DNA of 64,000 nucleotides. Source: Marsupella aquatica (taxonomy: Eukaryota; Plantae; Marchantiophyta). The stretch is from the NCBI GenBank assembly GCA_973895155.1, contig OZ316892.1, positions 1,739,223 through 1,803,222 on the forward strand, given 5' to 3'. The stretch's first letter is position 1; the number at the start of each line of letters is the position of its first letter. The notes under the pieces were generated by a model. That model did not search any database. It had not been told where the DNA came from and saw nothing but the letters and a program-made list of their open reading frames with translations. A program made the translations under genes and the position numbers. This document shows, piece by piece, positions 1 to 64,000 of this stretch.

Positions 1-156
1 CGTTTGAGGTGCAAGCTCAAGCCTTGAAAATGTGGCATGTCTCTAAACTCAATTTGGGTGAGGGGTGTGAATGGGTGAAGATGACCAGGGAATCATCAAG
101 AAAGTGCTAAAGTAGGGAAGAAAGAAAGGAGGTGGTGGTCCCCTAGTGAAGCTCTC

Positions 157-760
157 ATGTTGGGCGAAGAGCTAATTATCAAAGGTTCTGCTACACTCAA
201 AGGATTGTTGAAAGGGTCACTGTGGAAGATTAAGGACCAGTTACCAACTTTAGATTTCAGACTTGGTAAACTGCCATCTTCTCTAACAATGGAACAAACA
301 ATACTTCTATACACTCACAACAGCCCAGTGAACACTTGTTTTACAATTGCAGCAAAGTGCAACAAAGATGGAGGGAAGTGAAGCAGCTGGTGCACGGATC
401 CCCAACGCTGAACTTTCCCAACAAGTCTTTGTTTGAAGCTCTCCCGGGAGCTATCCATTGCCAAACGAGGAAACCCGAGCCACTGATCATCATTATGGAG
501 ATGTGGAAGAGCATATGGAAGGAACGAAACTCAACGATCTACTCAAACTTTATGGGGAGTCCCAGGTTGGGTGGTCCTTTGGTACTCGGACCTTCACCTG
601 AAGTCTGTGTTGGACATGTGCAATCCTGCTAAGAAAAGCAAGCAACTTACTTACGCAATATATTGAGCGATTGAAGGTTACTCTTTAGCCCTGGGAGGAG
701 ACTGAAAGCCCAATCTCACTGAGCCCTATTGATGATGAAGGAGGTAATGCTTAAATACAG
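157..760 (+). mobile_element. Decayed non-LTR retrotransposon (LINE) fragment, C-terminal zf-RVT-adjacent region
   Basis: Frameshifted ORFs 157-381 and 336-632 contain CFYNCSKVQQRWREVKQL and MEMWKSIWKERNSTIY, resembling the HLFxxC..W and W.IWKERN..IF motifs of plant LINE ORF2. Confidence 0.55.
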
Positions 761-3700
761 GCAACGGATTCGACCCTGTGTTGCGCACTGGTCAGGTGAG
801 TGGGGAGTTTTATAACAGGGACAACCTTGAAAACAAAATCCCTTCCTAGGACTAAGGAGGTCTGAGGCATTACCATTTGTAAGCAACAGAATTGTAGGGA
901 GCCAATCTTTTGTCAGATGTAGGGTTACCTTGGGTCTTTTCAGATTGGTATGAGGTGGACCTGGTTGCACATGGACTTGGGGGATGATCCCTTGGTGGAA
1001 GCTGGACATTGCCCCTTGGCCTGTTTAAGTTTTGCTTCCTTTGTTTGATTTGCGATGCTGTTGTTGGCCACCGGCCTCCGTCTCCTGGGTGGCATTTGTC
1101 CTCGGGGGTGTGGTTGTCGGGTTCAGGTCCCTTTCCTGCTATTGAAAAAATTAAATTAAATTTGTGGACAACAATGTGAATGGAATGTGAAATATCAGCC
1201 CCAATATGTCAGTATCATGCCATTTCCAATAATACTCAAACACTTCAAACTTGCCATTTCCAATAATACTCACTTCAAACTTTTGCATGAGAATGATTGT
1301 CACTTGGAAATTCCTTGGACTAGGCTACTTAGGACACAATCTCTTTCGTTGGACTTAGTTGAGGTATTCAAAGCACTTTAGACATGGCAAGTTATTCTGT
1401 ACCCTGAGTTAGGCTAGAGGCCAATCTTGGCATCATGACAGTTTTCAATATGATTGAAGACATGTTTCTATTATATATGACTTTTTTACATACATAGATT
1501 TACACATCCACTACATATATACCATTTCAATTGTGTACATATACTTCTCCAGTGTACCACGCAACACATCTATTTTTGCTTGCATGTAAGTTTTCAGTTA
1601 AATATGGCTGTGCATACCAACCATTGGTCTCTCACATGTTTCAATGTTGGTCATGATACTATAAATCACGAGGAGATAGAAGAGGGGCATCACCTAAGCC
1701 ATATAAGAAGGTTATGATAGAGGGTTTAGTTTTAGCTGAAAGGGAAACTAAGAAGTTACAGTAGAGTCCATATGGATGATGGTAAAGAGTATGTTAACAA
1801 TCAACAACCTATACAAGTGAGCTCAATGATTATTGTCATATTTTACTTCTGTAACTACCTGATGTGTGACCTGACACAATGTAATCGCAAATTGACTCAT
1901 GCTCAAGACTGGTTGGTGTTATATATATGAAGCCATGTTCTGTCAAATAACAGCTGTACAATGAATACAAAAAGAAATCGAATGAAATTTTTAACCTCTT
2001 GAGTTCTTGCCTTCAATATTATCAATAGCCAAGTCATTTGCTATAGCAAGGACATAGTTGAGAGTCCTGACAAATTCCTTCAATCTATGTTATTAGTAGG
2101 TGACTCATAGACTGAATGTTGTTGTTTTATCGTCAAGCAAATCCGTAGAGACATTGGGAGGCAGAAGAGACCCACATCCCTTCACCATATAATTATGGGG
2201 TAGAGCACTTTTTGAGGTACATATGGAAATACAGGAAGATATACATGAATATGGAAAGGACAAAAAAGTACGTACGGAAGGGAGGAGTATGTAAAAAGAA
2301 AACAACGAGAGGAGCAAACAAGTACGTTTCCTGGCTGGAGGAGAGGAATCTTTCTTTTGTTTATTTGTTTTCTTTTTGTTTTCCTTTGTTTATAGTTGGA
2401 CAAAATACTGGATTGACACATTCTGTGGATGACAGTGGCAAGCCAGTAACTTTTTGGGGATTGTTGGGATGTGCTTGATCTTTTCGGTGGGGCTTTTTTG
2501 GGGGGTCACAAACGCCAACTTTTTTGGGTACTGGGGCGAAGACATGACTTTTTTGTGCGGATGAGAGGTGTTTGTTTTTCATTTTAATAAGGGGGCCAGG
2601 AAAGGGAGGGCACGAAAATAGTTATTTGGGGTAGGGCCGGCGTTGGGGGAGGTTTGTTTTTGGCAAGAAAGTAACTCAGGAAGTGAATAAGGAGTTTCTT
2701 TGTTTATTAAGAAGGTGGGGAGGGTGAAGGGGAAGCGTAACCCCTGGTCTCTTCTCCATTTTTGAGTTTTTATTAGTTTCAGGTGAGTTCCTCAACTGTA
2801 ACCTCCAGCCATGCCTTGGTGTGTGGCCATCGGTGCCTCTCTCCATGTCCTTGGCATGCCCGCCAAGTTTTTGGGTCTTGGTCTGGCTGTAGGGCCATAT
2901 TGAGTGAGCATTCTTGTAGGGTTAGTTACGGTTTTTCTGAAGGAAACCCCATTTCTAAGGGGCACTCTAGGCTTCACCCATATTTAGGTTTGGTTCAGCA
3001 CTGTGTTCAATGACTTCACCTATATTTTATGTAGGCAGAGCCATCAACCACAACTTGTCATTGTGTACGCGGAGTTCGATAGCAAATATTATTGCTCACG
3101 GTTGATGTTGGCATCCATTTAATTATACTTTGATGTCAGTACACTAGTTTCTATTACATTTTTATGTAGAAAGGCTTACATGTCCAACATACACATACCA
3201 TATGATTGTGTACATTTCTACCAGCTACACCTTGTTTTGCGTCGTGTGTACTTGATGCTTTGGTTCACATATTTATGATCTTTATACGGCACAATGCTAA
3301 AAGTCACAACAGTCATCCCTAGTCTGGCCAAGGGGTTCTAAGTCTCATTATCTCCTGTCCAGTTTGCCTATTTCCAAGAATTCAAAATCTTACTTGAAGA
3401 AGAGTGTCACAGAGGGTTATGCTTGTTAAACTATGGCCTGTTGGAAGGTCACTAGCCCGATTACCTGCTCTTTGAACGTAACTAGAAATGAAGAAAACTA
3501 ATCTTACATAATAAATAATAATATAATTTCTATACTATTTTTTAGTTAATCTTTGTCCCATCCTTGTTTTTAATCCACCCTCGTTTCAGTTTTGTCTTTA
3601 TTTAAAATAAATATCATTTTTGTCTATCCTCACTTTTGTCTGTATTAAGGGTTACCTTCACTGGACCCTTAAGAGTCTACTTGGTTAGTGCTTTTGTAAT

Positions 3701-4739
3701 AAGATGGAAAGTAGCCCCCTCAGACTCACTGCCCTCCCCCTCAGGGATTACAGCCCCTTCCAGTCCATGGGTTACCAGGCTACACCTGATGAGAGAAATC
3801 CAATGAGCTACAATGAATAAATTGTCACAATTGTTTGGATGTATTACAGTGGCAATTCCTTGTAGAATCAGGTTGAATTTGGAATCTATTAATGTGTTTT
3901 GGATAGTAGTGATCTCATTGACTCTACAAATCTAGACAGTATTTCAGGCCTTTTATGATGAAACAAGAGTCATGATGTGATTGATGCAAAAGTTGACACT
4001 CTCAAAATGCCCTGTCAGTAATCACAAATCCATATGTGTTAATATATGGTATGCACTAAAGAAAATAATGAGATTTATCATGGTATGGAGAGATGACATA
4101 TGCCATATGTGTCATATTATTTTGAACTGCAATTACCACGGCCCCTCAAAATGTGCTAACTAATCCATCTGTCTGTACTTTATGTACTGAGTGTCTCGGG
4201 GTGGGACAAGCTGGACCGGGGTTGCGAAAATACGGGACAAAATAATAATAATGCCGTTCGCCACGGTTCCATGGGCGATGCCAGTGCGCCACCGGCAGTA
4301 TGGCCACGCCCCGCCGTATGAAAAGGTGTGTCAATGGCAGCGGTACACAGCAGTAGTAAGGAAGAAGTAACCCGGGGTCTACGGAACCGACGCAGTCACC
4401 CTGGTTACGGAAGAGGTTACAGTACGAAACGGGGGCTCCTCCACTCCTGACTCCTGACTCCTGACGATGGTTAGGGCAACCATGCCGTAGCTTACGGTCC
4501 GGGGTCACCGTCGGTAGCGTCGCGGTCGGACGGCAGAGATGGAGTCGTAGCCTAGAATAGCATAACAGGTGCAGCGTAGTAAATAATAAAGATTGCTGTT
4601 GGCACTACTAGTGTATTCGCTCTCCCGTGTGTTGGGGAGTGTGGGGGTGTGTGTTTTGCGGGTGGCTGAGTGAGTACAGTAGTATGGTATGGTTTTCGTC
4701 GTGCGAAGAAAAGTGGAGTAATAATACATCACGACGATC

Positions 4740-7700
4740 ATGGCACCAGATCTGCTGCGATCTTTCCCTCTCATCCAATTCAATTCATCGCTCTGCTCTC
4801 CTTCGCCCGCGACCTTCGACGCCGATCCGTTGAAGTGGATCGAGCTCGGTGAGCAGCAGCAGCAGCAGCGCAAGCTGCAGCAGCAACAGCAACGAGAGCA
4901 ACGACTAGAGCAAACAACTCCGCCAGGGCCGTGCTAGATAGACGGGCGCGGGCGTCGGTTCAAGCCTGAGGAGAAGCAACCGATCTGTCTCCGCGTTGTT
5001 GCTTTGTTTTGCTGTCGATCGCTATGCGGGATTGATTGATTGATGGATTGATTGAGTGAGTGAGTGAGTGATTGAGTGAGTGAGTGATTGAGTGCTTGAT
5101 TGATTGAGTGAGTGAGTGAGTGAGTGATTGATTCTCTTTGTCGATCGGGGTGGGGTGGTGGATCGGGGCGGAAATTGACTGACTGAGCGGACTGCGAGAA
5201 GGCTTGCGGGCGGGCGGGCGGGCGGGCGGGCGAGCCAGCTGGACGACGACGATGATGTGATGAAGGATGGATCCGGGGCTGGACGGAGGATTGGTGGCTT
5301 CTCCGACGTGCGCTGTTTGATCCGTATGTGCTGCTGACTGCTGCTGGCTGTGCTGCTCACTTGCTGTGGCCTCTCCAACTGCTTTCTGTTGTTGTCGTTG
5401 TCGTCGTAATCTTGGGGTTGACCCCCGGCGGATTGCGTGTGCGTGCAATTTCCGATCTCGGCGGGTGCTCTGCTGCCTCCTGTGCTCTGATCTGCGTGAC
5501 ATTAGGGACTGACTTAGGGTTTCTAGCGCCGGGGCGAATTCTCTCTCTATCTCGTTCTCGTTTCGGTTTGAATTAATCTACCTGTCCGTCTTTCTCTCGG
5601 TTTGGTGAATTCAAGTGTTCCGTTTGGAGGAGTGTGTCGCTCTTTTTTGTGCAAATTAGGAGCGCGATGGGACACGGTCTGGTGCAAATTTTGCCAAGAA
5701 AGTGAGGGAGAACGATGGGAAGACACGCGCGAAGATGCTGGAGCACAATTGTTGTGGTCAATCGTCGTTTCCTTCGTCATTTCTGACAGCTGATGAAAGT
5801 GAGGAAGGCTATCTTTCCTGATTTGGAGCAATCGATTTCATATTCACTTATCGCGGACGGAAATAGTTTACTGTGTGTCGCTGAAGCAGGCCGACGCTTG
5901 TACTCTGTCGGCAAATTTTTCTTCAGCTGCATTTGAGTGTAGGAAATTATCGCAACGGTTTGGCTTTCTTGGCAGCATTTTGATGCTTCTACCATTGCTT
6001 GTTCGGGTTCGGAGCCTCACGTCCGACATAGTCGCCGATACGATTATTATGTTGATGTCAGCAGGACTTCATGTTCAAGCATGCCGGCTCGATTTCAATA
6101 TCTGTCGACGGTAGCCTCACCATCTTTCCTGTCGGATTTACCGTTCGCTACACCCGCACTTCCCGTGTCCAATATTCTTCTTGTCCAGTCCTCTAGTTAC
6201 CAGCATTCTCCTAGTTCCTAGTGTCGGTAAATTTCCGTGAGCTGGTCGGGTTGTTTCCGTTTCTTTTCGTGTGTCTTTTGGCGAAGATTCTGTATAAGTT
6301 TGGACCGGGGTGTACTTCCCGTCATGGTTTAATATTAATGATCCTTGTCTTGCTGCCGTTGTCGTTCAGCATAGTCATCAGCCAGAAAAGTTTTTAGAGA
6401 TCCAGTGTGAAGCGGACCGAAGGAACCTATGCTTCTTTGCTCGTGTAGCATATCGAATTTGGATTGCACAAAGATGCATGATGGATTAAATGGTGATTCC
6501 AGTCCACGGTTTATTTTTTCCTTTTACTAGTAAATATTTTTGACCATAGGTGGATGCGTGGGAGGAGTTTCTGAGCAGAGAGCAGAGAGCACGGAGATTG
6601 AGTTCCTATTTAGCCATACTCTCTTCGCGGTAAGTGATGGTTTGTCGTCTTCTATCCCTGCTAATGGCATAGAACTTGAACAGCCATAGGTCATGTATTG
6701 GTTCCTCGTCGAGCCTTGCGATCCGCCGACGTCGGAGCTGTCAATTGGTACACGATTGAGCATTGCCCCGTTTGAACTCCTTTTTATAAAAGTCAGTGAG
6801 GAGCCGATTCACGAACATGTTTAGGTCGACTACTCGCGGAAGGGTTCTGCGATGTCACATGTCTTCAGTCCATAGTTATTCGCAGTGAGGGTTTGGTCCT
6901 TGCAACAGCTGGGATTGTAATCTGTAATCTTAGATTACCATCCGTGAGTTTTCCTCGTACCTCATGAATGGTGTAAGATTCATCACGAATCTAATGTCGT
7001 AAGCTATCAATTGTCCAATACCTACTATGCCCTTGTGATCATTGGTGCTGCGACTCTCAACGCCTCTGCTACTACAGGATAATTTAATGACATTAGTTCT
7101 TGCCATCATGGGTGTCAGGATGGCCGGGCGTGGGTGTGGTTTGGTTACAAACCATTCCATGGCCAATTCTTGAGGACTCCCCAGATCTGGATTTGGGGAA
7201 TGGAAACCTAATCTCATTGATATTCCTCGATGTTAGAACGATTTCAGTCTTGCATTGACAGAAGTGACCGGAGGCCCTGAACAAGATGAGGCGGTGGCAG
7301 TCTTTTTGGCGAACCTTTGCTCATGTCTACGGAGACTTGTCCTATTCTTAGTACACTCAAGATTTTATTAGGGTATGTGGGCAAGTTTTGAACTTTAAAA
7401 TCACTTGAAATGGACTATGGGTTGTTGGATTATCACTTCGTGACCTCCGTGACGATAATTAGTCATTCCGACTCTGGTCGGTTTAGTGCTTGCAGTTTCA
7501 ATCCATCAAGGCAGCGTCCTTGCACGATGGACGGTATTCTGTTAGTAGCAATTATGGGCAGCAGTTGTTTTCGAGATTTTTTAGTGCAAATGCTTTTCCT
7601 CGTCGTGTCTAGCTCGTTGGTGGTCGTTGCCGACTGTAGAGGTCTTTCATGACCAAGCAGTGGTCTGAATAAATTTCCCTGCTGTACCTCAGGCATGAGT

Positions 7701-8401
7701 TGCTCTTGACTACACTCATGTGGGGCACACCGCAGACCATTTTACCGCTGTCGTGTGAAGCATTTTCATGGAATAAAGCTGCCACTGCCCGTCTACTTTT
7801 CCAAAGTCTATGTGGACTCTTTGGCTTTCTTTTGTATATATTGATGGAGTTGAGGACTTCGTGTGAAGATTAGACATGTGATTCGGGCGTGAGATTTAGG
7901 TTAGCTCTGCCTGTAGTCTGCTTTCCTTTTCGGAAAGGGACTAAATCCTAGTCTAATTCACGACGTCCTCTACTTGTCTGCCGTCTTCCCTCTACTATCA
8001 TCCGTCCTTCATGCCGGGTGGACGAGAATTCCTTTAATATGTACACATTTATTCTCGTTCTCGTTCACGAACAATTATTGTTATGTATATGCCGGTATGG
8101 CCTTGCTTGTTGCGGGTAGTTTGTTCCATACAGCTTGACGTCCCATTTAGCGCGGCTCGCCTTATTCCTGGAGCAAAACAGCCGAATTCCTATCTGCTTT
8201 AGATTTTGAACGTGTCAAATAAAGCAGAGCTCTACGGACGGAATGAGTTGTGGAGAATATGCTTGATATCTTTGTAGTGACTTGTTGCTGTAGAAGTTGA
8301 ATCTGACGTAGGGTGCTGGCTCATTTACTGTATTGGAGAGTTGTACTAAATGGAATATGAATGCTTGCCATGCAGCCGGTTGGTATGATGATTTTCATTG
8401 A
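4740..8401 (+). CDS. Putative spliced upstream ORF (44 aa: MAPDLLRSFPLIQFNSSLCSPSPATFDADPLKWIEL-A-GWYDDFH*), exons 4740-4848 and 8376-8401
   Basis: ATG at 4740 in context ATCATGG; donor G|GTGAGC at 4848/4849; acceptor ATGCAG| at 8375/8376; phase-1 join reads to TGA at 8399-8401. Unspliced it is the 65-aa poly-Q ORF 4740-4937. Intermediate exons are not excluded. Confidence 0.5.
5029..5232. repeat. Microsatellite cluster (GATT)n/(GAGT)n and (GCGG)n in predicted leader intron; (CAG)n at ~4853-4892
   Basis: Directly visible tandem tetranucleotide and trinucleotide runs. Confidence 0.95.
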
Positions 8402-8418
8402 TGTGTGGACTTCAAAGA

Positions 8419-10180
8419 ATGGCAACTGATCCTCCAAATGGTCCCACAGATCAAAATTTGCAAGTATGCCCACTCTCTCTTTTCTTACGAGTTCAGCGAA
8501 TTGTAAATGCGGTTCACTCCACTAAACAATGAAAAAGGATATTCTTTGTATATCCATGTTATTGTGGGCAACCAATGTATTCTTCTTTGTCCAGTATCAC
8601 AGACTATAAGGGGAATTGCTTGTTCGTTCGCAGGTGATATTGGCAAGTGTCAGTCCAATTCTGACCCAGTTGCCTAAGTGGATAGAGCTTGGTGCATATC
8701 TGGAGTTTGGAGATGACGAAGTTCGTCTGTGTGAGGGCTGCCATAATGTGTGTGAATGGGTCTATTTCAAGCTCTTACAGTTCAAGTAAGTGACCATTCG
8801 TAATGCGTTCTGCTTTACGGTTTGATTGTGCAAGCCTTGCGGACATCTGGTTAACATTGTTCCTGTGTCTGTACCTGGAACAGCTCTGATGGTCTGGAGC
8901 TTTGCGGTAGCTGCATGGAGAAGTACAAGAAGCCAACACCTTGGACACTCTATGTCCGCGAAGGTCTCATCTTTTTCTTGGGCTCCTTGAATGCCGCTGC
9001 TGGCCCACCAGCTTCCGTAAAATCTCCAGTCGGACTGGACGTCAAGTCAAATAATGAAGTCCAGGTCCCTACATCTGTTCCATTACCTTCTCCATCAAAA
9101 TCAGGGTCTCCAGCACATAGCTTTGAGCAAAACTCCCCATCTGGACAGGTCCTGGAGACCTGCAACTTTGCGGCGGTCGCTCAGTCAACCCCTTTGCTTC
9201 TTACATCATCGTCGGAGCCTTTGAATGGAACGCCAAGTACGGAACCGTTGCTTTTGAAGGCTGATGCAGAACCTGTGCTATTTTCATCAAGTTCGGAGCA
9301 AGTAATTTTCTCTCCGAGTGCAGAGCCAGTGCTGTTCAATTCAAATGCAGAGCCAGTTCAGTTCACCACCAAGTCAGAAGCTGGCCTTTTTGCATTAAAC
9401 CAAGCGCCAGTTTATTTTTCAACAAATTCGGAGCCGTTACATTTTACGTCAGATGCCGAGACATCCCTGTTCCCACCAAATGTGGAACAAGGGCAATTTA
9501 CGTCACATGCGGATCCAGCCCTACTTACATCTAATTCTGAGCCAGTACTTTTCACGTCCAATGCAGAGCCAGTACATTTCATCTCACATTCAAAGCCAAC
9601 GCTCTTTAGTCCCAACCCGGAGCCGGTACTTTTCACACCGTACCCAGAGACTGAAGCTTTTTCAGATTCTTTGGGCCATATACCGAAATCAGAGCCTCTG
9701 AGATTTACACCCACTCCTGAGTCAATCCCCTTCTCAGCAAATTTAGACTCCCTCCCTAAAGCACTTCAAGTTGTGAATCATGAACCCATGCTGTTCACAT
9801 CAAATTCAGGAACCTTGCCCACCACACCCAATTTTGAGCTGAGCCAGTCAAAGTCAAAAGCGGATGTCCCTACACCACCCTCTGAAACTTTAGTGAGAAC
9901 TCAGTCTAAAAGTGGCAAGAAAGTGTCTGATGGCACACTGGTAGATAGAATGCGAACAATTGTTCAGCAAGACTGTCGTTTAGGGAAAGACCTGTTCACC
10001 ACAGGTATTGAACTAGCCGAACGCTACAATTCCTGCTACAAGCATGAGACAATACATGTACGGAGAGTTTTTGAAGCGATGAAAACACTGGGATACACTG
10101 CCTCTAAAGACACTATGCAGGTTCAAGTTCAGAAGGTAAGGAGGAAGGTGAAGCTGATTTATGGCTTGGCCATGAAATAG
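8419..10180 (+). CDS. Unrecognised ~497-aa protein: Cys-rich (CEGC...CGSC, ZZ-finger-like spacing) N-terminus, 9-aa tandem repeats, basic helical C-terminal domain; exons 8419-8463, 8634-8785, 8884-10180
   Basis: GT-AG junctions (CAA|GTATGC, CGCAG|GTG, AA|GTAAGT, AACAG|C) join in phase (0, 2) into the 421-aa ORF 8915-10180: MATDPPNGPTDQNLQ/VILASVSPILTQLPKWIELGAYLEFGDDEVRLCEGCHNVCEWVYFKLLQF/NSDGLELCGSCMEKY... Confidence 0.8.
9188..9673 (+). repeat. Coding tandem repeat, 18 units of 27 nt (9 aa, consensus EPVLFTSxA/S)
   Basis: TPLLLTSSS EPLNGTPST EPLLLKADA EPVLFSSSS EQVIFSPSA EPVLFNSNA ... EPVLFTPYP ETEAFSDSL in unbroken 9-aa register. Confidence 0.9.
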
Positions 10181-11754
10181 ATAAGTGACTGTGACCAAGC
10201 CCTGATTCTTTTGCTAAATAAAGACATTCATACACAGGACTCTTAGCAGCTAGAAGGTGGGGTATCACATGTTAATTATGGCTGTTCGCTCTTTTATTCG
10301 TGGATCCCGCAAGCTGGTATTTTCATTCTCTGAACAAGTCATTGCGTTTGCTATTGCTACTTCATACATCCTCCCAAGTCGAGTAGCCTGAAACAGTTGC
10401 TTTGGAGGTTCTTTGTGCAATGATAATTACATGGTACCGGCCAGTGTGGTCATTCCGAATTTCAATCCACTGCTTTCAATTGTGTAATGTGTAAGATAGC
10501 TGCAAGTCCTTGACCTTTCCATCAGGGGATCCTATAGAAGAGCATTGTAGTCTACTTGCTGGGAAGTGTGTCAGATGCAGCTGGTCATGTGGGAAGGAAT
10601 GCTCGGAACTGCATGGTGAGTTTGTCCCCCCATGAAGTGAGTACCTCAGGCCTTTGGTTAGTCCATTACTAGGCACGGAGAGAAGAAAGATGCGGATCCA
10701 CTGCATTAGCTGTGAGGTATTTGAATTGCAACCATGTTTTTCAGAGCAATGGGCTCCTTGCGTACTATTTACAAGGATGCACATGTCAGCTCCGATCAAG
10801 TTTTCCAAATGAAAGGAGTGAATGTGAATTGGACGGGATTGGGGAAAAAGGTGGCTGTCTACAAGACAGTACCGTGAAGGACGAAATGTTTCTCCAAGTA
10901 AGGAATGCGGACTGGCACAGGTTGGGCAAGAGTACTTGGGAGACCAGGATATTCATCTCCCCTCTTTTCCACCCCTCCCCGCCCCCTTTTGTTTTCTAAT
11001 GAGTAATGTGCAGAGGTCTGACGTGATGCACAACAGCATACCCGAAGGTTCATGGGTCAATATCTTTTTAAAGTATACTGATTGTTGGGGAAAGTTGTAG
11101 AACACTCTAGCTTCTTCATTGTAGATCACTTCGTAAGAACAGAAATGATCTAAAACTTTCAAGGTAAGCATTGCGGAAAGAAAATATATACACTTTTGGG
11201 TAAGTGGGACGCATAGTATGTCCGTAGTTTGTCCGAAGATTCTCGCTGTACTAATCTCAGGAGATAAAAAAAGCCTTTCTCTCCGGCTTTCCCAAAGATC
11301 GAGGAGGTCTGTGTTATCTGCTTGTTTTATTTATTTATTCACAACTGCTATAGACGATTCCCTAGAGAGTCGTATTCCATACCTTTTCAGTTGTATTGGG
11401 AATACCGTCAAGAAAGAAATCTGAAATTGTGCGAATCTCGATCCTCTCCTGCTCTTCGGGAGACCTTGTCAACCCATGTGAGAAAATTTGCCATTGCAAA
11501 GCGATCCATTAATCAATATCTTCAAGCATTGGTAAAACCAGGTTGGGTGTGAGACCAGAAGCATATACGTTGTTGAGTGCTCCTGGTTTCTAGTTTCGTC
11601 AACTGAAAACTTATGACAACAACCTGGAGAAGGGACCAGTGTCACACACCAGGTGCATTTCAGCAAGGGGACATATGAAGCATATACATATACATGCAAA
11701 GCAATTGCGCGTTGTCATCACTTGATCAGGACATGAACACATTTAGAATGTGGC

Positions 11755-12360
11755 TGGATTGACTTTCCTAGTCCTCCCCACGGTAAGATCTTTGGATTGA
11801 CTTGACTTTCCTAGTCCTCCCCACGGTAAGATCTTTGAATATCAGTCAAAGTTGACATTTAGCATTTGGCGGGACATTGCTGAGTTTCTGTACCATGTAT
11901 GTGAGACGAGGGTGGGTTTGTTTCGATTTCCCTTCCACAATCATGCGAGACGCGGGAGGTTGCTGGGCACAGGTGGGTGGCCATGAAGGGGAAAAGAAAG
12001 AGTCTTAAAAACTGGTTAAACTTGAAAGGTTTTCTAAGAGGCCCCTTTGACAATAAATTACAAGTTAATTAATAATTTCATGATTGGCCATGAAGGGGAA
12101 AAGAAAAAGTCTTAAAAATGGTTAAACTTGAAAAAACAATTGGCCAGGTTTTCTAAGAGGCCCCTTTGACAATAAATTACAAGTTAATTAATAATTTCAT
12201 GATTAAACTGCCGCTTTGATCGATCACATGGATTCTTGCCGTATCATATTTTGTAATGCAGCTTCAAAAGTCGAGAGTTGAAGAAACTGGGAATTGGGGA
12301 CATGCAAGTGTCGGGGAGGAGAGTTGAAGAAAACTGGGAGTTGGGGACATGCAAGTGTCG
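11755..12360. repeat. Three local direct duplications (~40 bp at 11755-11837, ~110-120 bp at 11978-12204, ~45 bp at 12275-12365)
   Basis: Repeated strings ttgactttcctagtcctccccacggtaagatctttg; tggccatgaaggggaaaagaaa...aataatttcatgatt; gagagttgaagaaactggga.ttggggacatgcaagtgtcgggg. Confidence 0.9.
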
Positions 12361-12829
12361 GGGAGGGATGAATTGCGACATAGCACATCCTTGTGTGCCA
12401 ACTCCCTGTTTTGGCCCAATCATGTCCTTGAGTTGTTTGACCAATAAACCTGGGGTAAATCCAAGAGCCAGAAGAGACTTCAAGGAAACGTGTTGATGTG
12501 AATTGATTACACACACAGAGTCCCAATAAAATGCCATATCAGAAATAAGGTCAGGTTTCTTTGAACTATCTTCCATGTGAGGGTCCTTAAATGGGTTGTT
12601 CAAAGTGTGAGGGACATATGAAACAATCTTCTAGAACGTTTCTTTGGTGGTCTAAGAAGGTCTCAGAAGACGTTAGTTTGCAAGCTTCTTTGGGGGGATA
12701 CAAAAATATGCCCGAATACTAGTGAATTTTCGTGGGTTCTAGGCAGACCAATTCCTAGAAGAAGCCACATCATTCGTAGGGTGAAGTTTTGGGGGATCTC
12801 ACGTGCGAGATCCCTTAGTGAGGACATGA

Positions 12830-13125
12830 TCAGTGATTGGTATGAAGGTAAGGAGGGAATGGACTTTGCTGCCATGTACTCAGTCCCCATGCCCAAGAAG
12901 AACCCAAAACTGCAAAGGTTCCTGGTACCAGATGGTGGCATGTAACCCTTTGGACTACGTTGCAGTATATTTTGCTCAGAAGTGGGTCGCACCATTTGTA
13001 TACTAATTCTTTCACCACCGATGAATTGTGGCCTATTGATCGGCCTGGTAACAAGCCCAGGGAAATCAGCTGAAATGTTATGCAGTCGAGCGATTATACG
13101 GTTCCGACCCATCTTATAGACGAAG
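12830..13125 (-). mobile_element. Possible highly decayed LINE reverse-transcriptase fragment
   Basis: Frameshifted YKMGRNRIIARL... and LLPGRSIGHNSSVVKELV resemble LINE RT YKI..K.LA.RL...F.PGRSI.DN...QEL. Confidence 0.3.
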
Positions 13126-14532
13126 AATCAAGATACCGGGCACAACCCAGAAATTGAATTTAAAATTTGGAACTGCTTTACCGTGAGAAATTGTCAGAAG
13201 ATATCCAGTTCAGCGTTCTACCAAAGCTGAACGGAAATAACAGCTTGGACAGGGCATTGTCTGACCTGAAGTTAAAATTAGAATTCTCTTGGTGTTTGTG
13301 CATAATAACACAGCATGCGATACACTTCGTGTAATATATCCGGCGTTTCTCAAATTGACACCTTACATTATTATCCAGGAGGTATAACAACCTCAATGAC
13401 CGTCCCTACATGGACGAGGCCTTCAACTTCCGTTTCACATGAAATGGAACACAAACATCGCTAAGGAAACTGCCAAAATCGAGGTTTGAAGTGATCGATT
13501 ATTTCCATTTCGACTAGTATATCAAATTCCCTGGTTATACACACATACACAACCGATTCTGCATGTGTGCTTCTAATCCTTGGCTTTGCAGGAGGTCAAT
13601 ATCTGCAACTTATTTGGTAGCTTTCTCGTTCAGGCGATGCGGTTGTTCATTTCGATGAGCACAACTGCTCTTCAAAAGCTACGGGTTACCCGTAGTTACC
13701 ATTAAAAAGAGATTTTTCCTGAAATTGTAGAGCAAACTGGCATGCTAGTGGGAGAACGAGAAGAACGAGAACAGTGATTGAAATGTGGAAAAATGAGGAG
13801 ATCTTGGACACTTCCCCTTATATAGGGGAAGTTGTGCAGACTACAGAAAGCGTCGGGCCACAGAGACAAAGGAACGTCAAATGGAGGGAATGCAATCGTA
13901 TTTCAAAAGATGTATCGATGGTAAAAAGAACAACTGCCATTCTAAGTACAAGAAGATAGTCTGCCGGAAGCCAACGTACACTGCTTAGAGTTAACATATT
14001 TAGAAGCCGCTATTACTTCCGGTATCGAGCAGATTGTGGAAATCGTTTGACTAGACTCCAATTGAAAGAAGGTTCAGTGCCAGCGCAAAACACCATGATC
14101 GATCAAACAACTTTCGAATACAATCGTGCATGCGAGCTGACTGTGAGTCATTTCTACGCTTCTGATGTATCGGAATCATTGAATATACATCATGAAGATT
14201 AATGTCCATGCACGGCACAATTGACACTCTCCTGTACAATGTTGTCAAGTTTGTCTTCTCGATTACTTTCTCAGGAAAGATTTACAAACGAAAGTCTCTT
14301 GTAGATCAACAGTTTTCAACCACAAAGAATCTACACACGTCAACTCCAGTAACGCACATGCAGCGGCCAAAAACCCACCCGTCCCTACATTTCAAAATCG
14401 CTTAGGGTCTACGCACATTTCACTGTGGTTCTCCAAACTGCGTCAAGGCGGTGATGAAGTTGGCCATCTTTGCCGATCCAGTATGCTGTGGAAACGAAAG
14501 CCGAACTCCTAATATCTTCACCTGCTCGATCT

Positions 14533-14802
14533 TCAGATCTTGCCTTTCCGTTTAAGCTCCTCGTGCTCGTCATTCTCAATCTGCTCATCAATCTGCGCTC
14601 CGCGGGAGGGCTTGTTTCCATGAGACTTTGCAATTTCGGTAGGCCGGGGCCCGGACTGGGCAGCCTTGTCCTCCTCGTGCTCGATCTTCTTCTCCAACTT
14701 TGCCCGATCCGCCAGGGACAAGGAGTCCTTGGGGTCTGCGTAGTTGTGGGAGTGCTTCTGACCGTGCTCGAAGCGGTCTGACGTATCCTCCTCCGTCGAC
14801 AT
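14533..14802 (-). CDS. 89-aa hydrophilic (LEA-like) protein resembling a widespread fungal uncharacterised family
   Basis: Clean intronless ATG..TGA ORF with GC-rich third positions; motifs DRFEHGQKHSH...DPKDSLSLADR and PTEIAKSHGNKPSRGAQIDEQIENDEHEELKRKGK match my recollection of fungal proteins ending HGNEPSRGAKID...E.L.RKGK. Confidence 0.8.
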   Translation of the reverse strand: MSTEEDTSDRFEHGQKHSHNYADPKDSLSLADRAKLEKKIEHEEDKAAQSGPRPTEIAKSHGNKPSRGAQIDEQIENDEHEELKRKGKI

Positions 14803-15062
14803 ACTGCCCGAAGCTGCGGATCTTTCTTACAATCGAAGAGCTCTTAACCCTAGAGGACAGAATTCAGGTCCTTCCGCTCCCTCTACCGGCTTAAATTCAA
14901 CTTCAATCCCTATTTCAAAAGAAGGCGTTACACATTGATCTCCAGACCAAGAATATAAGAGCTCCGCCGAGATCTTTTCTTCCACAGAACCAGCTTCAAT
15001 GCCGCGTTGCTCAGTCTATCGAGGATCCTAGAGTTATGTTTCCAAGGGCAGCAATTCAAGGC

Positions 15063-15155
15063 TATATACTTCAGGTCACTGCTGCCGTGTGAAGGAGCTA
15101 GCCATACTTATCTGCGCTGAAAGGAGGGCCGCGTTGCTGCCATGCGGGCACGCGT
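15063..15155 (-). promoter_or_regulatory. Candidate promoter of the 89-aa gene: TATA box plus CE3/ABRE-like CGCG elements
   Basis: TATATA at 15063-15068, ~260 nt upstream of the ATG; GCCGCGTT 15128-15135; CACGCGT 15149-15155 (ACGCGTG on minus strand); CATGC between them. Confidence 0.4.
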
Positions 15156-15343
15156 TCAGGCTGACGAGTGTACTTCCAATTGTCCACAACGGTCTCCACC
15201 TCTTGCGTGGCTGAATCCTGTCACCTACTGAAGTTTGGGTGCGACCAGATGCGCCCACCTCCGAGCTTCGATGACTGTGTCGATCGTTCTGTTGCCACTC
15301 AAGAAACGCCACTTCACCCTCTTCGTGGACTGTGGGCCCCGAC

Positions 15344-15951
15344 CTCTCATTATTAATATTGTACTCTTTTTTTTTTTTTCTCTCTCTCTCTCTCTCTCTA
15401 AATGCACGTCCCAGAAGTGCAAACCCTCATTATTTAATATTGTACCCGTACACTCGTCTCTCTCTCTCTCTCTCTCTCTCTAAATGCACGTCCCAGAAGT
15501 GCAAACCCTCATTATTTAATATTGTACCCGTACACTCGTCTCTCTCTCTCTCTCTCTCTCTAAATGCACGCCCCAGAAGTGCAAACCCTCATTATTTAAT
15601 ATTGTACCCGTACACTCGTCTCTCTCTCTCTCTCTCTCTCCCTCGCTCTCTCTCTCTCTAAATGCACGCCCCAGAAGTGCAAACCTGGCTATATGCATTC
15701 CTTCAGAAACCCTGGCTATCTGCATTTCTGTAGAAGGCTTTCCGTTCTTTTGTTTTGGCAGGGACTTTCAGGTTTGTGAGGCCTCTTGGGTCTCCTTGGG
15801 GTATTGGTATATAATACATTTACATGTTTCCATGTTTGATATTAATGCATCCATTTACCCAAAGTGGTTATCAGAGATTTAATGGTCTGCGCCCTATGGA
15901 CTTAGCAGAATCATGTCCGCTGTTACTGGACCCAACTCTCGTTATTGTACC

Positions 15952-15997
<46 letters not shown>

Positions 15998-16385
15998 ACG
16001 CCCCAGAAGGCAAACCCTGGCTACATGCATTCCTTCAGAAACCCTGGCTATCTGCATTTCTATAGAAGGCTTTCCGTTCTTTTGTTTTGGCAGGGACTTT
16101 CAGGTTTGTGAGGCCTCTTGGGTCTCCTTGGGGTAATGGTATATAATACATTTCCATGTTTCCATGTTTGATATTTATGCATCCATTTACCTAAAGTGGC
16201 TATCAGAGATTTGATGGTCTGCTCCCGCTGGACTTAGCAGAATCATGTCCGTTATTACTGGCGGGACCCAACTCTCACTATTGTACAGGTACATTCATCT
16301 CTCTCTCGCTAAGTGCACACCCCATAAGTGCAAACCCTGGCTATGAGCATTTCTTTAGAAGGCTTTCCGTTCTTTTGTTGTGGCA
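15344..16385. repeat. Compound tandem repeat: ~80-bp units containing (CT)n, followed by a ~330-bp duplication and a partial third copy
   Basis: taaatgcacg[t/c]cccagaagtgcaaaccctcattatttaatattgtacccgtacactcg(tc)n occurs x3-4 at 15399-15680; 15659-15950 is repeated at ~15993-16285 and partly at 16309-16385. Confidence 0.95.
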
Positions 16386-17389
16386 AAATGGAAACTAAGG
16401 CTGTCACTGAATTATTTACTGTTGTTTGGTAGGGCCCTATAATTTTAGGCCCTAACTTAAAACCCCTATCAGGGAGTGTCAGAGCACTCCCACAAGCTAG
16501 GTCTTATGGTTGGAAGTTTTGGACATAGCATGCTTATGGGGCACATATTTGGGTAGCCCGTAACATTTATGTCCTCGGCTGAAACTCAATTACGGCCCTC
16601 ATTTGACAAGCCCTATTGCCATGGAAAACAACATCTTCCTATCTGTGTATGAGCTGAGCAAGGCACTAGTCACCACCCTTTGCCATTCATGTATACACAG
16701 TTTGCAGTATGCCTTCGCAGGGGCACAGTTTTGTTTTATTAAAATTTGGAAAGTTGGGATGCCATTGTCTGAAGGTGGACGTTGCCTTGAGATTTGGGCT
16801 TGTTATTGGTCAATGCAAAAATGTGGCAAACATGACAAAAACAAAGATTTTATCATAACACGTAAGGGCCGGAAGTTATAGAGCCCTACAAGTGCAAGAC
16901 ACCTCTTAAATAATTGAATAAAATGTTGGACATCATATCGTACTGTGCGGTGGCTTACTGGATAAGACCCAAGAACAATCGATTGTATAGTATAGTACAG
17001 TACAGTACTGACGTACTGTAGTACAGTTCAGTAGGGTGTCCTGGAAGGGAGTCGGTGCCTAAGACAGCTTTAAGGAAAAGACCATAAGTGCAGGCGATTT
17101 CACAAGGTATTAAACTCATGAGTGCACAAGGTATTAAACTCATGAGTGCGGCTAGTTACTCATCCCACCCGGGTTACATGTAATCCCCTCTCTAGTCAGC
17201 TTCCCTCACGCATTAGACCAAGGTTACATGTAATCCACTCTCTAGTCAGCTTTGCCTCTGATTAGAGGAGGACAATCAACATTGATCTTGACTAATGTTC
17301 ACCGGGATGTGGGGCCAATGGAATAGCTTGCTATTCCAGCCCTGTCACTCCACTTCCCTCCCGGGAGGACCAATTTAATCCCAACAGCA

Positions 17390-17622
17390 TTAGCCCTTTA
17401 AACCCATAAAAACAAATAACCCCCTTAAACTCATGAAAACCAATAACCCTTAAAAAACCAATAAAACCAAAACCCATAAAAACCCATAAAACCAGTAACC
17501 CCCTAAACCCCCTAAAACCCCCAAAACCCCCTAAAACCCATAAAAAACAATAACCGCCGTAACCCTTAAAACCCATAACCCCCTAAATCCCATAACCCTA
17601 AACCCCATAACCCTAAACCCCA
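17390..17622. repeat. Low-complexity A/C-rich degenerate repeat (aaaacccataa/ccctaaa)
   Basis: Direct inspection; contains isolated CCCTAAA units but no perfect array. Confidence 0.8.
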
Positions 17623-18429
17623 TCAGCACATTGCAAGGAACGAGCACTGAAAGGAACTGAACGAGTTCCTTAAAAACTTAAACAGGGCTTTTAAACTATC
17701 ACTGAAAGAGCAAATGCTAGTAAGGATCAAGACTCCTCGTGATCGTAAGCGCTTGTGCTTCGCAGTCAGAAAAACACCTGACCACCCTGTGGCCTATTGC
17801 AATTGACGCAGATTTCTTCTAGAACATCAAACCATTTAGTGCAATGGAATTGCCATCACTGCTGCAGCTTTGGGCTCATCTTGTTAGTCGTCAAAGTCTC
17901 CAAACAGAATGTGTCGCTGCAAATAACGCAGTCATTGTCGTCAAGAACGTTGTCACACTGTTCCAAAATTGTAAGATACGTAAATTATCACCACCATACC
18001 TCGGTCCAGATCAGCCTTGATACGACACATTTTTGCTACAGAGCTACGGCCTTCCGTATTATCAAGAACGCCAGTTTTGGGCAATGCACCCGTGTACTTA
18101 GATTCTCTGGTCTATACAACTGATGGCTACATTCGTAGCGGTTCCGAAGATCAGTCCACCAACGTGCCTACTCTGGAGCGATGAGCGTCCACGTTTGCGG
18201 CGTGAAATCTGGGGCAACAGATCTGGTGCTATTTCCAAAGGCAGGAACTTCCCAAAAGTCTTTTGAGTTGAGCAAGAGCCCGCTTTGCTGCCCTCTGAAA
18301 CTGAAGCTACTTACTGCATCAATGGCCAATACTGAATTCGTGAGTGGCAGTGACTCTACTCTCGCACCAAATGAGAAGGGCACGGCGCCTGGTCCAAATT
18401 GCCTTCAGGAAGCGACTCCGTTCATTGCG

Positions 18430-24540
<6,111 letters not shown>

Positions 24541-24659
24541 CGCTTCCTCTTCGCGCTCGTCCTCTCGTCGATGGAATTCTCACACCGCGCTCAACATCTT
24601 CCTTTTCTTCACTCTCCCGAAAGCAAAAGACTGAAGAAAACTATCACTTCAGAAGATTG

Positions 24660-24671
24660 TTCCCGCGCAAA
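24660..24671. promoter_or_regulatory. E2F-like site (TTCCCGCGCAAA) ~120 nt upstream of the MCM3 ATG
   Basis: TTCCCGC core overlapping GCGCAAA; MCM genes are established E2F targets. A second match ATTCGCGG lies in intron 1 (24343-24350) and a telo-box-like AACCCTAAA near 24887. Confidence 0.55.
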
Positions 24672-25100
24672 CCGAGAGCTCGTGTCCGCAGGGGAGGACG
24701 ACGGGTCACAGGGTCACATCGAGGGTGAAACAGGGGATGCAATGTCCCTGCGTCCCTAAAAACGCGGTAGAGTCGCAATTCTCTAAGTGCAACTCCTGAG
24801 AAGAAACCAGCTTATGTGCCGGATTCCACTATGTGATAAGTGCAAACCCATTGCATTGTACACTATCAATGACAGCGTAAACCCTGAACCCTAAATCCAC
24901 AAGCCGAGAACTCGTGTCCGCAGGGTAGGACAACGGGCCACAGGGTGAAGTCTAGGGTGAAGCAGGGGGTGCTGTCCCTACATCCCTAAAAATGCGGTAG
25001 AGTCGCAATTCTCTAAGTGCAACTCCTGAGAAGAAGCAGCTTATGTGCATGGTTTCCACTATGTGATAAGTGCAAACCCATAGCATTGTGTGCTATCAAT
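24672..25100. repeat. ~230-bp tandem duplication in the MCM3 upstream region
   Basis: ccgaga.ctcgtgtccgcaggg...gcggtagagtcgcaattctctaagtgcaactcctgagaagaa...ctatcaat at ~24672-24870 and ~24904-25100. Confidence 0.92.
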
Positions 25101-26261
25101 AAGAGTGTATGGGTTTAAATCTCCTTGTTTAAAAAATGGGCAATATACTCTCTTAGTGTAGTGAATAGTCTAGTCATTCCCACCCTAAAGTGTAGATCCC
25201 TGCCCTAAATTAAGTCCCTTGCCCCTTAAGTGCAATTTTTACTGTTCTGAGAAATGCCATGAATTTTTTAATAAATGAAATTTGATGGGATTTGTGTGCC
25301 TATTGGCAAGAGTTCACGTACACCTATAAGGGTTTGAGCTTATAAAGTTGTGGTTTACCACGACAATTTCAAGACTGTTTTGCACTCATGAAAGGTGCAA
25401 AACAATTGCAAAACTCCATATAGAGAAAAGAGTAAAATGGGATGCTTGCAGTTATCCATGTTTGTACTTATAGACTGTGCACTTAGAGAGGGGCCACTGT
25501 ACTCCAATACAGTAGAGAAGAATTCCAGGTTTATGGGTTTTTTTATTACTTGGCCTCACAAATGTGTATTAGTCGTCAACCATATGCGCTCAAATCCAAA
25601 GGTTTGAGTTGGTCCTTGTCTGCCTTTTTTATCTGCTCAACAACATGGGTGCCCCAAAGCTTCATTGTTACGGATGATGGCTGTAGGCCAAAAATAATTA
25701 GCTGTAACTATTTCACAACTTTGAAAAAAATAAAAGTTTTGTTTCAATAGCCTCTCTAGTGACTTAGATCGTGGCATACAGTCAGTTTTTACTGCAAAAA
25801 GTTATGGATGGTGAATTTTTATGTCCATCACTTTTTTAGTCTGTAACCTTAACCTAGTAGCTAAGGTACATCAACTTCTTGAGGTTTGAGACCCCCTATT
25901 GGTGCACAAATGCATGTTGTCACGGAAATGTTGCCATTGCAGAAGCATCTCATTACCCAACTGGTTGTGAAAGATGGTTGATGCAAAACTCTGCACTTGT
26001 AAAATGTGTGTCATAACAAAAATATTGTTGATGACAAAGACTCCAAGCCAGAGTACTGTAGGGATGAAACATGTGGGCAGGGACAGTCCGGGCAAGAGTC
26101 AACGTAGAAAAACTGACAAACCCCCTATTTGGTCCCCTCTTCTGGTGAGGCTTTCTACACCCAAAGATCTTTTTAACTTCAACAAACGTGAATCCATTGA
26201 ATGAAGGAGCAAACATATGGAAATGTTTACACCACCTCCAAAGGTGGTATAAATTTATAGA

Positions 26262-26450
26262 TAAATAAGCACTCCACATCAGCATTTACTTGGGCCCACT
26301 ACTTGGCCATATAGGATAGGTACACACTATACCTGAACAGAACCCCAAGTTCTTGTACAGCCAAGGTTTCCATTCATTATATAGTCCAGATTTAACCTTA
26401 GAAGGAACAAGAATGAACAATGGGCCCTTGATAGCTTGTAAAGCAGCCCT
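26262..26450. repeat. Dispersed non-coding repeat, copy 1 of 3 (others ~39288-39400 and ~42297-42465)
   Basis: Shared colinear blocks cactcca.atcagcat.tacttgggcccact (copies 1 and 3), cac.atacct, tttccatt.attatat.gt, aatggg(g)ccc. Confidence 0.75.
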
Positions 26451-26451
26451 G

Positions 26452-26521
26452 AGGCAAGGCAAGGCAAGGCAAGGCAAGGCAAGGCAAGAGGAGGCGCAAG
26501 GCAAGGCAAGGCAAGGCAAGA
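26452..26521. repeat. (GGCAA)n pentanucleotide microsatellite
   Basis: Directly visible, one interruption. Confidence 0.95.
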
Positions 26522-28732
26522 GGAGGCACAAGTGGAGCAGGAGAGGACAAGGCAACAAGAGAGTGAAAAGCGACCTCAACTCTACATGTCTCCTGAAGGT
26601 CCTCTACTGAAGTTCAGAAATGACATTCCCATTTTCTCTGAAAAAAGTATTGAAAATTATTAGTCTCATTCAAAAGCTTCTGTAGTGCTTGGCTGCGCCA
26701 TGGCATTGGCCACTTCATTTTTTCACGACTGCACAAATGCAGCACAAGTGCCAGAAGTTATTTCTCTGGAAATCTGCAGTGACAATTGAGAATTTAATGG
26801 CTTTTGCCTGAGGTGTCAACCCCCTCTTGTGCTTGTCAAGAGGGTCTGGTAGCCATCTGGGCCAGTAGCCCTCAGCCATAGCACTCCATTTCAAAGCCTT
26901 CTTGCCCTCAGCTTTCCACCTCCCTCCCATAGCCTTCCACTTTCCATCCCATAACCCAGGACAGGAACTCAAAGTTCTATACATAGCAATGTTTGGCGCC
27001 TCCGTTGAGTCACCTATTATGTTCCACTCTAAAACATATTTTTTACTCAAACAAAGTATTTCTTTTACTTAAATCCTCCTGTTTGCGTGTCAAATAAATG
27101 TTTGTTCTGTAGGCCTTTGATGCCGTAGGAGAGTGAAAAAGCCGTATCGTATATCCGAAACACGGTCATAAAAAATGCCTAGGTGCTTGCTCCATACGAC
27201 TGGGGGTGCCCTAAGAGAGAGAAAAAGCCATATCCTGCATCAAAGCATTCATAAAAAAATGACTTGGTTTTAACACCCTCCCCCCATCCAAAAAAAGGTA
27301 CAAATCTCAAAAAGTTAAAGCGCAAATGCTCTGAAAGGGGAGGGAGCATGGGTTGCTTTTGAACAACCGGCAGCCCACCACGAGGATGGAATGACTAGTA
27401 TCTGTCACACTTTTTCGATGTTGCTTACACTCAAGCCCATCAATTTCAAGAGGATATAAAAAAGTTTATTGACTATCATGCATTTTGCATTCCGAGCAAA
27501 TGAAATGCGTTTTATCCTTGATCACACAAAGGACAAAGAACACATTAATGAGTTTTATCCGCAATCATGAGGAATTTTCTGGTTGTTCCTACCCAGTGCA
27601 AAATATGTGAGAAATAAAGAAACGAATTTATTTTAAACCAGCCAGGTGTGCCCCTTTAATAAACGTGTGGCACTCATGGTCTAGAACATTTCCAAAATTA
27701 TGTGCAAAAGAAGTGGCATGTGCATTGTTGCGTGATGACCTCAAGCACTACTATGTTAAAATCTTAACGACAAAATTGGATGGCAACCAAGATATTCCAG
27801 ATAATTCAAGCAGTATATAATCATACAACAACTTTGATACCAAACTTGGCCACAAAGAGGCACGGTTCTGAGTTTTTTTTTGTAAATATTTATTTAGACT
27901 GATATGAATTTAATTATTTATTGTGTCTTGAAAGAAAATGTAACAGATCAATAGATTTACTATACACTTAGATTTACTCACTAGTGGAATACAAATCCCA
28001 GATGGACCATGCAAGGGGTTTGATGTGAAGCCCAGAAGGATTTCCAAAGTTTGGATGGATTGATATAGTACATATAGAAAGGGCAGGATCGGTTACAAAT
28101 TTGACCGCTTGCAGTTGGCTTTAATTACTTAACCTGGAGAGTGGTGAGTCATAGTTCATGGACAAACCCGGAGAGTGGTGAGTCATAGTTCATGGACAAA
28201 CTATTCAGGGTGTCCGTCACAAAAGTGAATCATCTGTTTATAGTTGCTTTATAGTACTTGACCATATCCATGCTCCTCGGAAATGGAGCAATGACGTCAT
28301 AAGAATCTCAAACTTTTCTGGGTAGTAGAAAAAAAAAAAAAAAAACATTAAAGAACATGCTGAAAAAAACATTAAAGAACATGCTGAAAAAAATTGAGCA
28401 GATCCAGAAGTTATTCAACTAAATGCACAAGTTTGGCAGTTTATAGTTAGTCCAGGTGCTTGGGAAAAATACTCAGAGAGTCCTTTTCAAAAGTGAAGCG
28501 GCCTTGCGAAAAATCTCAGTCACCTTTTCTTCTGGTGTCAGCCAGCAGATAAATATAACTACCCAATGCTTTGTGTATTGCACAATATTGTCAATAGTAA
28601 ATGATGTTAATCAGATGTGTCATTGAACATAAGTGAGATGGTAGCAGTCGAACACTACCAAGAGTTGGCAACTGGATTTCAAAGAGTATGAAAGATGTGA
28701 GAAACTCATGGATTGGGCAAGGAAAGGTGCAC

Positions 28733-28893
28733 ACTAGACCTTTAGATCCATCTACTTTATTGTCTAGGAAAAAATGTCAGGGTGCACACCACACCTTTAG
28801 ACCCATCTACTTTATTATCTAGGAAAGAATGTCAATGTGCACACCACACCTTTAGATCCATCTACTTTATTGTCTAGGAAAAAATGTCAATGT
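28733..28893. repeat. Three tandem ~55-bp units; nearby 35-bp (28134-28200) and ~55-bp (29590-29700) duplications
   Basis: acctttaga.ccatctactttatt.tctaggaaa.aatgtca x3. Confidence 0.9.
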
Positions 28894-31800
28894 CACCATC
28901 TTGGAAAGAGAGGGATGCTTCCGGCCAGAATAGCATTTCTTAAGTATATCTAAAGAATTACTAAGTATATTGTCCACAGAGTGACATATAAATTAGAAAA
29001 GGGGATCAGATATTGAGAAGGATAAAGTATCTTCCTACACTTGCACAGTCAGACTTGGATTTTGCCGTATCAAAGTGGGTCCGTTCAAACCTATGCTTAC
29101 AGTCAACGCATGTTCCGTGTGCTCGCCTCCCCAAAATGATTTCTCCAATGTCATGACTGGCTTGTGGAAATGTTACTTTAGATGATGGTATATTGGTATG
29201 AGGAATCATCCCTGAATGTTTGTTCTTGATGATTTTGTTGTGATTGTCGCTCTAAATATAGCTTTTCAAGTTTTTAGAGGTGATTCAACCCAAACAGTTC
29301 TAAGAATGTCTCACCCTCCTTTAGAACGATCAGACACTTACTAACATGTAGCACCCCTTTTCAAAAAACAATGCATTTCCTAAGTGTATCATCACAGGCG
29401 CGTGCTTTCATGTGAGATGATTTAATTTCTTAATTTTGTTAAAATGAAAGCAACAGAAGTAAGTTGGTCCCAAGGTTCATTTTGCTTAAATGCACCCGAC
29501 CCAAATGGATTTGACGAACTATATATACCTGAAGAATTTTTTTCAAACCAAAAACAAAGGGCGCCCAACCAGTTGACATCCCTCAGGCCGAAAACCCAAT
29601 CAAGGGAAAACAAAGAAAAGGCCAAAAAACCAGAGAAACCAGGCCAAAAACCCAATCAAGGGAAAACAAGGAAAAGGCCAAAAAAACCAGAGAAACCAGG
29701 GCAGAAGCCTTGCTTGAGTGAAAAGCAAACCAAGACTGACTTTATTTCATGGCAGCTTGTTCCTCTTTGTTTTTGGATCCTCCCTTTCAAAACCTGTTCT
29801 CTTACACCTGTTGTACATCTTTGATTGGCTTTCACATAGGTTTCAGCTCCCAAGATAAATAAGTGTCTTCGTAGGAGAATTGGATATTTTGGAGAATATT
29901 CACATGAATTAAAGTAATAGTGGTAGTGTTTGGGACATGAGCTTCACCTCTCCTTGTTTTAATTTAAGAAGATACCAAGCAGTGGCACCAACAACGCAGG
30001 AGATTCTCCTCGTGTAACTCAACCACATCGATTTCTCATTCAGGCCCCCAAGTCATTTTGTCCTCACAGTGAACGATTTAGCAAGGAGTAACTTATAAGT
30101 GGCACTCTCCATTTCACTCGACAACTTACCAAATATACACTCTTTAGTGCTTATGATCCAGGCTATACTAATAAGGAACATTGCAGAGATGAGAGACTTT
30201 TCTATAATCTACATATAGTCTACAGTAGGTTGTCCAATAGCAACATTGCAAGCATGGTAGAAAATTAAATCAGTCAGGACAAACATATTGAGACCGTGGA
30301 GGAGTTGGCTTAAGCAGTTGGAAGGCAAACCCATAATTTTATTCCATGACACAGAATTTCCAAGAGCACCAAGAGCATATGCAGTGGGCCCATGCCACAA
30401 ACTTTTTCTAGGTATGGAAGCCAAAGGACTCGAGTAGGGTAAAACCGAATTATTTGTCAGAAAGAAAAATACAAACAGCCAGCACCCCGAGGCTCAGTGG
30501 CCAAAACCACTCAGAGTAACCAGGCCAGGCAGCACAACAGGCACAAGTGTAAGCGTCTATCAAAAACTTTCCTTTGCATCATGGTGCAGAGACTCATCAT
30601 AACATTTACCTTTGTATTTGGCGAAAATATATCATTGACAACAGGCAAGAGAGGGCTGTAACCCACTGGCTAGGCTGGGCCTGTGTAACCCCACTGCCTA
30701 CCAGTTATTCGAGAGTGAATAGTAGATTTGCAAGTGGTTAGATGCGTCCATGAACTTCGTTTTCAGTCCATGGATAGATCTTCTTTCTTTTGGCACGACA
30801 ACTCGTCAGCTTTACAGAGGGTCACTGGTGAGCGATGAGCACACATCCAAAGAAATCCAGGAGCAGCGAGTGCTTCCCTTCATCCTTCACAATGAGATGG
30901 GATCGAAATGCTCTGAGAACCTTACACAGTAAGAAAGAACCATGATACCAGTGTTGACTGTAGCCGAGACTGTAGATGAGACATAGACATGAACAGTCCA
31001 AAGCTAATGTTGCATCAACAATAATGCTACCGAAAGAGCAGGAAGAACAATAGATCTTTTCAGGATTTGAAGCCCAAGAAGGGGAGGTCTCTCCATGTGG
31101 ATTCAAATCGTGCTTAGGAGGTAAGAAGAATGGGGGAAGCCTATTTGAGCTTGTGAATGACAGAGCAACCGTCAACGTGCACATACTGTCTGAAAACAGC
31201 CCAACCTTTGACTGCAATGGCATATAGATTGTTCTCAGGACCTGTGGATTGAACACTGTTGATCCAAATGAACGATTTGTTAATCCTCGCAGCTTGTCCC
31301 ACCAGCGGTGGAGCACCGTGTCAATCGCAAAGAAGAGTTTGAGCAGCATGAGGAACCGAAAATTTGTGAGTGATGATCCTATGGTAGAAAAATGTGTGGT
31401 CTGTGTAACTATTCCATTCGAAGCGCAAAGTACAAAGGGCAAAGACGTGCAAAGCAAGTACGTCTACAGTAGACTGGCCACCGCAGGCAGGTCAGCACTC
31501 TGTAAAGTCAGCAAGAAGTCTACCTCTTGAGTTCTGGTTTGATCGAACTCCATTCCTATTCTACTTGTTTCTCAGTGAACAAAACCCACACACAGTATTT
31601 CAGTCATTGAAAAAGCCCCAACAGTTCACATGGCGTGCACTACCTGGATTTCTAAGCCATGATGGTCGTGAATTAGATCTGGAGGACAGACAGACCAGGA
31701 CGTCAATTGGTTATATGAACCGAAGGTACACTGGCACCCCTGGAGTGACGGATGTATGCAAAATCCAGGGATGGATTGAATTCATAAGACAGGGGTAAGG

Positions 31801-33516
31801 TGCTAGTCACAGAAAGGTAAGCCTTGTGGGTTGTGACTTAAGTATGAAGGGAAGTCCAACTCTTGATTCGGACACAGCAAAGGAACTTTCCATCCCCTAA
31901 AATGATCAACGTGTGGAAGGGCACCGATTGCAGACGCCTTTGAGACTCAGAGGCGAACCGTACCGCAGGTCAGATGGATAGACCCAGAACCTGCTTTTAC
32001 CGCACCTCAACTGGTAAATGTGTGCAAAAGGCCGTCGATGACATTGAGAGAAGAACATGAATGCAGGTCATGTGGGAAGACCTAGGAAACATTTTCCTAT
32101 TCGACTCAACCTGAATTCGGTCCCGGTACTTAATCTCTGCTCCATCAGGTCATTAATTGGCGAGTTGTGACCCAGTTGTCGAGGAGGGGAAGTCCAGATC
32201 AACAACAGGAGAATATTGAAACCGATGAAACGATAAATGCGCGGAAAGGCCATCGATGACAAGCTCTCGAGACAGAGAAGCATCGGGATGCAGGTCGTCT
32301 GAATAGGACCAGAAAAGAGTTTCTCTGCGACTCAACATGAATTCGGTCCTGGTACTCACTTTTCCTCCATCCGGTAATCAATCAAAGAAGGGTAAGCCTT
32401 GTTGGAACTGACTTGGAGGTGGATGAGGGAAGTCCAGATCTCCATTTGGGTACAAACAGCAGAAGACCATTGTGTGTCACACCTTCCACTCAAACCCGTT
32501 ACACGATAAATGTGTGGAATGGCCATTGATGACAGAAACTCTCAAGATGGAGGAAAGAACCGGAATGCAGGTCGATGAATCAACCCAAAAAAACAGTTCT
32601 TCAAACCTCAAGTGCAGCATGCACCGCGAGGGCCCATCATGACTATTGAATACTACCCTGATTATCTACAATGTGCCACACTGCCGTGCGCAATTTTACA
32701 CAGCATAATAATGATGAACATGTTGTACAGTGGCTCAAGCTCTTAAACCGATACTTCCTCAAACACTAATCATTTGGATGGAAGGTGTGACACGTGTTTA
32801 ATCAACTTCAACGTTCAATTTAAACGCTGGTCAATCACGAATTGATTAAAGTCGTCATCCTCCTGTTTGTCATCGTGGGAGGGTTCGGCTAGGTGCACTC
32901 TTTCTTATCCAGATCGACTAGGAAATTGAAGAACTATGAGCCCAAGCGGGCTTTCATAGGCACCTACTCACCCTCACCCTCTATATCTCTCTCTCATAGA
33001 AGATATGACTCTCATGGTGAAGAGCGAGCAAAGAATCTCAAGTAACAAGTAAGAGAAAGGCGTACACAACACTGAACTTCGAGTTGCTAATTTTCCAGTT
33101 CGAGTAAGGAGAAAGCCTTGCTGGTATAAACTGTAACACCCTCTCCATAATCTGAAAGGGAGTCCTAGATTTTCCCTTCTGGCTGCTGTTTCCGGCTAAG
33201 GTGGTCGAATTCCGTGTCAATTCACTCGAAAAGAATGTCACAGAGAAACTGAAAGTCGAAATTGAAGTTCAGGAACGTCAGCAGCCGCCAGGGAAAGCTG
33301 GTCCGATTCGGTCGCCTCACTCATATCAGGTCTCAGAGAAACGCGATGGGATGAGATTTAATACAAACGTGAGCATGTCGTCAGTGAGACTCACCTAAGC
33401 GAGGTCTTCCGCCGGTAATAAAACGGGGTCCAAATTCGGTCACCTCACTCACAAGACATGTCACTGAGAAAATTCAAGGCAAAAAGGTTAACCTGAATTG
33501 GGTTTGCGCAATTCAC

Positions 33517-35409
33517 TCAGCTGAGAAAAGTGGTTCGAAGGCGGACACCTTGCTCGGTCTCACTAAGATAAGGGAACTCGATTTGGGGGCAATCCTCCAT
33601 CCCTGGCACGATCGCGGAAATGGGCTTCTTCCCCAACTCAGGGTCGTATTTACAATCAAAATTCTTGCTAGTGTACTGGTTGCAAACTTCCTCCGTTTGG
33701 CTGCGCTCACAAGACGGCAGCTTCTGGTCCTGTGCGTACCTGTACTCAATAAACCACGGCGACAGAGCTCCATAAGCCTGAGCTGAGCCTCCAAAAGTGG
33801 ACACGGGAGCTAGAACCAAATCGTCCACCATGCTCAAGAGGAGAATCTCCGTATACGCTTGCAAATCCACATCCACCCCGAACTCCTGTTTGTTCTCGTG
33901 CGTCAGCTGCACCACATTTACCTCACTCCCGTCCACTGTCGAATTCTCAATGTACATCTTCCTCACCACGTCGTGTAAGCTCAAGTATAGCGAAGTGACC
34001 AGCACGGAGATCCTCGTCGAGTTGCGTGAATTGTCATAATCATCAACAAGGCCAGGTAGGTTGGAGGAGGCTTTGGACGGGACTTCTTTCTCCAACAGCG
34101 CAGGAAGAATTCGATTGCTCGAAACGCAATCCACCACACGTTTGTTGATCAACTCATGCATCCGCCTGTACTGCTTTTGCCCCTTGAGATACCGCATTTG
34201 GATCCCTACTTTCCTATCAGCCGGTAGCAAGTAAGTGTCATGGAGCCGCTTGACTCGGGTCCAGATGTGATCGACGGGGAGAAGGAAAGACCGGAAGATG
34301 CGAGTAAGGATCACGTTGTCAGGGAAGAGAGCCTGTAGAGTGGGTCGGAAGGTGGGAATGGCGAAGGTTTTGGGGATGGTGTAAATGCATCCGGATAGAT
34401 ACACCCAGGTGATATCAGAATAGAAGGATTGCTCTGTTGGACAGTAGAACCTTTGGAACGGCTGCTTACGGTCTTTGATGTCTCCTGCAGCATAAGGGAG
34501 GTAGGAGGGAGGGGGAGCGGCGGTCAGATCGTCCTCTTGCTGCTCACAAATGCTCTCATGCTTGTCAATATGGCTGAAGACCTCGAGGGAGAGCTCCCAT
34601 TGGTCTCTGAAATGCTGTGGGGGAATAGGGAACGTCTCAGCATCCAGGATCCATGTGGAGCCGACGATTGGTTCGCAGATGGAGTTTGTCAAGTGGTGTG
34701 AGGTGGGCACCAGAATTACTCTCCGGGTGATAATGCCGTAGAACACCGAGTTCGCCACCACCTGCAGTCTGTTCCCGATTCCGATAGCGTCTTGAGTGTC
34801 TGCCACAACGAACTGGCAGCCGGTGTTGGTCTTCCTCTCCTTAAAGTACTCTTCAACGTTCCCCACTGCTTTCATGCACACACGGTGATACTTTGAGTAC
34901 TCTTCATAGACCTCCTCCCACAGGGGATTCAAGGGGAGATCCTTGGCGTGCTTCCGTAGAGCGTACATAGGGGCCAACTCCGTTCTGCTGCGGCATGGAT
35001 TCTTGCTTTCCCATTCTGCCAGCTGCTCTTCGCTGAGGCTGCCATCCCACCCCACGTAGCCTTCCCCTAAGGTGGCAGCTGCAACACGAGTTCTTTCCCT
35101 GAAGTCCTCGATCAAATCTCTCACTAACTGCTCCCCTGAACTGTTCTGCTTGGAGTTGTGCCCATCGAGCAAATTGAAGGGGGGCCTGTGGCACTCACGA
35201 GGGGCCGTCAGTCCGCTGCCGCTGTACCTGCCCCCGACCCAGACGCCTAAGAAGGAGGAAGACTCTAAGGTGGAAACGTAGTAGCCCAGGAAGCCCAGAA
35301 AAACCAGAGCACCGATGATCGCACCGCAGTGCTTCCCAGCCTTCGGCTTCTTCATTAGGACAAGCCTCCACTCAAAGGAGTTCCTGGGACTAAACTGAAA
35401 GGCGGTCAT
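33517..35409 (-). CDS. GT37-family (xyloglucan/galactoside 2-alpha-L-) fucosyltransferase, type II membrane protein, intronless CDS
   Basis: Long ORF with N-terminal TM segment (GAIIGALVFLGFLGYYV), CQFVV...GIGNRL..ANSVFYGIITRRVILV, KVGIQMRY, VLVTSLY, AYTEILLLSMVDDLVLAPVSTFGGSAQAYGALSPW, CERSQTEEVC. Real start probably ATG 35409 or 35355; the track start is a TTG. Confidence 0.92.
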   Translation of the reverse strand: MTAFQFSPRNSFEWRLVLMKKPKAGKHCGAIIGALVFLGFLGYYVSTLESSSFLGVWVGGRYSGSGLTAPRECHRPPFNLLDGHNSKQNSSGEQLVRDLIEDFRERTRVAAATLGEGYVGWDGSLSEEQLAEWESKNPCRSRTELAPMYALRKHAKDLPLNPLWEEVYEEYSKYHRVCMKAVGNVEEYFKERKTNTGCQFVVADTQDAIGIGNRLQVVANSVFYGIITRRVILVPTSHHLTNSICEPIVGSTWILDAETFPIPPQHFRDQWELSLEVFSHIDKHESICEQQEDDLTAAPPPSYLPYAAGDIKDRKQPFQRFYCPTEQSFYSDITWVYLSGCIYTIPKTFAIPTFRPTLQALFPDNVILTRIFRSFLLPVDHIWTRVKRLHDTYLLPADRKVGIQMRYLKGQKQYRRMHELINKRVVDCVSSNRILPALLEKEVPSKASSNLPGLVDDYDNSRNSTRISVLVTSLYLSLHDVVRKMYIENSTVDGSEVNVVQLTHENKQEFGVDVDLQAYTEILLLSMVDDLVLAPVSTFGGSAQAYGALSPWFIEYRYAQDQKLPSCERSQTEEVCNQYTSKNFDCKYDPELGKKPISAIVPGMEDCPQIEFPYLSETEQGVRLRTTFLS

Positions 35410-38400
35410 GGGCCTCCAACGCAAAAGGAAGTCGAATTTTTTTCCAATTTTAAGTCCGGTCAGCAGGCCCTGACCCACTCTAACGATGAGAATGACCCCC
35501 ACCCCCAAATCGTTCGCTGGACAATCAGAATGACTGAAGGGGATCTACTCCTAATCTCTTTCCTTCTTCGTCACGAACCATTGCTAAACCCCTACTGATG
35601 TATTCACGAGTTCTAATCCACCTGCGAGTCTCAAGCAGACTGGTCCAATTCCCCACTCTAATTCGCTGCTGAGATCGGGATGAGAATCTGATCCGACACA
35701 ACTGCATGCCAACCGTTTTCAACTCTACTCCATTACTCCACTCCACTGCACTCCCAATTCAATTCAATTCGGATCCTTCACTCTAAACCCCAATCTCCCC
35801 AAAACTGTGTTAAGCTTCAGCTCGGTTCAACTGCCAGAGATTTCGAAAAGCTCCCGCTCCAACCCGTCAACTTAACTCGTCCTTCCGTCCGTCGTTCCTC
35901 CTGGGTTGATCATGACCATCACAAACCACACCAAGTCTGTTCGCCTTAAGCTCGATTCCAACAGCACGAGAGAGTTTCGTGGTCCGTCCCGCTAATGCAC
36001 CACAGGACTAGTCCACAGGGAGCTCCCCTTTGCACCCCAGCAGCACAACCACACCCGAACCAACCGAACAGAGTCGGACGGCAACCATGCCACACCGGAA
36101 TGTAGACGAGCTTGCTGGATTTTGCTTCCAGCCTGCTCCACGCGGCATGCTCGATAATCACCAAACTCAGCGGCTGACCCCGGGCTTTTGCAGCACGACT
36201 TCTTCAGTTGCATCCACGCCAGACCTTTGTGGCAGAAGGGAAAAGACACCTCGCTATCACACCGCGTGCTAACAGTTCAGGCAGGCCCCATTTTATTCGA
36301 ATCAATGGGCATCAGCCCTGCATGGAGGGAGGGATGGAGGGGCTTACACCGCCCCAAGTATACCCTCTTCCTCCGGGCTCTTCCTCAAGCTAGCACCAGC
36401 AGGCAGTAGTAGTAGCAGTAGTAGTTCAGTGGAAGAGTGTGATGACGGCGCTCTCAGTAACGTGGTGACGGCTCTCTCAGAAACGTGGGCAGCCATGACA
36501 CTCCCCATGGCCGGGAAATCGGGTTCGTTTCCATCTGCTTGGATGCCAGAACGACGGGTCTCTCTGACGCACCGCCGGCAACGGTTCTGAAATCTGGGCA
36601 CATTCGGTATTCGGTAAGCGATGAAGGAAAACTCGAAAAACGGAGGTAACAAACCGCACTTTCGCTGCCAGGACGTCTCGTCTCGAGCGGCTTGCGGAAA
36701 TAATAATGCGGGCTATGGCAGAAGCTGACAAATTAAGCAATCGAAAAAGCAGTAAACCGCGATTCTGCAGAACAATATGTTTGTTCTGTTGCGTAGATTT
36801 GTCTCCTTTGTCACGCTACTGTATACTCACGCAGGTTACTGTCGATGACTACGGTACTTACTCGTTGTATTCTTATGAAGAGAGTGGCTACTGCATTGTT
36901 TCTTTTTTCCTCTTGTTCTCATTGATCTAAGAGCCTGAATGCACATTCTTTGAATGAGTATGGGTCCATAACAAAAATTAAACAGGCATAATCATTTTGA
37001 CATACCATATACACTGTTTACTCTCCATGGAAATACATTTGGTGGGGCCCTAGAGTTAGTGTCATTTGGTGGGGCCTTAGAGTTACTGTCTAGAGTGTTC
37101 ACTAGAAGCCTAGACCCCAAGTCTGGCTTCTATTTGCAAATTAGTACTAAGGTACTGTCGATGACTAAGGTACTTGCTTGTTCTATGCTCATGAAGAGTG
37201 ACCAATGTATGCTTTTAGTCCTCTTGTTCTCATGTAATGTATCTATCTATATGTATAACTAATTGTGAGACTAATTGCAACGGAACAAAAGGCGCCCAAT
37301 GTGGAGACACTATCCCACAGGAAAAAAAACCCAATCAAGGGAAGTCAACCAAAGAGCCAACTAATCGGGTCTCAGTAACTGCACATCAAAATATGACATA
37401 TACGATGTATGACACCCCTGCATACTGTGATAATCTTACTGTAATGTTTTCTTCCATCAATGAATGCAGTCACATTTTGATGTGTGATTACCAGCAGGGC
37501 AACTAATCCATGTGCTGTCTTGAATAGTTCTCTGTTAAGCTTATTAGTTAGAGCATGACCCAATACTTCAGCCTTGTGGGGTGGTTGTGTTGTGGTCCTG
37601 ATATTGTTGTAATTGTGTCATCATGCTATCTTTGTGAAGTGATGTAGCTACTTTCATGATGACATTCCCACCATATAGCCAAACTATGTGGCCTGGACAG
37701 GGTATTTTTTAGTGAATAGGGAGGTGACACAAATGGCCAAATTATACATTTTTTGATTGAGCTCAAGACACTTGCTGTTGTATGGCCAATTTTAACCATT
37801 TGATCACATATGGGTTGATCTTACCTGTTAATAGAGTTAAGATCATACATCTTAAATCTACTCAATCATCGATGTTGCTTTTAGAGTTGCTAATTGGGCA
37901 AATAATTCAGCATTTTTTAAAAGAGGTCCATTGTAAATTCACAATTATTGTGTCCGGCTGCTCAACTGGTGAAAATTTGGCAGCAAAATGTTCCCTGTGT
38001 TGGGAGAAGAAACAACTCAATCATTAGCCTTGCAATACCAAGAAACAAACCCTACTGTTCTCAAACATGCTGGCCACTTGGTCCCAGACCCACCTAAATG
38101 TCCCTCCTGGCCACCATTCATAGGCTCAAGAAGAGGTTGGGAGAGAAGGCCTCAGGTAATGGCTGCCATCCTAGGCAAACTATACAGATTGATCAAGGGG
38201 TTTCCAGTTGATAAAGTTGGTCATTCTGCCTAAACTAAAGCTTTGCTTTTTGTGTGATAGTGCACTGCCACAGGTGGGGAATGGTAATTGCCCAATCTTC
38301 AGCCTGACTGCCAATTTGTCTCGTACTTTGGCCAATGCTGGTTGTGAGAGGTCTCCACGTACTCTCCAGCCTTGGCTCAGCAGCCTTACACAATGTTTGT

Positions 38401-41400
38401 TATTGACTAGTATGCTTGTGCTGATGAAGTGTGAACTATATATGCCTGTTCATCAACCTTACAAAGAGGGTGGCCTTTTCAAAAAGTAGGGGGCATTTGT
38501 GACCTTTATCACCAAATAAAATTGGAGGGTCACTTCTTGTTCCAAATATAAACTCCAGACCAATTCTAAAATGTTTTGAAGTGAACATTTGAAATGCAAA
38601 TCCGGCCATCTATCAAGTGTGGATGTCTTCAGAGGAGTTCTCAAGTGCCATTAGTCTTTGTCCGATGCCCCACCCTCTTCTTTGGTGCAGTCTAGGTGGC
38701 AATACCATGATTGGTTGATCATGATGCTCTGGAAAAACTAAACCAAACAGTATGGATAGAAATGGACCAAACTATGTTTTGAATTAAAAAGCAAGTCACA
38801 TCAAGACAAAGGGACTCACAAGCAGGTGACAAGGATAGGTAATAGTTTTTGCCAGTGTGTCCCCCTAGTTCATGTAAAGTGAAGTTTGGCCTACTCCCAC
38901 ATTTGAAAAGTGACTATTGCATCTCAGACCACTCTCAGAGACCTGTCTCCCCCTTGTTTTCTTTAGAATTATAGATCACCTTGAACCCCAGCCAAACAAT
39001 TCCAAACTTCATTCAAGAAAAGAAAGCTACCACCAAAATTTGTAAGACCAGGGAAAAAACAAAGTTCAATGAAAGGAAAGTAAGAGAGGTCCAAAGAGGC
39101 CACACCAAACAAGAAAAAAAAAAGCAAGTGCAACCCTGAAAAAATAGAAGAAGAGTGGGGGAAGAGTTGGTAACACTTCACTAGGGTCTACATCAAAAGC
39201 ACATGGGGCAAGACCTAATCGTCCACATATTATAGTCTGAGTTCATGTTTAGTGTATGCAACTGACCTCGCACTTGCAATTCGTGAACTACTTGCCATAT
39301 AGGACCATAGACACCATACCTAAATGTGAAAAGTCAATTGCAGCAGTTTCCATTTATTATATGGTATCGGAAGGAATCCAAAGAAGCAATGGGCCCCAAG
39401 GAGTTGTAAAGCCTCCTTTTGTATGTTATTGACAATTTATTGGGGCTTATATTATGATGATAACTTTAAGAAATGTATGCGTGTTTGTTCTTTTCGTTTT
39501 GACTTTTTCGTTTCTGTGTTACTTTCAGAGTATTGTGACCCCGGTCAACAGCGTAGGCTTGATTTTCGTTATTGACCCCTTTACGTGACCTGACCCACAT
39601 GCGCGTTTGATACAGTCCTGTTCCAATTGCTTTGGCAGATCTAGTGGCTGCTGAGGGTTTTGACTGCTTTGCTTGCTTGAAGCTGATGAACTGGACTTGT
39701 GTTAGACAACAGCCAGCTGAGAGATACCCCTTCTTGAAAAAGTTTGCTTAATCAACCCCCTCCATGCTTTTTCCCAATCTGGACCCTTGATGGACCTTTA
39801 GATCTCAGATCTGGACCGTTGATAGACCTCAGGGGGTTGATAAGTAACAAATTTCATTGTGGGGGTCCGTCAAGCAAGTACCTCCAGCCAGCTGCCCCTT
39901 TTGTAATCGTTCCTTCGTGCAATTTGGATGGAGCCATGGTTTTTTCTCCTCTCCAGCTCGTTTCTCGTGCAATCTGGTGAACCCAGACATTCTTGTTCTA
40001 TCAGGCCGCCACTACAGTAGTGAGTTCCGTGTCCATCTTGCCGTTTGGACAAGCTATGTCTGTTTGTCCTTGGTATGTGTGAGCTGTTCGCTCTTGTCCG
40101 CTTAGTGGATTTGTATCTTTCAGTGGCTTGACGATCCCATGAACGGTGTAGGTGTGCTTGTTTCTCCATCAATGAACAAAGCGAGTTCTGGTGAACAGGC
40201 TTTCTCGCCTACTGCCTGTACCGTAGCAGCACTGCCAGCCCAGGATTTGCGCAACGGATGATCTCGATCGATGACGACCTTCTGAAACAGGCGAACCTCA
40301 CTATAAGCCAGCGGAACGGATGTGACTCCGTGCAATGGATTTACAAGCTGAGGGAGGTTGACAATTTTCCCCGCAAGCTTTTGAATGCTCATTTACACGG
40401 CATAATCATGCTTTACGCAACTTACTGTCCTTCGACACTCGACTCCTCCGCCCCACCTGATATCAACTTGGCAAGAGCTCCGAATGATGCATCTGGTTGT
40501 TTCGGGGAAACTTCAGCTCATTCAATGTTGGAACGCATTGACGCGAAGCAATTCCTTCGTGATGCAGTAATAGTGTGGCGTGTGAGCTCGTGCCTTTCTA
40601 CAGCTCAAACGTGTCCTCAGTTGACTGGTGGAGAAGATGATAAAGGGGCGACGACCTCATTTCTCTCGAAGGAACAACTTATCCGCTTTACAAAAAGTGT
40701 TATCCATCCATGTAATCCACCTCTTTGGAAGACCATCCGGCAGGAGAATCCTTTTCCAGGTTTCCTCGAGACCAAATAAGACAGAAAGAGAGAGCGGTCA
40801 TATTGACTTGGGATAAAACTGAGCTAAAACAGATAAATGTTTTTAAAATGTCAAAATCAATCATCTTCTATGCTATAGGCCTGTGCCCAAGGAGTGCTAG
40901 GAGTCTATTTCAGCTTCATGGCCGTTGAGGCTATAAAGAATAACGAACACATATAGTAACTAGTGTAGCTTAGAAGCAGGACCACGAGGAAAGGATAACA
41001 GAAGAACCCAATAAAGCCAAACATTCATACAGAATGTTGTGAGCCCTACTAGTAACCAACTAATCATCGACCACTACATATTATTGTCCTGTATTGTGAC
41101 CAACGAGCATATGGCTGCTTCTTGCTCATGATTGTCAAGACTTTCACCTCCTCTACAGTGAACCCCTGCGGAGCTACATGGGACAGCTAGAAAGTCCCTG
41201 TTTACCAAGGAATTATGGCATCCCTCAATAACTGATACGTGAAAGAATCCTCCAATTTAATTTATTTTGAAATGAGACAACTCCGGAAGTGCAATTTTTC
41301 AATCAAAATAACTTTCTCCACGAGTGCATCAGTACGTTTTTGCCTTGGAAATCACCTTCATTAAATAGGTCACTGCACTCAAGAGAATCCCAAGATATAT

Positions 41401-44400
41401 AATCCTTAATAACTATCCATATGCTGAAAATAACATGTCCTCCTTGGCCTGAGAGATATAGTTTGTAAGGACGAAGGACCTGTTTGAATGTGACCACCCA
41501 TGCCCAATTGGAAGTAGGACATGCAAGCAGTGAAGTTTAAGAAAGAAAATGGGGCACGCACTTGTGCGGCAAGAGAAAATGACCCCCGAGCCTAGATTGA
41601 CCCTAGAACAAACTAAATAGGATATTTTTTATTGACTGGTTGGCTTTAAAGAACAAATAGGCCTATTTAATTGTAAAACATATTTTCTTTAAAGTTTCTA
41701 GGAGTTTTCAGTAAAAAAAATGGCCAATTTTTTTGGTTAAACAAATTCACTTATAAGTTAGGGGGGTCAAATCCTAAAACATTGCACGCAATGTATGGCC
41801 TCCATATAGTGACCCCCTCACCCCCCCCCCCCCCCCCCAAAAAAAAACTAAAACTAAAACTAAAAAAAACTAAAAAAAACCAAAAATCTAGAAGGTTAGC
41901 TATCCCCAGGTCTTTGTGTTTTCATCAGATATGGATGTGAGTTGTAGCCAGTCAGCTAGGCTAGAGCAATGGGTAAGTGTTCTTCCCATGGTCCAGCCAA
42001 AATTTTGTGACTTCAAAATTCCCTGCACATGTCTAGTTTCTATATCAACTACCATTCCAAAGTGGAGATTGCCCGGCCTGGTTGCAATTGTTGTGGTGTG
42101 CTAGATTAACTTGCTTGGCATGCTAGACAATGTCAAGATGCACTCAGTCACAAAGGCCCGCTGGGCTCCTTTTTTCACCACAGCAAACTTAAGGGCCACT
42201 TCTTGTTTGTAACTCTATAGACTCCAACCCAATGTCTTTTAAAATAAACTTCAATACAAACAAATCAACATATGAAGGAGCCAAAGTTTGCAAATCAAAC
42301 ACTCCAGATCAGCATATACTTGGGCCCACTGGCTTCCATGTTAGACTCGTAGACACCATACCTTAATGGTCCCCATTTCTTGTAAAGCAAATTGCAATAA
42401 TTTCCATTCATTATATGGTCCAGATTCAATTTCCAATGAAATATAAAGAAGATAATGGGGCCCCCCTGCAAAGCCACTCTCATATGTCTGGTTGACAAGT
42501 CATCACTAACATCCAAAAGCATGCTTTGGTGACTTGTGAGAGTTGATAACTTGACCCCCACACAATATATGCATGTCATTGATATATGCTACTGTGATGT
42601 ACTACCTAACTCCTAAACTCACTCTAATTACTAACTTTCTTGGAGTTAGTTTGGGGGAGGGTATAAAAAATGTTTAAATGTTCTTCTAGTTTTGTAAATT
42701 AGTTTGAATCCCACGGTCCTTGAGAAAATCATGAATTACATATTTTTCCTTGCCATAATTTTGTGGCTCCACCCCGCCTCGCACACTGCATGGTCTCCTG
42801 GCAGTCTGGCCCCATGGCACTCGCCACAGCAGCTGCTTGTGCATGGGCTCGCTGTCATACTCGCCAGCTGCTTCTGCATTAGTTTGCTGAGTCTCACGCT
42901 TGCTCTCACATTCTGTCCTGTCCGAAATGCTCCACTCCCCCATTCAGACGCTCCTGAATTCAGTCCTCCAGCAAGCCCGCTCAGGAAAGAGCAGCAAATT
43001 AGTGGTGAGCAGCAACTTAGTCATGAATTTGGAGCTGAGATTAGTGTGGGGACTTTATATAGTTTGAGGTTCAGGAACAAGTAGAATGTAACAAATACAC
43101 TAAGGGTGGGCGAATAAGGTTGGGGCAGCCAGACGCTTTACAATACGGTAGAATCTGGAGCTTGTGTTGGAAACCTACCAGGAGTCTGTTATCTGTGACA
43201 ATTCAAAATCGTTACCCAGCGTATGTTTCTTGTGCAACTAATGGTTCCTTGCAATTTCTTAGGCAGAGTAATCTTCCAACTTCTTAGTGTGTTGTTGCTT
43301 TGCAACCTGCATGGTCTATGAGTGGCCTTTACATATTTATCCCATGGTCCACCTCAATCCTCATGGACATGGTAGCTAGTCACTCATTCATTTACCTAAG
43401 TTTAATTGGATGCCTTGCCTGTCTGGTTGGTTTGCTCTGTATTTCTTTCACCTCCGCTACTCTCCATAATTCCCGTTTCTTCTCTTCCTCTTTTCCCTTA
43501 TTTTCTGTTTCCCTGACCTTTGTTTTTGTCCTCCCATGGAGTCTGGCTGATTTGTACCTTTTGCACTGCTCTTCACATCCCTTTGAATCATTTGCTTGTG
43601 TTGCATTTACTTTTGTCCCTGGGTTAACTAAGTGGGGTTAACTAAGTGTATATTTTGGGGTGCCACGTACAATTCTAGCCTAATATAAATAGACCTATTT
43701 TATAAAAAAAATATTCCAAGAAATTTTTTCATTTCAATATCAATTAAAAAAATTATTTTATAAAAGATATATATTAGAGAATATTTTATAAACATGAGTT
43801 TATAATATATATTTTTGTTGCCTACGCTTTTTAAAATTTAGTTGATTTCTATCAAAAATACATATTTTGTATTGCACATGGTTCCTAAGATTTTTGATAG
43901 TCAACCCCGGAAGATTTTTGTTTCTTCAATTTTTAGCGTTTCTTTTGCACGAAAGAGTTCTTGATACTCCGGATTGAGCAATTTGTTAGTAAAACAAGTG
44001 CTCAAACAGACCTAGGAGCAAAGCGGGGAAGGGAACAATGACAGTCAAGCTCGGGAGTCTCACTATATGGATGCCTCCCCATCACCTGCGACTTTTTTAG
44101 GCCTCAGACCCCCTAAAATGTAATAAAAAATAATTATTTTTCAACCCCTATAAAGTTGGAATATTCTTGAAATATTCCAAAAATTTGGTTATAAGGACCC
44201 TAATCTTTTTATAAGTCTCAAAATTTGATTTTAAAAACCCTATTGTTCTTCTCAAAAAATTCTTAAGTCTTCCCTTTGAACCAATAAAATGCCTATACTT
44301 TGTCGCACGTGATGTGCCATTTTTGTGAAAGTGAGACCCCCGAGCAGTCAAGTGGGAGTTGTTATAGTCCAGTCAAAGGAAGTTGCTCGGTGAGTGTCAT

Positions 44401-44689
44401 CTCAAACAAGACTCTCAATGACCTAGACTTTGCTCGTTTTGTACTTCTTTTGTGCTGCGTCTACCATACCTTGGTTTTTGTCCACTAAATTTGCTATTGA
44501 TGGTTTGTTGTGTTTGCAGCCATGGGTGAGCCACCCCCACTAGGGAGAACACCAAATCTAGAGGTGTTGAGCCTCACTGGTCAATGCTAGCTAGCGTTGA
44601 ACTTGTATTGATTCCCAACATAGCTTCTCTCAACTATCAGCAAGTTCCGCAGCAGTTAATTAAGGCAGGACATTTGCCAAAATACTACA

Positions 44690-45075
44690 GAGGCAAATAG
44701 GCAGGTCAGACAAAAAATAAGACAAGAGATTAGGCATACAAGCAAAGTGAACACGTAGACATTTAGATGTGCAAGCAAAATGAACACAAAGGCACTCAGA
44801 CGTGCAAGCAAAGATAACACACACGTCAAACAGGTAATAAGATAGGACATCAGGCGTGCGATTGAAGATAACACGCAAGCAATTAGGCGTGCAAGCAAAG
44901 AGAATACACAAACAATCAGGTGTGCAAACAAAGAAAACATACACGTCACACAAGTAATAAGACAGGAGATCAGGCGTGCACCGAGGGCGTGCAAACAAAG
45001 ATAACATGCAGACAATTAGGCGTGCAAGCAAAAATAGCACACAGGCAATCAGGCGTGCAAGCGAAGAACACACAG
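44690..45075. repeat. Minisatellite, ~33-bp units with core aggcgtgcaagcaaa and a recurring longer variant
   Basis: About 10 copies of (a)t[t/c]aggcgtgcaagcaaa; explains spurious ORFs 44656-45015 and 44660-45073. Confidence 0.9.
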
Positions 45076-45187
45076 AAAATTACACGGGCTTGTAATGCAC
45101 TGTCTTATGAAGCAGTCCAAAGGAATAGACAAATTAAGTCAAAAGAAAGTGGTTTTTTTTGCTTAGTTTAGCCAGGGCACCATACAT

Positions 45188-46380
45188 TCAGTATTGTTGA
45201 GCACGTACTCGTGCACATTTTCTCGTTCCATATAATCTGACTAGATTCAGTATTGTAGAAGCTCCCTCCAAAATTGTGTTGTTCATCCATTCTGACTCAT
45301 TTTTATCCCATATGTGAGATGTCACGTCTTTGAACCCAGTCATGTATTTTGTCACAAATCCGATTGCCTGATTCAGAATGTACCCCCCTACGATTAATCT
45401 CTTTGGCCGAGCTTTGTTCCTCACAATGCCCTTTACAAATTTCATGTACTTTTCAAAAGGATACATCCATGTCGCTGATACAAAATCGCGCATGTCTACT
45501 TTCTCCATCAAGTGTGTCATGATGTCAAACAAGGAAGAAGGAAAATTCATTTTTAATTGACAGAGAGTTACTACTGCATCATCCATGAGGCTGTGAAATT
45601 CATTCGGATCTTGTGTTTTTTTACAAATACGTCTAAAAATTTCTGCATACTCTCATGACAGTAATCCTTGGAGCTTTTGACTTCCAATTCCTAACTGCAA
45701 GAGGTAGAATTTGTTGCATCGTGATATGATAGTCGTGAGATTTCATGCTTCCCAACTTTTCCTTTGGATTCACATGCCTCTTGAAATTCCCTTAATATCC
45801 ACAAGGAACTTTCAAATTCTGTATCCCTCTAAGAAACTCTCCTTTTTCCTCATCTCTCAATGTATAAGAAGCAAGAGACATCAGATGCCCCTTGTTTGGT
45901 CCTCTAAATGTTTTTGGCAAATGCAAATGTAACCTTATGTTTTCATATTCCATGTCCTTTCGAGAATCGGCAGTGTCTTTTTTTGCCAAGAGAGTCCAAA
46001 TGATATTCTCACATATATTTTTCTTGGTATGCATCACATCTAGTATGTAATGTATCAAAAGCTCCTAGAAGATCCACTCAAACTTCAATAACATCCAAAA
46101 CCTTGAATGAAAATTTTTTTATTGGACAAATATTTTTCATTATTGTCTAGCTACTTATGTTCAAAGAGTGCAAGGAGACTCACCCCCAATATGGTAGGTC
46201 ATGGAAACAAGTTCATCTGGGTATTGTCCAAGCTTGTATCGCATTGCAATTTGCGACGCATAACCAGATCATCAATGTCCACCTTGTCCTATGACAGAAT
46301 TTGCAATCCATCAATAATCTTAGGCGGGTACTGGTACAAACACTTCGCATCATAGTAGGTCCAAATGAAGCATTGCAAAC
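45188..46380 (-). pseudogene. Decayed CACTA/En-Spm transposase (Transposase_21/DUF4218 region)
   Basis: Fragments IHYILDVMHTKKNICENIIWTLL, YTLRDEEKGEFLRGIQNLKVPCGY, LCQLKMNFPSSLFDIMTHL, WMYPFEKYMKFVKGIVRNKARP, with stops and frameshifts. Confidence 0.88.
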
Positions 46381-49194
46381 AATTCTACTCAATCTGGATG
46401 GAAATTAAGAGATATGTTCTCTTCCACGAGTATGAAACTATTTTTGACCATTTGTGTTGCAATCAAAGTAGGTGAGTTGATGGCAGAACATATTGTTGAA
46501 ATTGGCTCTAGAAAATGTGTGGGTATGATGCGGACATGATATAGCTTCCAAATTAGTTTGTTCTTTCCAAAACAACGATAGGTGCAAACTAGTGTTGGGC
46601 GGTTATAGGGTTTTCCTTAATATACCAGCCATGTAAAGGTATAGTGGACATCCTTGGCCGACAAGACATGGTATTGGACTAGTATGTAAGGTCCCCACAA
46701 AATTTCAAAATATAGAGGTATATTATAATCTCAAATTGTAGACGGGGTATAGGTATAGAGTTTAGAACAGGCTGGTAATTATAAGGGTGTATGTAAAGGT
46801 ATAGCAAATTAAAACTCATAATATCAATTTTTGATGCAAAAACCAATCATATTTAACGTGCACAATTTGCATATAACACTTGGTGATACAACATATGCTT
46901 TGACTTCAGGGAAAATCTCCATCAATACTAGTAAGTGCTATAGTAAAGGCTCATCCTCCACCAATCTGGTAGGTTTGTTAGAGATTATTCTATAAATATG
47001 AGTTTATAGTAGCTTTTTTGGTATTCTACATTTTATAATTTTTTTGCTAATTTCTTTATCAATTGTCTATTTTTGATTGCATGTGGCTCCTGCAATTTTT
47101 TATAGTCGACCCCCCCCCCCCAAAATATTATAAATTTATATTTATAGAATATTTTATAATATACACCTTTTAAAAAATCAAACTGGCCACTAATATTGAA
47201 AATAAATAATATTCTTGGAATATATTTTTTTAAATAGGTGTAGTAATAATAGGCTAGCATCGCACGTGGTACCTGAAAATATACACTAAGTTAACCCCCC
47301 AAGCATAAACCAACTCATCCTTGGCAACATCAATGATATCACCTTCCCTAGCCAACTGAAGAGGTCACTAATGTTTGTTTTTTTACGGACCCCCATTAGA
47401 GGTCCTTTCCAAAATTCCTGGCTCCACAGCGCGCCACATGCCACAAACAGAAAGGGACTTGTTTTTGGATAAAATTAACTTCTACATTCGTGTTTGTGAC
47501 AACTTTGCTGTAAAAATTGGGATGCCATGCCGTAAAAAAGAATGTAAAAACAACTGACATACAAATCAAAAGACAAAAAGATTGAAATAAAATTGCTCCC
47601 AATAACAGTTTTATTTTCATTTTGATTTTATTCAAAACATAAAATTTTCTCGACAACAATCTTCAATTTGACATTGTTGAGTCAAACCATAATGAAAACT
47701 TACCTATAATATGGCGTTGGAAAAATCTTGAAGAGATGGTCTTGATGAGGTTAGCATTGTCACCATTCCATAAGAATTGAGTAGGTAATTTGAAAAATAG
47801 ATTTTACCCGTGATTTTGTAATCTCTAGTGCGAATAGAAATTTTTGTTGTACAACACCTAAAATGTTGACTGTCTCTTCAAGATCTTTCCAACGCCATAT
47901 GGAAGGAGATCATGAATTTTAGAAATTCTCTAGCTTTTTAATGAAGTTAACATTGATAGATTTAGTTGAGTTCTGAGGAGATTATAAGTTTCCAATGTTC
48001 TCTACCTTTCCAATGAATGTGACATTGGGAAATTTTATCAAGTACTAAAGTGGTCATGAGTTTCTAAGTTTCTCTAGCTTTAGATCCATTCCGAATCCCA
48101 CAATTGAAGATTTGTTTCCATGAAACTTTTTGTCTTAAACAATTATGCAAGGTTAGTGATTTGATGACACCGATAAGCTTCTCTCTCTTCGTCTATCTGC
48201 GTGTAGGAATTGAAAAGTGATTACTTTCGATGCAACTTGAGTGCATCCAATATCCCTTCGATAATGTGGAGGAAACCGTCAAGCACCGTTTTGCTGAAGT
48301 GGGCAATATAGCTACCCACACATTAAACAGTAGTTCACATTGCAGTTGGTTTTGTGATTGATGTTAATTGTGGTTGCCTTGGTAAGTTTGACAACTGTTT
48401 CAAGTGTCAAACATTGACTTGTTCATTTTGAATCTTTTTTTTTCTTTAGATTTGGAGGTCCATCTAGGCCTTCAGTTTCTAGATAACTGCCTCTAAAATA
48501 ACATGGGGGTCCACGGATTAATTTTTAATAATTTAATTTAATTTTTTTAGAGGTCACTAATGTTAGTAGTCTCCAAAACCATGTCCACCCTACAATCATC
48601 TGGTGCCTCCTACCCTACTCCTTCCCCAAACCCTTACACCTACTTGAAGAATGTTTTCATAAATCAATACCATTATAGCCCTTCAAAACTTGAACTAAAG
48701 CCCTTGTTTCTGAGTGCATTATGAAGAAGAATGGAAGTGTTAAGATTTGTATCAGGTCATAATAGCCCCTATCTATGCTCTACTTTTACTAAAATTAGCA
48801 AAAACTATCTCAAAGGCCTTAAGTGTGTTAATGCCTGCTAGGAGAGCATTATGGACCATATTAGCCCCTCAAACCTCAAGCTAAAAGCCCTCATTTTCCA
48901 GGACATTAGGGAGAAGATTGCAGAATCATATTTGGATCAGCTATGGCATTTCTCCTCTACTTTCACTGAAATTAGAGTAAAAATATATCAGACCTTATAA
49001 TAATGTCTCTTACCAGAGCATTTTGGGCCGTAAGAGCCCCTCACAAAGCTAATTTTACATACATTAATTTTACCCAAATAAACCCTAAACAGTATAGTTA
49101 GGGGGTCCATTAACTCATTACCAACTTGCTTAGAGTTAGTTTTGAGGGGAGGGTACTGAAAATGTGAGTTTTCCTCCACTTTTTGTGTACTTCT

Positions 49195-49401
49195 AGTTTT
49201 GTACACTTGCTTGCTGCAACTATATTAACCAGGTTTGAGACGGTGCTCCTGGCCAGCTTCAAATACTGTTTTGTACATTTGCTTGCTGCAACCATATTAA
49301 CCTAGTTAGAGACGGTGCTGCTGGCCAGCTTCAAATACTCTTTTGTACATTTGCTTGCTGCAACTATATTAACCTGGTTAGAGACGATGCTGCTGGCCAG
49401 T
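49195..49401. repeat. Three tandem 66-bp units; a further ~70-bp duplication at 49781-49941
   Basis: ttttgtaca.ttgcttgctgcaac.atattaacc..gtt.gagacg.tgct.ctggccag.ttca x3; aggcagaggagagagcaatcttcagt...tgacctagagattttac x2. Confidence 0.92.
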
Positions 49402-50873
49402 TTCAGATTCCTTGTGCAAATCATCAATTACATATCATTACTTGAGCTAACTCGTTTGCATTTAGTCCAGGACACTCGCTCCCGCATTTAGTCCAGGATG
49501 CATTTCTCCCGGATGCATTTCTCCTGTCCGAGGGGAGCACCATTTTTTTCTCTTCGTTTGAGAGCGAGCCATTGATTTGAGTGATCGTTTGATTGATTCT
49601 TTGCAGACTTGCTGGTCGGCCCACGCAACGATTCTCATCAAGGTACAAAATTTCGAGAAGCAGGACGAAAATTCTCCTGAAAACTACGAGGAGGCAAGTG
49701 CTCACGAAGCCTCTTAGGTTCGCTGTGGTTGGATTTGCCCGGAGGTGCAGTGTTGTAATTAGTCCTCATAGTTTCCATACAGGCAGAGGAGAGAGCAATC
49801 TTCAGTCATCTTCCGTTGGACTTCCCAAAAGCTGACCTAGAGATTTTACAACTCCCTCACAGTTTCCAACCCAGGCAGAGGAGAGAGCAATCTTCAGTTA
49901 TGTTCCGTTGGACCTCCCAAAAGGTGACCTAGAGATTTTACCGGAGTTGTACAAAGCAGGTCTACTGGTTGTTCGATGCTTCCCCCACAGAAGTCCAATA
50001 TGGTTGTGGAAAGCACGGGGAGAAGTTCTTACATGTAGATCATGAACTGGTGCATCATTTGTGTTGATGGCGTTATTATTAGGTTTTGCGTTATTGTACT
50101 TCACTCCTTCACAGGTAGTTGCTGCCGCAGAGAGTCTATTTGCAGTGCACCGATTGCGTAGAAGCTGGCTAGAATATACCAGGCATCACAGGAAGTGGGG
50201 CACTGTGAAGGAAATTGATGAGAAAGGATTTGTGCCCGGAGACCGTTGCCAGCTGCAAAAGCAGACCATAGTGGCACGAAGTACACCACTTTGGTGCTCC
50301 TGTCAATGGAAAGAAAGATGACACCATGTCCTCAGTTGTCTCTAGTTTCAACTAGATGTATATCTTTGTCGGGCATCCTCCTTGCGTTTCAGCTCCACTG
50401 TAGAATTAACAATCCTTGGAGCAAGTCATATCTCGTCAACCGGAACTGAGAATGTGCGCACTGGCCGAATTGCAACTGCCCAAATTGAAATGCATCTAAT
50501 TCACAATCGTTCCACATGTTTCTGTGTTTCCTTTGGTTTTGCAGCCATGGGTGAGCCACCACCACCACCACCACCGGGGAGACTAGTGAGGTTTCTAGAT
50601 TTGGTGGAAACTACTGAGGTTTCTAGCATGCATTTCCAGGCAGAATTTGCAGTCCATTAATACTCTTAGAGAGTTACTGGAAGAAATCATCAGCATCCAA
50701 GCGGGTCCATACGTTGCTTTGCGGGCGCTTCTACCCCTTCGTAGAAGTTGAAACATGAAAGAAATTGAATTGAAAGATGACCTTTTATGTTGGGATCAAC
50801 CGAAAGTTTGACTGTAAATTCTCTCACATGTAAGTATTTCCAACGCTCTCTTCATCACTCTCATTAAATTCTC

Positions 50874-52349
50874 TCACATGTAAGTATTTCCAACGCCCTC
50901 TTCATCACTCTCATCAAAACGAGTTTGGCGCCAACGGGCTTGGGCATGTGCATAGTCCCGGTCCCTCTTGTAAGTGCCATACAAAAAGGTATAGCAGAAG
51001 CAGCACAAACCAAAGGGCACTGCCATGACTGAGAACAACCCTCTAGAGAGCGCTCTGGCCTCTGTCACTGAACCTGTTTCTGGAATAACTTGATCTGCTC
51101 TGTAGCCAAACACGTTCTCGGACAGAAGTCCCACCATAGGAGCAGCCATGGCACCCCAGGACCCCTCAAAAGCCCGATCAAAAGCATACACCATTGTCCT
51201 ATTTTGTTCAGGAACGACATCTGCAAACATGGGATTGTTGGCACAGGCTTGGCACCAACTCACTGTCAACCCCATGAACAACATTGTGGCTGCATAGGAC
51301 ATGTAGTAGGCTGGATCTTGAGGCAAACATAGGAGAAGAAGATAAGAGAATGGAATGCCCATGAAAGAGCTGAACTGAGCACAATATATACGCCCGGAAC
51401 CAGGATACATCCTTTCAGCCGTGTCCCCCATCCATCCCCCAAAAAGGGCACCAACAGCACCGCCAGCTGCGAAGATGCCCATCAGGCTGGCTGCACCACT
51501 GTGTCCAAAACCTACAAGCTGCAACCACATTGTGAAAAATACCATTGCTGTCCAAGGTAATGACCCGACCAGCCCCTGTAGCACAATGATCTGGAAAGTG
51601 CGGACTTTCATGACTGCCTTCACAGCAATCCAGGAGTCTCTCCATGCAGTTTGAAGATTCTTGACCACTTTCTCTTCCTCGAGTCTCTCGCTGATCAATT
51701 GTCTGCCGCTTGCGGACCGTGATATTCTCGGAGTCCTGGGATCGGTGACGAGAGTATGCACAAGCCAACCTATGAGTGTGCTCACTACAGCCATTATTAA
51801 AAATGCCAATCGCCAGCCAGGTAGTGCTCCATAGGTGTGCCCTGCCATGATTGTTGCCATCATAGTACCCCCAATACCACCCACAGATCCAACGAGATTT
51901 AACCAACCAAATGCCACGCCTCTTGTTCCCTCCAAGTAGCTGTCAGCTGTGAAAGACTGAAGTGCAGGGATTACAATCGCCAGCCCGACACCATTAACAG
52001 CTCTGGAAAGAGCACACTGGAAAAAATTCTGAGACACAGCAACCGCTGCTGTGGACAGTCCCCAGAAAAGAGTGCCAAAACCTATCACAGATGGTCGATG
52101 ATATCGCATTGCTAAAAGCCCGGCGAGAGGAGACGAGATCGCCTGCACAAGTGACCTGATGAAAGTCAAGCTCCCCAGCTGTGATGGGCTGGCATTGAAT
52201 GCTTGGCCCACTTCCTTGTACACGGCTGGAAGCAAAGACTCATCCGCCTTCTCCATGATGGCGGCCAAATTTATCAAAATTAATGAGAGGGTGATCCCTC
52301 CCCATAACGCCTTCATTTTGTCCCTGTGCCCGGATGGGCTGTACAGCAT
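50874..52349 (-). CDS. Major facilitator superfamily transporter (spinster-like plant MFS), intronless CDS
   Basis: ~490-aa ORF with ~12 hydrophobic segments; LILINLAAIMEKADESLLPAVYKEVG, RAVNGVGLAIVIPALQSF, TFQIIVLQGLVGSLPW, VYAFDRAFEG, ARALSRGL, LYGTYKRDRD. Start ATG 52349 or 52316. Confidence 0.93.
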   Translation of the reverse strand: MLYSPSGHRDKMKALWGGITLSLILINLAAIMEKADESLLPAVYKEVGQAFNASPSQLGSLTFIRSLVQAISSPLAGLLAMRYHRPSVIGFGTLFWGLSTAAVAVSQNFFQCALSRAVNGVGLAIVIPALQSFTADSYLEGTRGVAFGWLNLVGSVGGIGGTMMATIMAGHTYGALPGWRLAFLIMAVVSTLIGWLVHTLVTDPRTPRISRSASGRQLISERLEEEKVVKNLQTAWRDSWIAVKAVMKVRTFQIIVLQGLVGSLPWTAMVFFTMWLQLVGFGHSGAASLMGIFAAGGAVGALFGGWMGDTAERMYPGSGRIYCAQFSSFMGIPFSYLLLLCLPQDPAYYMSYAATMLFMGLTVSWCQACANNPMFADVVPEQNRTMVYAFDRAFEGSWGAMAAPMVGLLSENVFGYRADQVIPETGSVTEARALSRGLFSVMAVPFGLCCFCYTFLYGTYKRDRDYAHAQARWRQTRFDESDEEGVGNTYM

Positions 52350-54075
52350 AGAAGCTAAACAGATAGAGCGCAATCTAAAGGCCCTTGCAGTCAGTAGTTC
52401 CCTCTGAAGTGCGGTCTACCAACTTCCTCCAGCTCAGAAATAAAAATGACTCAATTCGTTGACTGCGGGTGTGCCTTTCGATGCTGTACGCGCGTCCACG
52501 CTGCTCACTTGCCTCAACATGTCCCAATGCACCCAATTCCCGAGGCTGCAGCTACGTGACTATGCCGGTAGAAAATATGAAGTCCATCCAGGATGACAAC
52601 TTTCCATCCTGCTCCACCATGAAAATTCCCCTCACAGGCGATTGGCGGGTATGGGTTCTGCACAGAATTGTCACCGGACGAACGACTGTCCAAATGCCCG
52701 AGTTTATCTGATTTGCGGCCACAATATTGGCCGACGGAGGGAGGGAGTCTCTCGTGTCCCGTCTATAGAGTCGAATGTAATTCGCGATCTCCAACCCCAG
52801 TATTTCAACTCACGATGCTGGCATCCTTGAAGCTGTCGCCGGCGGACAAAATTTGATATTCAAACTCACAAGCGCATAGAACCATCAAACTATCCGCTAG
52901 CTCTCCACAAACTACGGCCGTTGCCATTCAGTCTGCAATGAGTCTCATCTCTTCTCGTCCCGTCTCGCCTAATGCTCGAGAAACTCTGGATCGGGAGATG
53001 CAAGCAAAAACAAAGAATCTCGAGTGCTAAACTCGTCCCCGAGACTGCACCAGTATCTCGTTTCCGCATTACAGGACACTCTTCAGCAGGGAGACTGCGT
53101 ATCATTCCAGGGTCGATTGCAATTTCCTAGATGGACTTGCCATCCGTCAAAGAAAACCTGAGTACAGTTCCACTCCCGAAAAATTGCGATAGCGGACTAG
53201 ACTAGACTAGACTAGACTAGAATAGACTTCCATGTGCCATGAATCAGTGAGAGAAACTTTCGGCAGGAAACCTGAGCATCACTCCCCGAATGGACGAATA
53301 CAAACCATCCGTCAACGAAACCCATCCTGAAAAACTTCTGTTCAATTCGTTGGACGAGTTCTCGCGCATCTCCACCAAATCCCAGCTCAAAAACTAAGTG
53401 AGCGACCGCAACAGCGAGCGGAGTAAAGTCGGTTTGTCTAGGTCCTTCCGGCGGCGCATCATCCAGACGCCCTGTCCCGTTCTCTCTTCTCCCCCTCTCA
53501 AATTAATCCTCGAAATGACTTGCCGTCCAGTCTCAATGCTCATCAGGGAACCAGTCCGATTCGGACTGACGAGAAAGAGGCTTCATGCTCGAGAGTCGGT
53601 GAGTCTGCAACTCCCAACTCACTCGTGCTCTCGAGACTCTGCCCGAATGAATGGTGCAGGCCGCGTGGGAGCTCCCGAAGCGAGGGAGTGATAATGAGCT
53701 CCAGAGTGCAATCAGTAAGTTGTCGAATGTCGATTGGAAGAAATTCGATTTGCAGAAAAGGGAAGAGAGGACCACGGGCGGAAGAAAGGAGAGTGACGAC
53801 CCTCGTGCTTCGACGAGTCATTCGTGCAGTCATCATCATGACGAGACCGTGGGCTTCCCTCGGATTTAGACCGCTACAGCATGGGGATAATAATGGAAAA
53901 CGGGTGTCAAGCTCTGCTAATTTGCTTTCCGTGGGTGTACTGGAAAGCCCTTTTCCATGCAGAGTCTAAAAGAGTATCCTCACCTATCTCTTGTAATAAT
54001 AGGCCTGGTGCTGGCAAAACTGGTGATATCCAAGTCTGCCCCCTCTTTTGCTTTGTTTTTGCATCCCAAGCCTGC

Positions 54076-54194
54076 ATCTGCATATCATTTTCTGGCTGGG
54101 GCACAATGAGGGTAGTGACCCCCATTTTTGGCCAGGTTTTCATCTGCATATCATTTTCTGGCTGGGGCACAATGAGGGTAGTGACCCCCATTTT
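54076..54194. repeat. Direct duplication with 66-bp period
   Basis: catctgcatatcattttctggctggggcacaatgagggtagtgacccccatttttg x2. Confidence 0.92.
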
Positions 54195-54723
54195 TGACCC
54201 GGTTTTCAGGGCGCATAAAAGAATCTCCCAGCCCTGCCAAATATCATCGACTCATGCTATAGTGCTAGTTGTTCACATCCGAAAAAAGAATTGAAATTTT
54301 AGGTATCAACTTAGTGAGTCTTTTTGTATGCTCTGGTGGTCAACAAAGACTTGGTGGGGCCTGTGCAGGGAAACAGACCCCCAACAAGGCCATTTGTTTT
54401 GAAAGGAACTTGCTCGGCCTGCCCTTCCTTGCAACCCCTCTACATCCTCATCTGGAGTCCTCCTGCTCTGTAGCAGTTACTCCCCAACAGGATTCCCAAT
54501 CAGGCCCCAATAGGGGCTTGTCAAAACAGGGTTGTAAGTGAGTTATGGTCAAGGACAGAAAGTATTTTTTATGGCCATAACAGAAAATCTTATGGGGTAC
54601 CTATAATGGTGCCTCATAAGGATCAGATGTCCAAAAAGTGGATGTCTGTAAGTGACAAAATGTCATTAACAGATAATTAATTACAGCCATAAGACCTAGA
54701 TTATGGTAGTGCTTTGACACACC

Positions 54724-54945
54724 TTAATCACCCGGTCCTTCATGGTGCAGTCCTGCCCTCCTTTTCATTGAGACAATGCTCTGATTATTGAAGAGTTTTA
54801 CACAACCCTGTTGAACAAAGGTACTGTTATTTCTTTTTGGCCAAAGGCCATCACCTATGACAACCAGGAATCTTTGAGATGCCCTATTTCTACACAGCTT
54901 TCTGTACACTTGTGCAATGCTCACATTGGCAAACCAACCTCTCAT
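54724..54945 (-). mobile_element. Possible decayed LINE C-terminal fragment
   Basis: FLVVIGDGLWPKRNNSTF resembles the LWxxRNxxxF motif also seen at 336-632. Confidence 0.3.
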
Positions 54946-56992
54946 AGATCAGACCTAGCCAAACTACAGTATACTCTTTGGCAATTCTGAACCATACCAT
55001 GCTCCAAGGTTTGATTCCAACTGCACCTTTGATAACTATAGTAAGATTCTCCACAAGACAGGCTGTCTCCTTAGGAATATTTTGTATATAGTAATGCTCT
55101 CGTAAAAGGACACTAATACACTTCTGAGGACTAAGAGATTTTTAGCTTTACTAATTTAAATGAAAGTAGACGGAGAAGTTTCATATGAGCTAATCCAAAT
55201 TTTCACTTTGCACTCTTCCCTAAAATTACAAAGAGGAAATTCATGAAGTGCATAGTTGACCATAACCCCCAAAAAACGACTGCTTCAGCTGGGGGGCTAT
55301 CATTGCATATAATGCCCTTGCTACATGGCGTTAAATAATGCACTTGAAGGCCTGAGATTTTCTACTTTCTCTAAAAGCAGAAGAGAAGTTTCATAATACC
55401 CCAGGATCAAAGTATGGACTGTGCATTCTTCTCCATAAAGCACCACAAATTACAAAGCGAAAATAGAAAAATCTAGAAGGGCATTAAATTCCCATACGAT
55501 GAACAGAAACAGGAGCCGCAAAGCAATTCGCCAAGAAGGAACTCAAATGTACGTGAATTGGACGCGTTGCCTGCTTCACATCTGCACAGGATACAATGAT
55601 CAGAGACAGAGAGAAAGAGAGGGACAGACTTGGATAATAAGCTTCCGTCGGTTCCTGTGTACTTCAAAATCAAAATAATATTGTGGTGGTGTTTTCAAAT
55701 GCATTAGTTATGAATGCTTTTGTCACAGAACAGTAGTACTGCTTTACAACAGCGCCCCGCCGGAAGTAAGGTCAGTAGTAAGGACGAGTAAAGTACTTTG
55801 CCAACGAACATCTGGTCTGGATTTCCTTCGTTGAATTGTGAGGGTTTTCTCCGGAGGCGTTGGATGCTGGTTTAATGACAATCCTATACAATTTGGACAA
55901 AGTTTCTAACTTCTCTAACGTTTGCCCTTGAATTCACCTAGTTCAGGACTACGACCTTCACGTTAGAGGGTTTAGAGGACCATCCTTCTGAGAAAGGGAT
56001 GGCTTTACATTGTTGAACCGAGTCGAGTGTGATCCGTTGCTCACGGATATGAAATGTCTAGGCCAAAAAATGCTTTCCCTGCAATTGAAACATTATCTCT
56101 TTTGTAGTTGTGGGTCAGGATCTAGTTCTCAGAGGACTTTGGAAGCACCTGCATAGTCCTGTTTGCAACTTGAGGTAGCAGTCACTAAGCAGAAACTCGA
56201 GCAAGCCACGAACTAGCGTCCTTCCTGTCGGACAGGGTTTAGGGTTTAGGTTTGTCACATTGACTGACTTCTCCGGTCATTCGTTAGATCTCGTGAGGTA
56301 TTTTCTAGAAGAGTTATTGAAAGTTATAGCTTCTTTGAAACGGAAGTTTTCGTCTTACCCTGCTTAACTTCTGCCTACCTTAAAAACCCCGATTCGAAGT
56401 CTACGACAATTGAAAATGTGCATCCCCTTTCGTCATTCTAATCTTTCTTTTTTGGACGGTTTATAACACATCTCATGGCTGGGATGTCAGGCATGTCCTG
56501 TTTGGCTGTTGTGTTCACATCGTCCAGGACAGCAGAGAAGAACGATTTTCTTGTAGTTGTTTTTTACTCTGTTTTCTTGTTTCCAGCATTGCGATGGGAA
56601 GGTCAAATGCGTGAAGAATGGGACAGACGGCAATTACAAAGCGAATTGCGGTATAATGCCTCTTTTGCCCGTTTGGCTTGGATTACACAACTCGGGCCTT
56701 TTCATTTGTCTGTCTCTTTGATTATAGACGACGGGCGTTTTGGAGTACTGACATGTTTCAGGAGTTTCCTAGGATAGTCGTCATGGATGAGTTCGTGCTC
56801 AAACTGCACTTCGTAGGAGGCTTTCACACTACTGCAGGTCACGAAAACTGCTGCTCGGCTCTAAACTTGTTATGTTCTCAGAATTGGGTAAATTGGGGCA
56901 TTGCTACCATAATGTCGTTCTAAAGAATTCTTTCGTTCAGTGCAGTGAGAGTTCAGGTTTTCCTGCTTGCTAAGTTTGAGCTGTGAGCACTC

Positions 56993-59900
56993 ATGTCTCT
57001 CAGCTATTCGATCCCTGTAAGTCATTCCTTCACCACGGTTGACGTCTGTGAAAAACTTATGCAGCTAGAATTTGTACTTCGCTGATACATAACCATACGT
57101 TTACTGATGGGTGGGGTGGAGAATGTACCACCCATCAAGTACGTATACACAGATGGCCTACCTGGTTGTTAGTTACTCATCACCAAGCTATACACTTCAA
57201 ATTCTTGTGATAAAAATTTGGTTCATTCACCGTCATACATGTTCTGTTGCTGCAGCGGCTTACAGACTGCGAAAGTATGGGAGTGCAGTGTCTCAAGTGG
57301 AGTCAGACCAGGCATAATTCGAGCAGCTGTCTGCCCGATCGGATTTATGGAATGGCGAGCACCTCGTCCACAGTTCATATGAGATCCAAGTTGGCAGCAA
57401 AAAGAAACTGGAACGTCGAAACGAAGAGGACCAACGAGGTGACTTGGAAGGGTCCTGCAAAATCTAATTATGGTGAGGGTCAAAATATTCTCGGAGATGG
57501 GGTATATAGTTTGAATACCTAGGAGAGGTGAAGGTTAAATGTGAGAGGTTTGCGCTGAGCTTTAGGATTAATCACTATGTGGACATTTTCAAATCAGTGG
57601 AAAACCTCGACCGGATGGAAGCCGATTATATCATACGTTATGTCCTGTGCATGGAAAATCATTTAGGGGATGAAATGTGAAAACTGTATCTACTCACATT
57701 CCTGTCCGTGCAGGCCAGATTGAAATTGTAGAAGAACGCTGGCGGCAGTTCTTCTCGGATCCTTCACAGTGGTGGGACCACAGGTCGGGTAAGGTGATAA
57801 GTTCACTAGAACCTCGAGCAAAGAAAATGGATAAAGAAAATCGCTTCGAGTGAGATGTTATATTGTGGCTCTTCTCTGTCAGTTTTGCTGGAACTCTGGC
57901 TTATTCACGTCAGAAAGATGTGATTGAAGCTTCGAACATATTCGAAATTTTGTGTGCCAGACCATCGTGAAATATCCAGAATTTAAGCTCTGAACATATT
58001 CGAATGTGTGTCTCCCAGACAAATGTGAAATTTCCAGATTTTAAGCATAAGCAGACCGAGGAGGCACTTTGGATCAATGACCAATTAAACCCTGAATGGG
58101 TGGAGGCTCAGCTGGCGACAATAGTACCAGGAACCGTAAAGCAGCCGCTATCTTACTGGAATAGAGAAATTGAAGGGAATATCAAGGAAAAAAATTACAA
58201 GATGGCGTTGGAGCTCTTCGAGCAAATGCGGCGAGAAGGGGTGCGAGCGGACAAATTCACGCTCAACGCAGTGCTCAGAGCCTGTGTTAAGACTCGAGCA
58301 CTTGAGAAGGGTAGAGATATTCACCGACAGGTCACTGAAGATGGATTTGAGGTGGACCCTTTCATTGGAACAACCCTGTTTGACATGTACGTTAAATGCG
58401 GGAAGGTTGATGATGCATACAAGGTGTTCAAGAACACGCCCAGAAAGGACGTGTTTTTGTGGACTTCCATGATCGTGGCGTATGCCAGGAGTGGGCGAGG
58501 AAAACAAGGGCTAAAACTATACCGAGAGATGGAGTCAGCAAATGTGGCTCCAGGTCCGAAGACATACGCTGCCGTCCTCAATGCTTGTGCCAATGTAGGA
58601 GCCCGGGAAGAAGGCAAACGTGTACATGCCCAGATCAAGCAAAGTGGTTGTGAATCTGATATCCTTGTAGGTAATAGCCTGGTTGACATGTATACCAAAA
58701 CTGGAGGCATTGACGATGCACAAAGTGTATTTGACAAGATGCACACACGAAGTGTGACAGTGTGGAATGCCATGATTGGGGTATATGTCAAAGGTGGACA
58801 AGCACAAAAGGGATTAGAACTTTATAAACAAATGCAAATGGAAGGAAAGGTGTTTATTCCTGCCACCTTCATGCTGGTACTTAAAGCTTGTACATGTCTA
58901 GGGGCACTCGATGAAGGCCGGCATGTGCATGCACACATCACTAAAAGTGGCTGTGAATCTAATGTTTTTGTGGCTGGGAGCCTAGTTGACATGTACGCCA
59001 AGTGTGGGAGCATAGAGGATGCAGAGAACGTCTTTGGCACGATTCCAGAATGGAATGCAATGTCCTGGACTACTTTGATTGGGGGATATGTAAAATGTGG
59101 ACGAGGGGAGAAGGCTCTAGAGTTATATCAACAAATGCAAGACGCAAAAGTGACCCCAGTTCCTGCAACTTTTGTGGGTGTCCTAAATGCATGTGCCTCT
59201 ATTGGTGCGCTGAAAGACGGACGGGAAGTTCATGCACAGATCATTCAAAGAGGTTGTGAAACGGACATGTTTGTGGGTAGTAGTCTGATTGCAATGTATT
59301 CGAAGTGTGGGAGCGTTATGGAAGCACGCGCAGTGTTCAATAAGATCAGTACACGCAACGTAGTATCTTGGAGTGCAATGATTCTTGCACATGTAAAATC
59401 TGGGGAAGGGAGGAAGGCAATAAAACTGTATCAGCAAATGCTCGGCCAGGGTTTGAGGCCATTTCCCGCCACCTTTCTCGCAGTTCTGAATGCATGTGCA
59501 AGTGTAGGTTCACTTGAAGATGGCAGGCGTATTCACGAACAGATCATTCAGAGTGGCTGTGAATCTGATATCTATATAAGGAGTAGCCTGATTGACATGT
59601 ATGCTAAATGTAGAAGCATACACGATGCAGAAAAGATATTCAGAAAAATTTGTAACCACAGTGTGGGCTCCTGGAATGCCATGATCAGCGGTTATGTGAG
59701 GTGTGGACAAGGACAGAAGGCATTGGATTTGTATAAACAAATGGAAGCAAAAGGGGTGGAGCCTGTTTCTGCCACATTTGTTGGCGTGCTCAGTGCTTGT
59801 GGAAATGAAAAGGCACTAGACTTCGGGAAGCGAATTCATGAGCAGGTAATCCAGAAGAACTATGAATCGGATGTATTTGTGGGTAGCAGCCTGATGGAGA

Positions 59901-61486
59901 TGTATTCGAAGTGTGGCAGCATAGAGGATGCAAGGGCAGTTTTCGATGTACTAAACACAAAGAATGTTGTCTGCTGGAATAATATGGTTTTAGGATATGT
60001 GCACTGCGGGCAAGGGGAGAAGGCATTAGAACTATTTAAGCGAATGGAATCAGAGGGAGTGGAGCTCAATAATCTCAGTTACATTGCAGGGCTTAATGCT
60101 TGTGCAAGTGTTGGAGGACTTGAAGAAGGCAGACGAGCCCATTCACAGATCATTGAAAATGGTTACGAGTCTCATGATTATTTGGCTAGTAGCTTGGTGA
60201 ACATGTACTCAAAATGTGGGAGCATGGAGGAAGCAGATAGCGTTTTTAACAAGATGCAGACGCCAGGTGTGGGCTCCTGGAATGCCATGATTATGGGACA
60301 TGTGCATTGTAAGGATGGGCAAAAGGCTCTAGAACTTTATTCCCAAATGAATGCAAAAAGGGTAGAGCCGATTCCGTTCACATTTGTGGCATTGTTGCAG
60401 GCATGTACAATTGTTGGGGCGCTTACAGAAGGCAGACGCATTCATAGACAGATTATTGAGAGTGGGTATGAGTCTAATGAACTTGTGGGCCATGCCCTTC
60501 TCGATATGTATTCCAAATGTGGATCCATGGAAAATGCACGGAAAGTTTTCAGTAGCATGGGGGTACGGAACTTGAACTGTTGGAATTCCATGCTAGAAGG
60601 ATATGCCATGCGTGGCCATGTCCAGGAAGCACGTCAGCTTTTCGAAACTATGTGCAACGAGAACGTAGAGTTAGACGCTGTTACGTTCACTTCTCTGCTG
60701 TCAGCTTGCAGGCATGGGGTTCTAGTGAAGGAAGGCCGTTACTATTTCAAGTCGATGACTTCAGAACACGGCATCTCACCAAGGAGAGAGCACTTTGCCT
60801 CCATGGCTGATCTTCTAGGCCGTTCTGGCCACTTGAAGGAGGCAGAGGACATGATCAACAGCATGAAAGGGAAACCTGATGTTCCAGTCTTGCTTGCCCT
60901 GCTTGAAGCTTGCAGAGTCCACGATAATGTCGAATCAGGTGAGCGAATTGCAGAACAAATTGTTGAAATTGGCCCTGGAAGTGCTTCTGGGTATGATGTC
61001 CTAGCAACCTTCTATGCGGCTGTACGGAAGTGGGATTGCAGAGAACATGTCAATCAGTTGAAAATGGAAAGAAATTGTAAAGAAGATCCTGAGTGCACCT
61101 TCATCGAAGTAAATGACGTAGTGCACTCATTTGCAGTGGATAAGCAAGATCATCCTCAACTAGGAGAGATTCACACTGAACTAAGGAGACTCTATCAATT
61201 GATGAAGGAAGCAGGTTATGAGCAAGATAGCCGCTTTGTGTTGCACGATAAAGAGATGGTATCACCTCTAAGTTATCACAGTGAAATGTTGGCTATCGGA
61301 TTAGGCCTCATTTGCACTACTCCTGGTACTCCCCTCCGTATCGTGAACAATGTTAAAGTGGCTGGGGACTGTCATAGTGCTAACAAGTTCATCTCAAGGG
61401 TTAGTGGTAGAACAATTATTGCAAGATATGGTAGCCTGTTTCACCGCTTTAAAAATGGTCTGTGCAGTTGCAGGGATTTTTGGTAA
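56993..61486 (+). CDS. PLS-class PPR protein with N-terminal PDF motif, ~27 PPR motifs, E1-E2 and a degenerate DYW domain (~1260 aa); exons 56993-57016, 57256-57472, 57714-57793, 58019-61486
   Basis: In-phase GT-AG junctions (CCT|GTAAGT, TGCAG|CGG, TATG|GTGAG, TGCAG|GC, AAG|GTGATA, CCCAG|ACA); 8 P-L-S triplets + P2-L2-S2; HSE...GDCH...FHRFKNGLCSCRDFW*. Exon 1 is less certain than the rest. Confidence 0.93.
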
Positions 61487-63657
61487 CCTCTGCTGGTAAA
61501 TGAGCTCATTCCATATTACATAATTTCTCGGCTACGGCCTCTAGTAGGTGGTTTTTCTAGATTTTAGAGAATACAATGCAATTCTTGGAGTAGCAATACT
61601 TGATGTCCGAGTCAATGAACCAGAAGATCGTTTGGAAGAAAGCAAGATAAATCTTGATTCAATTGACCCCAGTGTTGGTTGCCACACGGTCAACAGCACA
61701 GGAATATCTCAGCGGCAAAACAGAAACCAATCCAACTACCTATTTCTGTTCATACAAGCCCCTTATTTGTTTACTTGGGTTATCCTTGGACAGCGTGACA
61801 GCCAATGCAGATTGTATTGGGACGCTTGAAAGTGACCATTCTGATGAGGGCAGAAATTCAAGCCAACTTTGCAAACGCAAGTCTGCACCATCAACACTCT
61901 CCTGAGATTCTGTGGAGTGACTCCAGAGATTCTGTTCAAGTTCTTTGTGGGATATATGTACGAGGTTCAATGCCGTCTTTCAACTTAGTGAGTCTTCTAG
62001 GTTCAATACCATTGGACTCCCGTAAGACTTCCCCCTAAGACTTTACAAAGCATCTTAGTCGTGAGTACTATATTGTTAATCCGAAATACAGCAACAAAAA
62101 TTCATGGGACATTGATGTCTCGTGAGCAATTTTTTAACAAGACTTTCACACAGCAACTTGGTTGTGAGTAGTATATCGTTATTGGAAAGTACAGCAGTGA
62201 AAGCCCGTGTCACATGCAGGGTCTCTTCCAGCAATAGCTTCGACTTTATCCACAATGGGAAGTTCTAGAAAGAGAGCAACATTTATCCCATTTTGTTCTT
62301 GATGAATTATAACACCCTGAAAACTTAACCCTGAACGTCTTGTGAGACGTGGGCTACCCAGTAGCCGTCGTACTTCCGAGTTTATTATACTCCAGTATCA
62401 CGAAGAAACGAAGTGATTTGTTGGGTCCACGTCTCCACGGTAGTGTCTCACAAGGTCCTACCGGGGATTAAAGGGACTGCACGTATAGCCATTAACCTTC
62501 GTGCAAAGATAACGAATAAAAATTCCAAATTATGCACGATAGGACATGTTTTCAAGATTTAAAAATTCGAAATGGCAGAAAACCTTAAACATTAGTCGAT
62601 CAGTAATCAAATAACTATTCCAAACACAACAGTCATGCAAGCGATCATCATTACAATCACGGCTCGGAGGTCAAGACGATACTGACACTGCCATGTCTTT
62701 TGTGTACATTGCATTCTTGTTAAGAATTGCACAAAAACGAATAGATGTAGATCAGACTTGGAGTTGTCATATTGGTTGTTTGCAGATTTAGTCATTTTGA
62801 TACCAAGATACTACCCTAGGACTGTACGACAACGAGAATAAGATGCATAACTCGTATAAACTTTTCAACAATTCCAATTTTGCTCTTCAAAACAACAATA
62901 GGTGTAAACAACTGTTGTTATCTACCATTTTCAAGTTGGCCTATTTAAGAATTATCCTCCTTGGCCCAATACTTAACGCTTGACCCAATTCTTCACTTTT
63001 GTTTCTCTCAAGTCCATCAGTACAAATTTTTCTAACCGTGCTATAAATTGACTTGGAAGATTGATAGAAACCCTGAAAGGAACTCATGCTCCCACTGCAA
63101 CCTGGTTCTTATACTGTGCTTTCAAAAACCGCAACCTTGGATGACGTGGAAAAGTTTTGGAAGTCCTCGGGTCAGTTTTGCTACAATTCAGGCCTGCATG
63201 AGTAAATAAAGCGAACACTAATATAAGGGGCTTGCATAACAAAAAGACTTGATATTCATGCAGATTTCTCTACGATCCCATCCACTCCAAACCCTGGAGA
63301 GAATGTATGCAGCAGCAGTGACGAAAAATATGGGTTTGACGTGAAGACACGAAAGTCGTTCTGCTCAAGAATCAATCAAAATGGAGATTCGAAGTCCACG
63401 GGGTTTTTCCGCTTTTCCTACTAAATTACTTTAGAGTACACTTTACAATCACTAAAGAACATAGGCATGCCACCTCACAGTCTGCATCAAGGAGTAAGAT
63501 TTGGACAGGATACAGACCAAAGGACTTTAGATTCAAGAGATATACTTTCCAGAAATAGTATTTACGCACCTTGCATGAGATTGTTTCCAAATGGACGTGT
63601 TTCCACATACCATTGGAGAACCAATTCACGACTTTCCAGAGCCAAGCCACAAGTTAC

Positions 63658-63993
63658 CTAGACTGCTCTTGCAATCCACCCAGGGACTGCAATCTTTGTC
63701 TCAATACCAAGCCGCTTCAGAAAGATGACATATAGAACGTGTAGCAGAAAAACAAAAGCTCCGCAATTGAGGAAGAGCTGCACAGAAATGATATCAGGGT
63801 AAGAGAGCAGATCTCAGGAGAAGTGAAACTAGATAGCAGCAAAGAGACAAAGGTCATCCAGCTGACAAAACTGTTTACAACAGAAACATACCAGAGCAGC
63901 AAAGACGAAGTAGATCATCAACATTGTCGGATAAAAGTTGATACCCAGAGCAGCCAACATGTACGACACTGAAGCGTGCGCGTTTATAGTGAT
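63658..63993 (-). CDS. 3' end (last two exons, 63892-63993 and 63658-63777) of a DUF2232-like membrane protein; gene continues beyond the window
   Basis: Not in the ORF track. Phase-0 GT-AG exons read ITINAHASVSYMLAALGINFYPTMLMIYFVFAAL / LFLNCGAFVFLLHVLYVIFLKRLGIETKIAVPGWIARAV*, matching my recollection of the C-terminus of conserved plant DUF2232 proteins (ITINIHASL...LLH.LY..FL.RLG......P.WL.KAI). Confidence 0.85.
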
Positions 63994-64000
63994 CTAATCA

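What the first reader, a model, noticed from the sequence alone, without database searches (positions are those of the whole stretch)
4740..8915. Upstream micro-ORF that repeats two motifs of its own downstream protein, in swapped order
Seen: the ORF at 4740 encodes LIQFNSSLC and PLKWIEL(G/A). The spliced N-terminal domain of the gene at 8419 encodes LPKWIELGAY and LLQFNSDGLELC, the latter formed only across the exon 2/3 junction. The match is better at protein than DNA level (aag tgg atc gag ctc ggt vs aag tgg ata gag ctt ggt; caa ttc aat tca vs cag ttc aac tct), with mostly synonymous differences, which suggests selection on the peptide. A donor G|GTGAGC directly after KWIEL joins the acceptor at 8376 to give a 44-aa peptide ending KWIELAGWYDDFH*, 17 nt before the main ATG. 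Inference: one mRNA encodes a microprotein that mimics or competes with the interaction surface of the main protein, or a conserved-peptide uORF derived from the junction of a formerly tandem domain (which would explain the permuted order). I do not recognise it among described plant CPuORF groups.
Basis: partly seen in the sequence, partly recalled or inferred. Interest (0 to 1): 0.85.

Follow-up and report, generated by a model that had tools for sequence, protein, structure and literature searches.

The report
Liverwort leader peptide echoing own protein
A small reading frame in the leader of an unstudied liverwort gene, whose product is predicted to be a DNA-binding protein, repeats two short pieces of that protein, but the splice that was proposed to make a 44-residue mimic was not seen in relatives' transcripts, so it most likely works as an ordinary brake on translation, with a true self-mimicking peptide still possible but untested.

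Summary
The window is from a leafy liverwort (main protein 91% identical to a Calypogeia fissa protein; homologue of Marchantia Mp1g11580). The gene model and both motif matches are real. The proposed 4848^8376 splice is not supported: all 4 runs laid from relatives splice 5323^8376, and contigs of 3 runs read through 4848. The uORF is therefore an unspliced 65-aa ORF in exon 1 with a variable tail, not a 44-aa peptide. The two-motif match has p about 1e-3 per leader, which chance can give in a genome scan. A post hoc model fits better: codons 9-37 align in one piece (15/29) to coding exon 2 joined head to tail (0 of 10,000 simulated leaders), though the spacer alone is not significant. In relatives the motif blocks show no listed synonymous change and two amino-acid changes, including W33R at the family-invariant Trp, which points to nucleotide rather than peptide constraint. 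The main protein belongs to an undescribed liverwort and lycophyte family with a predicted zinc-finger domain and an RFX-like winged helix. Best reading: a cis-acting repressive uORF (0.65); self-mimic peptide 0.17. No distant-liverwort leader could be obtained; that is the decisive test.

The parts
3771..3783 (.). X-box-like palindrome (only exact match to the recalled RFX consensus in the 64 kb)
   Evidence: consensus recalled; function untested
4395..4408 (.). X-box-like palindrome, one mismatch on each strand
4504..5323 (+). Exon 1 of the transcript (non-coding leader; 5' end not determined, an X1 contig reaches 4504); a third X-box-like site lies at 4504-4518
4684..4833 (+). 49-aa uORF overlapping the 4740 uORF in another frame, strong start context
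4689..4721 (+). 10-aa uORF ending 18 nt before ATG 4740
4740..4937 (+). The uORF of the finding: 65 aa, unspliced; strong context (A at -3, G at +4); Gln-rich tail from a CAG tract that is not alignable in X1
4740..4786 (+). Conserved block 1 (codes ...FPLIQFN); one listed change in relatives (R7L in X1)
4787..4811 (+). Variable spacer: 8 of 10 variable sites of the uORF fall here (p=0.002)
4812..4848 (+). Conserved block 2 (codes ...PLKWIEL); one listed change (W33R in X3); letters near contig ends in X1, X4, X5 not resolved
4849..4854 (+).
5324..8375 (+). Leader intron (GT..AG, 3,052 nt); long contigs of relatives also cover 5361-7900 at about 90-93% identity
8376..8463 (+). Exon with uATGs 8385/8388 (14/13-aa ORF overlapping the main start) and main ATG 8419
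8634..8785 (+). Coding exon 2 (152 nt): N-terminal helix, PKWIELG, first three Cys of the predicted zinc finger, ends in LLQF
8884..10180 (+). Coding exon 3: rest of the zinc-finger domain, 9-residue EP(V/L)xF repeats (27-nt period), C-terminal domain, stop
9914..10177 (+). Predicted RFX / D5-type winged-helix DNA-binding domain
   Evidence: model is of the lycophyte homologue P0015

Best explanation
The ORF at 4740 is an unspliced 65-codon upstream ORF in exon 1 of an unstudied liverwort gene whose product is predicted to bind DNA, and it likely acts in cis as a brake on translation (and perhaps a trigger of mRNA decay), with the resemblance to the main protein likely being chance or a non-functional relic. 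Shown: the leader intron is 5324-8375, the uORF is read through 4848, and the spliced leader carries 12 upstream ATGs, among them an ORF that overlaps the main start. Inferred: scanning ribosomes are diverted by the uORFs at 4684, 4689 and 4740; the 4740 stop lies 386 nt before an exon junction, which by recalled plant NMD rules (long uORFs, downstream junction) would favour decay; intron retention on both sides of coding exon 2 and in the leader would add further control. The conserved blocks are likely held at the nucleotide level.
For: Joint 5323^8376 in 4 of 4 runs, read-through of 4848 in contigs of X1, X3, X4. 12 upstream ATGs in the leader from 4504. The uORF tail is not conserved: X1 has 79 letters in place of 114 after 4846, so stop position and C-terminus vary. 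Motif blocks: 0 listed synonymous, 2 non-synonymous changes, W33R at a Trp invariant in all aligned family rows. Whole uORF 5 of 11 changes synonymous, p=0.11. Conservation extends outside the uORF (4681-4740: 3 listed changes in X4; blocks at 4961-5004 and 5268-5323). Two-motif match 5 of 5,000 simulated leaders, i.e. tens per genome by chance (inference, about 20,000 genes). A second X5 contig type joins 4786 to 5304 with no alignable KWIEL block (weak, shorter side only 20 letters).
Against: Both matches fall in the conserved N-terminal domain (1 of 50,000 shuffles; 0 of 5,000 leaders) and in the two least variable blocks of the uORF (clustering p=0.002). One alignment to coding exon 2 head-to-tail scores 58: 0 of 50,000 shuffles, 0 of 10,000 simulated leaders, 0 of 292 window stretches, best other 47. 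The ATG is kept in the 2 runs that cover it (X1, X4), and LIQ matches the Marchantia main protein (FKLIQYNS) better than its own. Only close relatives were seen, they are not independent (X3, X4, X5 share changes), and W33R rests on one metatranscriptome contig (depth 16.8; a second short contig of depth 8 keeps T). No translation data.
Confidence: 0.65

Rival explanations
1. The uORF makes a peptide that mimics two surfaces of its own protein's zinc-finger domain (the PKWIELG segment and the hairpin tip) and acts in trans on the protein or its partner, like uPEP2 of PKC-eta. The product would be the unspliced form with a variable tail, not the 44-aa form.
For: Domain-restricted match 1 of 50,000; motif blocks conserved, spacer variable; strong start context, ATG kept in X1 and X4; both motifs also match the Marchantia protein; a precedent exists (PMC8501901).
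Against: W33R in X3, R7L in X1, no listed synonymous change in the blocks; none of the five family Cys is copied; two upstream ATGs in good context precede it; no uORF homologue of 35-114 aa sharing three 5-mers among 5.8 billion proteins (short ORFs are poorly called, so weak).
Confidence: 0.17
2. Origin hypothesis, compatible with either function: codons 9-37 descend from a head-to-tail copy of coding exon 2 (reverse-transcribed back-spliced circle, or a short tandem duplication) that landed in the gene's own first exon.
For: Motif 1 ends at the 3' end of coding exon 2 and KWIELG lies 14 codons from its 5' end; the uORF spacer is 16 codons; single alignment 15/29 identical, 0 of 10,000 simulated leaders against all exon-junction targets. 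Reversed exon junctions mark circRNA-derived pseudogenes (PMC4897178).
Against: Model chosen after seeing the data. Spacer alone: p=0.17 in this species, 0.64 and 0.78 with relatives' alleles; DNA spacer p=0.62. A true back-splice of the 152-nt exon gives a stop at the junction; my target added the junction codon. No similarity beyond the 29 codons. No back-splice joint among those listed.
Confidence: 0.2
3. The leader blocks and coding exon 2 share a nucleotide element (site of an RNA-binding protein or small RNA, perhaps tied to the alternative splicing around this exon); the peptide match is a by-product.
For: 17 of 19 nt identical at KWIELG; no listed synonymous change in the blocks; a 30-nt piece of block 1 shared by two contig types in X5; coding exon 2 has few changes (2, 5 and 5 of 152 in X2, X3, X4; 18 in a second X3 type).
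Against: The DNA match alone is weak: 23 of 1,000 simulated leaders, 6 of 149 other window stretches; no Rfam match; no folding signal (z=-0.28).
Confidence: 0.12
4. One reading: a 4848^8376 splice gives a 44-aa peptide ending 17 nt before the main ATG.
For: GTGAGC is a plausible donor and 8376 is a real acceptor; contigs drop rare isoforms.
Against: Not among the joints listed; donor not alignable in X1; the acceptor is used with 5323 in 4 of 4 runs.
Confidence: 0.04

Closest known systems
uPEP2 (uORF2 of human PKC-eta; PMC8501901, abstract and section 5 read)
   Same: A uORF on the same transcript encodes a motif that also occurs in the downstream protein; it also represses the main ORF in cis.
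   Different: uPEP2 is conserved in length and sequence across mammals, shown translated and shown to bind and inhibit; its motif has a known autoinhibitory role. Here length varies, translation and binding are untested, and the motifs have no known role.
Plant conserved-peptide uORFs (CPuORFs; criteria recalled)
   Same: uORF in the leader of a predicted regulatory gene, ATG and N-terminal part kept in close relatives.
   Different: No peptide-level selection shown, C-terminus and stop not conserved, wide taxonomic conservation untested. CPuORF peptides are not known to me to resemble their own main ORF (recalled; searches gave no such case).
Plant microProteins such as LITTLE ZIPPER and miP1 (recalled)
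   Same: Short product with similarity to a larger regulatory protein.
   Different: Those keep a whole interaction domain and are separate genes or isoforms; this keeps two 6-8 residue pieces in swapped order and none of the zinc ligands.
circRNA-derived pseudogenes (PMC4897178, opening text read)
   Same: Exon end followed by exon start, in reversed order.
   Different: Those are recognisable DNA copies dispersed in mammalian genomes; here similarity is limited to about 90 nt, the spacer has no DNA similarity, and the piece sits in the parent gene's own leader.
RFX transcription factors and D5/P4 primase C-terminal winged helices (main protein)
   Same: Predicted C-terminal domain matches RFX5 (8zjr, Z 8.9, rmsd 2.6, 78 aligned) and RFX1 (1dp7, Z 7.5, rmsd 2.4, 71 aligned) best of 48,161 chains; Atlas features point to viral clusters, one with Pox_D5 on 17% of members.
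   Different: Identity only 5% and 17%; Foldseek E 0.007 and 0.011; phage and giant-virus proteins score as well or better. PMC2873420 (passages read) reports no RFX genes in plants and sets a 40% identity bar.
Helical and zinc-binding domain of JmjC demethylases (JMJ13, KDM6B, KDM5B) and the Nbr1 ZZ region (main protein N-terminus)
   Same: Weak structural matches: 6ip4 Z 6.2 rmsd 5.4 103 aligned; 9nqu Z 6.1; 5fv3 Z 5.9; 7dd9 Z 5.2 rmsd 2.5 44 aligned.
   Different: Z under 8 may be only a common arrangement; this part of the model has pLDDT 27-75; five Cys only; no JmjC domain; no Pfam match above cut-off.

Membership tests
CPuORF | uORF lies in the mature leader of the main ORF's transcript | tested here: met
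   X4 contig 4681..5323 plus joint 5323^8376; overlapping contigs of relatives, not one molecule
CPuORF | Purifying selection on the peptide (synonymous excess) | tested here: inconclusive
   5 of 11 changes synonymous, p=0.11; blocks 0 synonymous, 2 non-synonymous
CPuORF | Conserved C-terminal region and stop | tested here: not met
   After 4846 X1 has 79 letters for 114; X4 and X5 stop aligning at 4869
CPuORF | Peptide conserved across distant taxa | not testable with these tools
   No Marchantia, Riccia or lycophyte leader could be fetched
uPEP2-type self-mimic uORF peptide | Carries a motif of its own downstream protein | tested here: met
   KWIELG 6/6, FPLIQFNS 6/8
uPEP2-type self-mimic uORF peptide | Motif residues kept in orthologous uORFs | tested here: inconclusive
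   LIQFN unchanged in 4 of 4 runs as listed; W33 changed in 1 of 4 (X3); I34-G37 not resolved in X1, X4, X5
uPEP2-type self-mimic uORF peptide | Translated, stable, acts on the main protein or its partner | not testable with these tools
   Needs Ribo-seq, mass spectrometry and biochemistry
Plant microProtein | Retains one whole interaction domain of the larger protein | tested here: not met
   Two short pieces, swapped, none of Cys48/51/55/73/76
circRNA-derived retrocopy | Exon-exon junction in reversed order recognisable in DNA | tested here: inconclusive
   Peptide alignment across the junction 15/29, but spacer p=0.17 (peptide), 0.62 (DNA)
RFX transcription factor (main protein) | Winged-helix domain with long wing | tested here: met
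   Predicted model of homologue P0015, pLDDT 74-93 over residues 151-236; best match RFX5 Z 8.9
RFX transcription factor (main protein) | At least 40% identity to known RFX DNA-binding domains (PMC2873420) | tested here: not met
   5% and 17% in structural alignments of the homologue's model; no RFX hit at E<=10 in PDB sequence searches
RFX transcription factor (main protein) | Nine conserved DNA-contact residues; binds X-boxes | not tested
   Residues not mapped; X-box-like sites upstream are only a lead

The most novel reading that the evidence does not exclude
A back-spliced (head-to-tail) copy of the gene's own zinc-finger exon was captured into its first exon and kept as a uORF whose peptide mimics and restrains the gene's product, a plant RFX-like transcription factor that also binds X-box-like sites in its own promoter.
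Probability: 0.08. Interest if true: 0.9.

Novelty: new variant of a known kind. Interest (0 to 1): 0.4.

Why it matters
If the uORF is only a cis brake, it is ordinary, and what remains of interest is the main gene: an undescribed liverwort and lycophyte family with a predicted RFX-like winged helix, a fold class whose named members are reported absent from plants (PMC2873420). If the peptide proves conserved in Marchantia, this would be a plant case of a uORF that copies motifs of its own protein (the only precedent I read is PKC-eta uPEP2), with a testable route of birth from a back-spliced exon. One look at the Marchantia leader decides much of this, and Marchantia is easy to edit.

Tried and rejected
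uORF homologue search, residues 1-40, lengths 35-114 aa: no candidate; longer and shorter lengths were not searched. Metagenome contigs: no relative of the main protein among 201 pattern matches, no exact match to a 21-nt piece of block 1. Complex prediction of uORF residues 1-40 with the N-terminal domain and zinc: no verdict (score 0.00, alignment not used, partner fold uncertain); it says nothing either way. First fold of the full liverwort protein failed (pLDDT 33); the lycophyte homologue was folded instead. Atlas: no usable hit for the N-terminal domain. Pfam, PHROGs, PDB sequence and phage tblastn searches gave nothing above cut-off for the family. RNA structure or a known RNA family as the reason for the blocks: z=-0.28, no Rfam match. 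Inverted repeat 4849-4869 / 5340-5360 over the unused donor: CAG/CTG-rich and the intron arm changes in X1 and X5; rejected as a mechanism. X2 and the second X1 contig type do not cover the uORF: absence of cover, not counted as evidence. Whole-domain tandem origin rejected on spacer length. Of the 56 HMMER hits, I examined P0013-P0016, P0022, P0023 besides the three known; P0014 and P0023 were repeat-only matches and were dropped; the other 47 matched only the repeat region by coordinates and were not read. Earlier scan findings: nothing by place or sequence; 8 unrelated prokaryotic notes by words. Literature: 0 papers for Mp1g11580 or Mapoly0014s0068; listings only; the library lacks most subscription papers and I opened no supplements, where uORF or Ribo-seq lists for Marchantia might bear on this.


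Full report
What the window is. The ORF at 8419 splices into a 497-aa protein that differs from Calypogeia fissa CAM6127865 at 43 of 497 positions. Its exon-3 part finds 6 relatives, all liverwort or unnamed, including Marchantia Mp1g11580 and two Riccia proteins. A full HMMER search with a five-row profile gave 56 hits; by coordinates 3 new ones match the N-terminal domain: Diphasiastrum P0015, Selaginella P0022 and an unnamed fragment. No moss, fern or seed-plant member was recognised, but most unnamed repeat-region hits were not read. No paper in the held library names the Marchantia gene.

Splicing. Contigs of four runs from relatives were laid on 4300-10600. Only X3 is on record as RNA; the others are guessed RNA but carry GT-AG joints. 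Both coding introns are spliced in 4 of 4 runs. The leader joint is 5323^8376 in X1, X2 and X3, and the same joint with a differing letter in X4. A closer look at 4450-5400 with X1, X3, X4, X5 lists 4 joints, none from 4848. One X4 contig holds 4681-4869 and 5268-5323, an X3 contig runs 4753-4904, and an X1 contig runs 4504-4846 then 4961-5004 with 79 other letters between. So the uORF sits inside exon 1 and is read through the proposed donor. Here it is 65 aa; its tail differs among species. The 44-aa product is unsupported, though contigs cannot exclude a rare isoform.

Is the match more than chance? The two best ungapped segments are KWIELG (35) and FPLIQFNS against FKLLQFNS (32). Their sum is reached by 31 of 20,000 shuffles against the whole protein and by 4 other stretches of 4,426 in the window; by 1 of 50,000 against residues 16-102; and by 5 of 5,000 simulated leaders against the whole protein, 0 of 5,000 against the domain. 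That is unusual for one gene, but tens of cases per genome are expected at 1e-3 (inference). The DNA match alone (17 of 19) is reached by 23 of 1,000 simulated leaders and 6 of 149 other window stretches. The argument from synonymous differences is circular: 22% of random back-translations of KWIELG reach 16 of 18.

A better geometric fit. Motif 1 ends at the 3' end of coding exon 2 and KWIELG starts 14 codons after its 5' end; the uORF links the two by 16 codons. Against exon 2 joined to itself, uORF codons 9-37 align in one piece, 15 of 29 identical, score 58. No one of 10,000 simulated leaders reached this against the linear protein plus six exon-junction targets, and no one of 292 window stretches (best 47). 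Against it: I chose the model after seeing the data; the spacer alone is not significant (p=0.17 here, 0.64 and 0.78 with relatives' alleles, 0.62 as DNA); a true back-splice of this 152-nt exon would put a stop at the junction, and my target included the junction codon. It stays a lead for origin, with circRNA-derived pseudogenes (PMC4897178, opening text read) as the nearest precedent.

What is conserved. In codons 1-36, 10 sites vary among the four runs (11 changes); 8 fall in the 25-nt spacer (p=0.002). Five of 11 changes are synonymous against 24.7% expected (p=0.11). The two blocks that carry the motifs show no listed synonymous change and two amino-acid changes: R7L in X1 and W33R in X3. 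W31 of the main protein is invariant in the ten-row alignment. Differences near contig ends are not listed (1 in X1, 4 in X3, 5 each in X4 and X5), so I34-G37 are not resolved in three runs. Conservation also covers 4681-4740, 4961-5004 and 5268-5323, and the leader intron is about 90-93% identical in long contigs. This pattern fits nucleotide-level constraint in a generally conserved leader better than selection on a peptide, but the sample is small, close and not independent.

How it most likely works. The spliced leader from 4504 is 863 nt with 12 upstream ATGs, including two in good context just before 4740 and an ORF overlapping the main start. I infer repression of main-ORF translation in cis, and possibly NMD since the uORF stop is 386 nt before the junction (rule recalled, not looked up). 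Isoforms with extra sequence or retained introns around coding exon 2 occur in Marchantia, Riccia fluitans and two unnamed contigs, so the zinc-finger exon is a point of splicing control.

The main protein. A model of the compact lycophyte homologue (mean pLDDT 63.6, C-terminal domain 74-93) has a winged helix whose best match among 48,161 chains is RFX5 (Z 8.9, rmsd 2.6, 78 aligned), then RFX1 (Z 7.5); Foldseek ranks the same two first but at E 0.007 and 0.011, and viral primase-helicase ends and small viral proteins match too. The N-terminal part weakly resembles the helical and zinc domain of JmjC demethylases (Z about 6) and a ZZ finger (Z 5.2). It works like a DNA-binding or chromatin protein by prediction only; it is not an RFX member by the 40% identity rule of PMC2873420 (passages read). 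In the model, the KWIELG equivalent is a short helix at the edge of the low-confidence N-terminus and the LLQFNS equivalent is a hairpin tip that lycophytes do not conserve; I could not measure whether they are adjacent. Three X-box-like palindromes lie within 750 nt upstream of or at the transcript's known 5' reach, of 17 loci in 64 kb, including the only exact match (p about 0.005 for that kilobase; consensus recalled). Self-regulation is a lead, not a result.

Comparison and verdict. The nearest known case of the proposed mechanism is uPEP2 of PKC-eta (PMC8501901; abstract and section 5 read). Searches (listings only) showed no plant case, in a library that lacks most subscription journals. 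The finding fails the microProtein test, fails the C-terminal conservation test of CPuORFs and is inconclusive on selection. Observation partly confirmed; interpretation partly supported; cis brake 0.65, self-mimic 0.17, shared RNA element 0.12, 44-aa spliced form 0.04; exon-2 head-to-tail origin 0.2 independent of function. Interest 0.4, held up by the unexplained one-piece alignment and the undescribed RFX-like family.

Noticed in passing
window 3771-3783, 4395-4408, 4504-4518: Three X-box-like palindromes at or upstream of the 5' end of a gene predicted to encode an RFX-like winged helix; 3 of 17 loci in the window, p about 0.005 for that kilobase.
   Followed up: partly
window 5324-8375: The 3-kb leader intron is covered by long contigs in X1, X2 and X4 at about 90-93% identity, near the level of the coding region; X1 and X4 cover ends near 7760-7884, X2 goes further. 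Retained intron or intronic 3' end possible.
   Followed up: partly
window 8464-8633 and 8786-8883: Marchantia (2 species) and Riccia fluitans proteins carry a conserved 40-aa in-frame insert at the first coding intron; two unnamed proteins begin inside the second coding intron: alternative splicing on both sides of the zinc-finger exon.
   Followed up: partly
window 8385-8429: uATGs 8385/8388 open a 14/13-aa ORF overlapping the main start; the first 30 nt of this exon are identical in X1 and X3.
   Followed up: no
window 9213-9809: Nine-residue EP(V/L)xF repeats (27-nt period), present in liverworts and absent from the two lycophyte homologues; possible short binding motifs.
   Followed up: no
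window 4757-4786 (run X5): Two contig types in X5 share this 30-nt piece; the deeper one is otherwise not alignable until 5304.
   Followed up: partly
window 5017-5139: GAGT/GATT tetranucleotide tract in exon 1.
   Followed up: no
window 21534-23483 (-), 33517-35544 (-), 50874-52415 (-), 57971-61486 (+), 45188-45652 (-): Neighbours: MCM helicase subunit exons, xyloglucan fucosyltransferase family, MFS transporter, PPR-E-DYW editing factor, DUF4218 fragment.
   Followed up: no

Follow-up and report, generated by a model that had tools for sequence, protein, structure and literature searches.

A predicted spliced gene of Marsupella aquatica joins an OSB-type PDF motif to a PLS-class PPR protein with a degenerate DYW domain

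The window, i.e. the whole 64,000-nucleotide stretch of Marsupella aquatica DNA analysed here, contains a gene whose predicted spliced product carries a PDF motif of the type found in OSB proteins, followed in order by 27 PLS-type PPR repeats, E1, E2 and a DYW domain. Judged from its sequence, this spliced PDF-PLS-DYW gene belongs to the DYW subgroup by architecture, and is neither an active editor by signature nor an OSB. The model, with four exons (56993-57016, 57256-57472, 57714-57793 and 58019-61486) and three GT..AG introns, encodes 1262 aa and was guided by an annotated protein of Calypogeia fissa, P0001 (CAM6127849.1, 1267 aa). P0001 was the sole database match for the start of exon 4 (2 candidates) and aligned with the window protein end to end at 78% identity, the exon 3/4 join being the same in both.

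All features of the gene lie on the plus strand. Exon 1 (56993-57016) comprises 8 codons beginning with the predicted start codon, fits the N-terminus of P0001 and is followed by a GT donor at 57017. Exon 2 (57256-57472) encodes a leader that is rich in Ser/Thr and Arg/Lys by composition and is likely an organelle targeting peptide; residues 1-85 of the protein are identical to P0001 at 61 of 85 positions, the 2-3 acidic residues among residues 1-30 count against import, and translation may alternatively begin at a second in-frame Met, residue 41. The first half of the PDF motif, starting at about 57728, is encoded by exon 3 (57714-57793), and the second half by the beginning of exon 4 (58019-58120), which covers positions 27-59 of the OSB-derived profile described below; intron 3 (57794-58018; 225 nt, GT..AG, phase 0) thus lies inside the motif. 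Exon 4 continues with the PPR array (58148-60880; Pfam PPR families), E1 and E2 (60881-61087; Pfam E_motif, E=1.1e-8) and the DYW domain (61088-61486; Pfam DYW_deaminase, E=1.4e-25), with the stop codon at 61484-61486, and both the E_motif and DYW_deaminase matches exceed their curated cut-offs. Segmentation by fixed repeat lengths placed the 27 repeats in register as 8 tandem P1-L1-S1 triplets ending in P2-L2-S2, which is the architecture of the DYW subgroup. Elsewhere in the window, an uninterrupted frame of 513 codons at 50874-52415 on the minus strand presumably encodes a membrane transporter of the major-facilitator type, some 55 bases are directly duplicated at about 54080-54200, and a short dispersed repeat, matched by many unrelated contigs from all four sequencing runs that cover the stretch, was found upstream of the gene at about 55220-55460.

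The PLS-class PPR array, E motifs and DYW domain are contained in a stop-to-stop frame of 1171 codons (57971-61486), the initial codons of which fall within an intron. The original prediction held that exon 57714-57793 (its exon 3) is spliced to 58019 (its exon 4), and that this restores a PDF motif, hidden by the intron, in frame with a PLS-E1-E2-DYW protein. As a predicted splice this join is well founded: a donor GT directly follows exon 57714-57793, an acceptor CAG directly precedes 58019, joining 57793 to 58019 leaves no stop before 61486, and the orthologue P0001 has the same join; the fusion and the exon numbering likewise agree with the four-exon model and the Pfam matches. Two alternative donors, at 57784 and 57789, were rejected, as P0001 agrees with the donor at 57794. 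Among the best 80 related loci, 4 (L053/L066, L078 and L080, representing 3 distinct genes) had a GT..AG intron at the identical codon boundary and in the same phase. Loci L004 and L078 were 99.2% identical, with the 141-nt intron of L078 cleanly missing from L004, and the pair shows that the homologous intron was removed in a putative transcript or retrocopy. In the read pieces listed for four runs, none of which is recorded as RNA, intron 3 was kept as in DNA, and no joint skipping it was found among them.

The relation of the motif to OSB proteins was assessed with an OSB-derived profile of 60 positions, built from 59 PDF motifs of 29 proteins that bear an SSB domain or are named OSB; these had been recovered via a PPR-borne profile and are therefore biased to similar motifs, yet they include named OSBs. 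Over positions 5-59 of this profile, the spliced window motif scored 80.3 bits, whereas 1000 shuffles reached at most 10.4 bits and the two unspliced halves 29.2 and 41.7 bits, so that its proposed alignment with the OSB PDF motif was upheld. The window motif retains every aromatic and basic residue that is typical of OSB motifs. With a profile made from ten PPR-borne motifs, 1245 cluster representatives were matched (E up to 0.001), and the best 150 of them comprised 27 with a Pfam SSB domain, 12 with PPR repeats and 111 with neither domain at E up to 1e-5; in one set of ten matches looked up by name, two were OSB3 of Amborella (P0042) and an OSB2-like protein of Asparagus (P0062). A word-based search of shorter proteins returned 6 proteins and no OSB, whereas the profile search did recover OSBs. 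Pfam holds no model for the PDF motif, a sequence search of the PDB with the motif profile gave best values of only E 0.88 and 1.1, the ESM Atlas yielded no usable match, and an exact-pattern scan of prokaryote genomes, a kind of scan that distant forms escape, gave 1 match out of 44 pattern matches, a 13-residue stretch judged spurious. The PDF motif of the orthologue, when modelled alone, was predicted to be a compact unit of helix, short strands and helix (pLDDT 88.7); fold searches with the motif alone (best Z 2.9, best Foldseek E 3.7) gave no indication of a known fold or of a new one.

OSB proteins are defined by an OB-fold/SSB-like domain upstream of C-terminal PDF motifs, according to a recent survey (PMC13393729). 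The window protein shares with OSBs (AtOSB1-4, P0042, P0062 and the Riccia proteins P0166/P0167) the PDF motif, which they carry in one to three copies, but it differs in having no OB-fold/SSB domain, in the N-terminal position of the motif and in the PPR array as partner. Only 85 residues precede the motif, and exon 2 gave no Pfam SSB match.

In an alignment with OTP86, the window DYW domain replaces C920 with Ala, R895 with Met, K915 with Asn, L917 with Val and R945 with Leu, but retains H892, E894 and C923 along with all four of the structural zinc ligands (H924, H947, C954 and C956). Thus, the HxE at 61277 is followed by Met, and the first Cys of the CxxC is replaced by Ala (codon GCT at 61361), the Ala codon being confirmed by contigs of runs X1 and X3 with no differences. 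An intact HxE(x)nCxxC signature with a basic residue after the HxE is lacking from the window protein and both C. fissa copies. In addition, the PG box is degenerate and three residues of the gating domain are missing in the OTP86 alignment, while the terminal D-x-W is kept as DFW. Both Cys residues were kept in 16 of the 18 pattern-matched DYW domains of stored proteins and in 12 of the 13 found in loci; the Ala and Met substitutions are specific to the orthologous group of the window gene, the DYW domains of the family being mostly intact. It is reported that C920 is among the three catalytic zinc ligands, that R895 bonds to C920 and that R895A is inactive (PMC7611903), and in PpPPR65 editing is described as lost with alanine at any important residue of HxERx24CxxC (PMC6397227). 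Since the equivalents of both C920 and R895 are lost, the window copy is probably without editing activity and is likely a non-catalytic RNA binder, neither a DNA- nor an RNA-editing enzyme, although with the HxE and the structural zinc site retained it may have residual activity. The suggestion that a PPR-deaminase scaffold is aimed at DNA is not supported for this copy, in whose deaminase site one zinc ligand and another of the required residues are missing; it could apply only to intact relatives.

The arrangement of P1-L1-S1, P2-L2-S2, E1, E2 and DYW is shared with DYW-subgroup editing factors (PpPPR56/PpPPR65, OTP86 and the synthetic PPR-DYW protein 9kfx), from which the window protein differs by its N-terminal PDF motif, its incomplete catalytic zinc site and the absence of a canonical last code residue from most of its P1 repeats. 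Its DYW domain matched that of 9kfx with E=1.2e-45 and that of OTP86 with E=7.3e-27, and modelled repeats of a relative superposed on 9kfx with Z 24.4 and rmsd 0.8 over 138 aligned positions. By analogy, the protein also resembles PpPPR_43, which has a long PLS array, a DYW domain unlike those of editing factors and a non-editing role, this DYW-type protein being described as required for the splicing of cox1 intron 3 in Physcomitrium; in contrast to the window protein, no Physcomitrium PPR is listed with a PDF motif in the available text of the same review (PMC9459714; 0 occurrences of 'PDF').

The last code residues of the eight P1 repeats are D, G, I, V, F, V, N and I, and are therefore non-canonical in 6 of 8 (G, I, V, F, V and I), while position 5 of the P repeats remains N, T or S. 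Among pattern-matched P repeats, a canonical D, N or S as last residue was found in 1 of 7 in the window vs. 142 of 158 in the family (Fisher p=2e-5, the rows being non-independent). With a code so degenerate, specific RNA binding is less well supported. Identity to P0001 is 53/56 for the PDF motif, 716/911 for the repeats, 46/69 for E1-E2 and 107/132 for the DYW domain, making the PDF motif the best-conserved part (95% vs. 79% for the repeats; p=0.002); against P0002, 51 of the 56 motif residues are identical (p=0.03). This conservation could reflect the folding of a tryptophan-rich 56-residue domain alone. Motif and repeat identities had also been compared over loci (61% vs. 38%, 25/25), a comparison that was biased, the loci having been picked by the motif, and was not relied on. 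The frame has remained open after 22% protein divergence, and 40 of the 55 differences in run X4 fell into 5 intronic, 15 synonymous and 20 non-synonymous ones, giving a pN/pS of 0.36 (p=0.004) from 35 coding differences. By these sequence comparisons, the gene is under purifying selection and is not decaying.

The PDF-PLS proteins form a family found in liverworts, Sphagnum, a lycophyte and a fern, and the similar unannotated liverwort proteins mentioned in the original prediction do exist. When proteins of 696-2218 aa were searched with the motif of the orthologue, 25 of 35 candidates matched, all with PPR repeats, including 14 from Diphasiastrum, 6 from Sphagnum and 3 from Calypogeia; the fern is represented by an Adiantum protein. 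No seed-plant PDF-PPR protein, in line with the proposed lack of the motif from angiosperm editing factors, was found among the 20 named of the best 150 of the 1245 profile matches, which is a weak test. A metagenome scan with the motif profile gave at least 551 relatives among the 600 pattern matches listed, and the best 80 were used. In a quick tree of 112 motifs and 58 columns, 49 of the 53 PPR-borne motifs fell into one group containing one OSB row (SH-aLRT 91), which adjoins two Riccia OSB motifs (SH-aLRT 96). Although the tree is weak, together with the shared linker and the shared intron it suggests a single main old capture of an OSB motif. The three motifs of P0047 and the second motif of P0068 (Adiantum capillus-veneris) lay outside the main group; these two PDF-PPR proteins have differing linkers, and a second PDF-PPR fusion is possible.

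Other members vary in composition. The expansion in Diphasiastrum complanatum (P0003-P0014 and P0024) is distinguished by its linker and by PDF motifs in tandem, as many as three; the majority of its members end at or just past the E motifs without DYW, and P0006 has an intact DYW domain. P0033, of 1160 aa, has 13 matched PDF stretches, as compared with five in an example given in the available text of PMC13393729. On long genomic contigs, L005, L008 and other relatives show many uninterrupted PDF motifs and many broken frames. The many relatives with an uninterrupted motif and the many with broken frames suggest that the family was amplified by retroposition from an intron-bearing founder; as the locus search favours uninterrupted motifs, no proportion of intronless relatives is drawn from it.

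On balance, we favour the reading that this PDF-(PLS)8-P2L2S2-E1E2-DYW protein is an organelle-imported, non-editing RNA binder to which the PDF motif adds a sequence-independent grip on single strands. Such a grip is favoured because the PDF motif of OSB1 is reported to be enough for ssDNA binding (review PMC6963530) and because AtOSB1/2 are reported to bind ssDNA in preference to RNA (review PMC4166229); OSB2 is described as binding as a tetramer (review PMC6963530), so a single PDF motif may bind weakly. The protein would be imported into plastid or mitochondrion, would have lost deaminase catalysis, and would bind a transcript through its PLS array with loosened specificity, acting in splicing, in stabilisation or as partner of an active DYW protein, by analogy with PpPPR_43. 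As PPR arrays are described as binding 5′ to 3′ starting at the N-terminus (PMC13041630), the PDF motif would be placed at the 5′ end of the site occupied, well away from the DYW domain. Following the OSB preference, its likeliest ligand would be ssDNA exposed in transcribed nucleoid regions, slightly likelier than the close alternative, upstream RNA; bound to ssDNA, the motif would keep the protein where nascent RNA emerges. By this analogy tethering to ssDNA or R-loops of the nucleoid, as originally proposed, is plausible. It is conceivable, and in our view rather doubtful, that capture of the OSB motif founded an ssDNA-anchored class of PPR proteins in seed-free plants, in which intact members would be co-transcriptional nucleoid editors and the disarmed copy an ssDNA/R-loop scaffold linking RNA processing to genome surveillance.

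Other explanations were weighed against the preferred one. The PDF motif might instead cap the first PPR repeat, either structurally or as a site of protein interaction, its nucleic acid binding having been lost in the fusions, which we regard as possible if rather unlikely. In liverwort and moss members and in some of the lycophyte ones, the linker to the first P repeat is of near-fixed length and has a conserved Pro-Gly, and a model of the PDF motif plus four repeats of a relative was confident across the linker (pLDDT 89.9, pTM 0.76), as for a cap; however, the typical OSB residues are kept without exception, the lycophyte members resemble OSBs in carrying tandem PDF copies, as many as three, behind long linkers, and the motif is predicted to fold confidently alone. 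The erosion of code and catalysis around a well-kept PDF motif would also suit a role mainly on organelle DNA, in which the motif together with the degenerate repeats would cover ssDNA or R-loops and contribute to recombination surveillance of the OSB kind: designer PPRs are reported to bind ssDNA under the same rules with lower affinity (PMC13041630), and OSB1 to restrict mitochondrial R-loops (PMC8330923). Against this role, which seems to us improbable, the Physcomitrium PLS/DYW proteins of assigned function all act on RNA in the available text of a review (PMC9459714), and liverworts have retained ordinary OSB genes (Riccia P0166 and P0167).

A smaller chance still is given to an active C-to-U RNA editing factor whose PDF motif raises its affinity or places it at nucleoids. 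The complete E1-E2-DYW with HxE, second Cys, structural zinc ligands and DFW, the similarity of the DYW domain to that of the orthologue and the mostly intact domains of the family speak for such a factor, but the C920 and R895 equivalents are gone, alanine there abolished editing in characterised factors, and the PG box and gating domain are altered. Finally, the PDF motif could be a passenger of the amplification of the founder gene, and the window copy a slowly decaying duplicate. This is disfavoured and very improbable, for the short, interrupted frames of many related loci and the degenerate code and active site of the window copy are outweighed by its open frame, conserved exon joins, low pN/pS and a PDF motif better conserved than the repeats.

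A literature search, covering main texts and the best-ranked results for broad topics, found no published PDF-PPR protein. A 2026 survey of 182 OSB genes was restricted to proteins in which PDF and OB-fold occur together, and PPR is not mentioned in its available main text (PMC13393729), and the add-on domains of PPR proteins named in the available text of a review are RRM, SMR, NYN, LAGLIDADG, CBS and SAP, without the PDF motif. With no Pfam model, no solved structure among the matches and a frequent split by an intron, the motif can be missed by PPR catalogues. What is new in the window gene is that its DYW domain has Ala in place of a Cys that serves as catalytic zinc ligand and Met in place of the neighbouring basic residue. 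Kept over liverworts, mosses, a lycophyte and a fern, the PDF motif would add an accessory module, so far unrecognised, to the editing machinery of lineages among which Physcomitrium at least is without most of the seed-plant editosome cofactors. This raises the testable question of whether DNA anchors organelle editing factors or an extra single-strand grip aids them, for which the window copy would be a natural experiment, its catalysis and much of its code being eroded and its PDF motif retained.
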